Below, piece by piece: positions 1-60,735 of a stretch of 60,735 nt of DNA; the first letter of the stretch is position 1; each line of letters starts with the position of its first letter. The notes below the pieces were generated by a model. The model did not search any database and was not told where the DNA came from. It saw nothing but the letters and a program-made list of their open reading frames with translations. Source of the DNA: a virus (Duplodnaviria; Caudoviricetes); IMG/VR virus record IMGVR_UViG_3300042384_000237, positions 1 to 60,735 of that record. The stretch is one strand, 5' to 3'. The position numbers and the translations under genes were made by a program.

Positions 1-520
1 TAATTGGATTCGTGTTGATTAGAATTCCATCATGTATGTTAACAATTTCTAACAATTGTAGATACCGTTTTTCTACAAGCTTTAGAACGACCGCGAGATC
101 GTTAATAATTGTAATTTCTCTAGGATATATAATATTAAGCAATTCTACTTCTTTCTCAGTTAAGCATTGCAGTCTAATTTCATAAATCTCTTGTGGTACT
201 GGTGGGGCTCCTTCGACTTCATAAAGTTCTAAGCCTTTAGTTAATGCCATCCCTAGATAAGAATTGAAAGAGCCTTTTACTCTGAAGCTCTCAGGCAATC
301 TATCTTTCAATGCTTGTCTTTCTTCTAAAGATACATTAGCAAGCTGTGTTTGAGTTTCTTTTGACATCTTGGGGTAGTCATCATTTGTTATTGATGGTAG
401 CCCTTTATTTATTAACTCGAGCGCGAGAATGGGGTGATACTGATGACGTCTAGCCGCAAGACCTACAAACTTTTCTTTAGCTTCATTTGAGATATAAATA
501 GCTACGCTTACTGTTTTCAT
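1..520 (-). CDS. Hypothetical protein, truncated by the window edge (MKTVSVAIYISNEAKEKF...)
   Basis: Read manually: ATG at 520 after an AGGA Shine-Dalgarno, frame open to position 1. Confidence 0.6.
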   Translation of the reverse strand, partial: MKTVSVAIYISNEAKEKFVGLAARRHQYHPILALELINKGLPSITNDDYPKMSKETQTQLANVSLEERQALKDRLPESFRVKGSFNSYLGMALTKGLELYEVEGAPPVPQEIYEIRLQCLTEKEVELLNIIYPREITIINDLAVVLKLVEKRYLQLLEIVNIHDGILINTNPI

Positions 521-545
521 TTGTTTTTCCTATTAGATTTCAATT

Positions 546-577
546 AAAAACCCCATCAACCGGAATGGTCAATGGGG
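546..577 (-). terminator. Rho-independent terminator
   Basis: Minus strand CCCCATTGACC-ATTCC-GGTTGATGGGG-TTTTT just after the stop of 588..1223. Confidence 0.8.
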
Positions 578-587
578 ATTGTGTTAC

Positions 588-1223
588 TTATTTACCTGTT
601 TTTGCTTCACGTTTAAGTCTGTTAGCTTCACGTTTAGCTTCTAATGCTTCTACAGCTTCAGGGCCTTGAGCCGCTGCTTCTGCATCTTCACGAGCACGTT
701 TATCAGCTTGGTATTGCGCCAAGCCTTGAGTTGCTTTCTCACTAATTTCGCGTTTTTCAATACCTGCGCTATATGCTTCAAGTACAGCTGATTGATTCTC
801 AACGACCCAAGCCGCTAAGTCTTTATTTTCAGATGCATTAAATAATACAGTAGTAGCTTCAATAGCTTTTTCTTCAGGTGTCATACGTTTAACTGCTGGC
901 CATCTAAATGACTCACGTACTGCAGTTAAGTTATCAATAATGAATGCGAACGCTGGATCATTAGATTCTTTAATAGCATCTAATGCTTTATCCAATTTCA
1001 CATAATCACTTTTCGTTACACGACGAATATTAGAAGATTCGAATGCTGATTCAACTGTTTCTTGGTTTTCTGTCAACCATGTAGCCAAAGACTCTTGATC
1101 ACCTGTAGCAGCCATCATAGCAGCTAGGATCAAAGGACGACGAATAAATGACATTGCTTCTGCTTTAGTTGCGAAAGCTTGACCGTTTACCATGAAAGCT
1201 TGTTGAATAGTTAATTGTGACAT
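588..1223 (-). CDS. Hypothetical helical protein, probably highly expressed
   Basis: ORF track 588..1265; better start MSQLTIQQ at 1223 with GGAG SD; GCT/CGT-rich codon use like the capsid gene; flanked by class II motif and terminator. Confidence 0.75.
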   Translation of the reverse strand: MSQLTIQQAFMVNGQAFATKAEAMSFIRRPLILAAMMAATGDQESLATWLTENQETVESAFESSNIRRVTKSDYVKLDKALDAIKESNDPAFAFIIDNLTAVRESFRWPAVKRMTPEEKAIEATTVLFNASENKDLAAWVVENQSAVLEAYSAGIEKREISEKATQGLAQYQADKRAREDAEAAAQGPEAVEALEAKREANRLKREAKTGK

Positions 1224-1352
1224 GTGATACTCCAAATAATATAAATAATTAGTTGGTATATACATTACGATCTATTGCTTGCGGCACTTGTCGATATACA
1301 GAAATGTTAGCGTTTGTTTTCTTGAGACACCCTAGTTTCATTTTAAGATAAT

Positions 1353-1374
1353 AGGGTTAATTTAACGGGGTTAG
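1353..1374 (-). promoter_or_regulatory. Class II repeated motif (minus strand CTAACCCCGTTAAATTAACCCT), putative phage promoter or operator
   Basis: One of 5 intergenic, co-oriented copies (1353, 15381, 24342, 52149, 52293). Confidence 0.6.
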
Positions 1375-1426
1375 ACACTCGCAATGAAACTGTAACCCGT
1401 TAACGGTACTTTTTTCGGGCGCTGGC

Positions 1427-1735
1427 TTACGCAGGTGACGCGTGGTTCTCGTGCCACGGGTGTTGCACTCCCGCCGCCCAGTCGAGCTGTGTGGGCCTCC
1501 CCTCGCCCAAAATTTGGGCGTTTTCCACCAAATCTTCAGGCTGTTCTTCAAACGCCAAATCCACCCTGCCAGTAAATGTCCAGCAGTCGAATACCCACTC
1601 TTTATAATCTTCGCAGAAGTACTTACCGATAATAGGGTATTCATTAGCAATAAGCTTAGCTCCCAATAAAATTACTCGGTCACCTTTGCGAGTCTTATAA
1701 GTCTTTTTTAAATCTACTTCCATAATATTCTCCAC
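1427..1735 (-). CDS. Hypothetical protein with one copy of the ~60-aa 'YxTRxG...YP...G...DLV' domain
   Basis: Similar by eye to the repeats in 3633..4448; C-terminal ~30 aa run into a GC-rich structured segment. Confidence 0.6.
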   Translation of the reverse strand: MENIMEVDLKKTYKTRKGDRVILLGAKLIANEYPIIGKYFCEDYKEWVFDCWTFTGRVDLAFEEQPEDLVENAQILGEGRPTQLDWAAGVQHPWHENHASPA

Positions 1736-1751
1736 GAAAAAAATAAGAATT

Positions 1752-1799
1752 AAAACCCCTCACCCAAACTCTCCCGTAGGATTGTTTGAATAAGGGGTT
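1752..1799 (-). terminator. Long hairpin with C(UACG)G tetraloop and U-tract (terminator and/or RNase III site)
   Basis: 16-bp stem with 3 G-U pairs, 2x2 internal loop, 3-bp upper stem, UNCG loop; fully paired only on the - strand. Confidence 0.75.
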
Positions 1800-1806
1800 A
1801 TTTTGT

Positions 1807-2010
1807 TTACTTTGTTCTGACACGACCCTGGTCAGGGTCACTCAATTCTACTAACTCATAAATCTGCTTTCCGTCTATGACGATACCGCCTATATTAGTC
1901 TGTCTTACTTCCTGATACCCATGATAGTGTGCCTTAGCTGACACGAATGAGACTACCACGGCGATTACAAAGCCAATCATAAAACTGGCTAAATTAAAAT
2001 TGAATTTCAT
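1807..2010 (-). CDS. Small protein with N-terminal hydrophobic helix (MKFNFNLASFMIGFVIAVVVSF...)
   Basis: The track ORF 1807..2106 crosses the class I motif, so a start at 2010 is more plausible. Confidence 0.55.
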   Translation of the reverse strand: MKFNFNLASFMIGFVIAVVVSFVSAKAHYHGYQEVRQTNIGGIVIDGKQIYELVELSDPDQGRVRTK

Positions 2011-2048
2011 TTTGAGGTTCTCGATTAAGTTATGATATACCTTTATTG

Positions 2049-2079
2049 GTACTTCATATAAGATACCCTCTTTCTCGCG
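2049..2079 (-). promoter_or_regulatory. Class I repeated motif, putative single-subunit RNAP promoter (GGGTATCTTATATGAAGTAC core)
   Basis: 20-nt core identical at 2049-2068, 23114-23133 and 24216-24235, each just upstream of a gene start. Confidence 0.75.
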
Positions 2080-2080
2080 A

Positions 2081-2179
2081 TTATATCGCCCATTGAAATC
2101 CGACATATACTGCCCCTATGAAGATACCTAAGGTTATTCCACCAAATAATGATGACAAAAGAATAATAAGTGTTTTCAT
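2081..2179 (-). CDS. 32-aa hydrophobic peptide (MKTLIILLSSLFGGITLGIFIGAVYVGFQWAI)
   Basis: Manual translation; fills the intergenic gap. Confidence 0.4.
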   Translation of the reverse strand: MKTLIILLSSLFGGITLGIFIGAVYVGFQWAI

Positions 2180-2198
2180 AACATCGTTAAATGATTCT

Positions 2199-2354
2199 TC
2201 AGTCATCTTCGTCTTCCTCGAGTAATTCTAAGGCATACTCATAGCCGCTCCAGTTATCCACTCCTGCTCTTTTTAAACAATTCAAGAAACTTTGATCTTT
2301 CAATAGTACCATATACTCTGACACCCCTATTGTTATTACCGCTTCACCTGTCAT
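2199..2354 (-). CDS. Small acidic protein with 'L.CL..AGVDNW.GY' motif (family often annotated as RecBCD inhibitor in T7-like phages)
   Basis: FLNCLKRAGVDNWSGYEYA plus acidic tail; function recalled from annotations, not verified. Confidence 0.5.
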   Translation of the reverse strand: MTGEAVITIGVSEYMVLLKDQSFLNCLKRAGVDNWSGYEYALELLEEDEDD

Positions 2355-2359
2355 ATTTT

Positions 2360-2509
2360 CTATCCCGGCGGATTGCATGAATAGCACATGCAGTTTCTGT
2401 TATAGCCGTGTGGGCCCCTGATTACATCGTCATCTTCTTCAGACAATGATTCCTCTTCTTCGGGAGAATACTCCAATTCTTGTTCTTCAGTAAGTGTACC
2501 TAATATCAT
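2360..2509 (-). CDS. 49-aa acidic protein with C-terminal CxCxxC (MILGTLTEEQELEYSPEEEE...NCMCYSCNPPG)
   Basis: Manual translation; ATGA overlap with the stop of 2506..2706. Confidence 0.5.
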   Translation of the reverse strand: MILGTLTEEQELEYSPEEEESLSEEDDDVIRGPHGYNRNCMCYSCNPPG

Positions 2510-2706
2510 TCTTCATCCTCGTCGTCCCAATCAAATTCATCATCAAGTTCGTCTTCATCATCGTCAATCCACTCTTCATCATCTTCGAATTTTAATGGTA
2601 CATAATTTTCTTCTTCGTCTAGTAAACCGCCCCACTCTTCTAGCCAGGCTTCATAATGTTCTTGTTCTTTATCTCTTTTTTGTTCTTCAGTCAATTTGTC
2701 TAACAT
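2506..2706 (-). CDS. Very acidic, Trp-containing small protein
   Basis: ORF track; D/E-dominated sequence; GGAG SD. Confidence 0.65.
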   Translation of the reverse strand: MLDKLTEEQKRDKEQEHYEAWLEEWGGLLDEEENYVPLKFEDDEEWIDDDEDELDDEFDWDDEDEE

Positions 2707-2731
2707 TCTTTAGCTCTCCACTCTAGTTCTA

Positions 2732-2944
2732 TCATAACCCATTTCCTTTAACAAATTTTCTTAGGGCTCTCCAACGAGATTGTTGGAACTTAACTTCAAC
2801 TCTTAACTCATAGATACTGGATTTCGAATCTCTCAACATGAGTGTGGCGTGATGCAACAATTCAGAAAGTTCTATAATATCCGAAATACCTAACTCGTCT
2901 TTTAACTCATTGTAGGACAATCTTAAGTTATCAGCTTCCATATT
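2732..2944 (-). CDS. Hypothetical protein (MEADNLRLSY...)
   Basis: ORF track 2732..2971; internal ATG after GGAG-like SD. Confidence 0.55.
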   Translation of the reverse strand, partial: NMEADNLRLSYNELKDELGISDIIELSELLHHATLMLRDSKSSIYELRVEVKFQQSRWRALRKFVKGNGL

Positions 2945-3593
2945 CTTTCTCCAATTTAGCATAAGCAACAATTTGATTTTCTATCACATGTGGACTAACG
3001 GCATGAGTTCTAAGACTATTCCTACGTTGAGCTTCCTCCAAAGCAATTGGGAACTTCTTATATTTAACACGATAATCTCTAAAGAGTAACTCTTGGATAA
3101 TAGGACATGTATCTTCTACATAAGGTAGTTTAAGATTGGTGTCACAAAAGATAATGTTACGTCCGGCACCCACATACTCTTTAAACATCATTTCTCTCAA
3201 TATCTGACATTCCGATTCCATAGTATCAAAATCCCAGAAGTGCCACATGTTTTGAGTCTCTGGATTAAAATCACAATGCGCCATCAAAAGCTCACGTCTG
3301 ATAACATCTCTATCAATTACCTTATAAGCTGCTTGTTGTTTTGCCCAAGTACTTTTACCGCTTGCACTAATACCGATTGTAAATATTGCTTTCTTCACTT
3401 TTCCAGCCTCACTTAATAAGTCTCTGCCTGTTATTGTCATATCGCCAAGATCTCTGCCATTCTTATCGACATAATACGAATCACCACTAGGTAATAAAAC
3501 CTTATAAGGATATTTACTTATTGCTTTCTTTTCTACTATCTCTACTATAGCGTCATTACGATTATAATAGAATTCACCTACTTTAAGTTTCAT
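2931..3593 (-). CDS. P-loop kinase (T4 PNK kinase-domain / AAA_33-like) with N-terminal ~60-aa repeat-family domain
   Basis: GISASGKST Walker A, VIDRDVIR, DTNL; no HAD phosphatase domain; start MKLKVGEF with GGAG SD. Confidence 0.75.
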   Translation of the reverse strand: MKLKVGEFYYNRNDAIVEIVEKKAISKYPYKVLLPSGDSYYVDKNGRDLGDMTITGRDLLSEAGKVKKAIFTIGISASGKSTWAKQQAAYKVIDRDVIRRELLMAHCDFNPETQNMWHFWDFDTMESECQILREMMFKEYVGAGRNIIFCDTNLKLPYVEDTCPIIQELLFRDYRVKYKKFPIALEEAQRRNSLRTHAVSPHVIENQIVAYAKLEKEYGS

Positions 3594-3632
3594 ACAGTTC
3601 TCCAAAGTGCGGCCATCCTTGGCCATGTTAAA

Positions 3633-4448
3633 TTAAGCTACAAATTCAATAAGATCAAACTTTGATATACGGTCTGAATAATACTCGCCGTTTAAAGCAT
3701 ATTGGTTCATATCGTAGCTATTACCATCTTCAACGACCCCCACAATGGGCGGATCTTCAGAGTCGCCAGTCTTGATATAAATAATCTTGACTAAAGTCCC
3801 GGCCCCGTCACGGTAAGTACTACCAATCTTTATATCAGCCAATCCTTCGAAGAGAGCTGATATGTCATACTCACTAACTTTGTCTTCATAGATTTGACCG
3901 TTTCGTCCATAACCAAACTCAGCACCCGACGGTGTAGTGCCTTTGATTACATAAAAACCAATAGCATTAGGGTCGGAATCTACACGAGTTACTGTAAGCA
4001 CTACGCCATTCTTCAATAAGTATCGCTTACCTTCAGTGATTACAAGTGTATTAGAAACCAACTCAACAAGATCGTTAGCATGTTCACCCATAGTTGTACA
4101 CCATTTACCTTTCTTGGTGTATGTACGGTCAGGCTCAGTATCAGTTGTATAGAAACAATACTTATTATCAACCGTCGAATCTTTCATAACCTTAATGATT
4201 GCCAATCCATCACGAGTCTTATAAGATTTTCCATGTTCCAATCTAAAACCTTTATCAAAACGTTTCACTAAATCATACTCATCTGCGGCATTAAAATTAA
4301 ATCGAAACCCTTCATCATCAACTGTATAAATGCCTGCAAAAGAGGCTGATTCAACAGTATAAGGGTAAGACTCGGTCCCGTCTTCTCTAACTACAGATAC
4401 TACTTCGCCAGCACGTGTTATATATTTTTTTCCGAGTTTAATCTTCAT
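3633..4448 (-). CDS. Protein made of four tandem ~65-aa repeats of unknown function
   Basis: Repeating G(K/S)xY..(R/K)xG...V...Y...G...(D)L(V/I) pattern. Confidence 0.7.
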   Translation of the reverse strand: MKIKLGKKYITRAGEVVSVVREDGTESYPYTVESASFAGIYTVDDEGFRFNFNAADEYDLVKRFDKGFRLEHGKSYKTRDGLAIIKVMKDSTVDNKYCFYTTDTEPDRTYTKKGKWCTTMGEHANDLVELVSNTLVITEGKRYLLKNGVVLTVTRVDSDPNAIGFYVIKGTTPSGAEFGYGRNGQIYEDKVSEYDISALFEGLADIKIGSTYRDGAGTLVKIIYIKTGDSEDPPIVGVVEDGNSYDMNQYALNGEYYSDRISKFDLIEFVA

Positions 4449-5758
4449 TTTGAATCTCCAGTTAGTAAATCACTTAAATAGTTAGCTTCATCGAGATCAT
4501 ATCTTCTCTCAACAAATTTTGGTTCGAACAATGAATATCTTCCTTTCTTATCTTGTATAACTGTCGAGTACGTGACAGCTATAATTGCAAATCTCCAATC
4601 CTCTTTATTGGCATTAATTTCAAATGTTAAAGCATCTGTTAGATTACCTACATTTACAGCAAGCTCCCCACACTCTGTTGTACAAGCCAATGAGCCAAAT
4701 GTAAACTCATTAGCACCAGTTCCAGCTACAAAGTCTATAATTCTCAGTTCACATTCGTGTTCTTGTTTAAGTTTAACTATCTGCGTAGATTTACCATCTT
4801 TCCAAATAGCTTGCATATCTTTAAGTACTGAACCTTCTTTACCTCTTTTAACTAAAGCATCAAAGTGTATCCGAGCTTCAGCGTAACTATATACTACAAC
4901 TGTTTGAATTATCTGCCAATCATATGGTAGTGTTTCTTCGAGCATTAGGAATCGCTCAACATAAGGTATTTCACACAAACCATTTTTAATATCTTTAACA
5001 GGTACCATATCCCATGCAATAAAGATTGGAACTTCAGTGGGCCCGAAATCTCCTCCTTTATTTACTCTATTTAAGATACCATTACTTATTTTACGAGAGA
5101 CAACCTTACCTCCAACTTCAACTAATAACTCGCCATGGTATTGGTAACCATCAACCATCTCATTAGTGTCTAATAACCTTGAGTATTTATCAATAGGCAT
5201 TGGCTGATATGTTCTAGACAACATTGTTAACGAATCATCAACAAGTGTTATATTGACAAACAGTCCATCTGCCTTTTCCTGAGAATAAGCAGGGTACTTA
5301 AAGTTCTCCATTTTTACATCTTTCGGTAAACTGCATCTCATATAGCTTGCCACGGGGATTAAACCCTTACAAGCGTTATTGATGGTCTTAACATCAAATC
5401 CACCACGTAGATCTTTCTTTAAAATTCTACGGAATAGCTCTTCAGAGTCGCCATTGAGATTCATTAAATGATTCCTGACTGCTTCTAAAGCTCTTCCACC
5501 TGTCAATAATCTCTCAGATAATGCATCCAATAACTTATACGTGTCTAGACTAAAGTCACTACCTTCTTCAGTGCTACGCATTAACGCAAGGACGTTTCGA
5601 AGATTATACATCAAGAATGGGTTATATGCATAAATCAAAACAGCTCTGAAGCCTTGTATATTCTGTATAGCCCATTCTAGCATTAACGTCTTAGCAATCT
5701 TACTAGGCTCATCAGCGATTCTTTCGATTGCATCATAAATTTCTTTACTATTTATCAT
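4445..5758 (-). CDS. ATP-dependent DNA ligase
   Basis: QEKADG adenylation motif, YHGELL, EGSVLK, VKLK, C-terminal OB-fold region. Confidence 0.9.
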   Translation of the reverse strand: MINSKEIYDAIERIADEPSKIAKTLMLEWAIQNIQGFRAVLIYAYNPFLMYNLRNVLALMRSTEEGSDFSLDTYKLLDALSERLLTGGRALEAVRNHLMNLNGDSEELFRRILKKDLRGGFDVKTINNACKGLIPVASYMRCSLPKDVKMENFKYPAYSQEKADGLFVNITLVDDSLTMLSRTYQPMPIDKYSRLLDTNEMVDGYQYHGELLVEVGGKVVSRKISNGILNRVNKGGDFGPTEVPIFIAWDMVPVKDIKNGLCEIPYVERFLMLEETLPYDWQIIQTVVVYSYAEARIHFDALVKRGKEGSVLKDMQAIWKDGKSTQIVKLKQEHECELRIIDFVAGTGANEFTFGSLACTTECGELAVNVGNLTDALTFEINANKEDWRFAIIAVTYSTVIQDKKGRYSLFEPKFVERRYDLDEANYLSDLLTGDSK

Positions 5759-5772
5759 CCTATTCTCCAAAT

Positions 5773-5802
5773 AAAAAGGGAATGACGTTAGTGTCATTCC
5801 CT
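5773..5802 (-). terminator. Rho-independent terminator
   Basis: AGGGAATGAC/GTCATTCCCT 10-bp stem with U-tract on the - strand. Confidence 0.75.
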
Positions 5803-5808
5803 GGGTTG

Positions 5809-6150
5809 TTACTTAGTCGCCAACTGAGCTTTAGTGTCTTTTATCGCTCTTTTGAATTCAGCTATACTCTCAAACTCAAGGCAATATGTATTTGCCATCT
5901 CGTGATATAAAGGTTCTGAATATAAAAGCTTTTGATAACTATTTAACTCTTGTTCAGTTAACGCATCTCTATATGGACTCATAGTGATTATTAACCTTTT
6001 ATCAGCTGTTTTATACGCGCGAACATGGTCATATATCGCGCCAAAAGCTCTACGCATTACTTGTTCATCTTTGAATAAAATAGTGTACTGCGTCTTAATA
6101 TCTTGTTCCTTACGAAATCTTGCAAGAGGTTCGCTCATAATTAATCCCAA
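5809..6150 (-). CDS. Hypothetical protein
   Basis: ORF track; tight operon packing. Confidence 0.55.
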   Translation of the reverse strand: MGLIMSEPLARFRKEQDIKTQYTILFKDEQVMRRAFGAIYDHVRAYKTADKRLIITMSPYRDALTEQELNSYQKLLYSEPLYHEMANTYCLEFESIAEFKRAIKDTKAQLATK

Positions 6151-6284
6151 CCTGAGTATTTATTAACACAATAACCAGTAGTTCCCCACTGATATGCTTC
6201 AACATATTTATACTTACGTTTAAATGCACGTAATTGCTTACGTCTTTGACTACTATTACCTTTCAAAACTATTGTATTAACCAT
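6141..6284 (-). CDS. 47-aa basic peptide (MVNTIVLKGNSSQRRKQLRAFKRK...)
   Basis: Manual translation; fills the gap between HNH gene and next ORF. Confidence 0.4.
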   Translation of the reverse strand: MVNTIVLKGNSSQRRKQLRAFKRKYKYVEAYQWGTTGYCVNKYSGWD

Positions 6285-6795
6285 TATTATCCCCAAAGTT
6301 CAGATACGCAAATTCACCATAGTGGTACAAGGCCGCCTCATCGTAAGCCTTTGCGCATCGGACCCTATTTTCAGGTGTGTCATATAAATCTAATAAGTTT
6401 AAGTAATACTTGTCGATACAGATTTGAGCGGTCACTCTTCCTCTCTTTGCATTGACACAGACGCCTTTATAGCCAGATGTATTTCGAGAAGAAGGGCCGC
6501 GATTCATTGCATTGTTACTTAATGTCGCCAATCTTAAATTTTCTAGCCTGTTATCCACCCTATTGCGATTGATATGGTCTAGAATATACCCTTTGGGAAT
6601 GGTATTTCCTGCCATTATCCAAATAATGCGATGTAACTTAATATTACGATCGTTAAGCCTAACCTTTAGATAACCTTGCCCATCACATGAGGTTATCTCA
6701 GCACCCTCTTTAATACTGACGTTAGTAGTTTCATTCCACCAGAGTTGGCCCGTCTTAAAGTCAACTGTAAAATGCTTATCAAATAATGTTTTCAT
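6277..6795 (-). CDS. Free-standing HNH homing endonuclease with AP2-like C-terminal domain
   Basis: LHRIIW...DHINRNRVDNRLENLR; NTSGYKGV...AYDEAA...GEFAYLNF. Confidence 0.9.
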   Translation of the reverse strand: MKTLFDKHFTVDFKTGQLWWNETTNVSIKEGAEITSCDGQGYLKVRLNDRNIKLHRIIWIMAGNTIPKGYILDHINRNRVDNRLENLRLATLSNNAMNRGPSSRNTSGYKGVCVNAKRGRVTAQICIDKYYLNLLDLYDTPENRVRCAKAYDEAALYHYGEFAYLNFGDNNG

Positions 6796-6804
6796 TTGTT
6801 AACC

Positions 6805-8520
6805 TCACCCGTGACAACTCAGACACTCGCCCGTTGTATTCGACTTGACGCCATTCTCCGTGCGAATGTAATACAACGATTTAATGTTTTCATTTAAAAA
6901 AGCCTCCTGATGTATCTCTGAAATATATTCTTCACTAGTATCAGAATCAAAGAATAAGTTAATACTCTGTGCTTGATCAATAAACGGTTGTCTAGCAGAA
7001 GCTAGCCTCAAGATAGCTTTCTGATCAATCTCGAATGCCGTCTTAAACACTTCTTTCTCATGCTGTGTCAACCAGTCTACATGCTGTACAGAGCCTTTAT
7101 GCGCCACAATATCATCGAGAGTTTCTTTTTCATCTAAGCCTTCTCTTTTGATTATCTTCATCAATGCGGGACTCGATCGTTTCATCTTACCTCCTGCACT
7201 ATTCTGAACAAATACGTTCTTATAGATAGGCTCGATACCTTGACTTGCGCCACCGGCAATCAATGCTGAAGAAAGATTAGGAGCTATTGCCATTAAATGA
7301 GTATTGCGTAAGCCTGTACCTTTACACCATTCAGGTTCACCCCATTCTTTTGCCATCCATTTAGAAGCCTCAATAGTCTTTGCTTGCATATCTTTAAATA
7401 GGTTCTGATTAAAGAGATGAGCATCAAATGATTCAAATGGAATATTGTGATCTTGTAAGTACGTATGAAAACCTAATAATCCTAATCCTAACGCTCTACT
7501 ATCTCTCGCGAATCGAGCAATTCTTTCAAGACCTGGAATCTTCTCGGTGATACGTATCTGATCCTCGTTGACACAATCGAGAAACACTGTAGCCACAAAG
7601 ATAGCATCTGTGTCTTTCCATTCGTCATACTTAGTTGCATTCATACTGCTTAACACACAAGAGTATGTATAGTCTTCGCCAGTTGTATAATCGGTGCCAC
7701 TAAATAAAGTAATTTCTGTGCACAAATTAGAAGCCTTTACCTTTAAGCCTCTTTCTTTATACATAGAGGGACTGGCTCTATTTACTTTATCAACAAAGAA
7801 GCAATAGCCTCTTCCGAACATTCTCAGTTTCATTATCTCTGTGAATCTTCTGTTTGCTTCTTCATCACCGGCTTCTAGTGCATCAACAAAGTCATCTGTT
7901 ATAATCCACCCTAAATTAGCATCTTCTGGACTCTTTGTCACATGAATAACAATCTCATCAAAGTCGTCATGCGTAGCTTCTATATAGCCTGCCCATGCTC
8001 CACGTCTTTGTGAGCCTTGACTGATGTCCTGAGCTACACGCACAAACCCCTTAAACACAGGCAATACGCCACTAGCACTACCAGCGACGCCAGTGATATC
8101 GCTGCCACGAGCACGGATGTCACCCAAGTAACTTGATGTCCCATAACCTTCCTTCGACAGTAAAGCTGCCTCTTTTTGTTTCTCGTAGAAATCGAATACT
8201 GTGTCACCAACGTAACTGCCGGAACAACTTACTGGTGCTCCGAACCCTGTTCCCATATTTGCGCAGACCGGTGTTGATGGAATGAGCCATCCCCTCCAAA
8301 GTAATTGAAAGAATTTATCACTCCAGTAAGCTGGATGTTCAGTATATGTAGCAGCGTGATTTGCAATACGGCGATACACAGTATATAGATCAGGATATCT
8401 CTCTGAAACATATTTTTCCTTAAGAATTTGCCAGCTGTTAGTGATTACCCAATCAGGAAGTTTACCTTCATCTTGGAGTTGTTTTCTTTCCGCAGATAAG
8501 TCTCTATAAATGCTCGTCAT
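6805..8520 (-). CDS. nrdA: Ribonucleotide reductase class I alpha subunit (no ATP cone)
   Basis: PVSC, RRGA, SNLCTEI, LGLG, AIAP, SLYY, C-terminal CLSC. Confidence 0.95.
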   Translation of the reverse strand: MTSIYRDLSAERKQLQDEGKLPDWVITNSWQILKEKYVSERYPDLYTVYRRIANHAATYTEHPAYWSDKFFQLLWRGWLIPSTPVCANMGTGFGAPVSCSGSYVGDTVFDFYEKQKEAALLSKEGYGTSSYLGDIRARGSDITGVAGSASGVLPVFKGFVRVAQDISQGSQRRGAWAGYIEATHDDFDEIVIHVTKSPEDANLGWIITDDFVDALEAGDEEANRRFTEIMKLRMFGRGYCFFVDKVNRASPSMYKERGLKVKASNLCTEITLFSGTDYTTGEDYTYSCVLSSMNATKYDEWKDTDAIFVATVFLDCVNEDQIRITEKIPGLERIARFARDSRALGLGLLGFHTYLQDHNIPFESFDAHLFNQNLFKDMQAKTIEASKWMAKEWGEPEWCKGTGLRNTHLMAIAPNLSSALIAGGASQGIEPIYKNVFVQNSAGGKMKRSSPALMKIIKREGLDEKETLDDIVAHKGSVQHVDWLTQHEKEVFKTAFEIDQKAILRLASARQPFIDQAQSINLFFDSDTSEEYISEIHQEAFLNENIKSLYYIRTENGVKSNTTGECLSCHG

Positions 8521-9515
8521 TATACCTTCCAGCTAAATTTACTTTTATTCCAATCACGTTTATAATCATTGCCGATAGCAATGAATGTATCATGTAATGT
8601 TGATGAATCAATATCCAAGTAGAACCAGTCTTTAATAGGGTTGTATTCAGGCTCAAATACAGGTGGATAGCCCATTTGTTCTAAACACGTATCCAATCTA
8701 TGTTGTACAAACGCTTCCAACATTCTAGCATTAATACCGGGGATTGGCCCTTTCTCAAATATCTTATGAATGATTTGACGCTCGTGTTCAAATAGAATCC
8801 AAGCTGTTACTTCTAACTCATTTGCAAGTTTGTCTAAAGGGATCGGATCAGTGCCATCTTCCAACGTCTCATGTAGTAGTGTATTAAAGATCCACGCTCC
8901 TGCCTTGGAGTGCATGTTTTCATCAATAGCAGAAAAATTAATTCCCGCATTGATATTCTGGAATTTATTTTTACCGTCATTGTTAAAATGCTTCAGGAAG
9001 GCGAATGAGGAATACAAAATAGCACCTTCGATCATACTAAAGATGCCTACCGATTTGAGCTTATCATAAGTTGTTTCAGATGATGTAGCTCTCTTTTCTA
9101 ACCATTCCATTCTGTCTTTCAAGATGGGATCATCTAGATAAGAGTTATAGAATTCTTCGTTATCAAGACCTAACAGCTCATTGATCTTGTTATAGAAGGG
9201 TGCGTGGACATTCAGCTCAAACATGGCAAATACTGATGCCATTCTTTGAATATCGGGTCGGGGGAAATGTTTAGAAACGTACCCTTGCCAATAATTTAAA
9301 CCAACGTGTAACTCATAATGTGTGAAAAGTTTCAGAGTACTGATGATTCCATGATATTCTGCTTCGGTGCAGTTCGTCTTTAATTCATGGATATCCTTTT
9401 CAACCTCCACCTCTTCTGCAAACCATATAACACTTGTCTGTTCTTCTGCGAACTTTATAGCGGCTAGATAATCCGTACCATAGCTGGTTCTGGGGGTTAG
9501 TATTTGTGCAGCCAT
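8520..9515 (-). CDS. nrdB: Ribonucleotide reductase class I beta subunit
   Basis: W..EE, ELNVH, EGAILYSSF, DENMH di-metal motifs; coupled to nrdA. Confidence 0.93.
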   Translation of the reverse strand: MAAQILTPRTSYGTDYLAAIKFAEEQTSVIWFAEEVEVEKDIHELKTNCTEAEYHGIISTLKLFTHYELHVGLNYWQGYVSKHFPRPDIQRMASVFAMFELNVHAPFYNKINELLGLDNEEFYNSYLDDPILKDRMEWLEKRATSSETTYDKLKSVGIFSMIEGAILYSSFAFLKHFNNDGKNKFQNINAGINFSAIDENMHSKAGAWIFNTLLHETLEDGTDPIPLDKLANELEVTAWILFEHERQIIHKIFEKGPIPGINARMLEAFVQHRLDTCLEQMGYPPVFEPEYNPIKDWFYLDIDSSTLHDTFIAIGNDYKRDWNKSKFSWKV

Positions 9516-9524
9516 TTTCTATCC

Positions 9525-11153
9525 TTAAATTACTGAAAATTCGTCTGTGGGGTCTACTTCTGAAGGCATTAATCTACCTGTTTGATAGATGTAATTAGCA
9601 CCTTTGACAACCCCTGTTAAACCTGTATAGCGTGATTTTAATACACGCATCTTAATATGATTCCTGTCGGATTCAAATTGTGCTGTCGAATCTCTTGCGA
9701 ATGATATAATATCAAAAGAGACTTGCTTAATAGAGCCGGAACCCCTAATGTCATCGATAGAAGGCAGTTTACCTTCTTCAAATGATTTACCACCTGTTGG
9801 TGCCTTTCTCAGGTGACTCACAAGACCTATCCACACGGGATGCCTTTGGCAGAGCCTTAATAAGTCATTCATTGTTTTATCTACAGCTTCATTACCCGTT
9901 AAGCCATCTACCCCTTCAGAAACCAGGATAGTTATATGATCAATAAACAGATACTCACAACCTGATAAGGCCATGAACTCTAATTTCTCGACTATAGATG
10001 TATCATTCATAGAGCCTTGGTGATCTAACAGTAATATTCTGTCTTCACCAAATACTTCATCATAGCCAATTTTTAAAGCCTCAATAGGTAATTCTTCTGC
10101 TGCAGGATTTCTATCGATAGCTAACCCGCATAATTTTCTAGTAGTTTCAGCAGGACTTTCTTCTAAAGAGACGATGCCTATTTTACTATTAGTTGTTCTT
10201 ATGAGATGTAATATAATCTCTCTAAGAATTGAGCTCTTGCCAGATCCCGTTCCTGAGATAAATAGTGCTATCTCAGAAGGCCGCATGCCTTTTGTTTTCT
10301 CATTTACGCCTTTTAAACAGTCTGGGTAGGGTACAGATGGTATTGAATTGTAATTTACCATTGCATCCCAAAGCTGTTCTTTCCTCAAGATGCCAGCGGG
10401 AATATACTTAGTTGCTTCAAAGATTGCTGTCATTAACTCTTGGCTGGATTTTTCTACAAGAACAGCATTAGCATCTTTCAGAGATAGCTTTACAATCTTT
10501 ACTTTATCAAAGCCAATAATTTTAATTGCTTCTTTCGTTGCCTTATCACCGGCTTCATCGTGATCTAAGCATAATACCACTTCATTAAAAGATCTCACCC
10601 AATCTCTATTCTCTAAAATAGTCTTTGTCATACTAGCAGATGCCAAACTAACAACCGGATAAATCTTTTTATACTTGTCAAAGGAGGCTTGCGCTACGCT
10701 CAAAGCATCTAGTTCCCCCTCTGTGATGATTAACTTCTTTCCACCGCCATTGAATTTACTCATGCCGAAGAGTTCTGTCGATTTCTTAATCCACGTAAAT
10801 GTCTTAGGCAATGCTCTTACCTTATATGCACCTTCTTTACCGTAAGGATAATAGTGTGTATCAATTTCACCACCTTCATTGAAAGCTACTTTTACACCAA
10901 AGAACTCACAAACCTCTTTGCTGATCTTCCTATCCTTCAGAGCACTTGAGGGAAATTTAGAAACATCTAAGTTGAATGCTTGCTTATTGGTTTTGATCGG
11001 TGCAAAGTCTGCCATACTCTCATACTCCTTATCCGGCGAAAAAGATGTTCTACAGCTGAAGCAATGTGATTTAAAATCCTCATATACTTGTACGGCATCT
11101 GAAGAACCACATTTTTTACAAGGTTGATTCCTACTTATAATTGCCTTACTCAT
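9525..11153 (-). CDS. T7 gp4-like primase-helicase
   Basis: CKKC...CFSC zinc finger, TEGELDA TOPRIM, GTGSGKS Walker A, IDHI, RGSGSI. Confidence 0.95.
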   Translation of the reverse strand: MSKAIISRNQPCKKCGSSDAVQVYEDFKSHCFSCRTSFSPDKEYESMADFAPIKTNKQAFNLDVSKFPSSALKDRKISKEVCEFFGVKVAFNEGGEIDTHYYPYGKEGAYKVRALPKTFTWIKKSTELFGMSKFNGGGKKLIITEGELDALSVAQASFDKYKKIYPVVSLASASMTKTILENRDWVRSFNEVVLCLDHDEAGDKATKEAIKIIGFDKVKIVKLSLKDANAVLVEKSSQELMTAIFEATKYIPAGILRKEQLWDAMVNYNSIPSVPYPDCLKGVNEKTKGMRPSEIALFISGTGSGKSSILREIILHLIRTTNSKIGIVSLEESPAETTRKLCGLAIDRNPAAEELPIEALKIGYDEVFGEDRILLLDHQGSMNDTSIVEKLEFMALSGCEYLFIDHITILVSEGVDGLTGNEAVDKTMNDLLRLCQRHPVWIGLVSHLRKAPTGGKSFEEGKLPSIDDIRGSGSIKQVSFDIISFARDSTAQFESDRNHIKMRVLKSRYTGLTGVVKGANYIYQTGRLMPSEVDPTDEFSVI

Positions 11154-11631
11154 CTGGAATAGTACCTCCTATCGTGAGATGTAATCTATCTTTATGCTTG
11201 GTTGTCACAGGTTCTGTAACGTTCCAAGAGATCGGCTCAATCCTTTTATTATACCAGACATCAGTCGTTGGTGCTTCTACATAGCATAAAGACCATGTTT
11301 CTGCCCAAGCTAATGAACCTTTCTTTTTATATTCTTCTATACAGATGAAGAGGAACTCTTCTTTTGGCCTTTCCGCGAAGTGAGCTTTAAGGCATGCAGA
11401 GCTACTCTTGTATCTTTTCCAGTCCGACTCAACCCCGCGATTGAGCTTACCAGCACCTCGATAATTTTTCTTCCCGAGATAATATTTCTTAAGTATTGTA
11501 TCGAATATAATATATATGAATCCCACATATTCTTTTGCTCCCATTTGTTTATCAAAATTCCAATGGCCATTCTTAAACCGACTTACTGATTTAGTGGCTA
11601 TCTGTAATACACTTCCTGTGAATTTAGTCAT
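11146..11631 (-). CDS. GIY-YIG-like (Seg-type) endonuclease
   Basis: GFIYII...YYLGKK, ESDWKRYKSS, YNKRI. Confidence 0.65.
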   Translation of the reverse strand: MTKFTGSVLQIATKSVSRFKNGHWNFDKQMGAKEYVGFIYIIFDTILKKYYLGKKNYRGAGKLNRGVESDWKRYKSSSACLKAHFAERPKEEFLFICIEEYKKKGSLAWAETWSLCYVEAPTTDVWYNKRIEPISWNVTEPVTTKHKDRLHLTIGGTIPDE

Positions 11632-12424
11632 AGATTAAATCCCATGCCGAAGGCCAATTATCAAATGAGAAGTAATCATTTAAAGTCTCTTGAAGGTGTA
11701 TCATCTTACCATTAGATAATAAGAACGATGCCCAATCCTCTCCGAAGGCTTTTACATATTGTGTTATAACTTCATTCTGGAATTCGAGTTCAGTTTTGCA
11801 ATCCGCCAATATCTTCTTAGCTTTTACATTACCTAGATTGTAAATACCTGGAATATTATCTGTACTATCACCTTTGAGTAATTGTTCATAATAATTTCTC
11901 ATGCCCATTTCTTCTGTAACAACACTTACTTCTCCACTCTTTATATTATAATGCTTCCCAGGAATCATTAAGAGATCCTTGTCTATTGAGCATATAATAA
12001 AGTCTACCCCTGCGCCTCTACACTCTTCCGCCCAGATTCTTAATAAATCATCAGCCTCTCTGCCGTGAGCAGGTACCACTAATTCTTCAAATATTGCCAG
12101 ATCTCTCACCGCAGGTACAAACTCATTGCGAGCCACGCCTGCTTTGATACGATTCGCTTTATACTCAGAATAGATATCATCTCTGAAATTCCAATCGCCT
12201 TTTACTGCAGCACAGTAATCTGTGGCAAAAGTATTTTCAATTACTTGTTCCAATTCTGATTGAAAGATTCTCCATATCGATTCCATATACTTTCTGTCTT
12301 GCTCTATAGTATACGTGGGAAGAATTTTATTACCGTCCATATCTAACTCAATTCTACTTCTATCATCCCTGTTGTAGCAACATTTATGACATAAAATATC
12401 TGCGTCTATTAATGCAATCGTCAT
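11624..12424 (-). CDS. T7 gp6-like 5'-3' exonuclease
   Basis: LIDAD, NFR...YKANR, EADD, SIDKDL, GDSTDNIPG. Confidence 0.92.
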   Translation of the reverse strand: MTIALIDADILCHKCCYNRDDRSRIELDMDGNKILPTYTIEQDRKYMESIWRIFQSELEQVIENTFATDYCAAVKGDWNFRDDIYSEYKANRIKAGVARNEFVPAVRDLAIFEELVVPAHGREADDLLRIWAEECRGAGVDFIICSIDKDLLMIPGKHYNIKSGEVSVVTEEMGMRNYYEQLLKGDSTDNIPGIYNLGNVKAKKILADCKTELEFQNEVITQYVKAFGEDWASFLLSNGKMIHLQETLNDYFSFDNWPSAWDLIYD

Positions 12425-12432
12425 CTTATTTC

Positions 12433-14301
12433 CTAGTGAGTATCGAGCCAAGTATCACCGAATGATCCACTGCCATCCATGATTGTAATACCAAATAATT
12501 TTGGACCTTCTCCAAAAGCTTTTATTCCTAATTCTACAGCTCTTGCCGCATGTTCTTCCGGAACCATTACCTGAAACTCATCATGATAAAGAATCAAGGG
12601 TTGATATGGAATCTTTTCAGCTTTCAGATATTCTTGCATCAACATACAAGCAGCTCCACAAGTTATCTTCTCTGCAGACTGTAATAGGTATACTAAGAGC
12701 TTATGAAAGCTGTCTACATATACTCTGTTACCTGCAATAGAAGGGATATACCCATCTCCATTCTGTTTTGTTTTACCATATATATTCTCAAGCTTTCCTA
12801 AGAGATCTGCGAACCCAGGAACAGCTTTAATAAAGCCAGCTTTTAACTTCTTACCTTTCTCATCATTCATCTCACCGTTGAAGATATATGACCATAGTTT
12901 GCCTCCACTTGCTCCGAATAAGAAGGCATATAAAACTCTCTTAGCAGCTGTTCGTGGGACTATATGTGATACTTTCATCTTCTTAAGAATACTTGTTAAG
13001 ATATCTGCATTATACTGATGAATATCACCGTTGAGCAGTGTGTCAATAAATGTTTCATCTCCTAAGTAGTGTGCTAAACCTCTAGCTTGGTTACCCGCAG
13101 AATCACAGCCAACTATCTTCCAACCTTCTTTACATTTAAACAAACTTCTCATTTGTTTGCCGTAAGCTGAATCAGGGCTTGGTACATTTACGATAATAGA
13201 ATGTCTACTACGCATGCTTGGTGTTCCAATGACCATACAATCACCGTGTAATCTGCCCTTATCGTCTACGTTAGCTAGCCATGTTTTTACAATACTCTGT
13301 CTAGCCTTTACAGTCAAGAAATCTTTATAGAGCTTACCATCACCACCCAAGAACTCTAAAGAATCCTCAGTAATCTTTGGTGTTGTCTTGTTTCTTTTAC
13401 GAGTCCCTTCATCCATTTTGTAGTTCCAATCTGTTGGAACCCAACCCTGTCGATATAGAAAGATCTTTACATCTGTTACAGAGTCTAAGCTTAGTGGTTC
13501 AATAGTAATTCTACTATACGGACCGTCTACGATTCTATCTTCTACTTCTACACCACTCCAAGGGTTTACATCAAACCATCTGGCTGTATGAGCATCATAC
13601 TTCCCTTCTTTGGTCCACTTAGGTTTCTTAGGCTCAACAATACCTAATTTCTTATCTACAGCCACGATCTTTAAACCTAATTTAGAGTTTAGAGCTTGAT
13701 AAGTTTTGTTCATCTCTCTTTGCAATTCTTCAAATAGCTCTTGAGCTTTATCTACATTGAAGGGCCAGCCAGCTGTGTTAGCTTCTGCACACCATTTACT
13801 TACGGCATGTTCTGCTTGCACATATGTAGTTATTAAAGGTGTTGTTTCTTTAGCTTCTTGTAACTCTCTACGAAGAATTTCAAATACCTTATGATTTAAA
13901 CCAACATCGCGTTCACAGTATGTAGCCATTTCTTCGCTATACTGTGACCAATCTTCAAATTCACCTTTAGGGTAATCCAGAGACTCGCCCCATACTTTTA
14001 AGCTATGCCCTTTATCCCCAAACCTTCTATAATCTAGAATTTGAGATAGAAGTAGTGTATCTACTATCTTAACATTTTCAGGTACTTTATAATCGAATAA
14101 TTTAGAAAGAACTGATATATCATAATTTATAATATTATGGCCTATAAGAGTCTTTGCAGTATTAAATACTTTCATCCAACGCATATCTCCCTCGAGATAC
14201 CTTTTGTACTCACCCTTGTCTATGTCATAAGTAATCAAGATCCACATATTACTTACATCTTTTAAGAGACCATTTGTCTCAATATCAAACACGTAGTTCA
14301 T
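12433..14301 (-). CDS. Family A (T7-like) DNA polymerase with 3'-5' exonuclease domain
   Basis: FDIET, GHN..YD, YCERDV exo motifs; DSAGNQAR (A), RTAAKRVLYAFLFG (B), YHDE (C). Confidence 0.95.
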   Translation of the reverse strand: MNYVFDIETNGLLKDVSNMWILITYDIDKGEYKRYLEGDMRWMKVFNTAKTLIGHNIINYDISVLSKLFDYKVPENVKIVDTLLLSQILDYRRFGDKGHSLKVWGESLDYPKGEFEDWSQYSEEMATYCERDVGLNHKVFEILRRELQEAKETTPLITTYVQAEHAVSKWCAEANTAGWPFNVDKAQELFEELQREMNKTYQALNSKLGLKIVAVDKKLGIVEPKKPKWTKEGKYDAHTARWFDVNPWSGVEVEDRIVDGPYSRITIEPLSLDSVTDVKIFLYRQGWVPTDWNYKMDEGTRKRNKTTPKITEDSLEFLGGDGKLYKDFLTVKARQSIVKTWLANVDDKGRLHGDCMVIGTPSMRSRHSIIVNVPSPDSAYGKQMRSLFKCKEGWKIVGCDSAGNQARGLAHYLGDETFIDTLLNGDIHQYNADILTSILKKMKVSHIVPRTAAKRVLYAFLFGASGGKLWSYIFNGEMNDEKGKKLKAGFIKAVPGFADLLGKLENIYGKTKQNGDGYIPSIAGNRVYVDSFHKLLVYLLQSAEKITCGAACMLMQEYLKAEKIPYQPLILYHDEFQVMVPEEHAARAVELGIKAFGEGPKLFGITIMDGSGSFGDTWLDTH

Positions 14302-14315
14302 AAAATCTCCGAAAT

Positions 14316-14348
14316 AAAGGCGCTCCGATTATTAGTCAGAACGCCTTT
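14316..14348 (-). terminator. 13-bp hairpin (terminator or processing site) upstream of the DNA polymerase gene
   Basis: AAAGGCGTTCTGA/TCGGAGCGCCTTT with 2 G-U pairs on the - strand. Confidence 0.65.
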
Positions 14349-14355
14349 GTACAAC

Positions 14356-14862
14356 TTACGATGCTAAAATTGCATCCACTTCACTGACCTTAATCGGTCT
14401 GCCTGCTTTCTTGTATGCTATCAAATAAGATAGATACCATCTTGCTTTTTCTAATTCTTGGATAGAGTCGTCTTTTTGACCGTTTCTATCTAAATATTTT
14501 CTAATTTGCATTTCAACAGCTGCTTCAAATTTAGCTGGATCTCTCAGTGTGGGTATACGACTCATTGCGTCTAACCATTGATAGTCTTCTAAATAACCTT
14601 TATAATGTTTTGGATCTACTGCAGACTTAACTCTATCGGGACCTTTCATACCAGGACTTGAAGCCCAATGTGATCTCTCTATTGTTGCCATCCAACCTTC
14701 GCATTGGTCTATTGTATGTAATCCTCCAACATATTGAGAATCTTTTGATATTCTAATGTAATCTGAATTGTCTTGTACAAATTTCTCAAATGCTATTTGG
14801 AAATCCGTATAAGTATTAATGATTGCATTATTATCTTGCATAACTAGATCATAGACGTACAT
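14356..14862 (-). CDS. Protein with C-terminal DUF3310 / T7 gp1.7-like domain
   Basis: VDPKHY...KYLDRNGQKD...ELEKARWYL. Confidence 0.7.
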   Translation of the reverse strand: MYVYDLVMQDNNAIINTYTDFQIAFEKFVQDNSDYIRISKDSQYVGGLHTIDQCEGWMATIERSHWASSPGMKGPDRVKSAVDPKHYKGYLEDYQWLDAMSRIPTLRDPAKFEAAVEMQIRKYLDRNGQKDDSIQELEKARWYLSYLIAYKKAGRPIKVSEVDAILAS

Positions 14863-15347
14863 TAAAATAAGTCCTCTGCTTCTTCATTACTAACTCTTTC
14901 ATAATCTGCTTCTTCAAAATCCTCACGAGGTTTTGAAATATATACTATATGCTTAGTTACTTGAACAGCCATTAATACATGGCCGACCCCGGCACCTTTT
15001 GTTGGATGTGTGTAGTTGTATTCGAATAACCTAATATTCGCCACAGAGCCGTTACCTAATGTTCTAGGGTCTAAAGGATTCAACGCACCGTCTACTAATT
15101 TGACTGGTTCTTTAGCTTCCCCCGCCGAACCGATCGATTTCTTTTTAAGATTGGCTCTCCAGTAAGGAGTGCTTTCATCTTCTGGTGCAATTCGCTTAAC
15201 AGCCAAACCTGCAGCCAACCATTCATTCTTTTGTTCTGGATTGGTTGTGCGTATTTGCACTTCCCATGTTGGTTGATCTTTATTAAATCTACCGTTTGGA
15301 CGATCCAATTTAGCAAACCACAATTCACAATCTTTTAATACGGCCAT
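14862..15347 (-). CDS. T7 gp2.5-like single-stranded DNA-binding protein
   Basis: LGNGSVANI, LMAVQV, acidic tail ending in Phe; position in replication module. Confidence 0.8.
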   Translation of the reverse strand: MAVLKDCELWFAKLDRPNGRFNKDQPTWEVQIRTTNPEQKNEWLAAGLAVKRIAPEDESTPYWRANLKKKSIGSAGEAKEPVKLVDGALNPLDPRTLGNGSVANIRLFEYNYTHPTKGAGVGHVLMAVQVTKHIVYISKPREDFEEADYERVSNEEAEDLF

Positions 15348-15380
15348 TGCTTTCTCTCTCTTTTCGAATAAAATTAAAAT

Positions 15381-15399
15381 AGGGTTAATTTAACGGGTT
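15381..15399 (-). promoter_or_regulatory. Class II repeated motif upstream of the SSB gene
   Basis: AGGGTTAATTTAACGGGTT on +; preceded on the - strand by an 8-bp hairpin (CTGCCTTG/CAAGGCAG). Confidence 0.6.
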
Positions 15400-15438
15400 C
15401 TGCCTTGCAACCCTATGGAACAAGGCAGCCCTATTACT

Positions 15439-15813
15439 TTAGTTAGATTCTTTAATCGATAATGCTACAAACGGATTCATATCAGCATAATAGTTGGGGA
15501 TGTAATATATCGCACCCCCTGTATCGCTTGTGATAGTACAAAATTTAAAGTACCGTACATGCGTGCCAGGTACTCTTTCAGCTATATCGAATACCCCATA
15601 ATCTACCATAAGATTTGTTTCCCTTTCACCATAGATCGGGATGAGGGCAAAATCGAGGAAGTTCTGAACAATATGAACATACCCTCCGATGTGTTCCATA
15701 AAGTCCACATCATCTTTACGCTCTTCAAACAATGGATGAAGATCTGTGATTATATCTTCGGTGACAGTGTTTCTAAAATTCAACAATTCATACAGACTTT
15801 TGAACACGAGCAT
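15439..15813 (-). CDS. Hypothetical protein
   Basis: ORF track; GGAGG SD. Confidence 0.65.
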   Translation of the reverse strand: MLVFKSLYELLNFRNTVTEDIITDLHPLFEERKDDVDFMEHIGGYVHIVQNFLDFALIPIYGERETNLMVDYGVFDIAERVPGTHVRYFKFCTITSDTGGAIYYIPNYYADMNPFVALSIKESN

Positions 15814-15967
15814 TTGCTTCCTCCAATTGGTTTACTGCATTTCTCAAACAATTAATGAGACTTTCTTTTGACATGAGTGCTTCGCCTTCTGTTATGCGAT
15901 ATTTGTCGCCTACTTGAAGTACGCCAAATATTTTATGTCTGTCTGGCGATAAAAATGTAATCTTCAT
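15788..15967 (-). CDS. 59-aa hypothetical protein (MKITFLSPDRHKIFG...)
   Basis: Manual translation; ATGA overlap with upstream ORF. Confidence 0.45.
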   Translation of the reverse strand: MKITFLSPDRHKIFGVLQVGDKYRITEGEALMSKESLINCLRNAVNQLEEANARVQKSV

Positions 15968-16039
15968 TCTTTAAATCCATCCTCTAGGTTTAATAACCAT
16001 TCTTTCAATGTAATAGACATCGGGTAATAATTGTCATTC

Positions 16040-16342
16040 TTAGCTAGCACAGACGGGTTGCCAATAAACACCTGTAACAGCTTTAGAATGTCCGTAAGTT
16101 CCGCCACCTGTGCCGGACTTAATGAAATCTGCATGTGGTTCTTCTTTAACTCTAGGTCTTCTTGCATCAATAACTCTCTCCCAATTTTCCAAATAAGGCA
16201 GTACTCTTGAATTTTCCCACTCACCATCTTCATTAGGCGGAGGTAACCTCCCTGAGTAGATTGCCATCTCTAAAGCCATTGGTGATAAGTCTAGTCTTTC
16301 AATTATATCAGTTGAGCTTATCATCTTTTCTCGGTCTCCCAC
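16040..16342 (-). CDS. AlpA/Xis-like winged-helix DNA-binding protein
   Basis: MISSTDIIERLDLS...IYSGRLPPP...W pattern. Confidence 0.55.
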   Translation of the reverse strand: MGDREKMISSTDIIERLDLSPMALEMAIYSGRLPPPNEDGEWENSRVLPYLENWERVIDARRPRVKEEPHADFIKSGTGGGTYGHSKAVTGVYWQPVCAS

Positions 16343-16493
16343 GTTTAGGGCTTAAAGAAGTTATAATCAAACGAGCTTCCAGATCTGCATTTGCTTGCAT
16401 TGCACCTTGCCACTTGTTGTATAATTGAACTACACGCAACGTAGCAATCATTGCATAGCCTGCTAAAATATATTCAAACATATTTTCTCCCAC
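16308..16493 (-). CDS. Small protein with N-terminal hydrophobic segment and C-terminal AT-hook-like KRGRPRK
   Basis: ORF track. Confidence 0.5.
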   Translation of the reverse strand: MGENMFEYILAGYAMIATLRVVQLYNKWQGAMQANADLEARLIITSLSPKRGRPRKDDKLN

Positions 16494-16499
16494 GCTTCA

Positions 16500-16751
16500 T
16501 CATAGTACGTTGAAACCATCATCGATAAATTCTGGATTGTTTTGAGCATCACGAACCTCTCTTAAGGCTAATATAGCGTCTTTATAAATATGATCTACAT
16601 TGTCATCTATGAGAGCATTCTCTAACATCGATGGTATTGCCAATGTAAAATCGTCTATCTGCCATGCAGCATCCATATATTCCTCGAAGTCATTTGCTTC
16701 TAAATCCAATACATACAAAATAACCGCTTCAGCATACTGCATCTTTTTCAT
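16500..16751 (-). CDS. Acidic hypothetical protein
   Basis: ORF track; AAGGA SD. Confidence 0.6.
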   Translation of the reverse strand: MKKMQYAEAVILYVLDLEANDFEEYMDAAWQIDDFTLAIPSMLENALIDDNVDHIYKDAILALREVRDAQNNPEFIDDGFNVL

Positions 16752-16760
16752 TCTCTTTCC

Positions 16761-17138
16761 TTAATAAAATACTAGATCGCCGATCCTGACCAGTCTGACT
16801 GGAGTGGGATACCTGCGACCAAGTTTGTAATCGTTGAAGTATGTATACTTGCCTTTAAGCTTTGTACATCTCAACTTTGAAAATAATATTTGATGTGCCA
16901 ACTTAAGTTGACGCTCGAATACTTCCACATCAGCTTTACTCTTAGGGTTAGGCATTTTAACACCTTGCTTAGTCCAAGAGAAGAGCCCCTTCTTGCGCAA
17001 TGTAGCACACACGTCGTTTCCTTCGGTGAGTTCCATTGTCACTTGACCGACACCTAACATGGTATCTGATGTCTGGTTTCTTGCCTCAAAGTACATTACA
17101 GCCACGAGGCATAGAGTTGGTGCTATTAACATAGCCAC
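16761..17138 (-). CDS. SleB-like (Hydrolase_2) cell-wall hydrolase
   Basis: CL...MYFEAR..., FSWT, IGDLVFY. Confidence 0.8.
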   Translation of the reverse strand: MAMLIAPTLCLVAVMYFEARNQTSDTMLGVGQVTMELTEGNDVCATLRKKGLFSWTKQGVKMPNPKSKADVEVFERQLKLAHQILFSKLRCTKLKGKYTYFNDYKLGRRYPTPVRLVRIGDLVFY

Positions 17139-17189
17139 CTCCTTTCTGCTTGTTGTGAGCAGTTAAAAAGCTTACTCAGGCTTTATAAA

Positions 17190-17561
17190 TTAAATAGGGT
17201 AGTCGGGCGTGGGTTTCCTAATCGAACCCCATTTTTCTTCTGCTTCTATTGCATAGCCAAAATCGCCGCCTGTTAAACTTCTCCAGTAGATTTCTAACGC
17301 ATCCGGTTCATATTGGTAAGCATCGTAATAATCACCATAAGAGTCATCCTCACCATACGTCAACGTAGTCCCGTCTTTACGAAATGTAAACATCATTGCC
17401 GGGTAATCCTCTTCAAACTCTTTAAGGTCTTTTGGATCTGACTCTAATGTATAGCCTGAATGGTATAGAAATTCAGGAAGTAAACCCAACTTTTCATGAG
17501 TAATTTCCCAGTTGTTTTTAACTGCTAACTTTATAAGTTCAACAATAACTTCAGTTTTCAT
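17190..17561 (-). CDS. Hypothetical protein
   Basis: ORF track. Confidence 0.6.
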   Translation of the reverse strand: MKTEVIVELIKLAVKNNWEITHEKLGLLPEFLYHSGYTLESDPKDLKEFEEDYPAMMFTFRKDGTTLTYGEDDSYGDYYDAYQYEPDALEIYWRSLTGGDFGYAIEAEEKWGSIRKPTPDYPI

Positions 17562-17563
17562 GA

Positions 17564-17770
17564 TTACGCCTTATATAGAATGAATGTGGTTTCCGCATGG
17601 TGTAAATCTTCTACACCATCAACAATAATTACTTCTACTATTTCCCAGTCATCATTAAGTAGCGCAGCTAAATCTGCGTAGTCACCAGAGCCCTGAGACC
17701 CTGCCACAATGTTAAGAACCTTATACTTAACTTTCTTTTCTGGTTTTTCGAATATACTTAGATTACTCAT
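17564..17770 (-). CDS. Hypothetical protein (MSNLSIFEK...)
   Basis: ORF track 17564..17788; ATGA overlap at 17767-17770. Confidence 0.55.
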   Translation of the reverse strand: MSNLSIFEKPEKKVKYKVLNIVAGSQGSGDYADLAALLNDDWEIVEVIIVDGVEDLHHAETTFILYKA

Positions 17771-18045
17771 GCGTTGAACCCATACCATCTATGTACAGGC
17801 GTGAGAGGCACGCTAAGAAATGAGCGCATAATCTTTATGATGGGCGCTGGGTTACGTTTCTTACGTTTCCCTACAGGAGTCTTAAATGCTCTTTCCAAGT
17901 CAAGAAGTGAATACACTCTTATACGTCCACCGAGTGGAGATATAGTATATCTAATAGGCTTAATCCCAGTCTTTTTCACTCTATGTCGCATAACTTCATA
18001 ACTCACATCTTTACTCTTTGCAAATCCTATTATCGTATTTATCAT
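17767..18045 (-). CDS. Basic, probable helix-turn-helix DNA-binding protein
   Basis: FAKSKDVSYEVMRHRVKK...RVYSLLDLE; very basic. Confidence 0.5.
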   Translation of the reverse strand: MINTIIGFAKSKDVSYEVMRHRVKKTGIKPIRYTISPLGGRIRVYSLLDLERAFKTPVGKRKKRNPAPIIKIMRSFLSVPLTPVHRWYGFNA

Positions 18046-18056
18046 TGTAATCTCTC

Positions 18057-21017
18057 TTAAGCGAAAGCGTACTCGCTCTCTAATATTAAATTAACATCTA
18101 AAGTGCCCATATCGACACCAGTTAAGTTGCCCTCAATTTCATCCATTATTGGGTATAGAGGATTTTCAGTATAAAGCTCCACGAAGGTTTCTCGGACGAT
18201 CCTGTAGAGCTTTGGCATGTCAGCTAAGAGACATCCATAGCTGTCATGAATTGTTGTAATAGGGAAATCACAACGGTATGTAGTTAAAGCTAAATGCGCT
18301 GCATCTAAACTGTGGATAACATTTGGAGCCGCACCTTGTGCTTGTTTGCCCTTACTAGGTGAAACATCTTCAATAAAACATATTGCTAACTGAAGAGTAT
18401 TGATATAATATCCTGTCGAGACTCTTTCGCCTTTTGGCGGGCCGTATTGAATATATACTCTTTTTACTTTGCCTTCTGTATAATTTTGTATGACTGGAAA
18501 ATTTACAATTGGTACATTCCACTGTAAAAATTCCTCACGCTTCTCAGCATCTCTGCCTGCTCTTTCAAATATAGATAGTAACTGCATAGGTCTTTCTAAT
18601 GATGCCTTACAGTCTTCAAATACAAGCCGGCCCATCCAAGCGCCCCACTTGTGTTCCATATTAATTAATAACTCTATACCATGTTTCTTTGCATCTAAGA
18701 TTTGCTGTTCACCTAATCCATAACTACTACCGCCATCATTATCTTCAGTAAAGATCGTTAAGCTTCACCCGTAAATTTAGTTTTACTATAGATTAGATTG
18801 TAAATTCGCCATACAATTCTAATGATTTTTGTCTTACACATTCCGCAGCTTCTTCTGCAGTTTTAAATAGCCCTAAATACAATTTCTTGCCTTGATACCC
18901 AAGTCTCGCTTGAAACTTACCGTTAGGCGTTGTTAGAACACCTTTATAGCCTGTTGTATTATTTTTAGGAACTTTTGTATTAATTGAATTCTGAGATTGT
19001 GTTGCTAATCTTAAATTTTCAATCCTATTGTTTAAAGGGTCTATACCAATATGATCGATAGTTAAACCCGCTGGAATCGAACCATTATGCCATTCCCAAA
19101 TAACCCTGTGAACCATGTATGTTTTCTGCTTATGTTCAAATTGCAAATATCCTGAACTATTAACAGAGCCTACGTGATTGTGTTGATTGTTACTATAAAG
19201 TCTAATTAATATACCATCTTCGTACTCGTAATATTCTTTCCAATTCATTACTTACTCCTAATAACTAAATTTACTGCTGCATATCACTATGCAGATGAGA
19301 CTATCTCATCACCTCTCTAAGAGGGTGGAATGCGCTTCCCAGGGACTTCCCCAGTACATAATAGTCGTTACACCTTCATCTGAACCATATCTCCCGACAG
19401 TATTCAGTAGCTTGGCTCGGTATTGTCTATGGCGAATAGAGTTTCACCGAATTCACATTCTTTTATTTCCGCTAAGCTTAACGGAAGTGTCATTGTATTA
19501 CGCTTGACAATCTTTCTTCTTTGTTTAATATCTTTAATTCTGTTCCAGAATACAGGTGCAGCATGCGCTCCTATATTCGCCCACTTCAATTTATATGCTC
19601 GAATCTGAGCTACCAATTGATTTCTTACTTCTGATTTTGGTTCTGAAGCTCCAATTCTTTTCTTAAGAGATATCAAACCATCTATAAAGTCTTCGCATTC
19701 CAAGACCATCAATGCCGGCATCTTCTCCATCTCTTGTGTAATCTTCTGCCAGACATGCACTGCTACATAAGAATACAAATCTCCGGGCAACTCTAAAGGC
19801 ACCAAGTTTACATATGGCGCTGTAATCTCATCTCGCGTCAATGCGGACAGATGTTGTGAGCCATTTGTCGAACCATCGATGAAACATTCTAATTGTGATT
19901 GATACTCTAAGTACCTAGTGCCCATCGAGAGTGCATTCCTGAACTCAACACAAGCAGCTAAGAATTGCCACGGCTTATCCGCAGACATCCAGCCTTGATT
20001 CACTTTGGGAGATAGCGCGTAGGACAGTATAATCTCTTCATTATCCATAACCCAATGATACCTATCTTTCATAGGGATCTTGTCTGTCTTAGCTCCATCT
20101 TCACGTCCTGAATTGCCCGACCAGTTGCTAGCAATACTGACGCATAACCAGAAGAAACCTTCTTCACCAATTGCTTTCTTATCTTTTCTTAATAGCAAAC
20201 CCTTAGCGATATCAGAACTTTGTTCATGTAGGTAAGCTGTTGTTGGATATTTACGCCCCCTAAAATCAAGATAATACATATGGTAAAATGGTATATCTAT
20301 AAACTTATCTGCTATTGATAGAATAGCTTTTGTCTCCCGAAGCTTTGTTGTCTTTGCTTGCGGATTTACTTGTTCCCAAATATCTGAGAATGCATCTGTA
20401 TGATTGTTTAATGCCCATTTAGCTAGTGCATATACTTCTGAATTAATACACCATGCTGTCTCTTGAGATTTATTAATTGATCCAAATATTATTGGATGTG
20501 TTTCAGGCGTGAGAAGTGTCGGTATTATCTTACTACCAGTCTTTACCAAGACAGCCCCTGTGTCATGCTTAAATGAAGTCCAGGGCGCATAAGGGGTTTC
20601 AGAAGGGAGCTTGCCCTTTCCGCCTGTCCTAGAGATACTCTCCCAGAGGCCTTGAATAGCGGCATCATCTAATATCTCTATTATATAAGTAGCATGCCCA
20701 TTAGTTGCGGCACCGAGCTTAGCTTCTAACATACCCAGTTCTTGAAAACTATACAGAATAAAAGCTCCAGCTTTTGCGGCTATTGATGAATCTTTCTTTG
20801 AACCTTTTCTAATTGAATGACCAATGACTGAGATAATCTCGGCCATTAGAATTGCCTTATCAGGGCCTCTCTTAGGGCGTGTATAAAGATACACATTAGC
20901 AATTATGTCTTCAATTACTTCAGCAAGCACTATTGTCTTCAAGAATTTTAGAGGAGACTGCGGTGCGATCTCTGCTTGTATTCTTGCTTTTAGTGACTTC
21001 ATCAAAAGTGTTTTCAT
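18057..21017 (-). CDS. T7-like single-subunit RNA polymerase (RNAP-2); exon 1 21017-19481, exon 2 18736-18057, 738 aa after splicing
   Basis: DFRGRKY, DGSTNGSQH (A), RKIVKRNTMTLP|YGG (B, restored by splicing), PNVIHSLDA, TIHDSY (C); exon frames join exactly. Confidence 0.93.
18737..19480 (-). mobile_element. Group I intron (IA2-like), 744 nt, with HNH gene in a P9 extension
   Basis: P1 UUCCGU/GCGGAA with U-G at the 5' splice site; terminal G; P3 GAAUGUG/CGCAUUC; P7 GACUA/UAGUC; P9 with GUGA tetraloop; 12-bp stem enclosing the ORF. Confidence 0.93.
18793..19248 (-). CDS. Intron-encoded HNH homing endonuclease (HNH + AP2-like)
   Basis: VHRVIW...IDHIGIDPLNNRIENLR; NTTGYKGV...YLGLF...YGEF; AGGAG SD. 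Confidence 0.9.
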   Translation of the reverse strand: MNWKEYYEYEDGILIRLYSNNQHNHVGSVNSSGYLQFEHKQKTYMVHRVIWEWHNGSIPAGLTIDHIGIDPLNNRIENLRLATQSQNSINTKVPKNNTTGYKGVLTTPNGKFQARLGYQGKKLYLGLFKTAEEAAECVRQKSLELYGEFTI

Positions 21018-21228
21018 TAGATTCCTTTTTAATACTTGTATTTAAAGCACATGAAAAAAGATATAGTAGAAACAAATTAAGTATTGGCATTTTCCCCACT
21101 ATTTACTAAATGTAATGCAGTGGCCATTAAAACGACTGGCAGGGTCATTCCGAATAAGAGTGTTGCTACATATACTGTTAACGAATAATTAATTGTATTG
21201 TTCATAAGATGAAAAAAATAAGAGGTTA

Positions 21229-21284
21229 ATCCTCCCCAACCTCCTATACACCCCGTTAGGAGCATATAGAAGGTTGAGGAGGAT
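21229..21284 (-). other. 26-bp RNA hairpin (probable RNase III-type processing or terminator element) upstream of RNAP-2
   Basis: Fully paired on the - strand with 5 G-U pairs and a UAAC loop. Confidence 0.7.
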
Positions 21285-21296
21285 AGATTCTTACTT

Positions 21297-21314
21297 TTGA
21301 GCCCGAAGGCTCAA
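21297..21314 (-). other. C(UUCG)G tetraloop hairpin without U-tract
   Basis: TTGAGCC-TTCG-GGCTCAA after the stop of 21327..21716. Confidence 0.6.
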
Positions 21315-21326
21315 CTCTCTTATGAA

Positions 21327-21716
21327 TTAAAAACTTCGGATCTCTTTAAGTAAGGCATAGTCCTTTTTGTCAATATAGATCGGGTGGAGGGACCCACTTA
21401 ACTCTACAATGGGATAAACTGTAATCCCATCTTCTGTGTAACTCTTTAATAAATACAAATCATCAATCTCAAACCTTTTCGCGCCAAACGCATACTCTAC
21501 AGGTTTGTCTTTTCTTTCTTGAGGGAATTGGCCTCTCAATACAATCTCGCCTTTCGACTTAATAAATACTGCTTTCTTTCTAAGATTTTTCTTTATATTC
21601 TTTTCCTCTTCCTCCTTTTCTTTTACAAGAGCTTCATTTGAGCCTTTCATAAATTCTTGAAAGTCATCTGTGAAAAATAAACAAGCAATACCTACAACAA
21701 TTAATAAAGGATTCAT
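21327..21716 (-). CDS. Protein with N-terminal hydrophobic anchor
   Basis: MNPLLIVVGIACLFF; ATGA overlap. Confidence 0.6.
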   Translation of the reverse strand: MNPLLIVVGIACLFFTDDFQEFMKGSNEALVKEKEEEEKNIKKNLRKKAVFIKSKGEIVLRGQFPQERKDKPVEYAFGAKRFEIDDLYLLKSYTEDGITVYPIVELSGSLHPIYIDKKDYALLKEIRSF

Positions 21717-21982
21717 GCGAACATCACCCATATTAATAGCAGTGGAAAACCCACCAGCAGATCGAAGGCGATACTCACCAAATTGATCACTGTACCGATT
21801 GCGGAATAATTTAAAGGTATTGCTGCAAACAATAGCAAGCCTACTGCTGCTGTTGTAACAGCTACAGCTGTGGTTACTTGCAAGATCTCAGCTTCTACCT
21901 GCTTCTCTGCAGCTGTTCTTTGATCTTGAAGCTTTTCTAAAACATACGCAACTGCACCTGCTGCTAAAATTAAAGGAATCAT
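21713..21982 (-). CDS. Small multi-pass membrane protein
   Basis: Two to three hydrophobic segments. Confidence 0.6.
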   Translation of the reverse strand: MIPLILAAGAVAYVLEKLQDQRTAAEKQVEAEILQVTTAVAVTTAAVGLLLFAAIPLNYSAIGTVINLVSIAFDLLVGFPLLLIWVMFA

Positions 21983-22266
21983 TTTGAATCTCCAAATAAA
22001 ACGTTCATTAGGTTGAATACTGCAAGACCGACTATTACACCAGCCACTACAGGATTAAGAAGTATAACTGTGCCTGCCACACTAGCAGAGGCAACCGGTG
22101 TAGCGATGGCTGTTGCGCCAACTTGTAAAGCTACACGTGAAACCACTACTGTGGCTACTTCTGCAATTACTATTGCAGGTTGTGATGCAACATACGCACC
22201 AGCTAAGTAACCAGCTGAAGCTGGAACAACCGCGTCTACTACTGTCATCAATTCACTTCTACTCAT
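21979..22266 (-). CDS. Ala/Val-rich hydrophobic protein (start MSRSELMT)
   Basis: The track start at 22338 lies inside the hammerhead; AAGGGTG SD precedes 22266. Confidence 0.6.
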   Translation of the reverse strand: MSRSELMTVVDAVVPASAGYLAGAYVASQPAIVIAEVATVVVSRVALQVGATAIATPVASASVAGTVILLNPVVAGVIVGLAVFNLMNVLFGDSK

Positions 22267-22287
22267 TTTGTTCACCCTTGTGTGGTT

Positions 22288-22339
22288 AGTGTTTCGTCCT
22301 GGATTGGACTCATCAGTATGGGATTTACCCGTATACACT
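22288..22339 (-). ncRNA. Type III hammerhead ribozyme
   Basis: AGUGUA^UACGGG-UAAAU-CCCAUA-CUGAUGA-GUCC-AAUCCA-GGAC-GAA-ACACU: full core, stems II and III perfect, stem I with one C-A mismatch. Confidence 0.8.
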
Positions 22340-22381
22340 TAAGCACTTTATAGACCTACTCAGGTCTTTACAGCTGTTACT

Positions 22382-22627
22382 TTAAAGTTTGAAACTGAAT
22401 GAATACATGTCTTCTGAATCCTTACATAAGTCATGACCGCTGTGTTGGACCATCATGTAGCCTATCGCCCCAAGGTCTCTCGAGCTTACAGATGCCCGAG
22501 GCATGTCGTCGAGCACAACTGTAACGTCAGCATCATGTCTTCTACCTTTATAAACATTACCATATACTTCAGATTCACTGGTAAGAGTTAATTCTACTAC
22601 TACGCTTGCGATTGTAATTGATTTCAT
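22382..22627 (-). CDS. Hypothetical protein, paralogue of 22649..22900
   Basis: MKSI.IA.VVVELTL...SEV.G.VY.G.R...YSF shared. Confidence 0.7.
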   Translation of the reverse strand: MKSITIASVVVELTLTSESEVYGNVYKGRRHDADVTVVLDDMPRASVSSRDLGAIGYMMVQHSGHDLCKDSEDMYSFSFKL

Positions 22628-22648
22628 TTGATTTACCTTTTAGTTATA

Positions 22649-22900
22649 TTAAAGTTCGATTTTGAATGAATAAACGCCTTTTTCAGATATACGTAGAGCT
22701 GAGCCTTCATGCATCCACATTATATAGCTGGCTTCCCCTGCATCTGTTGAGCTTACTACTGCCCAAGGGCTTTGATCTGGTGGGCATATTACTGTTATTT
22801 CGGAATTGTTTCTCGTCCCTGCATAGACTTGACCTGTTACTTCAGAGTCATTAAGAAGAGTTAATTCTACTACTACACATGCGATTTTAATTGATTTCAT
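22649..22900 (-). CDS. Hypothetical protein, paralogue of 22382..22627
   Basis: Shared sequence and shared leader GGTAAATCAAATG. Confidence 0.7.
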   Translation of the reverse strand: MKSIKIACVVVELTLLNDSEVTGQVYAGTRNNSEITVICPPDQSPWAVVSSTDAGEASYIMWMHEGSALRISEKGVYSFKIEL

Positions 22901-22911
22901 TTGATTTACCC

Positions 22912-23064
22912 TTAGTTAGATTTCATTGCGGCTAACATAGCCTGTACTTTTGCCATCATATCTTCTTGGCCATTATCCATAGCTTTGATGCTTTCATCAT
23001 GTGCAATTCTCATTGCTTCTAATTGTGCATCTACCTTTGCTTGTGCTTGTTCAATAGTGTTCAT
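22912..23064 (-). CDS. 50-aa Met/Ala/Gln-rich helical peptide (MNTIEQAQAKVDAQLEAMR...)
   Basis: Manual translation; AAAGGT SD; first gene after a class I motif. Confidence 0.6.
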   Translation of the reverse strand: MNTIEQAQAKVDAQLEAMRIAHDESIKAMDNGQEDMMAKVQAMLAAMKSN

Positions 23065-23113
23065 TGTGATTTACCTTTATAATTAAATTAAGTTAATTGG
23101 GAGTACCTTATTT

Positions 23114-23144
23114 GTACTTCATATAAGATACCCCCTTTTCCGCG
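23114..23144 (-). promoter_or_regulatory. Class I repeated motif (putative phage RNAP promoter)
   Basis: Identical 20-nt core at 23114-23133. Confidence 0.75.
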
Positions 23145-23145
23145 T

Positions 23146-23361
23146 TTATTTTCTACCCGAACTCAGCTTAGAGTCAAGCATATATTGTGCCATCTTGTTA
23201 TCGAAGTCGCTCAAATCTGGCGCCATATCTTCGTGTGTCTGCTTGATTAAAGCCAACTGATTAACCACACGAGTTTGTGCCACAAGCACATCATCATTAA
23301 TCTCTGTAATGATCTGTAGCCAGTGTAGATACTCTACATAGCTCTTTGTGTAAGGTTTCAT
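23146..23361 (-). CDS. Hypothetical protein (MKPYTKSY...)
   Basis: ORF track frame; ATGA overlap with upstream ORF. Confidence 0.55.
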   Translation of the reverse strand: MKPYTKSYVEYLHWLQIITEINDDVLVAQTRVVNQLALIKQTHEDMAPDLSDFDNKMAQYMLDSKLSSGRK

Positions 23362-23519
23362 TTGTAACTCCGTTGCGATAACGGTTTCCAACCTTTAACT
23401 CTATTATATTCTTTTCTTTCGAGCAAAATATCACGAACGATTTGATAACCAAACGCCACCATAGCAAATAATATCGCATCTGCCGCCAACCCCAATCTCA
23501 CAAATTCTTCTGTACTCAT
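23358..23519 (-). CDS. 53-aa single-TM protein (MSTEEFVRLGLAADAILFAMVAFGY...)
   Basis: Manual translation; ATGA overlaps at both ends. Confidence 0.5.
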   Translation of the reverse strand: MSTEEFVRLGLAADAILFAMVAFGYQIVRDILLERKEYNRVKGWKPLSQRSYK

Positions 23520-23680
23520 TTGTATTCCCCTTCTTTAGGATAACATTCTGCATAATCTGCAGCTTTAATTTGTTTTAACATATGTGACACTGTCGAACAT
23601 TCTTCAATGGATCCAAACTCATAAGTATGAATCTTCGTCCCATTAGGTAAAAATAAAGCAAACACTAATATAAAGCTCAT
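23516..23680 (-). CDS. 54-aa protein with hydrophobic N-terminus and two Cys (MSFILVFALFLPNG...)
   Basis: Manual translation; ATGA overlaps at both ends. Confidence 0.5.
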   Translation of the reverse strand: MSFILVFALFLPNGTKIHTYEFGSIEECSTVSHMLKQIKAADYAECYPKEGEYK

Positions 23681-23973
23681 TTCTTCCAATCTCCTTCTTG
23701 GTAAGACACAATCGGATCGACATAGAGTATCAGCTTATACCAATCTTTATCTAGATGAGGTCTCAAAGCACTCCACGAAGACGCGATCTGACCGCCCCAA
23801 TGAAAGGCATCCCAGTCATAAATAGTCTCCAAACCATCACGGCTTCTGGTATTAGCTGCATCTAAGAATTCAATGATTGTGTTGTAATCATCGGACTCTA
23901 ACTGATCGTATGGAACTAGCGCGTGTCTGCGAATTAAACTGTCTACTAATGTGTTAATTGTTAAATGTATCAT
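23677..23973 (-). CDS. Hypothetical protein (MIHLTINT...)
   Basis: ORF track 23677..24039; ATGA overlap at 23970-23973. Confidence 0.55.
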   Translation of the reverse strand: MIHLTINTLVDSLIRRHALVPYDQLESDDYNTIIEFLDAANTRSRDGLETIYDWDAFHWGGQIASSWSALRPHLDKDWYKLILYVDPIVSYQEGDWKK

Positions 23974-24182
23974 GATCTTCCTACCCATAGTTCTTTGACA
24001 ACAGCGGCTAATTCTTCGGTTGTGTATACTCTTATGCACAATCCAGTGCCCCTTTTAACTACGAATGCCCTCATATTCTCAGGCATGGTGTTCACTATAT
24101 TAGTACTTAAAGCGTCTGCTGTTCCCCGGCCGCCTCTGAATTTACCCTGATCATCATAAAAATGAACTAAATACGTATTCAT
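23970..24182 (-). CDS. Hypothetical protein, first gene of the early block
   Basis: TAAGGA SD; directly downstream of a class I motif. Confidence 0.6.
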   Translation of the reverse strand: MNTYLVHFYDDQGKFRGGRGTADALSTNIVNTMPENMRAFVVKRGTGLCIRVYTTEELAAVVKELWVGRS

Positions 24183-24215
24183 GGTGTTTCCTTAAATTGT
24201 GAGATACCCTTATTG

Positions 24216-24246
24216 GTACTTCATATAAGATACCCTCTTTCCCGCA
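24216..24246 (-). promoter_or_regulatory. Class I repeated motif (putative phage RNAP promoter)
   Basis: Identical 20-nt core at 24216-24235. Confidence 0.75.
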
Positions 24247-24268
24247 ATCCTCTTTAGATAGGATTATT

Positions 24269-24360
24269 AGAGAGGGGATAAAGAGAGGGACTAACTACTA
24301 ACGACTATAGCTTAGGGGTTAATTGGGGGGGGGAGGTCGGAAGGGTTAATTCAACGGGTT
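24269..24360. repeat. G-rich composite repeat, copy 1 (33-bp exact block + G-run + class II motif)
   Basis: AGAGAGGGGATAAAGAGAGGGACTAACTACTAA identical at 24269-24301 and 52234-52266. Confidence 0.85.
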
Positions 24361-24606
24361 CAGACTCAGCCGTTTCACCGTGAGCCAGATTTTCACCGAC
24401 AGTCACCATTGTGGAACCAGAAACCGGGGTACACGGCATTTTTAGCGGTGCCTGACCCGACAGTGATGCCCCACTTTTCCGTGCCGCAGAGTGCCAGATT
24501 TGACCCCGTCCCGCAGCCCACGAACGGCGAGGACTCCCGGAATCTCTCCAGAAACATACCCACACGCCACGCAAAATCTGACCCATTACTCTCGTATGGC
24601 CTGCGT

Positions 24607-24636
24607 AAAAAACGCCCCAACATTGCTGTCAGGGCG
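24607..24636 (-). terminator. Rho-independent terminator ending the structural operon
   Basis: CGCCCTGACA-GCAA-TGTTGGGGCG-TTTTTT. Confidence 0.85.
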
Positions 24637-24641
24637 GTATA

Positions 24642-24824
24642 CTACTGTGGATCTTTGGATGTGATACTACCGCCGCCCAAAACGGCAACTGATAACGCGA
24701 GTAAGCTATCCATTTCTTCGGGTGTCAATACCAACACTTTAAATGAACTTAAAATAGCTAATGTAGCTGAGATGATACCGAACCATGTAGATGGCTCTTT
24801 TAATCTGGATGTGATATAACTCAT
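24642..24824 (-). CDS. Putative holin / small two-TM membrane protein
   Basis: RLKEPSTW followed by two hydrophobic segments; last late gene. Confidence 0.6.
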   Translation of the reverse strand: MSYITSRLKEPSTWFGIISATLAILSSFKVLVLTPEEMDSLLALSVAVLGGGSITSKDPQ

Positions 24825-25009
24825 AATAGAATAACTCCTGGGTTTTCTGGATATTTAAAAAATGATGGTCCGGGTGCTAATACATATTTAATTTCCGGAT
24901 TGGGATCTTTGATTTCGAAATTTGCAATATTAGGAGGCTCTTCTGAAACACCATCCCATTCTTGAATGAACTGCCCACCCACTCCGTCTGTGAAATATAA
25001 TTTATACAT
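24821..25009 (-). CDS. Hypothetical protein (MYKLYFTDG...)
   Basis: Internal start with TAAGGA SD in track ORF 24821..25099. Confidence 0.5.
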   Translation of the reverse strand: MYKLYFTDGVGGQFIQEWDGVSEEPPNIANFEIKDPNPEIKYVLAPGPSFFKYPENPGVILL

Positions 25010-25017
25010 AATTTTCC

Positions 25018-27354
25018 TTATGTTATTGAGAATGATAAAGTACCACCACCAGTACCATAGGCACGGACATAAATCGTAACCTGTTGACCGGCTGTCCAAT
25101 TTTTCCCTACTTGTTCACCGTTACCGGGTTGGTTGTCAGAATCCACTTGTGTCGCAAATCCATCAAATGAAACTTGACTGTCAAATCCTGTAGCTGTAAT
25201 TGTATACTGCCGAGTAACAGGTGCAGTATATGAATAAGTATACCAATTAGAGTTTGTGATACCGCTCGCTGATGTAGAGATAGGCGTGAATGTAGCCGCC
25301 GCTGCATTAGTCGTAACACTGAACGTAGTTGTAGCACCTGTGCCTCCAGCATTAACTGCATAAGCGCTGTATGATTGTGTGCTACTCGGAGATTTTCCGG
25401 AAACCTGGAATACACCATTCGGTGTAGAGCCTAGACTTGTAAATCCACCTCCAGTCGTTTCGTTCAGATAATAATAAGTCGCAGTTGCGGCACTCAATGT
25501 AATCGTATACGTATTGGCTGTTTTATTAGATATGGCGTACGATGGTGCAGCTGGAACTGCTACTGCGGGAGCAGGTGTGTCCACAACAAGGTCGGAAGAC
25601 CAAGATAAGGAAGTACCACTGGCGTTACCTGCGTAACCTCTAAATATATAATGTCCTGGATATGCAATACCTATTCCTGAGAACACACCAGTACTATTAG
25701 AGCTGTATAATGTATTCACACCATTTGAAGCTTGATAATATAAGTAATAAGTAGAAGGTTCTCCGCCCGAGCCTTTAGTAAGGGTGATTGTAACACTGGT
25801 AGACGTCAGACTAGAAGCCGCCAAAGTCACGGTACCCGGAAGCGGTATGGCCGGAGTTATTCTTAATATATTAGAATAAGTTCCACTAGTCCCTGCGGCA
25901 TTACCCGCGTAACTACGGAAATCATAATAATTTGGGTAAGCAATACCTATATTAGTGAATACGCCTGTAGCGTTATTTTGGAATGCAATCCATGAACTTC
26001 CATTACTATATTGCAAATAATACATAGATGGCTCGCCACCCGAGCCTTTGGTCACTGTAATATCCACACTTGTATATGTTAGATTTGAGTAACTATTTGT
26101 GGTTTGTCCTGGATTTGTCAAGACTGTAACAGTCACCGCCGGTGATGTCGCGCTCGCAGAGCTGGTCTCAGCAGGTGATTTTGCAACTACAGTTAATGCA
26201 TAATTGCCCGCAGTAGCAACTGAAGTCGTGAACGAGGTAGATGTTTGATTAGTTGTACTACCGTTGAACGTAACATCATAATTAGTTGCGAGTGGAACAG
26301 CACCCCATGTAAATGATGCAGTATTCATACCACCGCTTGCGCTTGTGAAGACAGGTGTGGCCAGTGTAATTGCTGCTCTGTAAGCTCTAATAGTATAAGT
26401 CCCGGAAGAATTATGGCTAAGACTTTGAGCGTATACAATATATGTAGTACCAACCGTAGGCGTAAATGTGAGCAACGAATTTAAATTACCAGCGCCATCA
26501 TCATCAGCCGAAATATATGTACCATCCTGTTTATAAAGATATAGATACGGATCTAATGAAGTGCCATCTCTCACCATTGTTATGTAATGTGTTACGCCAT
26601 ATCCGGGTGTGAAAGAATAGAAATTAGTCGTGGCATTAGTATTTATATTGCCTGCTATGGCTGCGGCACCTATCGTCAATGCTGTTGCAGTTTGAGCCAC
26701 GCCAATAATGCTTGTACTTACAGGACTATAACCTGATTGGGCAGCAGTCAAATCGAAAGTATGAGCACCCGAGATTCCTGAATACGTTACGGGACTCGTA
26801 ACATTTACTTTTGTGTTGCCATCTATTGCACCTGTGTATGTAACGCCCGATGCAGCGGTCCAACTGAATGTAATTGCATTAAATCCACCTGTTGCTGTTA
26901 ACCCTGCTGGTACAGCCAATTGCGAGAATGATGTTCCACTGACGGGACTACTGACAGGGGAGTTTGCATAACCCGTGGCTGTAGCATAAACTACCATTGA
27001 AACCGAAGTGGCGTATGTAACGGCTTTGTTAACAGTAGTTGATGCGCCCGAGGCTAGTGAAACAGAAGTATAGCTTGTTCCGCTATTCGTACTATAGTAG
27101 GCGGTCACAGCAAAGGAACTGTTATTAGTTATTACAAATCTAACATTTAAGTGTTCTCCGTATGCAACTATACTCGGAATAGAAACGCCTCTAGATTTGC
27201 CCCATCCATCACTCATTGATATTGTACCTGATGCTTTTCCAAATAAAGCTCTAACAGCCGTATCATTCATACTGATAGTAATATTACTTGTAAAGCTTAA
27301 TTCAGTATTAACTTGCGATAATGAGATACTATTTGGAGAGACGGGTAATGTCAT
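25018..27354 (-). CDS. Putative tail-fibre adhesin with multiple FN3-like and two PPC-like domains
   Basis: T/S/A/G-rich beta repeats; LDPYLYLY...DDDGAG PPC-like motif; follows the S74 fibre. Confidence 0.7.
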   Translation of the reverse strand: MTLPVSPNSISLSQVNTELSFTSNITISMNDTAVRALFGKASGTISMSDGWGKSRGVSIPSIVAYGEHLNVRFVITNNSSFAVTAYYSTNSGTSYTSVSLASGASTTVNKAVTYATSVSMVVYATATGYANSPVSSPVSGTSFSQLAVPAGLTATGGFNAITFSWTAASGVTYTGAIDGNTKVNVTSPVTYSGISGAHTFDLTAAQSGYSPVSTSIIGVAQTATALTIGAAAIAGNINTNATTNFYSFTPGYGVTHYITMVRDGTSLDPYLYLYKQDGTYISADDDGAGNLNSLLTFTPTVGTTYIVYAQSLSHNSSGTYTIRAYRAAITLATPVFTSASGGMNTASFTWGAVPLATNYDVTFNGSTTNQTSTSFTTSVATAGNYALTVVAKSPAETSSASATSPAVTVTVLTNPGQTTNSYSNLTYTSVDITVTKGSGGEPSMYYLQYSNGSSWIAFQNNATGVFTNIGIAYPNYYDFRSYAGNAAGTSGTYSNILRITPAIPLPGTVTLAASSLTSTSVTITLTKGSGGEPSTYYLYYQASNGVNTLYSSNSTGVFSGIGIAYPGHYIFRGYAGNASGTSLSWSSDLVVDTPAPAVAVPAAPSYAISNKTANTYTITLSAATATYYYLNETTGGGFTSLGSTPNGVFQVSGKSPSSTQSYSAYAVNAGGTGATTTFSVTTNAAAATFTPISTSASGITNSNWYTYSYTAPVTRQYTITATGFDSQVSFDGFATQVDSDNQPGNGEQVGKNWTAGQQVTIYVRAYGTGGGTLSFSIT

Positions 27355-29467
27355 TTCGTAACTCCTCTATTTGAACTTGTTGTTCTTTAATAGCTTCAAT
27401 TAATAATGGAATGATTTTTACATAATTGACTGCTAATACGCCATCTGATCTTTCAAGCACTGCTTCCGGTAATACTGCCTCTATTTCCTGAGCAATAACA
27501 CCTACATCATGTTCTTTGAATAAATCTTTATCTTGCTTATCATAATATGATTTGATCCATTTAAATGTATTGCCGGATAGCTTTTGTAATTTAGATAAGG
27601 CATTCTGAATAGGTTTAATATCTTCTTTAATGCGTTTATCTGAACCATCATAAGCTGTTATATTACCTGAAACAGAAATACTGCCTGTCAACTTGAAATC
27701 ACCGATAGCTTGTATTGCGTATGTGCTGTTAAAAAATAATAATTCGAGCGAGTTAAATGAAAATAAGCACTTAGCGCCTGTAGTCTTTATGGCATAATTT
27801 ACATCGCATAAAACAACGTCTCTTTGAGAAGTGCTAGTGTAATATGTAAACTTACCCGCTCCTACAGAATTGGGCGGGTCATTATGGTCATAAGTTAATG
27901 TGGCATCAACGTAACCTCCACCAGGTACTGTCATATAACTTGACACACCCATTCGCGCATTGACTGTTCCGTCACCTGTACCTGAATATCTTCCAAAAGT
28001 TCCTAGAGTTACTTCCAAACCTCCATCTAACCCCAGACTATTACTAAAACGAGAACCCGTTGTAAGTGCGGTTATCCATTGGCCGTTAGGGAATACTGTA
28101 CTTACTGGCGGAAGCAACACATCTAGACCTATGCTCTTTGTGTTAGTTCTTGATATAGACGTAGACGCTGCAAGGTTAGCATAGAATAGAGATTCCCAGC
28201 TACCCTCTCCTGTATCACCCATCGAAGTTACAATACCGTTCAGTAAGCTGGCATTAGCACTATATGTTCTAAATTCATTTGAATTAGCTTCATTAATAGA
28301 TAGTCTTTGTCCGGATGTCGTATTAGAATATAAGCTACCTGTTTTAAGAGTAAATGCATCTAACGTATCTACTTTGAAATAACTAAGGTATGGTGTCCCC
28401 CAAGTAATATAACCCGAAATAGCATTCTTGATGCCATCACATTGATACTGCTTATACCCCGGAGTAACACTTTGAGTCGTTGTGTACCATGTAGCTGGAG
28501 GGTATGTTGTTCCGTTGTCGGGTGCACCAAGATCCGCTGTACTTGTGGTGACTACCCTATATATTCTTACAGACGAGTCGCCTGTATCTCCTTTTATACT
28601 TACACCGTCAACGCCTTTCTCACCTTTTATCTTTACTATATTAGTTGTATTTGTTCCATCTTTATTTATAGTTGTGCGAAGATATACATCATTAGTAGTT
28701 GCAACATCATGCCAGCTTGAGCTATCTACACTAAATTCAAATTTAGTTGTGGTGTTGGACGTCAACTGTGTTGGTGTTGACCAAGCCGATTCTTGGTTAT
28801 CACTAGTGAATTTCCTGACTGACATCCAAACAGGATAATTATTTGTATCATTGGCAGGTATCCCATCAGCCCAGCCTGAAGGCACAGGAGCGCTAAATGT
28901 ACCGCCTGTAGGCGCAGTAGGTTGTGTTTGATATCTTTTGAACACATTGCTCACAAACGCTAATGAAGGCGCTTGAGAATAAGGGATTACAATCGTATCC
29001 GTCACTCTAAGGTTAGTTCCATTAGTTACATATACAGTCACAGTTAATTCATTGTCAAATGTATTTATTGTCAATGAATTGCCGGTTTGGGTTTTAATAA
29101 CGCCATTAACAATCCATTTGTGAACGCCTGCAGTGACACTTGTAGTAAAAGTTATTGTAGTTGGTGCTAATACACCGGCTTCGTCTTTGACAAGTTCAGA
29201 AGCACTTGCTGTAATAATTGATGATTTTGTTTCAGTTAAATATACTGAATCGCTTTCAGTTATATCTGAGTACTCTCCATTGGCTCTATACCCTCGTACT
29301 GCAAATACAGTATTTTGCAAAGGTAAGTCAGGAATATCATAACTAGTCGTCTTAATATCCGATGCTAATAATTCATAGTAAACTTCTGTTGGTGTATATT
29401 TTAAATAGTAGACACTATACGAAACAATCGTACTATCTACATTTGACCATCTTAACGTACCTAACAT
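27329..29467 (-). CDS. Tail fibre with C-terminal peptidase S74 intramolecular chaperone
   Basis: SDKRIKEDI...GVIAQE...VNY...LIEAIKE; short Gly-X-Y stretch GEKGVDG. Confidence 0.85.
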   Translation of the reverse strand: MLGTLRWSNVDSTIVSYSVYYLKYTPTEVYYELLASDIKTTSYDIPDLPLQNTVFAVRGYRANGEYSDITESDSVYLTETKSSIITASASELVKDEAGVLAPTTITFTTSVTAGVHKWIVNGVIKTQTGNSLTINTFDNELTVTVYVTNGTNLRVTDTIVIPYSQAPSLAFVSNVFKRYQTQPTAPTGGTFSAPVPSGWADGIPANDTNNYPVWMSVRKFTSDNQESAWSTPTQLTSNTTTKFEFSVDSSSWHDVATTNDVYLRTTINKDGTNTTNIVKIKGEKGVDGVSIKGDTGDSSVRIYRVVTTSTADLGAPDNGTTYPPATWYTTTQSVTPGYKQYQCDGIKNAISGYITWGTPYLSYFKVDTLDAFTLKTGSLYSNTTSGQRLSINEANSNEFRTYSANASLLNGIVTSMGDTGEGSWESLFYANLAASTSISRTNTKSIGLDVLLPPVSTVFPNGQWITALTTGSRFSNSLGLDGGLEVTLGTFGRYSGTGDGTVNARMGVSSYMTVPGGGYVDATLTYDHNDPPNSVGAGKFTYYTSTSQRDVVLCDVNYAIKTTGAKCLFSFNSLELLFFNSTYAIQAIGDFKLTGSISVSGNITAYDGSDKRIKEDIKPIQNALSKLQKLSGNTFKWIKSYYDKQDKDLFKEHDVGVIAQEIEAVLPEAVLERSDGVLAVNYVKIIPLLIEAIKEQQVQIEELRNDITRLSK

Positions 29468-31650
29468 TAAATACCTCCCGCTAATGTAAATACTGGTTTC
29501 CCTGGTGCAATAGGCATTACGCTTGTCACAGGCAAGTTGACAGTTGATGCAAGAAATTCATCAATACTTGTATTCATAATAGGCGCATACACTGCACTGA
29601 CTTTGCAGATATTATTCAAATCTAAATCGACTTGTAGTATTCTCAAGCGTAAGGGCGCAGTAGTATTCAATGTATCACTATCAAGTGTTATAATATCACC
29701 TGGTTCTAATAAATTATTTTTAGCAATATAACTAAATGTTATGGCAAAAGTACTTCTACTCTTCTCCACTGTGTATTTGGCCAGTAGTGCAGCTTGGTAA
29801 TAATTTGTGATACCAGAAGAATTTACTTCTGTTGAAGACAGTATCTGACCGTCTGCCGCTAACAAACTATTATACATACCTGTGTTAGTGGGTACGGCTA
29901 GGAAGTCACTATAAGTCTGATCAGTGGTGGTCCAAATCTGAACTCCACTATTCTGCTTAACTAACACACCCGCGATACCTTTGCTTGCGGCACCCGTAAT
30001 ATTTAATGTAATTGAATACCTACCAGAAGTTAAATTTACAGCTGTTGATGGGTTGTATAAGAAATTACTGGCACGACTATTTATCAACTGTATATTTGTT
30101 TCCAAATTAGTTAATATAATATCAAAAGCGGAACCTCCGGCAGCAACTTTTAAGAAGTAATTACCAGCATTCGCAGCTGTTATATATAATTTAAAAGTGA
30201 AAATATACCCGGCGGATTCGCCTGACCATATAGCATAATTATTCAATAGAGTAGGTCCAACATTGGCACCATTATTTTCATCACCCCAGTTTGTCTTTGT
30301 CGATCTACTGTATGTAAACGGACCTACACCTCTGTATGGCGCAGAATCAGTTATCTTGGGCGGCCATGAAACTTTCTCTTCGGCAAATTCTGATGATTCA
30401 TTTTTAAAAGTAACTGTACAGTAATTATATTTACTTGAAGATGGTGTATAAGTTCTTTCTATTTCTTGTGATAAGATTAAATCTTCATCAGTAATTGTAA
30501 GACCTGTAGTATTGTCCATTAGTAACTTATACTTACCGCCTGACCATATTAAAGAAGCTTCAGGCATAGATAACAGAATTGATTTGATATTTTCTGAGAT
30601 AGATTTAGAAGTATCCAAAACAATATTACATTCGTATTTCTTTAGTGGAGCAGTATTAGATGGCGGGGTCACGCCTGTCGAAGTGGGGTTGTAAAACTTA
30701 CCTGTACGCGCGTACTTAACTTTATCCCCTGTTGCAATAACAACATCACAACTTTCAGCAGTGTTTTTAAAAGATAGTAAATCGATCATATCTTCTGTTA
30801 TACGAAGAGAATTATCAATAGTGCCAACATCTAATAAATAGTCTAACAAAACCCATGCAGGATTGTTTGAATACTCACGTGTCGAAAGTAATGTGGTATT
30901 CGCTGTGTTTAAAGCTGTACGTATCTTCTTCCCTTCAATCATAAATTTAATATCGGGGACTTTGGAGAATTGTGGATTTACGGCGTCTATTTTAAATACG
31001 CAGGAAGCGTAAGCTATCCCTGTAAATAATGCCGTATTCCTACTTGGCTGATTTTGAGACATTACTGTATCAGCACCGCCATTCATATGTGTGTCTATTC
31101 TTAGAGCTGCTTGTGTAGATCTATTTACATCCCACTTCTTATACTCATGGTTGCCTAAGGCTGGTGAAGATAAGTATTGGTCATCAACAATACATTCAAT
31201 AACGCGATTAATTTCGCCTTTAGCGATCGTATATTGAGCATATAATAAATCAGAGGAATCAGTAGCAGGATACGTGTGGTCCAACTTCAAAGCCGTCTGA
31301 GCCGGGATTATTAAAGTCTGCTGTATCAGCGGTGCCGTAGCGTCCACTGGATCTTGTTTAGTAATTATAATACTAGATTCCGGTATGGCTGATGGACCGG
31401 CATGGAACTCCTGCTGACCGTTGGCTGAACCGCTGGTCATATTAAATTTCTTGTTCGTATCAGCAAAGACCAACTGCCCATTTACCAAACCTCTCCCGTA
31501 TACTACAGGTAGATACCCCGTGCTTGTTTTTAATTCTGTTCGTATTCCTGTTGTAGATATATTTTCAGGTGTGTCGGGTTTATTGAACTCTTCCCATATT
31601 GCCCACCCTACTAAACCTACCTTTACAATATCGGATAATGTTATACTCAT
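29467..31650 (-). CDS. Tail tip / host-specificity (lambda J-like) protein
   Basis: LPVVYG, YSNNPAWVLLDYL, YECN..LD, LEPGDII motifs. Confidence 0.8.
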   Translation of the reverse strand: MSITLSDIVKVGLVGWAIWEEFNKPDTPENISTTGIRTELKTSTGYLPVVYGRGLVNGQLVFADTNKKFNMTSGSANGQQEFHAGPSAIPESSIIITKQDPVDATAPLIQQTLIIPAQTALKLDHTYPATDSSDLLYAQYTIAKGEINRVIECIVDDQYLSSPALGNHEYKKWDVNRSTQAALRIDTHMNGGADTVMSQNQPSRNTALFTGIAYASCVFKIDAVNPQFSKVPDIKFMIEGKKIRTALNTANTTLLSTREYSNNPAWVLLDYLLDVGTIDNSLRITEDMIDLLSFKNTAESCDVVIATGDKVKYARTGKFYNPTSTGVTPPSNTAPLKKYECNIVLDTSKSISENIKSILLSMPEASLIWSGGKYKLLMDNTTGLTITDEDLILSQEIERTYTPSSSKYNYCTVTFKNESSEFAEEKVSWPPKITDSAPYRGVGPFTYSRSTKTNWGDENNGANVGPTLLNNYAIWSGESAGYIFTFKLYITAANAGNYFLKVAAGGSAFDIILTNLETNIQLINSRASNFLYNPSTAVNLTSGRYSITLNITGAASKGIAGVLVKQNSGVQIWTTTDQTYSDFLAVPTNTGMYNSLLAADGQILSSTEVNSSGITNYYQAALLAKYTVEKSRSTFAITFSYIAKNNLLEPGDIITLDSDTLNTTAPLRLRILQVDLDLNNICKVSAVYAPIMNTSIDEFLASTVNLPVTSVMPIAPGKPVFTLAGGI

Positions 31651-32144
31651 TTCTTACCCCAATTTAATAATACTTTGGATGTATCGTCTTGTGCTTTCTC
31701 AAAACACGTATCTCCAGTTGCGGGTGGATAGTCTTTGTGTACGTGCCAACCTGCTATAGTGTCCAAAACATACATGGGACTGGAACAAGACACCTTGATT
31801 ATAGACTCACCAATAGCATCTGTTTTTAATAATGAATTCAATTGCGAGATAACACCCTTATACGCTATTAAAGAATTATAACCGGCACTTGTTCTGTACA
31901 CATTCTTAACAGTAACTGCCTGACCGTTGGTTAATGATGTTACATTTACATTTGTTAATACAAGCTCGTATGTCACTTGCTTAATATCTGAGATGACAAT
32001 AGGTGATACTGAAATTAATCTATCATCGGATAAATATGTCACTCCATCAACTATCTCATCTTTATAACTAGATGTTGTATTGATACTACCTATTGTAGCA
32101 ACTACAAACATGTCTTCTATATTCCCTGTTACAAATGTTCTCAT
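31647..32144 (-). CDS. Minor tail (hub) protein
   Basis: Position; GDTCFE...LNWG C-terminus. Confidence 0.6.
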   Translation of the reverse strand: MRTFVTGNIEDMFVVATIGSINTTSSYKDEIVDGVTYLSDDRLISVSPIVISDIKQVTYELVLTNVNVTSLTNGQAVTVKNVYRTSAGYNSLIAYKGVISQLNSLLKTDAIGESIIKVSCSSPMYVLDTIAGWHVHKDYPPATGDTCFEKAQDDTSKVLLNWGKK

Positions 32145-32743
32145 AAAGCCTCAATCAGTTTAACCTGCCCTGTAGACATCATGATACCGTCACTGTATAC
32201 CATTCCTGAAATAACATCAGTATCGTATTTAACTTTCATTTTTACATCTCTGAAATTTACAGAGGTATCTTCTATCGTTGGAAGTCTTAATTCTGGAAAA
32301 ATATTTAATACAGTTGTGTGACTCATCACCATATATACTTTGGGATCAACACCTATCGTTATAAAAGTACCCGAAGGTAATTTAATAAGCATGTCAGTAA
32401 ATATGGACAGTGAAGTTGAACCTGCCGTATTAACAGCCACTGTTAGTTTCTTATTTAAAGCTATTTCTTCTAATTTTAATTGTGCCCCATAGTTCTGAGG
32501 CATTGTTATATTAAATCCTTCGGAAGACCCTTTGGTTACTAAGTGTACAAATAGCTCATTAGCAGTCTCAACGAGGGGTGCTAGATTGGTATCCAGTTCC
32601 CATCGTTGAGCATTACGTTTTATTGCGACCCTAGATAACGCAAGGGTATCCGAACTGAATACTGGTTGATTGCTTTTTACAGTTAATGGAGCTGTAAATG
32701 TCGCAATCTGAGTATTTGTATCGTTCAGGATACCGTATGTCAT
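32141..32743 (-). CDS. Distal tail protein
   Basis: Directly after the tape measure; AQRWEL, KVYMV, IFPELR, LIEAL end. Confidence 0.65.
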   Translation of the reverse strand: MTYGILNDTNTQIATFTAPLTVKSNQPVFSSDTLALSRVAIKRNAQRWELDTNLAPLVETANELFVHLVTKGSSEGFNITMPQNYGAQLKLEEIALNKKLTVAVNTAGSTSLSIFTDMLIKLPSGTFITIGVDPKVYMVMSHTTVLNIFPELRLPTIEDTSVNFRDVKMKVKYDTDVISGMVYSDGIMMSTGQVKLIEAL

Positions 32744-32744
32744 T

Positions 32745-35700
32745 TTAACCTCTATAGTTACGTTCACGATTGTACTGATTCACACCCGCCGCAATCTGCG
32801 GTAGCATTTGTGAGATCTCAGCACGTGTTTGGCGAGAAATATCGCCTGTTATATTCATATTGATGACACTGTTATTGGTCACCGAATTGGCCCCGTCAGC
32901 AGATTTAGAAGCTGTTGGTATCGCCATTATTGGAGAAGCCGCAGATGAAATAGTTGCACCTGAATTGATTGCCTCAAGTAACTCTCTGTTTCGTGATGTT
33001 GCCGCTGCATTAATAACGTATTCACCATTAGATAACATCGTCGGAATTGAATCAGAAGTTCCTGTACCCGCCCCTGTTATTAAACCACCTGTTGCGGCAC
33101 CAAGCCCAAAGTTACCACCAATCGTTATACCATAAATAGTATCTTGTACTCTTTTGCCATTATCGTCAATATAGTCGACTTGTTGGATTGATGGCGCAAA
33201 ATGTAAATCTTTAAAAGCAAGACCTAACGAGTCCCAAGCTGTTTTAGGAATTTGTACTTTACTCAATCCAATCTTACCAGATTCAGATATAATTAACTTA
33301 GTCCAATCAACAGGAGCTAGCTGAGTCGCCAGTGTACCAAAGGCATTGAAGTCACCTGCCAAAGCAGATTTGGTTGTTCCAAAACCTTTTTCAGGGGTAT
33401 ACTTGCCCTGAGAGCCAAGGAAGTTACTGGGAATTATTTCTATATCGGTCATAGGGCCAATATCAACAGAGGCTTCGCCTTTTGATAATGGTGTTATTTT
33501 CTCTCCAAAGATATTTGAAAAGTCACCTTTTAATATTTTAGAAATACTGGAATACAAACTACCCATGTGCTCTCTTAAATACAACCAAGCACTTGTGCTA
33601 CCTGTGGAAATAAGATTTTGAAGACCACTTAACGCTTTACCGCCGCTGGTTTTATCATCTATTTTAAATCCAGGAACATTAAGATTATCAGTGGCCGTAT
33701 TAACAACATCAACCCAAGTCTTTCCTTTATCAAAACTGAGTTGCTCACCTTTCTGAATCACAGTAAGATTCTGAGATTCTGCAGGCATAGCTGAGTCTAA
33801 TTTAAAACCTAATAATTCATTAACATTAACACCACTTTTAGCCAAGTTATCAATATTTGTTTTATTAGCTATATTAGTTTTAATCTTTTGAACTGACTCC
33901 CCCAGCACATCTTTAGTGGCACCGAATAAACTATCGGGAGTGGCTACTGCACCTAAGCTTGGTTGCCATGAGATGCCTTTATCGTTACTGATCAACTGAT
34001 CGGCTAATAAAGCTTGTGTGGCTTCCGAAGTCTTCTTATCATTGTAATCATAAGAACCAAAACCATCCGACATCCAGCTGCCAACATCCATTGCTCCGCC
34101 GGCCAATAATGATTTGAATTCATTAGGAGGAATTGTAATTCCATTATAAGATAATGCTTTTGTGGTATCCAAAATGCCTTGAATATTCTTTCCCACCATT
34201 TGATCTTGTAATAATTTGGAAGATGTTGCTAAGAGCTTATTGTATTCACCTTCGGCTGCCTTACTGCCATAAGTTTTACCCAATGCCCATGCCGTAAAAT
34301 CTGGTCCGGAGGCTAAAGTCTCTGCCGTTATTTTGCTTGGATTTTCTACTGATGCCTGGAACTTTTCATTGAAACCACCCATTGGAGTATTAGCAGGTAT
34401 TTTTCGAAGACCATAGTAACCCTTACCTGCCGCTGAAGTAGTGTTAACATAATAATCAGGGGCAGGAATCAAGCCCTCTTTATACATTTTATTAACTTGT
34501 TGGTTATGTAAACCAAATTCTATTTGCATCGGCGAGAGTGCATCAAATCCACTACTGGTTGGCGGTCCAAGAATATAATCATAAAATTCCGCTAAATCCT
34601 TAGGTATACTACTAATTATAGATCCTTTCGGTGCACTCTTTTCGCCTTGCTTATACTCAGCAGACGTATTCCATACCTTACCCCCTTCAAATACACCATT
34701 TAAGTACGGACTCGTATATCCAAAAGGCTTATCAACAGAGATGGGTTTATAATTTAAATTAGGAAATAAAGATTTACCGTCAGTATTCTTAATATTTAAA
34801 AATGCTTCTTTTAATTTATCTGAATCATAATTAGCACTGCCTTTTATTTTAGTAATATATGCGTCTAGATCATTAAGATCTTTAACGCTACCTGTAGGGT
34901 ACTCTCCAGATCTCATAGCATCGAGAACAGGTGCATACTGACGTGTCATATCTGCAGGTACAATATACTCACCATTAGATAGCATGACAGGAATCGAATC
35001 AGATGTTCCAGTACCTTGACCACGTAGCACACCTGCAGCACTTTTCAGAAATCCCGTAGCAGAACCACCGGTACCGGCCATACCGCCCTCTTTCTGGCCA
35101 AACAGCATATCACCAATACCCTGTGTAACGCCCGTGATAAACTTCCAAACGCTAGTACCTACTTTTCCTGTAATGCCTGACCAGTCAATATTAGTATTTG
35201 CAAGTGCTGTAATACCGTTGTCAATCCAACCCCAAAGTGTTTTACCAACATCTAAAATACCGTTTCCGCTGGCTTTTATAATATCTAATGACGTTTCACC
35301 AATTGATTTAAAATTAATAACTTCAGACCAATTTATTTTTGCTAATTGCTCTCCAATGAACGCAAAAGGTTTTAGTATAGTTGCGGAAATCCCTTTTATA
35401 TTCTCTATTGAAATATAATCAGAGAATGGAATTTTCATTATTTGAGAGCCAATCCATGTGAATGGTTTTATTATATTTTTACCAATTGCTGCGGCTGTGT
35501 CTAAAGATAAATATTGACCCGGATCCATTGCAGCCACTTTACTGGCTATCCATGTAAATGGTGTCAAAAGAGTCTTAAAGCCCTTGCCAACAGTTTCTAT
35601 ACTAAAGAATTTACTATAATCAACACCCTTAAGTGTTTCGTACATATATGCGAAAGGCTTTAATACAATTGCCCCGCCTACAGCTTCCATATTGTCAACA

Positions 35701-38700
35701 GTAAATACACCTGTTACGCCTTTCCATGCTTCTCCAATCAAGTTGCCTGCAGAATCTGTCCAACCGTTGAAGGTTGCAGAGATAGTATCTAGGTTGATGC
35801 CTTTTAAAGTACCTTTTACGGCTTTCCAGCCTTCCCCAATTAAATTCCCAGCATCATCATACCACTCGGAAATTGTTGCTACAACAAAATCTTTAGCAAG
35901 TTTCACTTTCCCTACAAGACCATTCCAAACATCGCCAATAGCATTCCCGGCTGAATCGACCCATTTAGATATTGTAGCCGTTACAGAGGGTGCATTGCCC
36001 GAATTCACCGTGCCCGTGACTGATTGATTACCACCGCCCATCCAAGTCACAACGGCAGACATTGAAGGTAGATTGCTTGAAATTATTCCTGCAACATTGA
36101 CGACACCATCCCAGACAAAGTTACCTGCTTTGTTTAATAATGCAGCTGTTTTATCGTAAACATTTATAACACCGCTCCATACCCATTTGCCAGTATCTGC
36201 AAAGAATTTTCCCACTTCTTTGGCTACATCTATAACGCCTGTGCCGATACTTGTTGTAGTATCATTATACATATTAGCAATTTGCTGCCACAGACTTGTG
36301 CCGATTCCCGCAGACATACTCAAATCATCACTTGCTCTCGTTAAGTCTTTAGCGGAGTCTATTAAGTCCTCGCCACCGATGACAGTTACGTCTGTCTGAA
36401 TTGGTGTAGATAATACGGGCGCATTTGAGAAGATAGGTGCTTGATTACTGAATGCGTTGGTGTTACCCAATAGACCGCCTTTAGCAAATTTGGGCATCTT
36501 ATCTTGATTGATCGCATCAATCAGAGTACCATATTTGGCGGTAGATTTAGCATTGATAACGAATTCACCGTTAGACAATCTTGCCATGATAGAATCGGAT
36601 GTACCAGTTCCAGGACCAGATATCGGCCCGCCTTCAGCTTTGCCACCAAAGAAGTTACCGACATCTTCTCGGAAGAAAGTGCCGACATCGCCAAAGAACC
36701 CACTAGTGGCTTTAGAAGCAGTAGGAACGCCAGGGATAGCGTTTAAGCCTTTCCCGAACATATTAAAGATGCCTTCGCCAAGACCCGATGCCATATTCTC
36801 AATGGCACCACCTTTGCCCATGCCTAATGAATTAGTTATCCCTGTAGAGAAAGAGTTAATAGTAGAATCAATTAAATTCTGTTTCAGCTTTCCTGCAAAT
36901 GTTTGGAATACTGACTCACCCTTATTTTTCTCGCCATGCATCAAACCTTTTAGCGCATCGTTGAAACCACCAGTTAACCCGGTTGCGAATGACATGCCAA
37001 CATCTTTAGCAACCTTTGCTGCAGCCATTGCTTTATCACCCATCTCCGAAATCTTATCACCGAGATCCAGGATCTTAAGTGAAGACTCGGTAGTAGATTT
37101 TCCAGCCTTAGCATCGGCTGCCATTTGATACTCTAAGTTAGCTTTCTCGTGTACCATTTTTGAAGCACTAGCTTTCTCTTCATTAGAGAGAAGTCCGATA
37201 TTTTCGGCGCTCATTCCACTATATGTTTGTAAGAATGCTGTTACGTTACCAGAAGCAGCTTCTTCAAACTTTTGCATCTCTGCTAAAGTGGTAGGTAGTG
37301 TACTTGCAGCCAAGCCTTTATTGGTACCTTCAATACCTGCAGCTATATTCAGCTTATCTTGAACTGATTGTTTTGTGGGTTGCCCTGTATTGATTGCAGC
37401 ACTCAAATTCAGCTTATCTTGAGCTATCTTAGCAGCTACTGATAATGCATAATTTTTAAGTTCTTCTGACATGGCATTAAATGCATCTTCAGTATAACCA
37501 GCCTCTAATATCATAGCTTTACGTTTTTGAAAACCTGTTACATCTTTGGTTTCCGCCAACGTCATGTCTGCTCTGTTTAGTGAAGCTTGATTTGTTCCAG
37601 CAGCTTTAACATTATTTAACCAGATTTCGAAAGATGAAGCAACTTCTGAACTGACAGTATTAACCTTCTGTGCAATATTGGGGAGTGTAGTCGATACGGC
37701 TTTTTCTGTTGCTGGTTGCGCAACACTAACTTTGTCAGCGATACTGATTCCTGGTTTAGCAGCCAAGATGCTACGTATATCCCAACCGCCTTCTTGCTCC
37801 GCAATCCCGATAGCCATTTGCTCATTAAGCTTTGGCTCTGCAAAATTAACCTTATCAGCAATACCAATCCCTATTTTGGAAGCTAAAGTTGCTGCATAAA
37901 GCACTGGATCATTGTGGTCACTCTTAGGTGCAAACTTAGCCGTAAATGCAGATAGCGTGTCTATACCGTGTCGCGTAGTATACCACCCAATTTGCTTTTT
38001 TAATTTTTCAACACCAGCTTCTATAGAGTCAAACTTTTGAAAACCTGGAGTACCGTCATAATTTTTGAGATTACCTACATTGCCACTGGCAGGGAATGGT
38101 TTACCTGCGCCAATCTTACTTGTTGAATCTGTAGCAGTAGCAGTGGTAGTAGGCGCACCAGTAACCGCATTCTTAAACTCTTCTACACTACTTTTAAATG
38201 TTTCATTAGATGTAGCAAACATTTCAAATGGTGTTGTAGCAGGTTTTAATTTGTCAGCTATATTAAGCTTGGCAAACTCGTCGCTGAATCTAGACTGCAT
38301 ACCGATAAGAATCTCATTTACAGGCATTCCTTGCTTTACGCTAGATGTTGCAAATTGATACATATCCCCTGACATTGAATTCAACTTCTGCAATTCTTCA
38401 GAGAAACGAATTGTCTCTGCACTACTTTGCAAAGCAGCTTTATCACCGGCAGACATTGCTGCATACTGTGTAGATGTGATGGACAGATCAGGTAATGCAG
38501 ATTTAATCTTATCGAAAGTAGAAGTAAACCCATCCGTCAAAGTTTCTCTTAATCTGGTTTTCATATCACCAAAGAAACCTAAGAAAGACGCATGAGATTT
38601 TAAATTCTCAAAGCTGGCAGCTAATGCTTCAGTTGCAGGAGTCATATCAGACTCTTTCATAGCTTCTTCTAACGCCGATTTATACTGAGTAGCTGTTGTT

Positions 38701-41700
38701 GATAGTTGTGACCAAAGTTTAGAAGGCAATCCAGCTAACACTGCTGTTGATAAGTTAATACCATAAGCTTCATTAACAGTAGAAATTTTCGTTGTAAGGT
38801 CGGCTAAACTTGCTTTGATTGCATCTCTGCGTTTCTCAGCGTCAGCTAATTGAGTATTCAAAGATTTTAATTGAATAGGATCTTTGTTAGCTAACTTAAT
38901 ATCAGACTGTAGTTTAAAGATGTTTGCATCAATAGAGTTGATTTCACTGATTAGCTCAGTACTTACTCTTTTAAACTTACGAGGAGCATCTAATCCAAAC
39001 TCAGGGAATGCAATATCTCTGTGCGCTATTGCGGCTTCAGCTTTGTCAAGTTCTTTTTCTAAAGCAGGTAACCATTCGGATTGAACTAAACCGCTATCGC
39101 CAGCTTTAACCATTTCGATTGCATCTTTTAGTCCTGAGATCTTTTTGATTGCAGCATCAGCCGAACCTTTGCCATAGTCTTCAAATACTTTAGCATAATC
39201 AAAACCAGCCCTTCCTAATTCAGCAGCAGATTGCTTAATAGATGCAAAAGGATCTGCACCGATTAATCTGTTAGTCATGACTCCAATGTCCGTTTCCATC
39301 TCTTGGATATGCGCTATTGCAAACTCACGCTGATTAACTAATTCGTTAAAGTGCTCTTGAGCTTCGGAATTTTCCCGTAAGATTCTGATATCCTCAGCCG
39401 AACCCGTCATCGAAGGTCTTGCTTTCAATGTCGGTAAAGGAATTGGCGTATCAATTAGTGCTCTTGCAGCCTTCGCTTTTATCAGATATGTATCTAAATC
39501 TCTTAAGCTTGCACCTATTTCTACATTAAATTGCTTAGGTATAATAGGAACTGCTAACGGCTTAATATTTGGTGTCAAGCCCTCGGAAACAAGAGGACTG
39601 ATTGGGATAATCGGTGAGAGCTCCTGTTGGAAAGGGTCTCCTACAGGTCTAATCATTTGAAAAGGATTGGTCGAGAGTCGAGGGCCTTTTGCATTAGGCG
39701 GAAGCGGTTTTGTCAAATACGGCGTGGCATTTACCATTGCCCCCATGCTTTGTTTTGAAAGCTCTAACCTTAAATTATTATCGACATATTTAAGAGCTTC
39801 TACATTTTTAAGACCAAACGCTTCTGCATTTTTAACAACTGTTGATGATGCATTTACATAAGCATCTGCAGCAACATCCTGTGCCATCTGAGCTTGTTTA
39901 CCAATAATAGATAACTGAGCGATAATTCTATTTCTCTCTTCAGCACTCCCTATTTTATCTAATTGATCCTTCAATCTTTTTGCTTCAAGACCTAAATCCT
40001 TCATACGCGCTAAAGCTATATTACCTTCAGATTCAGGTAACAGATCATCAGCTTTAATTGTTACATTAGCGTCTTTAAGATTGCCGATTAGAGAACTAAC
40101 CATTGTTTGATACAAATCGCTCTTTTCTAAACTTGCTTTAAGTTCTGCACCGCGTGCCACAAGTGCTTTTAACACCTGTTCAGCTTTCGTTAAATTCGCT
40201 GCATCGAGAATTGTCTGAGGATTATTTTTACCAAAGAATGTATCATTGAGTAAATTGGTTACAGTCTTCCCGCTTAAATCATGACTGACTTTTTCAGTAA
40301 AGTCCACTAAGTCATCGCTGGCTACTGAAAGGCTTGTTTTAATTGCGTCGTCTAGACCGGTTACATTACTTAGTGCTAGCGCGTCTTCTTCTAATTTCTT
40401 GAACGATAAGATACGCGCCTTAACCCCTTCTTGTGCCGGTGTTAAAAATGCGCCAGATTTGCTAACGTCGTCAGGTTTAATACGTGCAACATTTCCCATT
40501 TCAGTAGGGAGTGTTAATGCCTTGAATGCATCCTGAGCATTCATTCTTCCTCTAAATTTATTCATTTCGAAGCTACTAAAGAAATCGACGCCTTTTTGAA
40601 TATCAAATTTAGATGCCCTCGTCGCGGCTGCAGCATTCTTATTTAATATCTCAACTGCTTTCTCTGCATCTTTTTGTAGATTAGAAGTATCACCATATGA
40701 ACTGCCACGTTCTTTAGCAGTCTCTAATGCATCAAATGCTTTCTTAGCTTCTTCTATAGATTTAGTATATTTTTCATAAATACGTGGATCTTGGATATTG
40801 CTTTCTTTGATTTTGGTTGCATCATACTGTAACTTTAAACCGTGCTCTCTAGCTAAAGTAACTTCTCTCGCAAGCATTCCAGATTTAACATCTTTAACTT
40901 CTGAGTGAATACCAATGATCTTTTTGACCCAATCATAAACCTCTATCAAGGAGTCGACTAGACTGCCTGTACTACCCATTAAGAAGGATGCTAGCAGACC
41001 GCCTGCCAGTATTGCGCCGCCGAATGTAGCAAAGACTGCCGGCCCGATAAGTGCTGACAAGGACATTAACCAGCCTGTTACCATCGGAATAAGCATCATA
41101 CTGAACATAGAAGCTAAGCCTGCGCCGATACCTGCACCGACTTCTCCGCCAAATTTGTTACCGATTGCAGCACCGCCTACAGCGGCTAGCCCCATTACAG
41201 CAGTACCTGCGCCCACACCCGCAAAACCTTTTGCCAGTGAGCCAGACATACCAATGTTTGCTCTATTTGGATTCGCTTGATAATAGCCTAAGTAACCTTC
41301 TCTTGTTCTAGGGAAAGCATCCATTCCAGGCATTGTGCGATACTCTTTACCTCTTTGAGCACCCGTTAGCGAATCATATCTTTTAAGAACGTCTTCTTTG
41401 AGGATCTTATCACGAACTATTTGTGGAGTTACATGATCAGCAAGTTTCGCTCCAGGTGGTAATAAACCGCCTGCAACTTTAGCATTGAATGCAGCGGTTG
41501 CTTCTTGTGTTACAGCTGCCACTCTTGATTGACTTCTTTTCAAAGCAGTTGTCATTAACGCAGGAACACCCAGTCCAACAACCCAAGAAGCTACATCGAT
41601 AGTTTTACCGAAAGATTCAAAAGAACCCATGAAAGCTCTGGCATGATTTTTACCGGCTGCTTTTGATTCGTCTGTATCTTGTAAGAATGGAATTTTTAAT

Positions 41701-44700
41701 ACAATACCAACTGCGAGAGTTGCAAATAAAGCTTTCCAATTCCATAAGAATTTAGTCATTGACATTAAGCCAGCTAATACTTTACCCATTAAACTTAATC
41801 TAAAGGTTAAGCCATTTACACCAGTAATTGCGGCTGCAAGGTCACCAATCCAACGTCCTAAGAATTTGCCTGGAAGCGATTGCATAACACCTGCGGCACG
41901 CCCCATTGCCCACAACTCTTGTGTCATTAATCTTAATTTAGGTACAAAGTTTGCAACACCCCCATTAGCTAATTCTTTCCCTTTCTGTTGAACCACTTCA
42001 AGAGTCTTGAGCAGGTTCGGATACATCATGGTGCCTTTTTGTAAAGCAGTCGGCGGTCCCATGAATGTAGCTGAAGGTGGCTGTAACTTTTGTATTAAAT
42101 TCTCAAACCGAGAAGGTTTAAGTGCTGCCGAACGACCTCTTGCTGCATCCGCATTTAAAGCTGAAATAGCTGCTCTGTCTGCTAATACCTGTTTAATCTT
42201 GCTGGACGCGCCGGAAGCTATTGGTCCAAAAACTTCTGACAACTTAGTTGCAATACCGGCGACCAAAGGTGACATTTGTTTTAATGTAAGAAATAATTCT
42301 CTGACAATAATCCCCAAGTAACTCTTCATATTTAAACCAAGAGCACCTGCACCCGAAGACGCGGCAACACCTTGGAAAGCCATGAGTTGATTACCTAAGC
42401 CACTCAATAAGACCATAAAGAGACGCATAGGGCTTGCTAATGTTAGTAACTTAGCCAGCGGCACAACGAAAGCGGCAAATGCTGCAGCAACTGCAGTAAT
42501 ACCAAGGAATAAAGATTGACTTGGAGATAGATTCTCCCAGAAACTTTTAAGACCATTCGGTAGTGCGCCTAAAGCTGTTTCTTTTATATTTAAAATTCCA
42601 GATCTAACTCTTTCAGAAACATTATCATAAGCATACGCTGTCTTGTTAACAATCTCTTGTAAAACAGTTGTTCCTTCAGTTTTCCCAATAAAAGGAATAT
42701 TAGCTGAGAGACGCGGTATTGGCATTCTTTGATACGTACGAGTCCCGCCTGTTTTTGCAACTTCAGCTACTTCTTGTTTTTGCTGGATACCTTGGTAAAC
42801 ATCACCACCCATTAAATCTGGTGTCTCGGTACTTGCGCTTGCAGTATTAGAGTAGATTAAAGCAGCGGCAACCAATGTAGCAATTAATCTTCCAGGGGTT
42901 ATCACACTTGTTAAAGCACTAACAACACCAGGTGCAACTAACATTGCTCTGGCTTTTACCCATACAAAGAATGATTCAAAAGAATTGTAAGCCATCCCTA
43001 ACGCTGTTGCTGGAATACCTGTAGGACCAAATAAGAATCTGGACATAAACGAAGTAGTTCCCACGGGTGTCAATGCTGTAGTAAACCTTTCTCTTAATCC
43101 ACTAAATACACCGGCTAGTATTGAAGGATCTCTAATCATACTTCCAAGAGTCCCAAACATACGTGCCAAATTACCACGTATAGTGTTATCTGGAATTAAC
43201 GTGCTTAATGAATTCAATACAGGTCTAATAACAGACTCATTAATACGTGAGATACCTTCCGGTCCCATTAATGCTAAGGCAATCAAACCGCCTTGCATAT
43301 ACGCATGCCCTAGTGGGCTGTCATAAAAGACTTGATCAAACATTCCTAATTGATCGGCCATGAGGCCTACCATTGCACCAGAACTTACAGCATTACCGGG
43401 ACTAAAGAAAGATGAAGAAGCTCTGCTAGCGGCAGATTGTGGACGTGCTTGATAACCCATACCAGGAGGTAACGGCGGTCCCATTCCCACATTAGATGGA
43501 TTGGACATTAAGCGTGTCATATTATGACCAGCTACAGCTGTGTTAGCTAATGTGCCTGAGAAGAATGACCCTACTGCGCCTGCAATTTTAAAGACTCTCG
43601 AGATTTGTTTCTCAAAGATACCTAATGTGGATAACATTTTAAGCGCAGGGCCTCCGAAGAGTAATGCACCTAATAAACCACCAGCTGTACTGAATTGGAA
43701 TAAATCTAGAATACCATATACGATACTGGCAACAGTTCCAACAATCGGAATGCTCTTTAAAAAGCCTTCGATAGCTCCGCCAATAAAGCCTAAGAGATTC
43801 GAGATAATACCTGGCAGATCCGCTAGCAACCCGAGAAGAACTGTTCCAGCGACATTACCTGCAACTTTACCAGCTTCAACTGCAAAGCTAACACCAAATC
43901 TTAAATCAGCAAATACATTTGCAAAAGCCATACCAGCTAGTAAAGCCGCTCGTAAGAACACTCCACCAAGAAGAGATGTTATTCTGTTCTCTGGTAATAG
44001 TAAACTAACGAAAGCTAACCCGAACACATTTGCAAAAGCTTTTAAAGCATGCTGTAATTCTTCTGGTAACTTATCAAATAGCCCGCCAACAAAATCCTTT
44101 GCAATAGTGAAAGCTTTCTTAAAGTTACCTGTAGAGATATTAATTACGAAATCACTTTTCAATACATCAGCTACAACACTCTTGATCTTTGCAAAACTCT
44201 TAGCAACACCATCACCGATATCTGAGAGGATATTAGCTGCCATTGGCGAAATAGTTCTGATTGAACCCAGCATCTTTTGCAAATTGGTTGTTATATCTAC
44301 ATTTGAAATTCTATCAAAGATATTAACAATGACTTTATAAACGCCTTCAAAGACTCTGATAACATTGCCGGCAAATTGTTTCAAACCGCCATCAGTATTA
44401 TTTTTCAAATTCTTAGATGTATCAACTACAGTCTCAACCGTATCTGTCCACCATGAATTACCAATTACAGCGTCATATATCTTAAAGAATACTTCGATTA
44501 CATTCTTACCGAAATCAGCAATTGCTTCAAATGCGCTTTCTAGTTTACGAGTCTTTGCTTCAACACCATCAAATATTTTATTTATACTGTTGGCTAAATC
44601 TTTAACAGAGAAACTAATGTTAGTAGCCGCTTCAATCCCTTTGAATTTTTCACGAATATTACGCGCAAAGCTGGAGAATAAATTCTCAACATACTTAAGA

Positions 44701-46973
44701 CCATTTGCCAATCTATTATAAACACCTGCCGATTGGAAAGCTGAATCTAATGCAAGTAGTGTATCTCTTATTGTAAAGAAAGTTTTATATAAGAATGTAG
44801 CAACATTACGAAGAGACGTTCCTGCAGCTTTTAGACTAACTAAGATAGACGCTAAACCTTTGGCAAGCTTATCACCATCAAACTTTATTACTATTCCTTT
44901 TTCTAACGACTTGAAATAATTTTTGATTGTAGAAACAGCTTTAGCCATATCCTTCGAAATACCATCAAAGATCTTTGTGAACTTAGTGCTAATACCGAAC
45001 TTATTAAAACCTTTTTGTATCTTACTGAAGTTCTCTGTAACTTTTATGGCGAAATTATCTAACTCGATAACGACAGTATTAAATACTTTTCTAAAAGAGA
45101 ACGAGCCTGCCTTCATTGAGAATAATGAAGTGAAACTATTTTTAAGTCTACCGCTGACAGATTGTGACTTATCTGTGATATAGTCTAGGAACGACCAGTC
45201 TGTTAATCTTTTTGTTTCAGTAGCTAAATAATCAAAACCATTCGCTAAAGCTTTCGCAATATAAGAAAATGTCTTTGTTAAGATTTGCGTAACCTTTCTG
45301 TTATCAGAAGCTCTAGCCGCGAAGTTTCCAAAGATATCCATAACGTTTACGGCTTTACCTAGCCTCGAAAACATTGAAGATAGAGCATCAAAGAGGTATA
45401 CACCCATACGTCCTATAATTCTTGGAACGTCAGCCCGAAGATCGAACATATCCTCAAAGTATTCTTTCATTAAGCGGACTGTCTTTGTTACAAAGAAACT
45501 GCCAATCAATGCAGGAATTGCACTCCATACAGCTTTAATATTTTCGCGTAGTACTTGTCCAGAAGCAGTTATACGTGTACCTAATACATTTACTTGTGCT
45601 AAATAAATACTACCTATCTTTTTAAAACTATTGATAATTACAGGCATATCGTCGAATGACCAGATACCTGTTCCTCTACCACGTTTAGTTGCACTACGTA
45701 AAGCTTTACCATAAGCCTCATATGACCGTACGCCTGTCATAATGTAAGCATCAAATAAGTATTTTATTTCACCTATTTCTTTCTTTACAAATGTCGTGAT
45801 ACCTAATGCGCCAAGTAGAAGTCTTAACTTTAAAACTACTTTCTCAAAGCCAAATATAATCGGTTCTGCAAAATCCTTAAGTCTCTCTTTTAAATCGTTG
45901 AAGACTCTCCAAGTGTTGACACCCATTTCAAAGGCACTTTTAGAGAGTTCTCCTAAAGCTTTAACACCGTTATATAGAAATTCGCTAAAGAAGTCTGATA
46001 AACCTAAACCCTTTTCGAATTCGGATGCTACTGATTTTAACATCTCCGCGAGTTTGCTGACACCTTGTGCCATTGTTGGCTTCATTAAGGCAAACTCTTT
46101 ATTGATTTGCTTAGCTTGGTCCACAAGAGCTTTCATTACTACATTAGTAGTTATTTGACCTGTGGAAGCTAACTCTCTCATTTTACCGAGACTGACACCC
46201 AAGTTGTCTGCAATAGCTTTGGCTATACGCGGTGTTTGCTCCATTACTGAATTGAGCTCTTCCCCTCTGAGTGCACCGGCAGACAAGCCTTGATTAAGCT
46301 GGAACAGTGCGGCATTGGCACTCTCTGCGGAAGCTCCTGAGACCGCTACAGCTTTCTGAATAGTCTCTGTAACACCCAACAACGTATCCATAGATGTCTT
46401 TGCATCTTTCATGGCTCTTCCGAAACCAGTGAATACGGTCGTGGTTGAAGCATAAAGCGTACGTGTACGTAGTGCTACATCATTAAGACCAATCATTGTA
46501 GCTGTTAGCTGTTCTGATCTGCCTACAACGTTAGCAATCTGATTTTCTAAATCTTGGAAATCAGAAGAGATCTTTGTTAATCCTGCAAATGCACCACCGA
46601 AAGCTACAGCACCAAAGGCTGATTTTAAACTTCCTGCCAGATTAATTGCTAAATCATTAATTCCTTTTAATGAGTCATGTGTCTTCTCTAAGGCTTTATT
46701 TGCTTTTAGATCACTACCTTTATTCAGGAAAGATCCAGAAAAGGTACGATCTGCTTTAGACATTGTATCATTAAGACTGTTAGATTCTCTATTTAGCTTA
46801 GTAATACCTTCAGTAGGCTTCTTACCAAGGTCTTTAGATAACGCGCCTGTGTTTAACGTTTTTTCTATATTTGAAGTGTTCTGAGATATCTTGGCCAGAG
46901 ATCTTGCTAGAGCATCAATACTACCTTGTGCCTTATCGACTTTAGCTTCGATATCAATTACGATACCTGTCAT
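32745..46973 (-). CDS. Giant tape measure protein (4742 aa) with internal lysozyme-like domain
   Basis: N-terminal QL.QGL..G.LRGEELNSV.E tape-measure motif; GTGTSDSI...LSNGE motif x3; position after tail chaperones. Confidence 0.9.
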   Translation of the reverse strand: MTGIVIDIEAKVDKAQGSIDALARSLAKISQNTSNIEKTLNTGALSKDLGKKPTEGITKLNRESNSLNDTMSKADRTFSGSFLNKGSDLKANKALEKTHDSLKGINDLAINLAGSLKSAFGAVAFGGAFAGLTKISSDFQDLENQIANVVGRSEQLTATMIGLNDVALRTRTLYASTTTVFTGFGRAMKDAKTSMDTLLGVTETIQKAVAVSGASAESANAALFQLNQGLSAGALRGEELNSVMEQTPRIAKAIADNLGVSLGKMRELASTGQITTNVVMKALVDQAKQINKEFALMKPTMAQGVSKLAEMLKSVASEFEKGLGLSDFFSEFLYNGVKALGELSKSAFEMGVNTWRVFNDLKERLKDFAEPIIFGFEKVVLKLRLLLGALGITTFVKKEIGEIKYLFDAYIMTGVRSYEAYGKALRSATKRGRGTGIWSFDDMPVIINSFKKIGSIYLAQVNVLGTRITASGQVLRENIKAVWSAIPALIGSFFVTKTVRLMKEYFEDMFDLRADVPRIIGRMGVYLFDALSSMFSRLGKAVNVMDIFGNFAARASDNRKVTQILTKTFSYIAKALANGFDYLATETKRLTDWSFLDYITDKSQSVSGRLKNSFTSLFSMKAGSFSFRKVFNTVVIELDNFAIKVTENFSKIQKGFNKFGISTKFTKIFDGISKDMAKAVSTIKNYFKSLEKGIVIKFDGDKLAKGLASILVSLKAAGTSLRNVATFLYKTFFTIRDTLLALDSAFQSAGVYNRLANGLKYVENLFSSFARNIREKFKGIEAATNISFSVKDLANSINKIFDGVEAKTRKLESAFEAIADFGKNVIEVFFKIYDAVIGNSWWTDTVETVVDTSKNLKNNTDGGLKQFAGNVIRVFEGVYKVIVNIFDRISNVDITTNLQKMLGSIRTISPMAANILSDIGDGVAKSFAKIKSVVADVLKSDFVINISTGNFKKAFTIAKDFVGGLFDKLPEELQHALKAFANVFGLAFVSLLLPENRITSLLGGVFLRAALLAGMAFANVFADLRFGVSFAVEAGKVAGNVAGTVLLGLLADLPGIISNLLGFIGGAIEGFLKSIPIVGTVASIVYGILDLFQFSTAGGLLGALLFGGPALKMLSTLGIFEKQISRVFKIAGAVGSFFSGTLANTAVAGHNMTRLMSNPSNVGMGPPLPPGMGYQARPQSAASRASSSFFSPGNAVSSGAMVGLMADQLGMFDQVFYDSPLGHAYMQGGLIALALMGPEGISRINESVIRPVLNSLSTLIPDNTIRGNLARMFGTLGSMIRDPSILAGVFSGLRERFTTALTPVGTTSFMSRFLFGPTGIPATALGMAYNSFESFFVWVKARAMLVAPGVVSALTSVITPGRLIATLVAAALIYSNTASASTETPDLMGGDVYQGIQQKQEVAEVAKTGGTRTYQRMPIPRLSANIPFIGKTEGTTVLQEIVNKTAYAYDNVSERVRSGILNIKETALGALPNGLKSFWENLSPSQSLFLGITAVAAAFAAFVVPLAKLLTLASPMRLFMVLLSGLGNQLMAFQGVAASSGAGALGLNMKSYLGIIVRELFLTLKQMSPLVAGIATKLSEVFGPIASGASSKIKQVLADRAAISALNADAARGRSAALKPSRFENLIQKLQPPSATFMGPPTALQKGTMMYPNLLKTLEVVQQKGKELANGGVANFVPKLRLMTQELWAMGRAAGVMQSLPGKFLGRWIGDLAAAITGVNGLTFRLSLMGKVLAGLMSMTKFLWNWKALFATLAVGIVLKIPFLQDTDESKAAGKNHARAFMGSFESFGKTIDVASWVVGLGVPALMTTALKRSQSRVAAVTQEATAAFNAKVAGGLLPPGAKLADHVTPQIVRDKILKEDVLKRYDSLTGAQRGKEYRTMPGMDAFPRTREGYLGYYQANPNRANIGMSGSLAKGFAGVGAGTAVMGLAAVGGAAIGNKFGGEVGAGIGAGLASMFSMMLIPMVTGWLMSLSALIGPAVFATFGGAILAGGLLASFLMGSTGSLVDSLIEVYDWVKKIIGIHSEVKDVKSGMLAREVTLAREHGLKLQYDATKIKESNIQDPRIYEKYTKSIEEAKKAFDALETAKERGSSYGDTSNLQKDAEKAVEILNKNAAAATRASKFDIQKGVDFFSSFEMNKFRGRMNAQDAFKALTLPTEMGNVARIKPDDVSKSGAFLTPAQEGVKARILSFKKLEEDALALSNVTGLDDAIKTSLSVASDDLVDFTEKVSHDLSGKTVTNLLNDTFFGKNNPQTILDAANLTKAEQVLKALVARGAELKASLEKSDLYQTMVSSLIGNLKDANVTIKADDLLPESEGNIALARMKDLGLEAKRLKDQLDKIGSAEERNRIIAQLSIIGKQAQMAQDVAADAYVNASSTVVKNAEAFGLKNVEALKYVDNNLRLELSKQSMGAMVNATPYLTKPLPPNAKGPRLSTNPFQMIRPVGDPFQQELSPIIPISPLVSEGLTPNIKPLAVPIIPKQFNVEIGASLRDLDTYLIKAKAARALIDTPIPLPTLKARPSMTGSAEDIRILRENSEAQEHFNELVNQREFAIAHIQEMETDIGVMTNRLIGADPFASIKQSAAELGRAGFDYAKVFEDYGKGSADAAIKKISGLKDAIEMVKAGDSGLVQSEWLPALEKELDKAEAAIAHRDIAFPEFGLDAPRKFKRVSTELISEINSIDANIFKLQSDIKLANKDPIQLKSLNTQLADAEKRRDAIKASLADLTTKISTVNEAYGINLSTAVLAGLPSKLWSQLSTTATQYKSALEEAMKESDMTPATEALAASFENLKSHASFLGFFGDMKTRLRETLTDGFTSTFDKIKSALPDLSITSTQYAAMSAGDKAALQSSAETIRFSEELQKLNSMSGDMYQFATSSVKQGMPVNEILIGMQSRFSDEFAKLNIADKLKPATTPFEMFATSNETFKSSVEEFKNAVTGAPTTTATATDSTSKIGAGKPFPASGNVGNLKNYDGTPGFQKFDSIEAGVEKLKKQIGWYTTRHGIDTLSAFTAKFAPKSDHNDPVLYAATLASKIGIGIADKVNFAEPKLNEQMAIGIAEQEGGWDIRSILAAKPGISIADKVSVAQPATEKAVSTTLPNIAQKVNTVSSEVASSFEIWLNNVKAAGTNQASLNRADMTLAETKDVTGFQKRKAMILEAGYTEDAFNAMSEELKNYALSVAAKIAQDKLNLSAAINTGQPTKQSVQDKLNIAAGIEGTNKGLAASTLPTTLAEMQKFEEAASGNVTAFLQTYSGMSAENIGLLSNEEKASASKMVHEKANLEYQMAADAKAGKSTTESSLKILDLGDKISEMGDKAMAAAKVAKDVGMSFATGLTGGFNDALKGLMHGEKNKGESVFQTFAGKLKQNLIDSTINSFSTGITNSLGMGKGGAIENMASGLGEGIFNMFGKGLNAIPGVPTASKATSGFFGDVGTFFREDVGNFFGGKAEGGPISGPGTGTSDSIMARLSNGEFVINAKSTAKYGTLIDAINQDKMPKFAKGGLLGNTNAFSNQAPIFSNAPVLSTPIQTDVTVIGGEDLIDSAKDLTRASDDLSMSAGIGTSLWQQIANMYNDTTTSIGTGVIDVAKEVGKFFADTGKWVWSGVINVYDKTAALLNKAGNFVWDGVVNVAGIISSNLPSMSAVVTWMGGGNQSVTGTVNSGNAPSVTATISKWVDSAGNAIGDVWNGLVGKVKLAKDFVVATISEWYDDAGNLIGEGWKAVKGTLKGINLDTISATFNGWTDSAGNLIGEAWKGVTGVFTVDNMEAVGGAIVLKPFAYMYETLKGVDYSKFFSIETVGKGFKTLLTPFTWIASKVAAMDPGQYLSLDTAAAIGKNIIKPFTWIGSQIMKIPFSDYISIENIKGISATILKPFAFIGEQLAKINWSEVINFKSIGETSLDIIKASGNGILDVGKTLWGWIDNGITALANTNIDWSGITGKVGTSVWKFITGVTQGIGDMLFGQKEGGMAGTGGSATGFLKSAAGVLRGQGTGTSDSIPVMLSNGEYIVPADMTRQYAPVLDAMRSGEYPTGSVKDLNDLDAYITKIKGSANYDSDKLKEAFLNIKNTDGKSLFPNLNYKPISVDKPFGYTSPYLNGVFEGGKVWNTSAEYKQGEKSAPKGSIISSIPKDLAEFYDYILGPPTSSGFDALSPMQIEFGLHNQQVNKMYKEGLIPAPDYYVNTTSAAGKGYYGLRKIPANTPMGGFNEKFQASVENPSKITAETLASGPDFTAWALGKTYGSKAAEGEYNKLLATSSKLLQDQMVGKNIQGILDTTKALSYNGITIPPNEFKSLLAGGAMDVGSWMSDGFGSYDYNDKKTSEATQALLADQLISNDKGISWQPSLGAVATPDSLFGATKDVLGESVQKIKTNIANKTNIDNLAKSGVNVNELLGFKLDSAMPAESQNLTVIQKGEQLSFDKGKTWVDVVNTATDNLNVPGFKIDDKTSGGKALSGLQNLISTGSTSAWLYLREHMGSLYSSISKILKGDFSNIFGEKITPLSKGEASVDIGPMTDIEIIPSNFLGSQGKYTPEKGFGTTKSALAGDFNAFGTLATQLAPVDWTKLIISESGKIGLSKVQIPKTAWDSLGLAFKDLHFAPSIQQVDYIDDNGKRVQDTIYGITIGGNFGLGAATGGLITGAGTGTSDSIPTMLSNGEYVINAAATSRNRELLEAINSGATISSAASPIMAIPTASKSADGANSVTNNSVINMNITGDISRQTRAEISQMLPQIAAGVNQYNRERNYRG

Positions 46974-46986
46974 TTGTTTTCTCCAT

Positions 46987-47030
46987 AAAAAACCCCTCCA
47001 CTAATACCATAAAGGTAATAATAAAGGGGT
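46987..47030 (-). terminator. Terminator/attenuator before the tape measure gene
   Basis: ACCCCTTTATTA...TAGTGGAGGGGT-TTTTT with G-U pairs. Confidence 0.7.
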
Positions 47031-47034
47031 GTTG

Positions 47035-47328
47035 TTAAGTTGGTGTTATGATAACACCGTTTGCGTTAACGTTTTCATTCGCTAACAAAGTTCTCTCAAT
47101 AAAGTGAGAAGGTGCTTGTTTACTAGAGCCAGCATTCAACTCCTCTATATATTCTACTTCATTAACTATTTTATTGTCTTGAAGCTTCCAGCCCTCACGT
47201 GCTCTACCCGTGTCAACTGGTGTAGCTTCTTTTAACGCATCTATTAATTTCAAAGACTCTCGCTCTAAGATTGTTTGTGATCTTTTTGCTAGTTCGGCTT
47301 TAAAATCAATATTGATTTTTACTGTCAT
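47035..47328 (-). CDS. HK97 gp10-like tail completion protein
   Basis: TPVDTGRAREGW...N.VEY...LN.G.S.QAP..F. Confidence 0.8.
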   Translation of the reverse strand: MTVKINIDFKAELAKRSQTILERESLKLIDALKEATPVDTGRAREGWKLQDNKIVNEVEYIEELNAGSSKQAPSHFIERTLLANENVNANGVIITPT

Positions 47329-47678
47329 AATTTAAGAGCCTCACCACCAATAGCCGAAGCTATTTTCTGGAAGAATCCAGAGCGTTTAAAGTTCTCAACG
47401 TTGAACTTACCATCCTCTGGTTGATCTTTACTTTTTCGATTATAGATTGCATCCAATGAAGAAAACAGATTCCAAGGCTTTTCTTTGACACCTTGTGCTT
47501 GTATCAGCTTTGCCGCTCTATCGTCAGCTCTCCATTCAAAGGGCCTTTGTTCAAAGTAGTTGAGCCATCCGAGAAACTCATCATAGGGCATCTCATCGAC
47601 CAACTTATAGACAGGCATTCTTAAATGGAAAGCTATTTCGTAAATCGGTAAATCGTTATCGCTTAAGCAGACTTTCCC
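47325..47678 (-). CDS. Tail assembly chaperone, -1 frameshift extension (gpT-like)
   Basis: -1 frame is open from GGGAAAG (47678-47672) into ORF 47325..47618. Confidence 0.8.
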   Translation of the reverse strand, partial: GKVCLSDNDLPIYEIAFHLRMPVYKLVDEMPYDEFLGWLNYFEQRPFEWRADDRAAKLIQAQGVKEKPWNLFSSLDAIYNRKSKDQPEDGKFNVENFKRSGFFQKIASAIGGEALKL

Positions 47679-47986
47679 GCATCAGGCGCTTGACCTAATC
47701 CAGAATATTTCATAATTTCATTTGACAATTTAGATAACTCGTCCATAGGGAAGTTATCAAATTCTGAATCATCAAGATCTGCTCCGCCTTCAACGGCAGA
47801 ACGAATAACAGTCTTTAAGAGTTCTAAACCGGCTGTGTCATCTTTTTCGATGTTAGCAGCTTTGGATTGAATTTCAAGAACTTCCGATACAGTAAGTTTA
47901 GAAATCTTAACATCACTGTTTAAGAATTTAACTGTTTTGGTCATTTTTTGGCCAACTAAATTTTTGATACCTTTTAACTCAGACAT
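47663..47986 (-). CDS. Tail assembly chaperone (gpG-like)
   Basis: Between major tail and tape measure genes; ends ...DAGKSA over the slippery site; start MSELKG with AAGGA SD. Confidence 0.8.
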   Translation of the reverse strand: MSELKGIKNLVGQKMTKTVKFLNSDVKISKLTVSEVLEIQSKAANIEKDDTAGLELLKTVIRSAVEGGADLDDSEFDNFPMDELSKLSNEIMKYSGLGQAPDAGKSA

Positions 47987-48212
47987 TTTGATTTCCTTCT
48001 TTATATTGATTAATTTTGCGTTCATCTAATTGCGCTCGCATCTGGTGTAGAACTGACAGGGTTTTAAAAGCTTCTGTATGCTTTTCAGCGGACAAACCAC
48101 CTTCCTGTGTACGTTCAAATGTTTTATTAATACTGACATCAATGCTTTTCAGCATATGTTTAACGGTCACTCCGATAACATAGTCAATACTGAATGGTGT
48201 ATTTTGTGGCAT
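47979..48212 (-). CDS. Hypothetical protein
   Basis: ORF track; AAGGA SD. Confidence 0.6.
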   Translation of the reverse strand: MPQNTPFSIDYVIGVTVKHMLKSIDVSINKTFERTQEGGLSAEKHTEAFKTLSVLHQMRAQLDERKINQYKEGNQNV

Positions 48213-48272
48213 TTCAATTCCTTGATATGGGGGAGTGACGGGGTTTAGAGCCTCCCCGTCAAGGCTTATAGC

Positions 48273-48905
48273 TTATACTGCGTGAGTATATGCGCCTTTA
48301 ACTTCAGATTGAACTGAAATAGTTAATTTAGCTGTTAGTGCATCTGTCAAGCTTGGTGTTACTTCCAGAGCTTCAAATTTTCCGACAAAGTAGAATACTG
48401 AATTCTTAGTTGTACCTAAGTCGGAAGTTGTATATGTTCCCGCTGTAGGTGCAGCACCTAATAAAGCGAAACGGAACAAGTACAAGGTTTGGTCATTAAT
48501 AGCGGGACCTGCAGCTACACCACCCGTTTTACGCAATTTGTTATCTTCCCAAGCAGAAGGAATGTAGTTCAAAGTTAATTCCATGTTTGGAGAATCAGCT
48601 TGACCTTGTACTTGTTTAGATGTTTTAGAACCGTATTCAGGAACTTTAACGATGTTAGCAGGTGTACCAAATGCAGGGAATTCTTTAACGTTTTCAATAC
48701 GTGCGTATTCGCCGTCGATAGCAGGAGAACCTAATGTATAATCAACAGTAGTACCCATTGCGTCAAAGTATTTACCAAGTTTTGTAGCGATAGCCGCAGC
48801 GTCACTACCAGCAGTAGCTGCATTGAATTCAGCAATAGTAACAGCGTGAGCAGTTACAGCCATATCAGAGTACATTACAGTGGTTAAAGAGTTAATATGT
48901 GCCAT
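48273..48905 (-). CDS. Major tail tube protein
   Basis: EFPAFGTPANIVKVPEYG...QGQAD...LTLNY; start MAHINS with TAAGGA SD. Confidence 0.85.
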   Translation of the reverse strand: MAHINSLTTVMYSDMAVTAHAVTIAEFNAATAGSDAAAIATKLGKYFDAMGTTVDYTLGSPAIDGEYARIENVKEFPAFGTPANIVKVPEYGSKTSKQVQGQADSPNMELTLNYIPSAWEDNKLRKTGGVAAGPAINDQTLYLFRFALLGAAPTAGTYTTSDLGTTKNSVFYFVGKFEALEVTPSLTDALTAKLTISVQSEVKGAYTHAV

Positions 48906-48921
48906 TTTTGATTCCTTAAAA

Positions 48922-49332
48922 TTAAGTTTGACTTCCGAAGAAGTTGAAAGTGATTGAATAACTACTTTTAAATAATGCCTTATTGTCTTGATCCTCAGCA
49001 CCAATGCCCATAGTACTAAACCCAAATTGAGTTTGAGTATTTGACTGTGATGTTATAGATTTATTAACCAAGTAATTATCTAACTTATCTGCTATTTCTA
49101 AGATACGTCTTGTACCCTTTCCTGCAGCTATAAATATATCGATAATGAGTATTCCTTTTATAGAAGCACGGTTAACACCGGTTCCGCTGGGAATTACAGA
49201 AACACGAATAAATTCGTTACCACTGTTCACTGCTATATAATTTGTCGGGAATGTTTTTATATTTTCATTTATCCAAGCTTGTGAAGCGAAAACGCTAAAC
49301 ACATCTTGTTCCAAGTTAACATACTTACCCAT
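48922..49332 (-). CDS. Tail terminator / completion protein
   Basis: Position; GILIIDIF..AG.G...IAD.L pattern. Confidence 0.65.
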   Translation of the reverse strand: MGKYVNLEQDVFSVFASQAWINENIKTFPTNYIAVNSGNEFIRVSVIPSGTGVNRASIKGILIIDIFIAAGKGTRRILEIADKLDNYLVNKSITSQSNTQTQFGFSTMGIGAEDQDNKALFKSSYSITFNFFGSQT

Positions 49333-49676
49333 TAGAGAGTCCTGCTAAGTTGTAATAATGTCGTATAACTGTTTGAATTGATCGCTGAGACAACTTTCCA
49401 CACTACAAGGTCAATACTGACTTCAGTATAAACATTGAGTGGTCCAGCATCTTGATTCTTTACTAACAATTGCATAGTTTCTGCAGATTGTGTCTTTACA
49501 ATTTTTGAAGGAATTGCTTTCAAAGTAATATTTGAAATAGTGCCGGTGGTTACCACACCTGAACTAAAATCAAATTCTTGTGTATTTGGCTTACTGAATA
49601 TTACATCAATAGCCAAATCTTTACTCATATTAAATGCCAACGTCAATTGTTTTCCGATTAAGGCTTTATAAGACAT
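49332..49676 (-). CDS. Head-closure (stopper) protein
   Basis: Position; TAATG coupling on both sides. Confidence 0.55.
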   Translation of the reverse strand: MSYKALIGKQLTLAFNMSKDLAIDVIFSKPNTQEFDFSSGVVTTGTISNITLKAIPSKIVKTQSAETMQLLVKNQDAGPLNVYTEVSIDLVVWKVVSAINSNSYTTLLQLSRTL

Positions 49677-50158
49677 TAGTTTGCTCTCCACCATGAATTC
49701 TTACCACTATTACGTAGTAATGGAGCCAGTGAAGTACGAACACGTTTGGGGAACTTACTTGGAGGTACAATAACATTCAACGCTATTTCACCCACACTTA
49801 AATTCTTTACATGTCCTGCATCATCCAACAAACCATCATTATTTAATAAATGATAAGCTAGTTCAAAAGTTGCGGTTACAATCCTGAGCGGTATTGTAGT
49901 GCTTTCTAATACTACGGGCATTCCTATTTTAGGATCAAAATATTCTGCATCCTTCCGTGGAAACGAAAGAGATTGTGTAGCACTTGTTGCAATACCAATC
50001 CACTCAAATTCGTCTAATAGACTCGTGGCTGTACAAAGAGCTTGATTCTTCTGAATATCAGGAGCATCAGTCCATGCCGCCACATCCAATTTATTTTCGA
50101 AATAAGTATTGGCCTCTGTCATATCAGCATAAGAATTCACACCTTTAACGAGTGCCAT
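49676..50158 (-). CDS. Head-tail adaptor protein
   Basis: NSY....A..YF...W...AL..AT...Q.L.FPR pattern, directly after the capsid gene. Confidence 0.75.
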   Translation of the reverse strand: MALVKGVNSYADMTEANTYFENKLDVAAWTDAPDIQKNQALCTATSLLDEFEWIGIATSATQSLSFPRKDAEYFDPKIGMPVVLESTTIPLRIVTATFELAYHLLNNDGLLDDAGHVKNLSVGEIALNVIVPPSKFPKRVRTSLAPLLRNSGKNSWWRAN

Positions 50159-50168
50159 AACCTACTCC

Positions 50169-51404
50169 TTAAGAATGGAATACTGGTAAGATACCTAATG
50201 ATAAAGCAGAAGATGCTTTACGTTGCCATGTACCACGAACGTTAGCAATGGTGGTCATTGCTGGAATTGACACGCCATTAACTGTGGCTGCAACAAGACC
50301 TTTAGTAGCGCCACCTTCGATAACACCCATATAATCAGCATTGGAAGGGAATGCAGTTGTAGAACCATTCCAGTTATAACCTGCAGGTGCAAGTACATAA
50401 CCCCAACGTGACCAGATAGAAGTGGTACCGCCACCTTTGTATTTGTTAGCATCACGGAAGACTTCAGTCGAATCAGGAACTGTCAACGATTCCATAGCGA
50501 TTGCGCCAGGCAATACGATGAAAGAAGTTTTAGTTGAAGCAGCATTCAGATCAACACCAGCACCTGTATTAAGTGCAGTCAATTCTGTAAGTGCTAATGA
50601 TTGAGCAGCACGTGTAGTGATCAAACGGAATTTACCATTAAAGATAGTGTTAAAAGTAACATTACCATCAACGATAGTTGTTTCATCAACAAAGTTAGCT
50701 GAACGGAAAGAAGCCATAGTTTCAGGAGATACAACTAAGTATGCCCAATCTGGTTCATAGTCTTTGAATGCCATACCGAAAGCGGTTAAGAAACCTTCAG
50801 CACGAGCCGCACCTTGTACAGCTGCAGTTGCAGCAATAACTGGTTTAGCACCTGCAAGATCAACATAGAAACCGTAGCGTGAGCTAGTTGGATCATTATC
50901 AAATGTTTGACCGCCTAAACCTGTTGCACCTGAACCTGTAGCAGCACCGTTAAGTACTTCAGAAATAGCTACACCTTTCAATACAGAAAGAATAGCATCA
51001 TGTTCGTCTTGAGCACGAGTTTCACCGAAATCGCGACCGATCTTAGCAAGACCGTCCATTTGGGTTACTACTTGAGTCATATTAACTTTTTCAGCACCAT
51101 GAGTACGAACAGTTTTAATGTATGTACTGAAGTCTGATTGGAAGTTAGTTTTAGCACCATCAGTCGCATCTGTTAAAGAAGCAACGTTAACGGTTGGGTT
51201 TAGAGGTTTCAACCAACGCATTTGACCGATAAAAGTTTCGGTTGTAGTATCAATTTGTGGATTACTTGAAGTAATACCTGTGCTTGATAATTTCTTTGCA
51301 TTGGTGTAAGCTTCGTCGCTATACGCGCCTAATGCTTCTTGTAATACATAATTGTTAGTACCGCCGGCTTGACCGGAGGTATATGTTGTACTTGTTGCGG
51401 CCAT
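50169..51404 (-). CDS. Major capsid protein
   Basis: Size, position after scaffold, strong codon bias. Confidence 0.8.
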   Translation of the reverse strand: MAATSTTYTSGQAGGTNNYVLQEALGAYSDEAYTNAKKLSSTGITSSNPQIDTTTETFIGQMRWLKPLNPTVNVASLTDATDGAKTNFQSDFSTYIKTVRTHGAEKVNMTQVVTQMDGLAKIGRDFGETRAQDEHDAILSVLKGVAISEVLNGAATGSGATGLGGQTFDNDPTSSRYGFYVDLAGAKPVIAATAAVQGAARAEGFLTAFGMAFKDYEPDWAYLVVSPETMASFRSANFVDETTIVDGNVTFNTIFNGKFRLITTRAAQSLALTELTALNTGAGVDLNAASTKTSFIVLPGAIAMESLTVPDSTEVFRDANKYKGGGTTSIWSRWGYVLAPAGYNWNGSTTAFPSNADYMGVIEGGATKGLVAATVNGVSIPAMTTIANVRGTWQRKASSALSLGILPVFHS

Positions 51405-51424
51405 TGTTATTCCTTAGAGTTTAT

Positions 51425-52069
51425 TTAGCGCCGAAGAGTCCCCTCGGCTGCACGTTTTAATACTTCTTCCTGTGATAGTTTAAACAATGACTTGTTAGCA
51501 TTATCAGAAGGAGCTGTACTATGGGCGCCTGACGTTCCACCACCGGTTGATACTTTTGGTTTGAAGAGAAATGAATTATCTTCGCTTTCAGAGAATTGTT
51601 TTATAAATGTTCTAAGATCGACACCACTCTTGTGTGTCCAGACACCTAATTCATTTTGAACTAGTTGACTTGCTATATCCATATAGGCCATATCTAAGGC
51701 TTTATCACTTCTAAACACATAACTTGAGAGAGCGGATTTAATCTCGGCATCTCTGGCAAGTTCTAAGTTGCGTTTCACTAGCACCTCCACTTTTGCGTTG
51801 GCTTCTGCTAATTGAAGTTCATAAGCTTCTTTATATTTACCATCATCTTGTAGTCTTTTTAATTCAGCTTCTTTCTCTTTCTGTTCGTACTCAGCGGCTT
51901 TCTTAATCGCGGCATCTCTTTCAGCATAAGCTTTATCTAGATTTGATTTGATAGGTTGAAGAGCATCTTGGATTTTCTTCTCGATCGCATCCACAGGAGG
52001 AGCGGGAATAATAGGATCCGGAGTAGGAGCAGGGGTTTCGATGTTTTCATCTGTGGTTTCTGTAGACAT
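51425..52069 (-). CDS. Capsid scaffolding protein
   Basis: Coiled coil with L...G.YKE and FLFK...TGGG pattern. Confidence 0.8.
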   Translation of the reverse strand: MSTETTDENIETPAPTPDPIIPAPPVDAIEKKIQDALQPIKSNLDKAYAERDAAIKKAAEYEQKEKEAELKRLQDDGKYKEAYELQLAEANAKVEVLVKRNLELARDAEIKSALSSYVFRSDKALDMAYMDIASQLVQNELGVWTHKSGVDLRTFIKQFSESEDNSFLFKPKVSTGGGTSGAHSTAPSDNANKSLFKLSQEEVLKRAAEGTLRR

Positions 52070-52148
52070 TTGTTATTTCCTTTTGAGTACAACTCGTTAT
52101 TGAGTACAGATACAATCTATACCTATGGAATATTTAAAAATTAAATTT

Positions 52149-52167
52149 AGGGTTAATTTAACGGGTT
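52149..52167 (-). promoter_or_regulatory. Class II repeated motif upstream of scaffold/capsid
   Basis: AGGGTTAATTTAACGGGTT on +. Confidence 0.6.
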
Positions 52168-52233
52168 TAGTAAGGTTAGAAGTATAGTACCCCTTAGGAA
52201 TAGCTTTAAGATATCTCTTAGGTTTAATGATTA

Positions 52234-52315
52234 AGAGAGGGGATAAAGAGAGGGACTAACTACTAATAATTATATATTGGGGGGAGGCCGGAGGGGTTAA
52301 TTTAACGGGGTTAGA
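52234..52315. repeat. G-rich composite repeat, copy 2
   Basis: 33-bp exact block + TTGGGGGGAGGCCGGA + class II motif, as at 24269-24360. Confidence 0.85.
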
Positions 52316-52382
52316 TCAATGTCAAAGACCAGAGCTTCCAGTTTGGAGTCCAGAAGGCTCTAGCCTTAACATTGAAAATTAT

Positions 52383-52604
52383 TTAACTAACCAATATCCA
52401 ATCATCCGCTAGAAGGTCAGATATGGAAGGCACCCACGTATTAAAAGAGTTTTTAACATTCTTAATAACAAAATATGGGCATAACTCTGAAAATTCAAAA
52501 TCGTGTCCTTCAACTAATTTGATATACATGTCTCTTCCGTTCCAACCTTCTCGTGCAATCTTATGATTTGCTTTAAGCATATCTAAAGCGTGACTAAAAT
52601 TCAT
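52383..52604 (-). CDS. tad2: Tad2-like (DUF2829) nucleotide-signal sponge
   Basis: MNFSHAL..LK...IAREGWNG..MYI...WVPS.SDLLADDW signature. Confidence 0.85.
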   Translation of the reverse strand: MNFSHALDMLKANHKIAREGWNGRDMYIKLVEGHDFEFSELCPYFVIKNVKNSFNTWVPSISDLLADDWILVS

Positions 52605-52735
52605 TTGTGTTTAGCTCCACAGACTGTACATGTAAATCCTTTCTTTTGATCCGGATTCATTACACGCATTTGTTTACCGTGTAGTTTATCTTGTGCTTCA
52701 TGTTTGCATGTACAACTTTTAATTTCAGCCGACAT
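52601..52735 (-). CDS. 44-aa Cys-rich putative zinc-ribbon protein (MSAEIKSCTCKHEAQDKLHGKQMRVMNPDQKKGFTCTVCGAKHK)
   Basis: Manual translation; AAGGAG SD; ATGA overlap with tad2. Confidence 0.7.
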   Translation of the reverse strand: MSAEIKSCTCKHEAQDKLHGKQMRVMNPDQKKGFTCTVCGAKHK

Positions 52736-52979
52736 ATAATTGCTCCTTTAATAAATAACCTTCTAATTTCCAAACTTTATCAAGCGCATTTTTATAAGCC
52801 CATTCTTGACCTGTTTGTTCATTGAAGTTCGCAGGGTCTACACATGCAGATTCACCAAGCAATAAGTAACCATTTTGTAATGTCATTAAACATACAGTAG
52901 TCGTAGTTCCAGGAAATACATGATAAGTTACTGATTTAACTTTAGCTTCGATATCAGCTAATTCTAATTTATTTTTCAT
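52725..52979 (-). CDS. N4 gp49/Sf6 gp66-family protein (Acb4-like candidate sponge)
   Basis: TVC..TL.NG....GESACVDP.NF....G...A...A..K.W.LEGY.L signature. Confidence 0.8.
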   Translation of the reverse strand: MKNKLELADIEAKVKSVTYHVFPGTTTTVCLMTLQNGYLLLGESACVDPANFNEQTGQEWAYKNALDKVWKLEGYLLKEQLYVG

Positions 52980-52980
52980 T

Positions 52981-55900
52981 TTATCCAATTCCATAAAAAC
53001 CCCAATCATCTTCAAATTTAGTTGGATCAGGGATAGGTGAGAGTATATCCTTTTTAGTAAGGATATCCGATTTCTTCAATACTTTGCCACCGACAACAGA
53101 TACACCTTCTACAGGTATTAATCCTTTGTCAATAGCTTCTTCTAAGTATTTGTCATATAATTCTTGAGGTAAACCTCTATTCAACATTTCATCCAATGTT
53201 GTTTTAACAGGAGTAGCATCTAATGTGCTTGCATACAAGTTCCTAATACCATCCCGTGCTTCGAGCATATCTGCGGCGTTAGCGAAAAAGGCGTCATGAA
53301 TGGTTGATGTTGCGACATTATTTTTTCTACCCCATAAATGGAAGTTCTTGACAAGCGTAGCATCGTTTGAGTGGTTGCCATTAACAGCGAATGCCGTTCT
53401 TGCCTTGGTTGCGTCTGCAATGTCATTGATCTTACCTTCTGCATTTACTGTTTGTTCCCACCAAGTAGCTTCCGTTTTCTGAGCTATCTGTAGTACGTTA
53501 TTAACCCAATTACCATCTTTATCTTTATACGATAATCGCTCTTCAAAAGATTGGGTAAAGTTCTGTTCAATAATCTTACCATCAAAATTAACCCAAGGCA
53601 CATTAGTCCAAGACTTCGGTAGCTTGTTAGCTGTGAATACTTCAAAACCCTTCGATATAACTAATTTCTCAATCGGCTCAATCTTTAAAACCTTAAAGCC
53701 TGTACGTCTATCATCGGGCGCCTTGACACCATAAATAAGATCGGCTAAATTCCCATCAGGTTTCCAACCATCAAATCTACGTAAGAACTTTTCAGATACA
53801 GCTTCACCAGCTTTTATACCTAAGATTTCACTAACTCTATCTGGTAACGTATAACCCTTGCCACGAGTGCCTAAGACACCTGTTTTAATGACACTAACCC
53901 AATCTAATTTAGATTGTGAAGGTTTAGCATTCTTAAGAAAATCTTCTGCCAATCTGCCAAAGAACTTTGTAAAGTCTTTTAAAATAGGAACTTGTTCACC
54001 TAAGTGTTCAGACATAAGTTTAGCTATAGCTTGGAAATCGGCTGGAGTAACAACTCTATCATATTGATGTGACATCTTCTCGACTAAGTCTTTTGTCTTG
54101 GGATCTAAGAAGTATAATGCTTCCATTATATCATCACCCGGGTCTTGACCTTTGTTGAATACATCACGAACATTTTGTCTAAGTTGCTTCAGTTCTTCAG
54201 CTGTTTCAGGATCAAACTTTTCATATCTTGCTGCTCTAGCTGAGATCTCACTTAACACAGTATCGCGATCACTTGCCTTAACAACTAATGTGTTACCTTG
54301 CTTCTCCAAGATCTTAGCAAGTTTACCTTCTACATTCAAGATTCCGGTTCTTTCGCCAGCTCCGTAGAACGTTACCATGTTCTGAGCTTTAGCGGCTTTA
54401 CGTAAGTCTTTCTCATTTAAACCTAATTTTTCGTTAAGCACTTTAAACCGAGGATCATTATATGTAGAGGCTGCAATCTCATCGTATAGCCTACGTTTCT
54501 GACTTGTTGGCACTACATTCGAGAGTTCTGCTAATTGTTTATTCTTTGTTGTAAGGGCAATGATCTGAGCACCAGAAGACGAAGCATCTTGCTCTAAAGC
54601 TAAAGCTGTCTTATAGTTATCCATTGTTCCGCCAGCCTTCAAGTGATTATCAATCTTAGCGGCTTCCATAGCAAATCTCATAAATTTGCCTAGCTCTTCG
54701 CCTTCGACTAATTGCACTGTCTCGGATTCTAATATTGCACGGATGTCATTAGGCTTTCCACGTAACATTTTATTACCAAGATCTACTAGATCAGGCCAAA
54801 GCTTATCGGCAATTTTCTGTCTACCTGTGAATGATAATGAGTTATATCTACCTTCAAATGTATCATTTAGACCGCCCATAAAGGCACCTATCTGATCTCT
54901 GAAGTTATTATAACCCGCTACTCCAAGTACTTTGGATAGCTCAGTATTAAGGAAGGGTCGAAAAGACTCACCGCTCTGAGGACTGATAAGCCCACGATCA
55001 TAAATACGGGCACGGTGGTCAACAAAAGCGTGATTGCTAAAACTAGAGCCCTTTGATCGGAGCCAGGCCATCGATTTGAATCTCTCATAAGCATCTCCTC
55101 TCGAAGAAATATAATGTTTGTATTCGTTAAGTTCATTATATTTTTTGGCGTTTCCCCTGTCATCTTCAAAGTATAAAAGCTTTTGAGTGAAGTCATAAAA
55201 ATCATCATCTATTTTATATTTAGATTTAGAGGCCCAGTTTAAAGCATCGGCAAGGTTCTTATCAACCAGAGCTTCAGGAAAATCACCGAAACTATTAGTT
55301 GATGTAATAGGCATACGTGTATCTTCTAAACCAAAGATACCATTATCAATAAAATACGTCTTGTAACCTTCGCGGAATACTAACTTATTCTTATCCGTTG
55401 TAACACCGACACGTAGGCCGACATCCACTTTCCTTGTGAGCTGTGCGTATTCTTGTACACGAGGATCAGTAACACGTATATTATATGATAAGGTATCATA
55501 ATAGGGGCCAAAGAGTTGATTACTCAAACGGCTTTTCATACGTCTTTTTTGAACACCAAATGTTTCTACTTCAAAGAATTTACTTACATTCTTTGCTTCT
55601 AATAGTTTCATCCCTGTACTATACCACTCTCTGCGACTGCCGTTAAGGTTAGCAAGATTATGTAAGTCTCTGCCCAACGCAACTGCAAATTGATCTCTAT
55701 CTGGCATATCCGCCATACTAAGTCTGTTAGCAAATTTCAAATAAAATTGCTGTAAGCTGGATTCACTAATACGTGGTTGTCCATTAGGTAATCTTTTTAA
55801 TTTAAGAGGAATCTTATAATCAAATGTATTACGAAGTTCTCTAGCAATCTTAGGGGCTGTCTGATCTTCCCATCTATTCTTAGCTCGTATATTGTCTAAG

Positions 55901-57618
55901 AAGTTATCGTGAAGATCTTGTAGCTGTGTAGGCCCAAGTACAGGATCGATATAATTGTCTTGTTTCAACTTCTTTAAAACATCAGTATCTCGTCTGATCT
56001 GTGTCTCAATAGAATCCGATACGTTCATTACATCAAATTTAATTTGACCTTGTACAACACCTTTAAAGTTACCCCATTGCTCGCCATTCCTTCTAAACCT
56101 AGAGAAGATAATTCTTAAGTTATCCGCAACTACGGCACGTTCATTAGCACCCATCTTCTCATCCAAACTACCAATAAACTCCTCAATATAAATTTTATCC
56201 TTCGGTTTCAAATCCGCACTTTCTCTTACGAGTTTAAGGTTATTATTGAGTACTGATATGTTTGGCTGATAAAGACGGGTATCTTCGTAACGCCCTGTTA
56301 CAGGGTTAAAAACTGTTTGTTCTTCTGTTGGCAATTTAGTCAAGACTCTATTCTTAGTAGCTTTCTTATTGTGTAATAAAGTTCCACGATAATTAGTTAG
56401 ACTTAATGTTCCGTCTAACTCTCCTGCTTGTAGCAAATAGTAATCACGAAGTGTATTCGTTAATTTATTGTCGTTGAGAAAGTCTTCAGGCTTTGTAGCC
56501 GTCAATTGCATAGCGTCTAGTTTGGCTTTCGCATTAGCAAACTTTTGTGTGTCATTAGGTAATGTATACGTTGAGTCAGTCATCTTACGAAGTTCATTAA
56601 TACCTATGGTATTACCTTCTGCATTAGTAAATTTATCTAATGTGACTTGTTGTGTATCGAATATCTGTACTTTCTTATAATCACCTAGATGTCTTAATTT
56701 AACATCTTGCGGTTGTCGCAGCAACCAATCATTATATGATTCTTTCAGCGGGGTGTTACCATCATAGAAAGCTTTTTGATCTTTAGTTAGACCGTCTAGA
56801 TTCCTTCTACGTATTTGTGCAACACCTTCCATCTTGGACATGTCATCCCATGATTTAAAAACAGGGACTGTCGTTGATCGACAATGCCAATGCGCAGGTG
56901 GTAAATGTTCTGTGTCTGTCATCGGATAAAGATGACCATCTCGATGAGCACATAAGCTAGAAGTCCTAGCATCCAAGACAGCTACATACTGCCAACCTTG
57001 TAATGCTTTCTCATTTGCTTGGTAAACTGCATGATCCGCTTGAGCTGTAACAGAGGTAATAGCTGTTATCACAAGTGCTTTTGATTGCATTCTTGTAATA
57101 TCATGTACGTTACCCTTTCTAACTTCTAAGGCTATCTCATCAGAGGATTTACCAGCTGCTATTCCTTTTCGTATAAGAGCTTCTAATCTAATTCTTTCAT
57201 TCTTTGCAATACCACTCCACCCTTGTTCCATTGTTTGATTAGTATGGATAGGGTTTTTCAGCGCAATTTCCTCAGAGACAACATTTTTAGGTCTCTCAGT
57301 ACGCCATATCTTACCCATTGCTGTTTCAACATTCTGGTAAGCGTATGATATCTGATCGGCCGTTAGTGATAGCAAATCCTTTTTAACCGAATTGTTTATA
57401 CTCTTATAAGTGGTTCTTAATTCTTTGTCCACTGCATTTCTTAATCTATCAAACCCTTGTGGAGACAATGCAGCATCTCTCACAAGCTTATCTATATTAA
57501 CTACATGACCGTCAATAATTAAATCAACCTTGCCCGATACCCTTCTTTCATAAAGCCGAATCATTGCTGCACGATCAATTATCTTGTCATATATTTGTGT
57601 ATTACTATTGACGGTCAT
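52981..57618 (-). CDS. MuF/SPP1 gp7-like head protein fused to a T7-like RNA polymerase (putative virion RNAP)
   Basis: N-term WQYVAVLDART..C...DG...PPAHWHCRS; C-term DHRARIY, EQDASSSGAQ, RKAAKAQNMVTFYG, NHSNDA, TIHDAF. Confidence 0.92.
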   Translation of the reverse strand: MTVNSNTQIYDKIIDRAAMIRLYERRVSGKVDLIIDGHVVNIDKLVRDAALSPQGFDRLRNAVDKELRTTYKSINNSVKKDLLSLTADQISYAYQNVETAMGKIWRTERPKNVVSEEIALKNPIHTNQTMEQGWSGIAKNERIRLEALIRKGIAAGKSSDEIALEVRKGNVHDITRMQSKALVITAITSVTAQADHAVYQANEKALQGWQYVAVLDARTSSLCAHRDGHLYPMTDTEHLPPAHWHCRSTTVPVFKSWDDMSKMEGVAQIRRRNLDGLTKDQKAFYDGNTPLKESYNDWLLRQPQDVKLRHLGDYKKVQIFDTQQVTLDKFTNAEGNTIGINELRKMTDSTYTLPNDTQKFANAKAKLDAMQLTATKPEDFLNDNKLTNTLRDYYLLQAGELDGTLSLTNYRGTLLHNKKATKNRVLTKLPTEEQTVFNPVTGRYEDTRLYQPNISVLNNNLKLVRESADLKPKDKIYIEEFIGSLDEKMGANERAVVADNLRIIFSRFRRNGEQWGNFKGVVQGQIKFDVMNVSDSIETQIRRDTDVLKKLKQDNYIDPVLGPTQLQDLHDNFLDNIRAKNRWEDQTAPKIARELRNTFDYKIPLKLKRLPNGQPRISESSLQQFYLKFANRLSMADMPDRDQFAVALGRDLHNLANLNGSRREWYSTGMKLLEAKNVSKFFEVETFGVQKRRMKSRLSNQLFGPYYDTLSYNIRVTDPRVQEYAQLTRKVDVGLRVGVTTDKNKLVFREGYKTYFIDNGIFGLEDTRMPITSTNSFGDFPEALVDKNLADALNWASKSKYKIDDDFYDFTQKLLYFEDDRGNAKKYNELNEYKHYISSRGDAYERFKSMAWLRSKGSSFSNHAFVDHRARIYDRGLISPQSGESFRPFLNTELSKVLGVAGYNNFRDQIGAFMGGLNDTFEGRYNSLSFTGRQKIADKLWPDLVDLGNKMLRGKPNDIRAILESETVQLVEGEELGKFMRFAMEAAKIDNHLKAGGTMDNYKTALALEQDASSSGAQIIALTTKNKQLAELSNVVPTSQKRRLYDEIAASTYNDPRFKVLNEKLGLNEKDLRKAAKAQNMVTFYGAGERTGILNVEGKLAKILEKQGNTLVVKASDRDTVLSEISARAARYEKFDPETAEELKQLRQNVRDVFNKGQDPGDDIMEALYFLDPKTKDLVEKMSHQYDRVVTPADFQAIAKLMSEHLGEQVPILKDFTKFFGRLAEDFLKNAKPSQSKLDWVSVIKTGVLGTRGKGYTLPDRVSEILGIKAGEAVSEKFLRRFDGWKPDGNLADLIYGVKAPDDRRTGFKVLKIEPIEKLVISKGFEVFTANKLPKSWTNVPWVNFDGKIIEQNFTQSFEERLSYKDKDGNWVNNVLQIAQKTEATWWEQTVNAEGKINDIADATKARTAFAVNGNHSNDATLVKNFHLWGRKNNVATSTIHDAFFANAADMLEARDGIRNLYASTLDATPVKTTLDEMLNRGLPQELYDKYLEEAIDKGLIPVEGVSVVGGKVLKKSDILTKKDILSPIPDPTKFEDDWGFYGIG

Positions 57619-57628
57619 TTGTTATCCT

Positions 57629-58141
57629 TTATTTTTTGTATTTACTTTTACCACTACCAATTGCTCTCGCACCCAATCGTGATGCACCGTAGTTCACAGC
57701 CGCGCCCAAAGCCGCGCCCGCCGCAATGCCTGCCGCACCACCAAAAATGGCACCCCGTGTGCCGCCATAGACCGCGCCGAGCAGTGCGCTATGGGCAGCC
57801 GTGCCTGAGGCTACCGTGCCAAGAGCCCCTGCTACGCCACCAACTACAGCGGACGCTTTTCTGGCTCTGGCAATTACTTTTTCGCCACCAGCTTGGTTTG
57901 CTGTTCCAAATGAAGTATTGGCTTTATTACCGGCAATGGCACCTGCGGCTAGTGAGCCTACCGGCCCAAAGAGAGCACCAATAGTCCCAACCTTAGCGCC
58001 GCCTGTGCTGAATGGACCCGTTATCTTAACAGGAGTAGCTTTATGCGCCTGAGCTAACGCCTTACCACCACCTATGGCGTGATGCGAGCCTTTGGCATTC
58101 TGATTACCTTTCAGAGAAACACTTAATTTAGTATTTTTCAT
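57629..58141 (-). CDS. Gly/Ala-rich basic protein with glycine-zipper-like hydrophobic segments
   Basis: GxxxG runs, nearly no acidic residues, higher GC than neighbours. Confidence 0.6.
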   Translation of the reverse strand: MKNTKLSVSLKGNQNAKGSHHAIGGGKALAQAHKATPVKITGPFSTGGAKVGTIGALFGPVGSLAAGAIAGNKANTSFGTANQAGGEKVIARARKASAVVGGVAGALGTVASGTAAHSALLGAVYGGTRGAIFGGAAGIAAGAALGAAVNYGASRLGARAIGSGKSKYKK

Positions 58142-59753
58142 TTTGTTTTACCTGTAGTGGAAGGGGTGTTGACGATGCTGCACCAGCGGCAGCTGCCTTG
58201 TCTACCTGCATAGCATAATTATCATTATACTGTGTAGCTGCAGGGACTACTAAATTGTCTTGATTAATCTCTTTCTGAGCTTCTTCGTCATCATATTCTG
58301 GATCTAAGATATCATTACCTTTAAGCATTTGTAACCAAACAGATCTAGGGATTAAACCGCCTTGATACCATGTAGTGATTAGCGTTAACCAATCGGCACC
58401 TAATGGAACTGGGTCAAAATCTGCTGATAATTCAAAATGAATATCACACGCTTCAAAAGCTGTATTGTACCGCCAGTTGAGCATTAAACAAATAATCTGT
58501 TTCATTGTATTAGAGATCTTAGTGCTTAGAACGGCCAACTGTGCCGTCTGTGAAGCATTTCTAATTTCCAAAGCAATACCAGACTGCTCGTTCTCTGTAG
58601 TTAACATTCTGATACCAAGCTTTGCCATCTCATCGATTGTAGATTCAATAGCTCTTTGCATATCTTGTAAAGCTGCTGTGGGCGTTTCTAAGACGGCTGC
58701 TGTATCGCCTTGTCTCAAACGTAACCAAGAACCTAAGCCTGAAGATACAATATCATCAAAGTCTTCATCTCCCATATCAGACATAATAACAGGTGTATAG
58801 GTAGATGCCCCGTATAGCAAGTGATTACGTCTACTAATTTTATTATAGAGACTAACTTCTTTATCTACGATAGGCATTAATACAGGTGTTAACGGAACGA
58901 TGTTACCGTTCAAAGGCCATGCTGGAATATGTGTTAATTTTTCACCATTAGCATAAATACTGTCTAGTGTGTCTACAAGAATAAAAGCACCGGAAGGTAG
59001 TAATTGATTATTCTTATTACCTGCTTCTCCTACACGTAATGTTTGATCACCGTCATCTTGAATAGAGCCTTGATAGATACGGATGCGATATTCACCATTC
59101 TCATCCAGCTCATGCACCCAAACTGTAGGGACACGTCTCGCATGGAATTCATTAATAGTGTAATCGTCGGCAAAGCCTTTAATGATTACTCTTTGTAAAA
59201 TTGTCTTTCCAAACATATCTGTGGAAGTGGACCAGTTAATAACTGTCTCTGCTTTTTGTAAGATAGGGTAAGGTTTAATTTTATCTTTAGTTTCTTTATC
59301 TAAAGCATCAGCATTGGGTACGTTAGGGTAATCTACAAATACCCAAGCTCTTGATGTTTGGATCTCTTCCCAGATAATTTCATCTAAAAATGATATAAGT
59401 GTACAGTCGTCACGACCGATATTATTTATTAGCCAGTCTTTGGCATCTTCGGGAGCACCATCAGGCAATGTAAGAGTAGGTGGCTTTCTTAATAACCCGC
59501 CTACAATCATTTTAGCAAATTGAGAAGTGATGCCCGGTAATTCAGCTTCTGCTCTATAAAAGTCGTATTGGCCCGAAGACATTGAAGGAGAGAAGGGGAT
59601 TAATAAATTTGACAGTCTTACCAAATCAATATGGGCATCTAGCTCCTTTACTGCACGTTCCCCATTACAAACAGCTCGGCTTTTGGCCCATGAGGGTGCT
59701 AAATACATATACGCTTGACAAGGGTCTGCGACTGTTTTAATGGTTCCTGTCAT
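58128..59753 (-). CDS. Portal protein
   Basis: Y..RA....T......GL..KPP, WVFVDYP, E.VINW pattern (DUF4055-like); position. Confidence 0.85.
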   Translation of the reverse strand: MTGTIKTVADPCQAYMYLAPSWAKSRAVCNGERAVKELDAHIDLVRLSNLLIPFSPSMSSGQYDFYRAEAELPGITSQFAKMIVGGLLRKPPTLTLPDGAPEDAKDWLINNIGRDDCTLISFLDEIIWEEIQTSRAWVFVDYPNVPNADALDKETKDKIKPYPILQKAETVINWSTSTDMFGKTILQRVIIKGFADDYTINEFHARRVPTVWVHELDENGEYRIRIYQGSIQDDGDQTLRVGEAGNKNNQLLPSGAFILVDTLDSIYANGEKLTHIPAWPLNGNIVPLTPVLMPIVDKEVSLYNKISRRNHLLYGASTYTPVIMSDMGDEDFDDIVSSGLGSWLRLRQGDTAAVLETPTAALQDMQRAIESTIDEMAKLGIRMLTTENEQSGIALEIRNASQTAQLAVLSTKISNTMKQIICLMLNWRYNTAFEACDIHFELSADFDPVPLGADWLTLITTWYQGGLIPRSVWLQMLKGNDILDPEYDDEEAQKEINQDNLVVPAATQYNDNYAMQVDKAAAAGAASSTPLPLQVKQNEKY

Positions 59754-59754
59754 T

Positions 59755-59955
59755 TTAATCTCTCATTGCAATATTGAATTCTTCAATAGAGCCTTCAAAT
59801 ACTTGGCCATCAATTCTATTGACTGCACGAATACTCTCATCTTCTTGTTCGATGATATTCCAGTTAGACTGAGTCTTATCATTTAATACAGCAATCTTAA
59901 TTGCAGGTACAGATTTTGGTGTTTCTACTTTTGGTGTTTCTAATACGTCAGCCAT
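59755..59955 (-). CDS. Hypothetical protein
   Basis: ORF track. Confidence 0.55.
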   Translation of the reverse strand: MADVLETPKVETPKSVPAIKIAVLNDKTQSNWNIIEQEDESIRAVNRIDGQVFEGSIEEFNIAMRD

Positions 59956-59956
59956 T

Positions 59957-60409
59957 TTATTTTCCTAAAAACATATTCATTTCAGCGGTACGGCGATTGG
60001 TTAAACCTTTAACCACCTTACCATTATCTTTATTCCATCTAAGGAATTGTGCGGCTACTTCTTTCTTATCTTTCTTACCATTTAATAATTTCAGCAATGT
60101 GGAGGTTTTAAAACCACCTACACCAATATTATATACAAAAGAAACAAGGGCGTCATACTCATACTGAGTCAGTGGTACTTTAACTGTAGCATTAACTGCC
60201 AATTCAAATTTAGGCAATGTACCTTTTATAAATAATTCTAATGCGCGATCTTTACTAATCTCGCAATCTTTCATGGTAACTCTTTTACCATCTTCATATT
60301 GAATACAACCAATACCGATTGTTGCTACACCGCCACCATCTAAATAAGGCTTTAACTTTAAGCCTTCACTAGTTTCAATAAACAATACACCCTTAGGGCT
60401 GATATCCAT
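59957..60409 (-). CDS. Lysozyme (GH24) endolysin
   Basis: EGL...Y.D..GV.TIG.G, YDALVSF.YN.G, W....G....GL..RR.AE. Confidence 0.95.
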   Translation of the reverse strand: MDISPKGVLFIETSEGLKLKPYLDGGGVATIGIGCIQYEDGKRVTMKDCEISKDRALELFIKGTLPKFELAVNATVKVPLTQYEYDALVSFVYNIGVGGFKTSTLLKLLNGKKDKKEVAAQFLRWNKDNGKVVKGLTNRRTAEMNMFLGK

Positions 60410-60422
60410 AAAGTCTCCAAGT

Positions 60423-60446
60423 TAGGCCCCCGATTAAGAGGGCCTA
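60423..60446 (-). other. 9-bp hairpin upstream of the endolysin RBS
   Basis: TAGGCCCTC/GGGGGCCTA on the - strand, no U-tract. Confidence 0.5.
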
Positions 60447-60450
60447 TAAA

Positions 60451-60618
60451 TTAGACTGCTGTGATAGCTGCAACAGCAACACCAACAGCAATTTCTTTTG
60501 CTACATCTTGTACATCAGGATTGCTCACAACTTCTTCCACAACATGTGCGGCATCGTGAACACCATGATCAATAGCTTTACCTGCGTCTTTAAACGCTTT
60601 TTCTAAAGCATTCTTCAT
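60451..60618 (-). CDS. 55-aa protein with hydrophobic C-terminus (MKNALEKAFKDAG...)
   Basis: Manual translation; ATGA overlap. Confidence 0.55.
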   Translation of the reverse strand: MKNALEKAFKDAGKAIDHGVHDAAHVVEEVVSNPDVQDVAKEIAVGVAVAAITAV

Positions 60619-60735
60619 GATACAGCATCCGCAATAGTGTCGATTGTTACATCAACAACTGTTTCTACGATATCGTGAGGTGCTAAAGGTACAGCTACCT
60701 CTACTACTGTTTCTACTGCATCTTTTAAATCGTCT
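60615..60735 (-). CDS. C-terminal part of an acidic Val-rich protein, truncated by the window edge
   Basis: Open frame ...DDLKDAVETVVEVAVPLAPHDIVETVVDVTIDTIADAVS*. Confidence 0.5.
   Translation of the reverse strand, partial: DDLKDAVETVVEVAVPLAPHDIVETVVDVTIDTIADAVS

Follow-up and report, generated by a model that had tools for sequence, protein, structure and literature searches.

Reports of hammerhead ribozymes between the genes of phages and prophages date back to 2010-2011; these ribozymes often occur in twos or threes and flank small ORFs of unknown function (PMC3088659; PMC6155905). Hammerheads in prophages flank single genes and cleave within native polycistronic transcripts of about 2 kb (PMC3088659). 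In a halovirus, a hammerhead variant is found 13 nt ahead of an early gene, and the mapped 5′ end falls no more than 3 nt from the cleavage site (PMC3088659). For hammerheads of phages, the usual hypothesis is that they split a polycistron and release an mRNA that starts in a 5′-hydroxyl (5′-OH) (Perreault 2011, PMC3088659). According to a 2019 review, the roles of self-cleaving ribozymes in bacteria are largely elusive (PMC6765202). Self-cleavage in the 5′ UTR of eukaryotic RNA viruses, which can drive translation initiation according to a 2026 paper (PMC13725137), may be a functional parallel.

We analyzed a hammerhead at a gene junction in an uncultured virus of the class Caudoviricetes from a lake. 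The window, that is, the whole stretch of 60,735 nt analyzed, is an IMG/VR record that is 87% complete, and all of its long ORFs lie on the minus strand (Table 1). A blastn search of window positions 21000-23500 against named phages returned no match, and in RNA polymerase the window shares only ~33% identity with the closest named phages.

The junction element has the sequence and fold of a type III hammerhead

Read from 22339 to 22288 on the minus strand, the element is AGUGU-A-UACGGG-UAAAU-CCCAUA-CUGAUGA-GUCC-AAUCCA-GGAC-GAAA-CACU. The preliminary description of this DNA had listed a type III topology, a CUGAUGA/GAAA core, a GUA triplet, stems I to III, and one C-A mismatch, all of which are present on the minus strand. 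Stems I and II are closed by loops, and stem III is open. The core positions C3-U4-G5-A6-N7-G8-A9 read CUGAUGA (22316-22310), and G12-A13-A14 read GAA (22295-22293). We also applied the closing-pair and H17 criteria from the methods list of PMC3088659: the pairs A15.1-U16.1, 10.1-11.1, and 1.1-2.1 are A-U, G-C, and U-A, respectively, and the cleavage-site nucleotide is A17, an H rather than a G. The cleavage triplet is G16.2-U16.1-A17, and hammerhead numbering agrees with the cleavage predicted earlier between 22334 and 22333. Hammerhead-class cleavage leaves a 2′,3′-cyclic phosphate and a 5′-OH. The predicted 3′ product would start with U 22333 and have a leader of 67 nt to the ATG at 22266-22264, a distance previously approximated as about 65 nt.

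The minimum free energy (MFE) fold of the 56-nt element is the hammerhead, with a z score of -1.67 that is insignificant alone, and the fold is retained when the element is folded in its 161-nt native context. Beyond its C·A mismatch, stem I has only three G-C pairs. Stem I has six positions and stem II four pairs; the supporting information of PMC3088659 ties such a two-pair length difference to the type III pseudoknot. By eye, loop 1 (UAAAU) and loop 2 (AAUCCA) can form at most two Watson-Crick pairs.

The preliminary description had proposed a check against hammerhead models. Rfam model RF00008 (Hammerhead_3) matched 22286-22341 from end to end (model positions 1-54 of 54), with E values of 6.9e-6 in a 331-nt search and 3e-7 in the 60.7-kb record. 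The score of 34.4 bits is below the gathering score of 48.5 bits, which is a curation cut-off and not a structural feature. Judged from its sequence, the element has every structural feature tested for type III, and the Rfam score cut-off is the only test that it fails. A scan of the whole window at gathering thresholds listed nothing; this blank is a filter effect, since the group I intron, which scores above its own threshold, was also missed there. A descriptor that equaled the observed motif in strictness matched 3 times in 1,000 shuffles of the window that preserved dinucleotides, and a looser hammerhead descriptor matched 188 times. By themselves, before conservation is considered, the Rfam, shuffle, and folding results are suggestive and do not decide the matter when many windows are scanned.

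Table 1. Coordinates of the hammerhead, its parts, and the surrounding features in the window
Feature	Position	Strand	Remarks
Type III hammerhead ribozyme	22288..22339	-	Identified from sequence, RF00008 match, and covariation
Stem III	22335-22339 with 22288-22292	-	5 bp, open-ended
Stem I	22328-22333 with 22317-22322	-	6 positions; C·A mismatch 22331/22319 (1.3/2.3)
Loop 1	22323-22327	-	5 nt
Core CUGAUGA	22310-22316	-	Canonical, intact
Stem II	22306-22309 with 22296-22299	-	4 bp
Loop 2	22300-22305	-	6 nt
GAA (of GAAA)	22293-22295	-	Core
Predicted self-cleavage site	22333..22334	-	3′ of A17 (22334), by hammerhead numbering
Conserved 26-nt motif AGACCTGAGTAGGTCT-N-TAAA-N-TGCT	22342..22367	-	2 nt upstream of hammerhead
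83-nt junction block (motif + hammerhead)	22285..22367	-	98.8% identical to L005 4016..4098
Two similar small soluble ORFs	22649-22900 (83 aa), 22382-22627 (81 aa)	-	Start MKSI.IA.VVVELTL; upstream of 26-nt motif
First downstream ORF	21979..22266	-	95 aa, GRAVY 1.25; AAGGGUGA 6 nt before ATG
Further ORFs with TM-like segments	21713-21982 (89 aa), 21327-21731 (134 aa), 21077-21265 (62 aa)	-	Kyte-Doolittle
T7-like RNA polymerase gene	18057..21017	-	Exon 1 19404-21017; exon 2 within 18057-18659
Group I intron in T7-like RNA polymerase gene	19277-19490	-	RF00028, 62.8 bits (gathering score 50)
HNH endonuclease ORF in group I intron	18793-19248	-	
Phage_Mu_F + RNA_pol fusion ORF	52981-57618	-	1545 aa; Phage_Mu_F head-morphogenesis domain at residues 146-250
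Repeat GGTATCTTATATGAAGTAC, three exact copies	24216-24234, 23114-23132, 2049-2067	-	25-45 nt before ATG
Repeat CCCGTTAAATTAACCC(T/C), four copies	52309, 52165, 15397, 1369	-	Variant near 24363

The hammerhead is conserved and its stems covary among relatives

A search with the T7-like RNA polymerase led to five related contigs (74-92% amino acid identity). Four of them carry one or two family hammerheads, and one, which is 60% complete, carries none. When all nine related records are counted, one or two family hammerheads occur in each of eight, the exception being the one 60%-complete record; three 100%-complete relatives (77-81 kb) have one or two each. The relative L005 contains two hammerheads. 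One is the window's save for a single loop 2 base (22302), and the other (L005:4497) departs from it in stem II (GGUUC/GAACC) and in loop 1. L002 and L006 each have one hammerhead at the syntenic junction, with all three stems altered. An extra U follows A9 in the hammerheads of L002, L006, and L079, and the L077:3941 hammerhead has a C at position 7. Rfam missed the L002 and L006 hammerheads because of the extra U; at E ≤ 1, it did not recover those of L002, L079, and L077:3941.

A pattern search that combined the upstream motif described below with the core returned eight viral stretches and added three distinct variants. We built a covariance model of the family on 18 sequences. It gave a single match in the window (53.7 bits) and recovered a copy that had not been seeded (L077:3941-3989, 44 bits). 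MAFFT misplaced gaps in the hammerhead loops, so we relied on an alignment of 19 sequences fitted to the covariance model and on a core-anchored count, which guards against errors of alignment register.

Among the 19 distinct sequences, 86.2% of cells were paired, compared with a shuffle mean of 73.4, and none of 500 shuffles reached as high a value. When partners were slid by one to three columns as a control, 21-47% were paired. Compensatory changes were frequent, with 10 of 14 pairs changed on both sides, and the covariation score was 0.324 versus 0.112. By the core-anchored count, the CUGAUGA/GAAA core is kept in all 19 sequences (one C7 among them), as are the pairs G10.1-C11.1, A15.1-U16.1, and C15.2-G16.2. 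Four pair types occur at stem II position 2 and likewise at position 4, and stem I positions 2-6 each show two to four. The stem I mismatch at position 3 occurs in 5 of the 19 sequences, all within the window's lineage; a sixth copy from this lineage (L077:3941) has a C·A mismatch at stem I position 2, and the L077:3400 hammerhead has a weakened stem III of three pairs. The alignment had been fitted to the model, and about half of the sequences came from pattern searches in which the core and a portion of stem III were fixed, so the invariance of the core is in part built in. This does not apply to the covariation of the stems.

Contigs from other samples differ from the window hammerhead in loop 2 only (22301). 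Conservation and compensatory stem changes among relatives lead us to conclude that the hammerhead is genuine and under selection: the window element is, from its sequence, an evolutionarily conserved type III hammerhead with a predicted cleavage site.

The layout of a type III hammerhead 10-25 nt ahead of an RBS and ATG also occurs in unrelated phage contigs. In a wider set of 70 viral stretches with the core pattern (L007-L076), most hammerheads have a closed stem III and are type I-like. In several contigs of this set (L013, L015, L019, L034, L049, and L061), at least two hammerheads occur that differ in topology, and those of L018 are a tandem pair.

A conserved 26-nt motif precedes the hammerhead

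Directly upstream of the hammerhead is a conserved 26-nt motif that the preliminary description had overlooked. In the window, it begins directly behind a TAA triplet, taken independently of frame. We collected 28 distinct contexts of the motif, 7 with a hammerhead and 21 without. The hammerhead starts 1-3 nt past the motif in all six distinct motif-bearing variants. L086, a member of the hammerhead lineage, has both arrangements: the motif alone precedes one gene, and a one-mismatch motif with a hammerhead precedes the next.

The motif contains a 6-bp inverted repeat that does not covary. Position 12 is G in 16 contexts, A in 5, T in 6, and C in 1, and its partner C5 is invariant, which makes this a sequence motif rather than a hairpin. 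The idea that the repeat forms an RNA hairpin shielding the 3′ end of the upstream RNA is weakened accordingly, as 12 of the 28 contexts break the pair.

Copy number varies among phages. Four 100%-complete records, among them that of an unrelated 174-kb phage, have the motif only once; L094, L098, and L099 have multiple copies. On the minus strand of L094 (10600-11340), a consensus TTGACA-17-TATAAT is followed by three tandem copies of the motif and then a hairpin, and further variant copies lie ahead of several SSB-like genes. In L094, therefore, the motif is a multi-copy intergenic signal, and its three tandem copies are transcribed there, being downstream of a consensus sigma-70 promoter. 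Of the five motif-bearing records outside the hammerhead set, four have no homologue of either of the window's two polymerases (Table 1), which weakens a role of the motif as a promoter for the phage's own polymerase. A scan for sigma-70 consensus sequences flagged nothing at 22342-22367. An exact-match search of the genomes of 185,579 species returned zero copies of the motif, and thus no bacterial or host copy; a scan of metagenomes for the motif together with the core returned zero matches.

What follows the motif also varies. We considered whether another ribozyme replaces the hammerhead behind it, and a search of the sequence after the motif in L084, L085, L086, and L089 against Rfam at E ≤ 1 found no ribozyme except the hammerhead of L086. 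In L084 (10130-10300, minus strand), a long hairpin of very high stability (MFE -54 kcal/mol, z -4.2) comes after the motif. Hairpins of this type also occur in L087, L088, L090, L091, L092, and L096, which belong with L084 to a lineage of large phages of up to 174 kb, and matched no Rfam family. A literature search found no description of the motif string or of its fusion to a hammerhead.

Motif and hammerhead together form an 83-nt block that is shared with L005 and has unlike sequence on both flanks there. Contigs from three other runs cover exactly 22285-22367 and then diverge into unlike sequence. Given this near-identity between unrelated flanks, we propose that the block acts as a joint for the exchange of gene cassettes. 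As for the motif itself, a promoter or start signal is narrowly the leading candidate, at less than even odds; a protein-binding or processing site at the RNA level is a somewhat weaker candidate, and some other function is less probable still.

The block lies between two sets of small genes

The three small ORFs upstream (50, 83, and 81 aa) have no TM-like segments by Kyte-Doolittle analysis. The 83- and 81-aa ORFs are absent from L005, where the 83-nt block comes directly after the 50-aa ORF. Downstream, as noted in the preliminary description, the ribozyme is hidden in an over-extended, GTG-started ORF (21979..22338). The true start of this 95-aa ORF is the ATG at 22266 rather than the GTG at 22338. 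Three membrane-protein genes had been reported downstream of the hammerhead. Small ORFs with TM-like segments are indeed present there; their number is four, not three (95, 89, 134, and 62 aa), and Pfam and PHROG searches assigned none of them to a family.

The T7-like RNA polymerase gene follows and is interrupted by a group I intron. In L005, positions 6752-6963 are 83% identical to the window intron (19272-19488) and are accompanied by an endonuclease-like ORF (6945-7517). The intron interrupts the polymerase gene after residue ~253 in L005 and after residue ~512 in the window, so related introns appear, by sequence comparison, to occupy two sites of one polymerase gene. A second RNA polymerase-like domain, of the single-subunit type, lies at residues ~860-1106 of the Phage_Mu_F fusion ORF, and its presence makes the earlier label RNAP-2 reasonable. 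This fusion ORF is a candidate for a virion-carried polymerase. A separate ORF (32745-46973, minus strand) encodes 4742 aa, which is very large for a phage of roughly 70-80 kb; it matches tape-measure-type PHROGs at both ends and in one internal region.

The structural block that precedes the small genes is closed at ~24606-24640 by a terminator-like hairpin with a U run. Between this hairpin and the small-gene block is a GC-rich, apparently non-coding stretch (24370-24640, minus strand) that is 90% conserved with L005 2204-2819; in Rfam at E ≤ 1, it matched no family beyond a terminator look-alike. Two repeat families in the window resemble start signals. The copies of GGTATCTTATATGAAGTAC lie within a conserved block of ~50 nt with an imperfect 10-bp inverted repeat, and this block is also conserved in L002, L003, L004, L005, and L006. 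They are candidate promoters of one class, and the nearest copy upstream of the hammerhead (23114-23132) is a candidate start signal for its transcription unit. The CCCGTTAAATTAACCC(T/C) copies, which we take to resemble T3/T7-type promoters, lie upstream of the structural and replication blocks on the coding strand, and the 52309 and 24363 copies have ~100 nt of C-rich downstream sequence in common. These repeated promoter-like motifs make it plausible that the small-gene block is an early operon, as it had been labeled.

Discussion

Our preferred model, to which we assign a probability of roughly 55%, is that the ribozyme is transcribed inside a longer RNA, cuts constitutively, and frees the mRNA downstream. 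The hammerhead would be transcribed within the small-gene block, which extends from ~24.3 kb to the gene for the T7-like RNA polymerase, and would cut itself 3′ of A22334 after transcription of stems I-III. The upstream RNA, with the ORFs for small soluble proteins, would then end in a 2′,3′-cyclic phosphate ~8-33 nt beyond the 26-nt motif. On the downstream RNA would be the four ORFs for small membrane proteins and, probably, the one for the RNA polymerase; its 5′ end would be a 5′-OH followed by the folded stem I and stem II hairpins and 67 nt to the first ATG. If such cleavage occurs in vivo, the likely effect on expression is that the two RNA halves differ in stability or translation. We infer co-transcription with the upstream genes, a point on which two other copies bear: L077:3941 lies directly after a stop codon, and L005:4497 is preceded by a degenerate motif. 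Without an intact motif upstream, these two hammerheads must be internal to a longer transcript. The recurrence of the hammerhead-RBS-ATG layout in unrelated phages and the published prophage and halovirus transcripts (PMC3088659) also favor this model. If the 26-nt motif is a promoter, there would be no polycistron to split at the window copy.

In that case, the hammerhead might instead trim 5′ ends, a possibility that we consider rather doubtful. Transcription would start within the motif or just past it, and the ribozyme would remove the first ~10-20 nt together with the 5′-triphosphate, which would leave the membrane-protein mRNA with a 5′-OH end capped by stem I. The conservation of the motif as sequence, with position 12 variable and C5 never so, is consistent with such a start signal. 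The motif is also invariably co-oriented with genes, follows the nearest stop triplet at a distance of 0-26 nt (mostly 1-11 nt), and, where it occurs alone, is placed 15-45 nt ahead of an RBS and ATG. Its multiple copies in L094, L098, and L099, the constant 1-3 nt spacing to the hammerhead in all six variants, and the pair of arrangements in L086 fit as well. However, the motif is single-copy in four complete records, it is not flagged by the sigma-70 consensus scan, and four of the five motif-bearing records outside the hammerhead set, one of them the 100%-complete 174-kb record, lack both polymerases. In addition, three of the L094 copies lie downstream of a consensus promoter and are themselves transcribed, and some hammerhead copies lack the motif.

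A broader version of 5′-end trimming, which we regard as unlikely, would make the motif an undescribed transcript-start signal of unrelated freshwater phages, the hammerhead at its 3′ edge a 5′-end editor, and the block a recombination joint as well. Each transcript would then shed its first 10-20 nt and its 5′-triphosphate, the ribozyme would not be an operon splitter, and motif and ribozyme together would serve as a joint for swapping small early genes between phages.

It is quite improbable that cleavage acts to destabilize or limit the downstream message for the membrane proteins and RNA polymerase. The small hydrophobic proteins encoded there might be harmful if over-made, and the effect of a 5′-OH on an RNA depends on host RNases. 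On the other hand, the 3′ product would retain two stable 5′ hairpins and an intact RBS, and the sequence contains no hint of ligand control. The model for such a role is glmS, in which cleavage is followed by degradation, as described in a review (PMC6765202). Finally, an inactive relic or a chance look-alike that does not cleave, which might be suspected from the sub-threshold Rfam score and the stem I mismatch, is very hard to reconcile with 3 strict matches in 1,000 shuffles, compensatory changes in all three stems across relatives, and population contigs that vary in loop 2 only.

The window hammerhead is a modest addition to a known class of phage ribozymes, and its extra value lies in the uncatalogued motif and in the pairs of junctions with and without a ribozyme. 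The locus leaves the role of phage hammerheads unanswered, yet it offers a clean natural comparison: within one lineage, some genes are preceded by the motif alone and others by the motif and a hammerhead 1-3 nt behind it, and L086 has both. With one or two ribozymes per genome and such natural pairs, the effect at a single junction could easily be tested with reporters.

Comparison with known systems

The RNase III sites of T7 depend on a host enzyme, form long duplex hairpins, and are numerous in the genome. Like these sites, the window hammerhead would cut phage polycistronic RNA between genes. In contrast, the cut in this lineage would be made by the RNA itself at only one or two sites per complete record, and the inverted repeat of the motif spans only 6 bp rather than a long duplex. 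The preliminary description had proposed an equivalent of T7 RNase III processing, a view that we do not retain in light of the 0-2 family hammerheads per related record. At one or two copies per genome, the hammerhead is confined to particular junctions and does not form a processing system that spans the genome.

The closest match by structure is RF00008, which has the same topology and core and aligns over its full length, although the window sequence scores lower than its cut-off (34.4 versus 48.5). By context, the locus resembles the phage intergenic hammerheads of Perreault et al. (2011), for which a canonical core, three helices, small non-conserved ORFs, one or two nearby copies, and a proposed role in transcript cutting are described, as here. 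Published bacterial and phage hammerheads are mostly type I or II (PMC13725137), whereas that of the window is type III. Its fusion 1-3 nt behind a 26-nt motif also sets it apart from the phage hammerheads in the accounts cited here. The 'HHphage' hammerhead of haloviruses HF1/HF2 is likewise viral and located just upstream of the first ORF of an early polycistron (PMC3088659). It differs in its core insertions, high-salt setting, location in an archaeal virus, and 13-nt leader, compared with the canonical core and 67-nt leader of the window.

Short intergenic cassettes that bound small variable genes are also known as the PeSLs of T4-like phages (Comeau et al. 2014, PMC4122927). As described there, a PeSL combines a sigma-70-type early promoter with a terminator stem-loop and includes no ribozyme, and the window motif fits neither part. 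Nevertheless, the 83-nt block behaves as a PeSL does in one respect: homology ends at the cassette, and unrelated genes lie beyond it.
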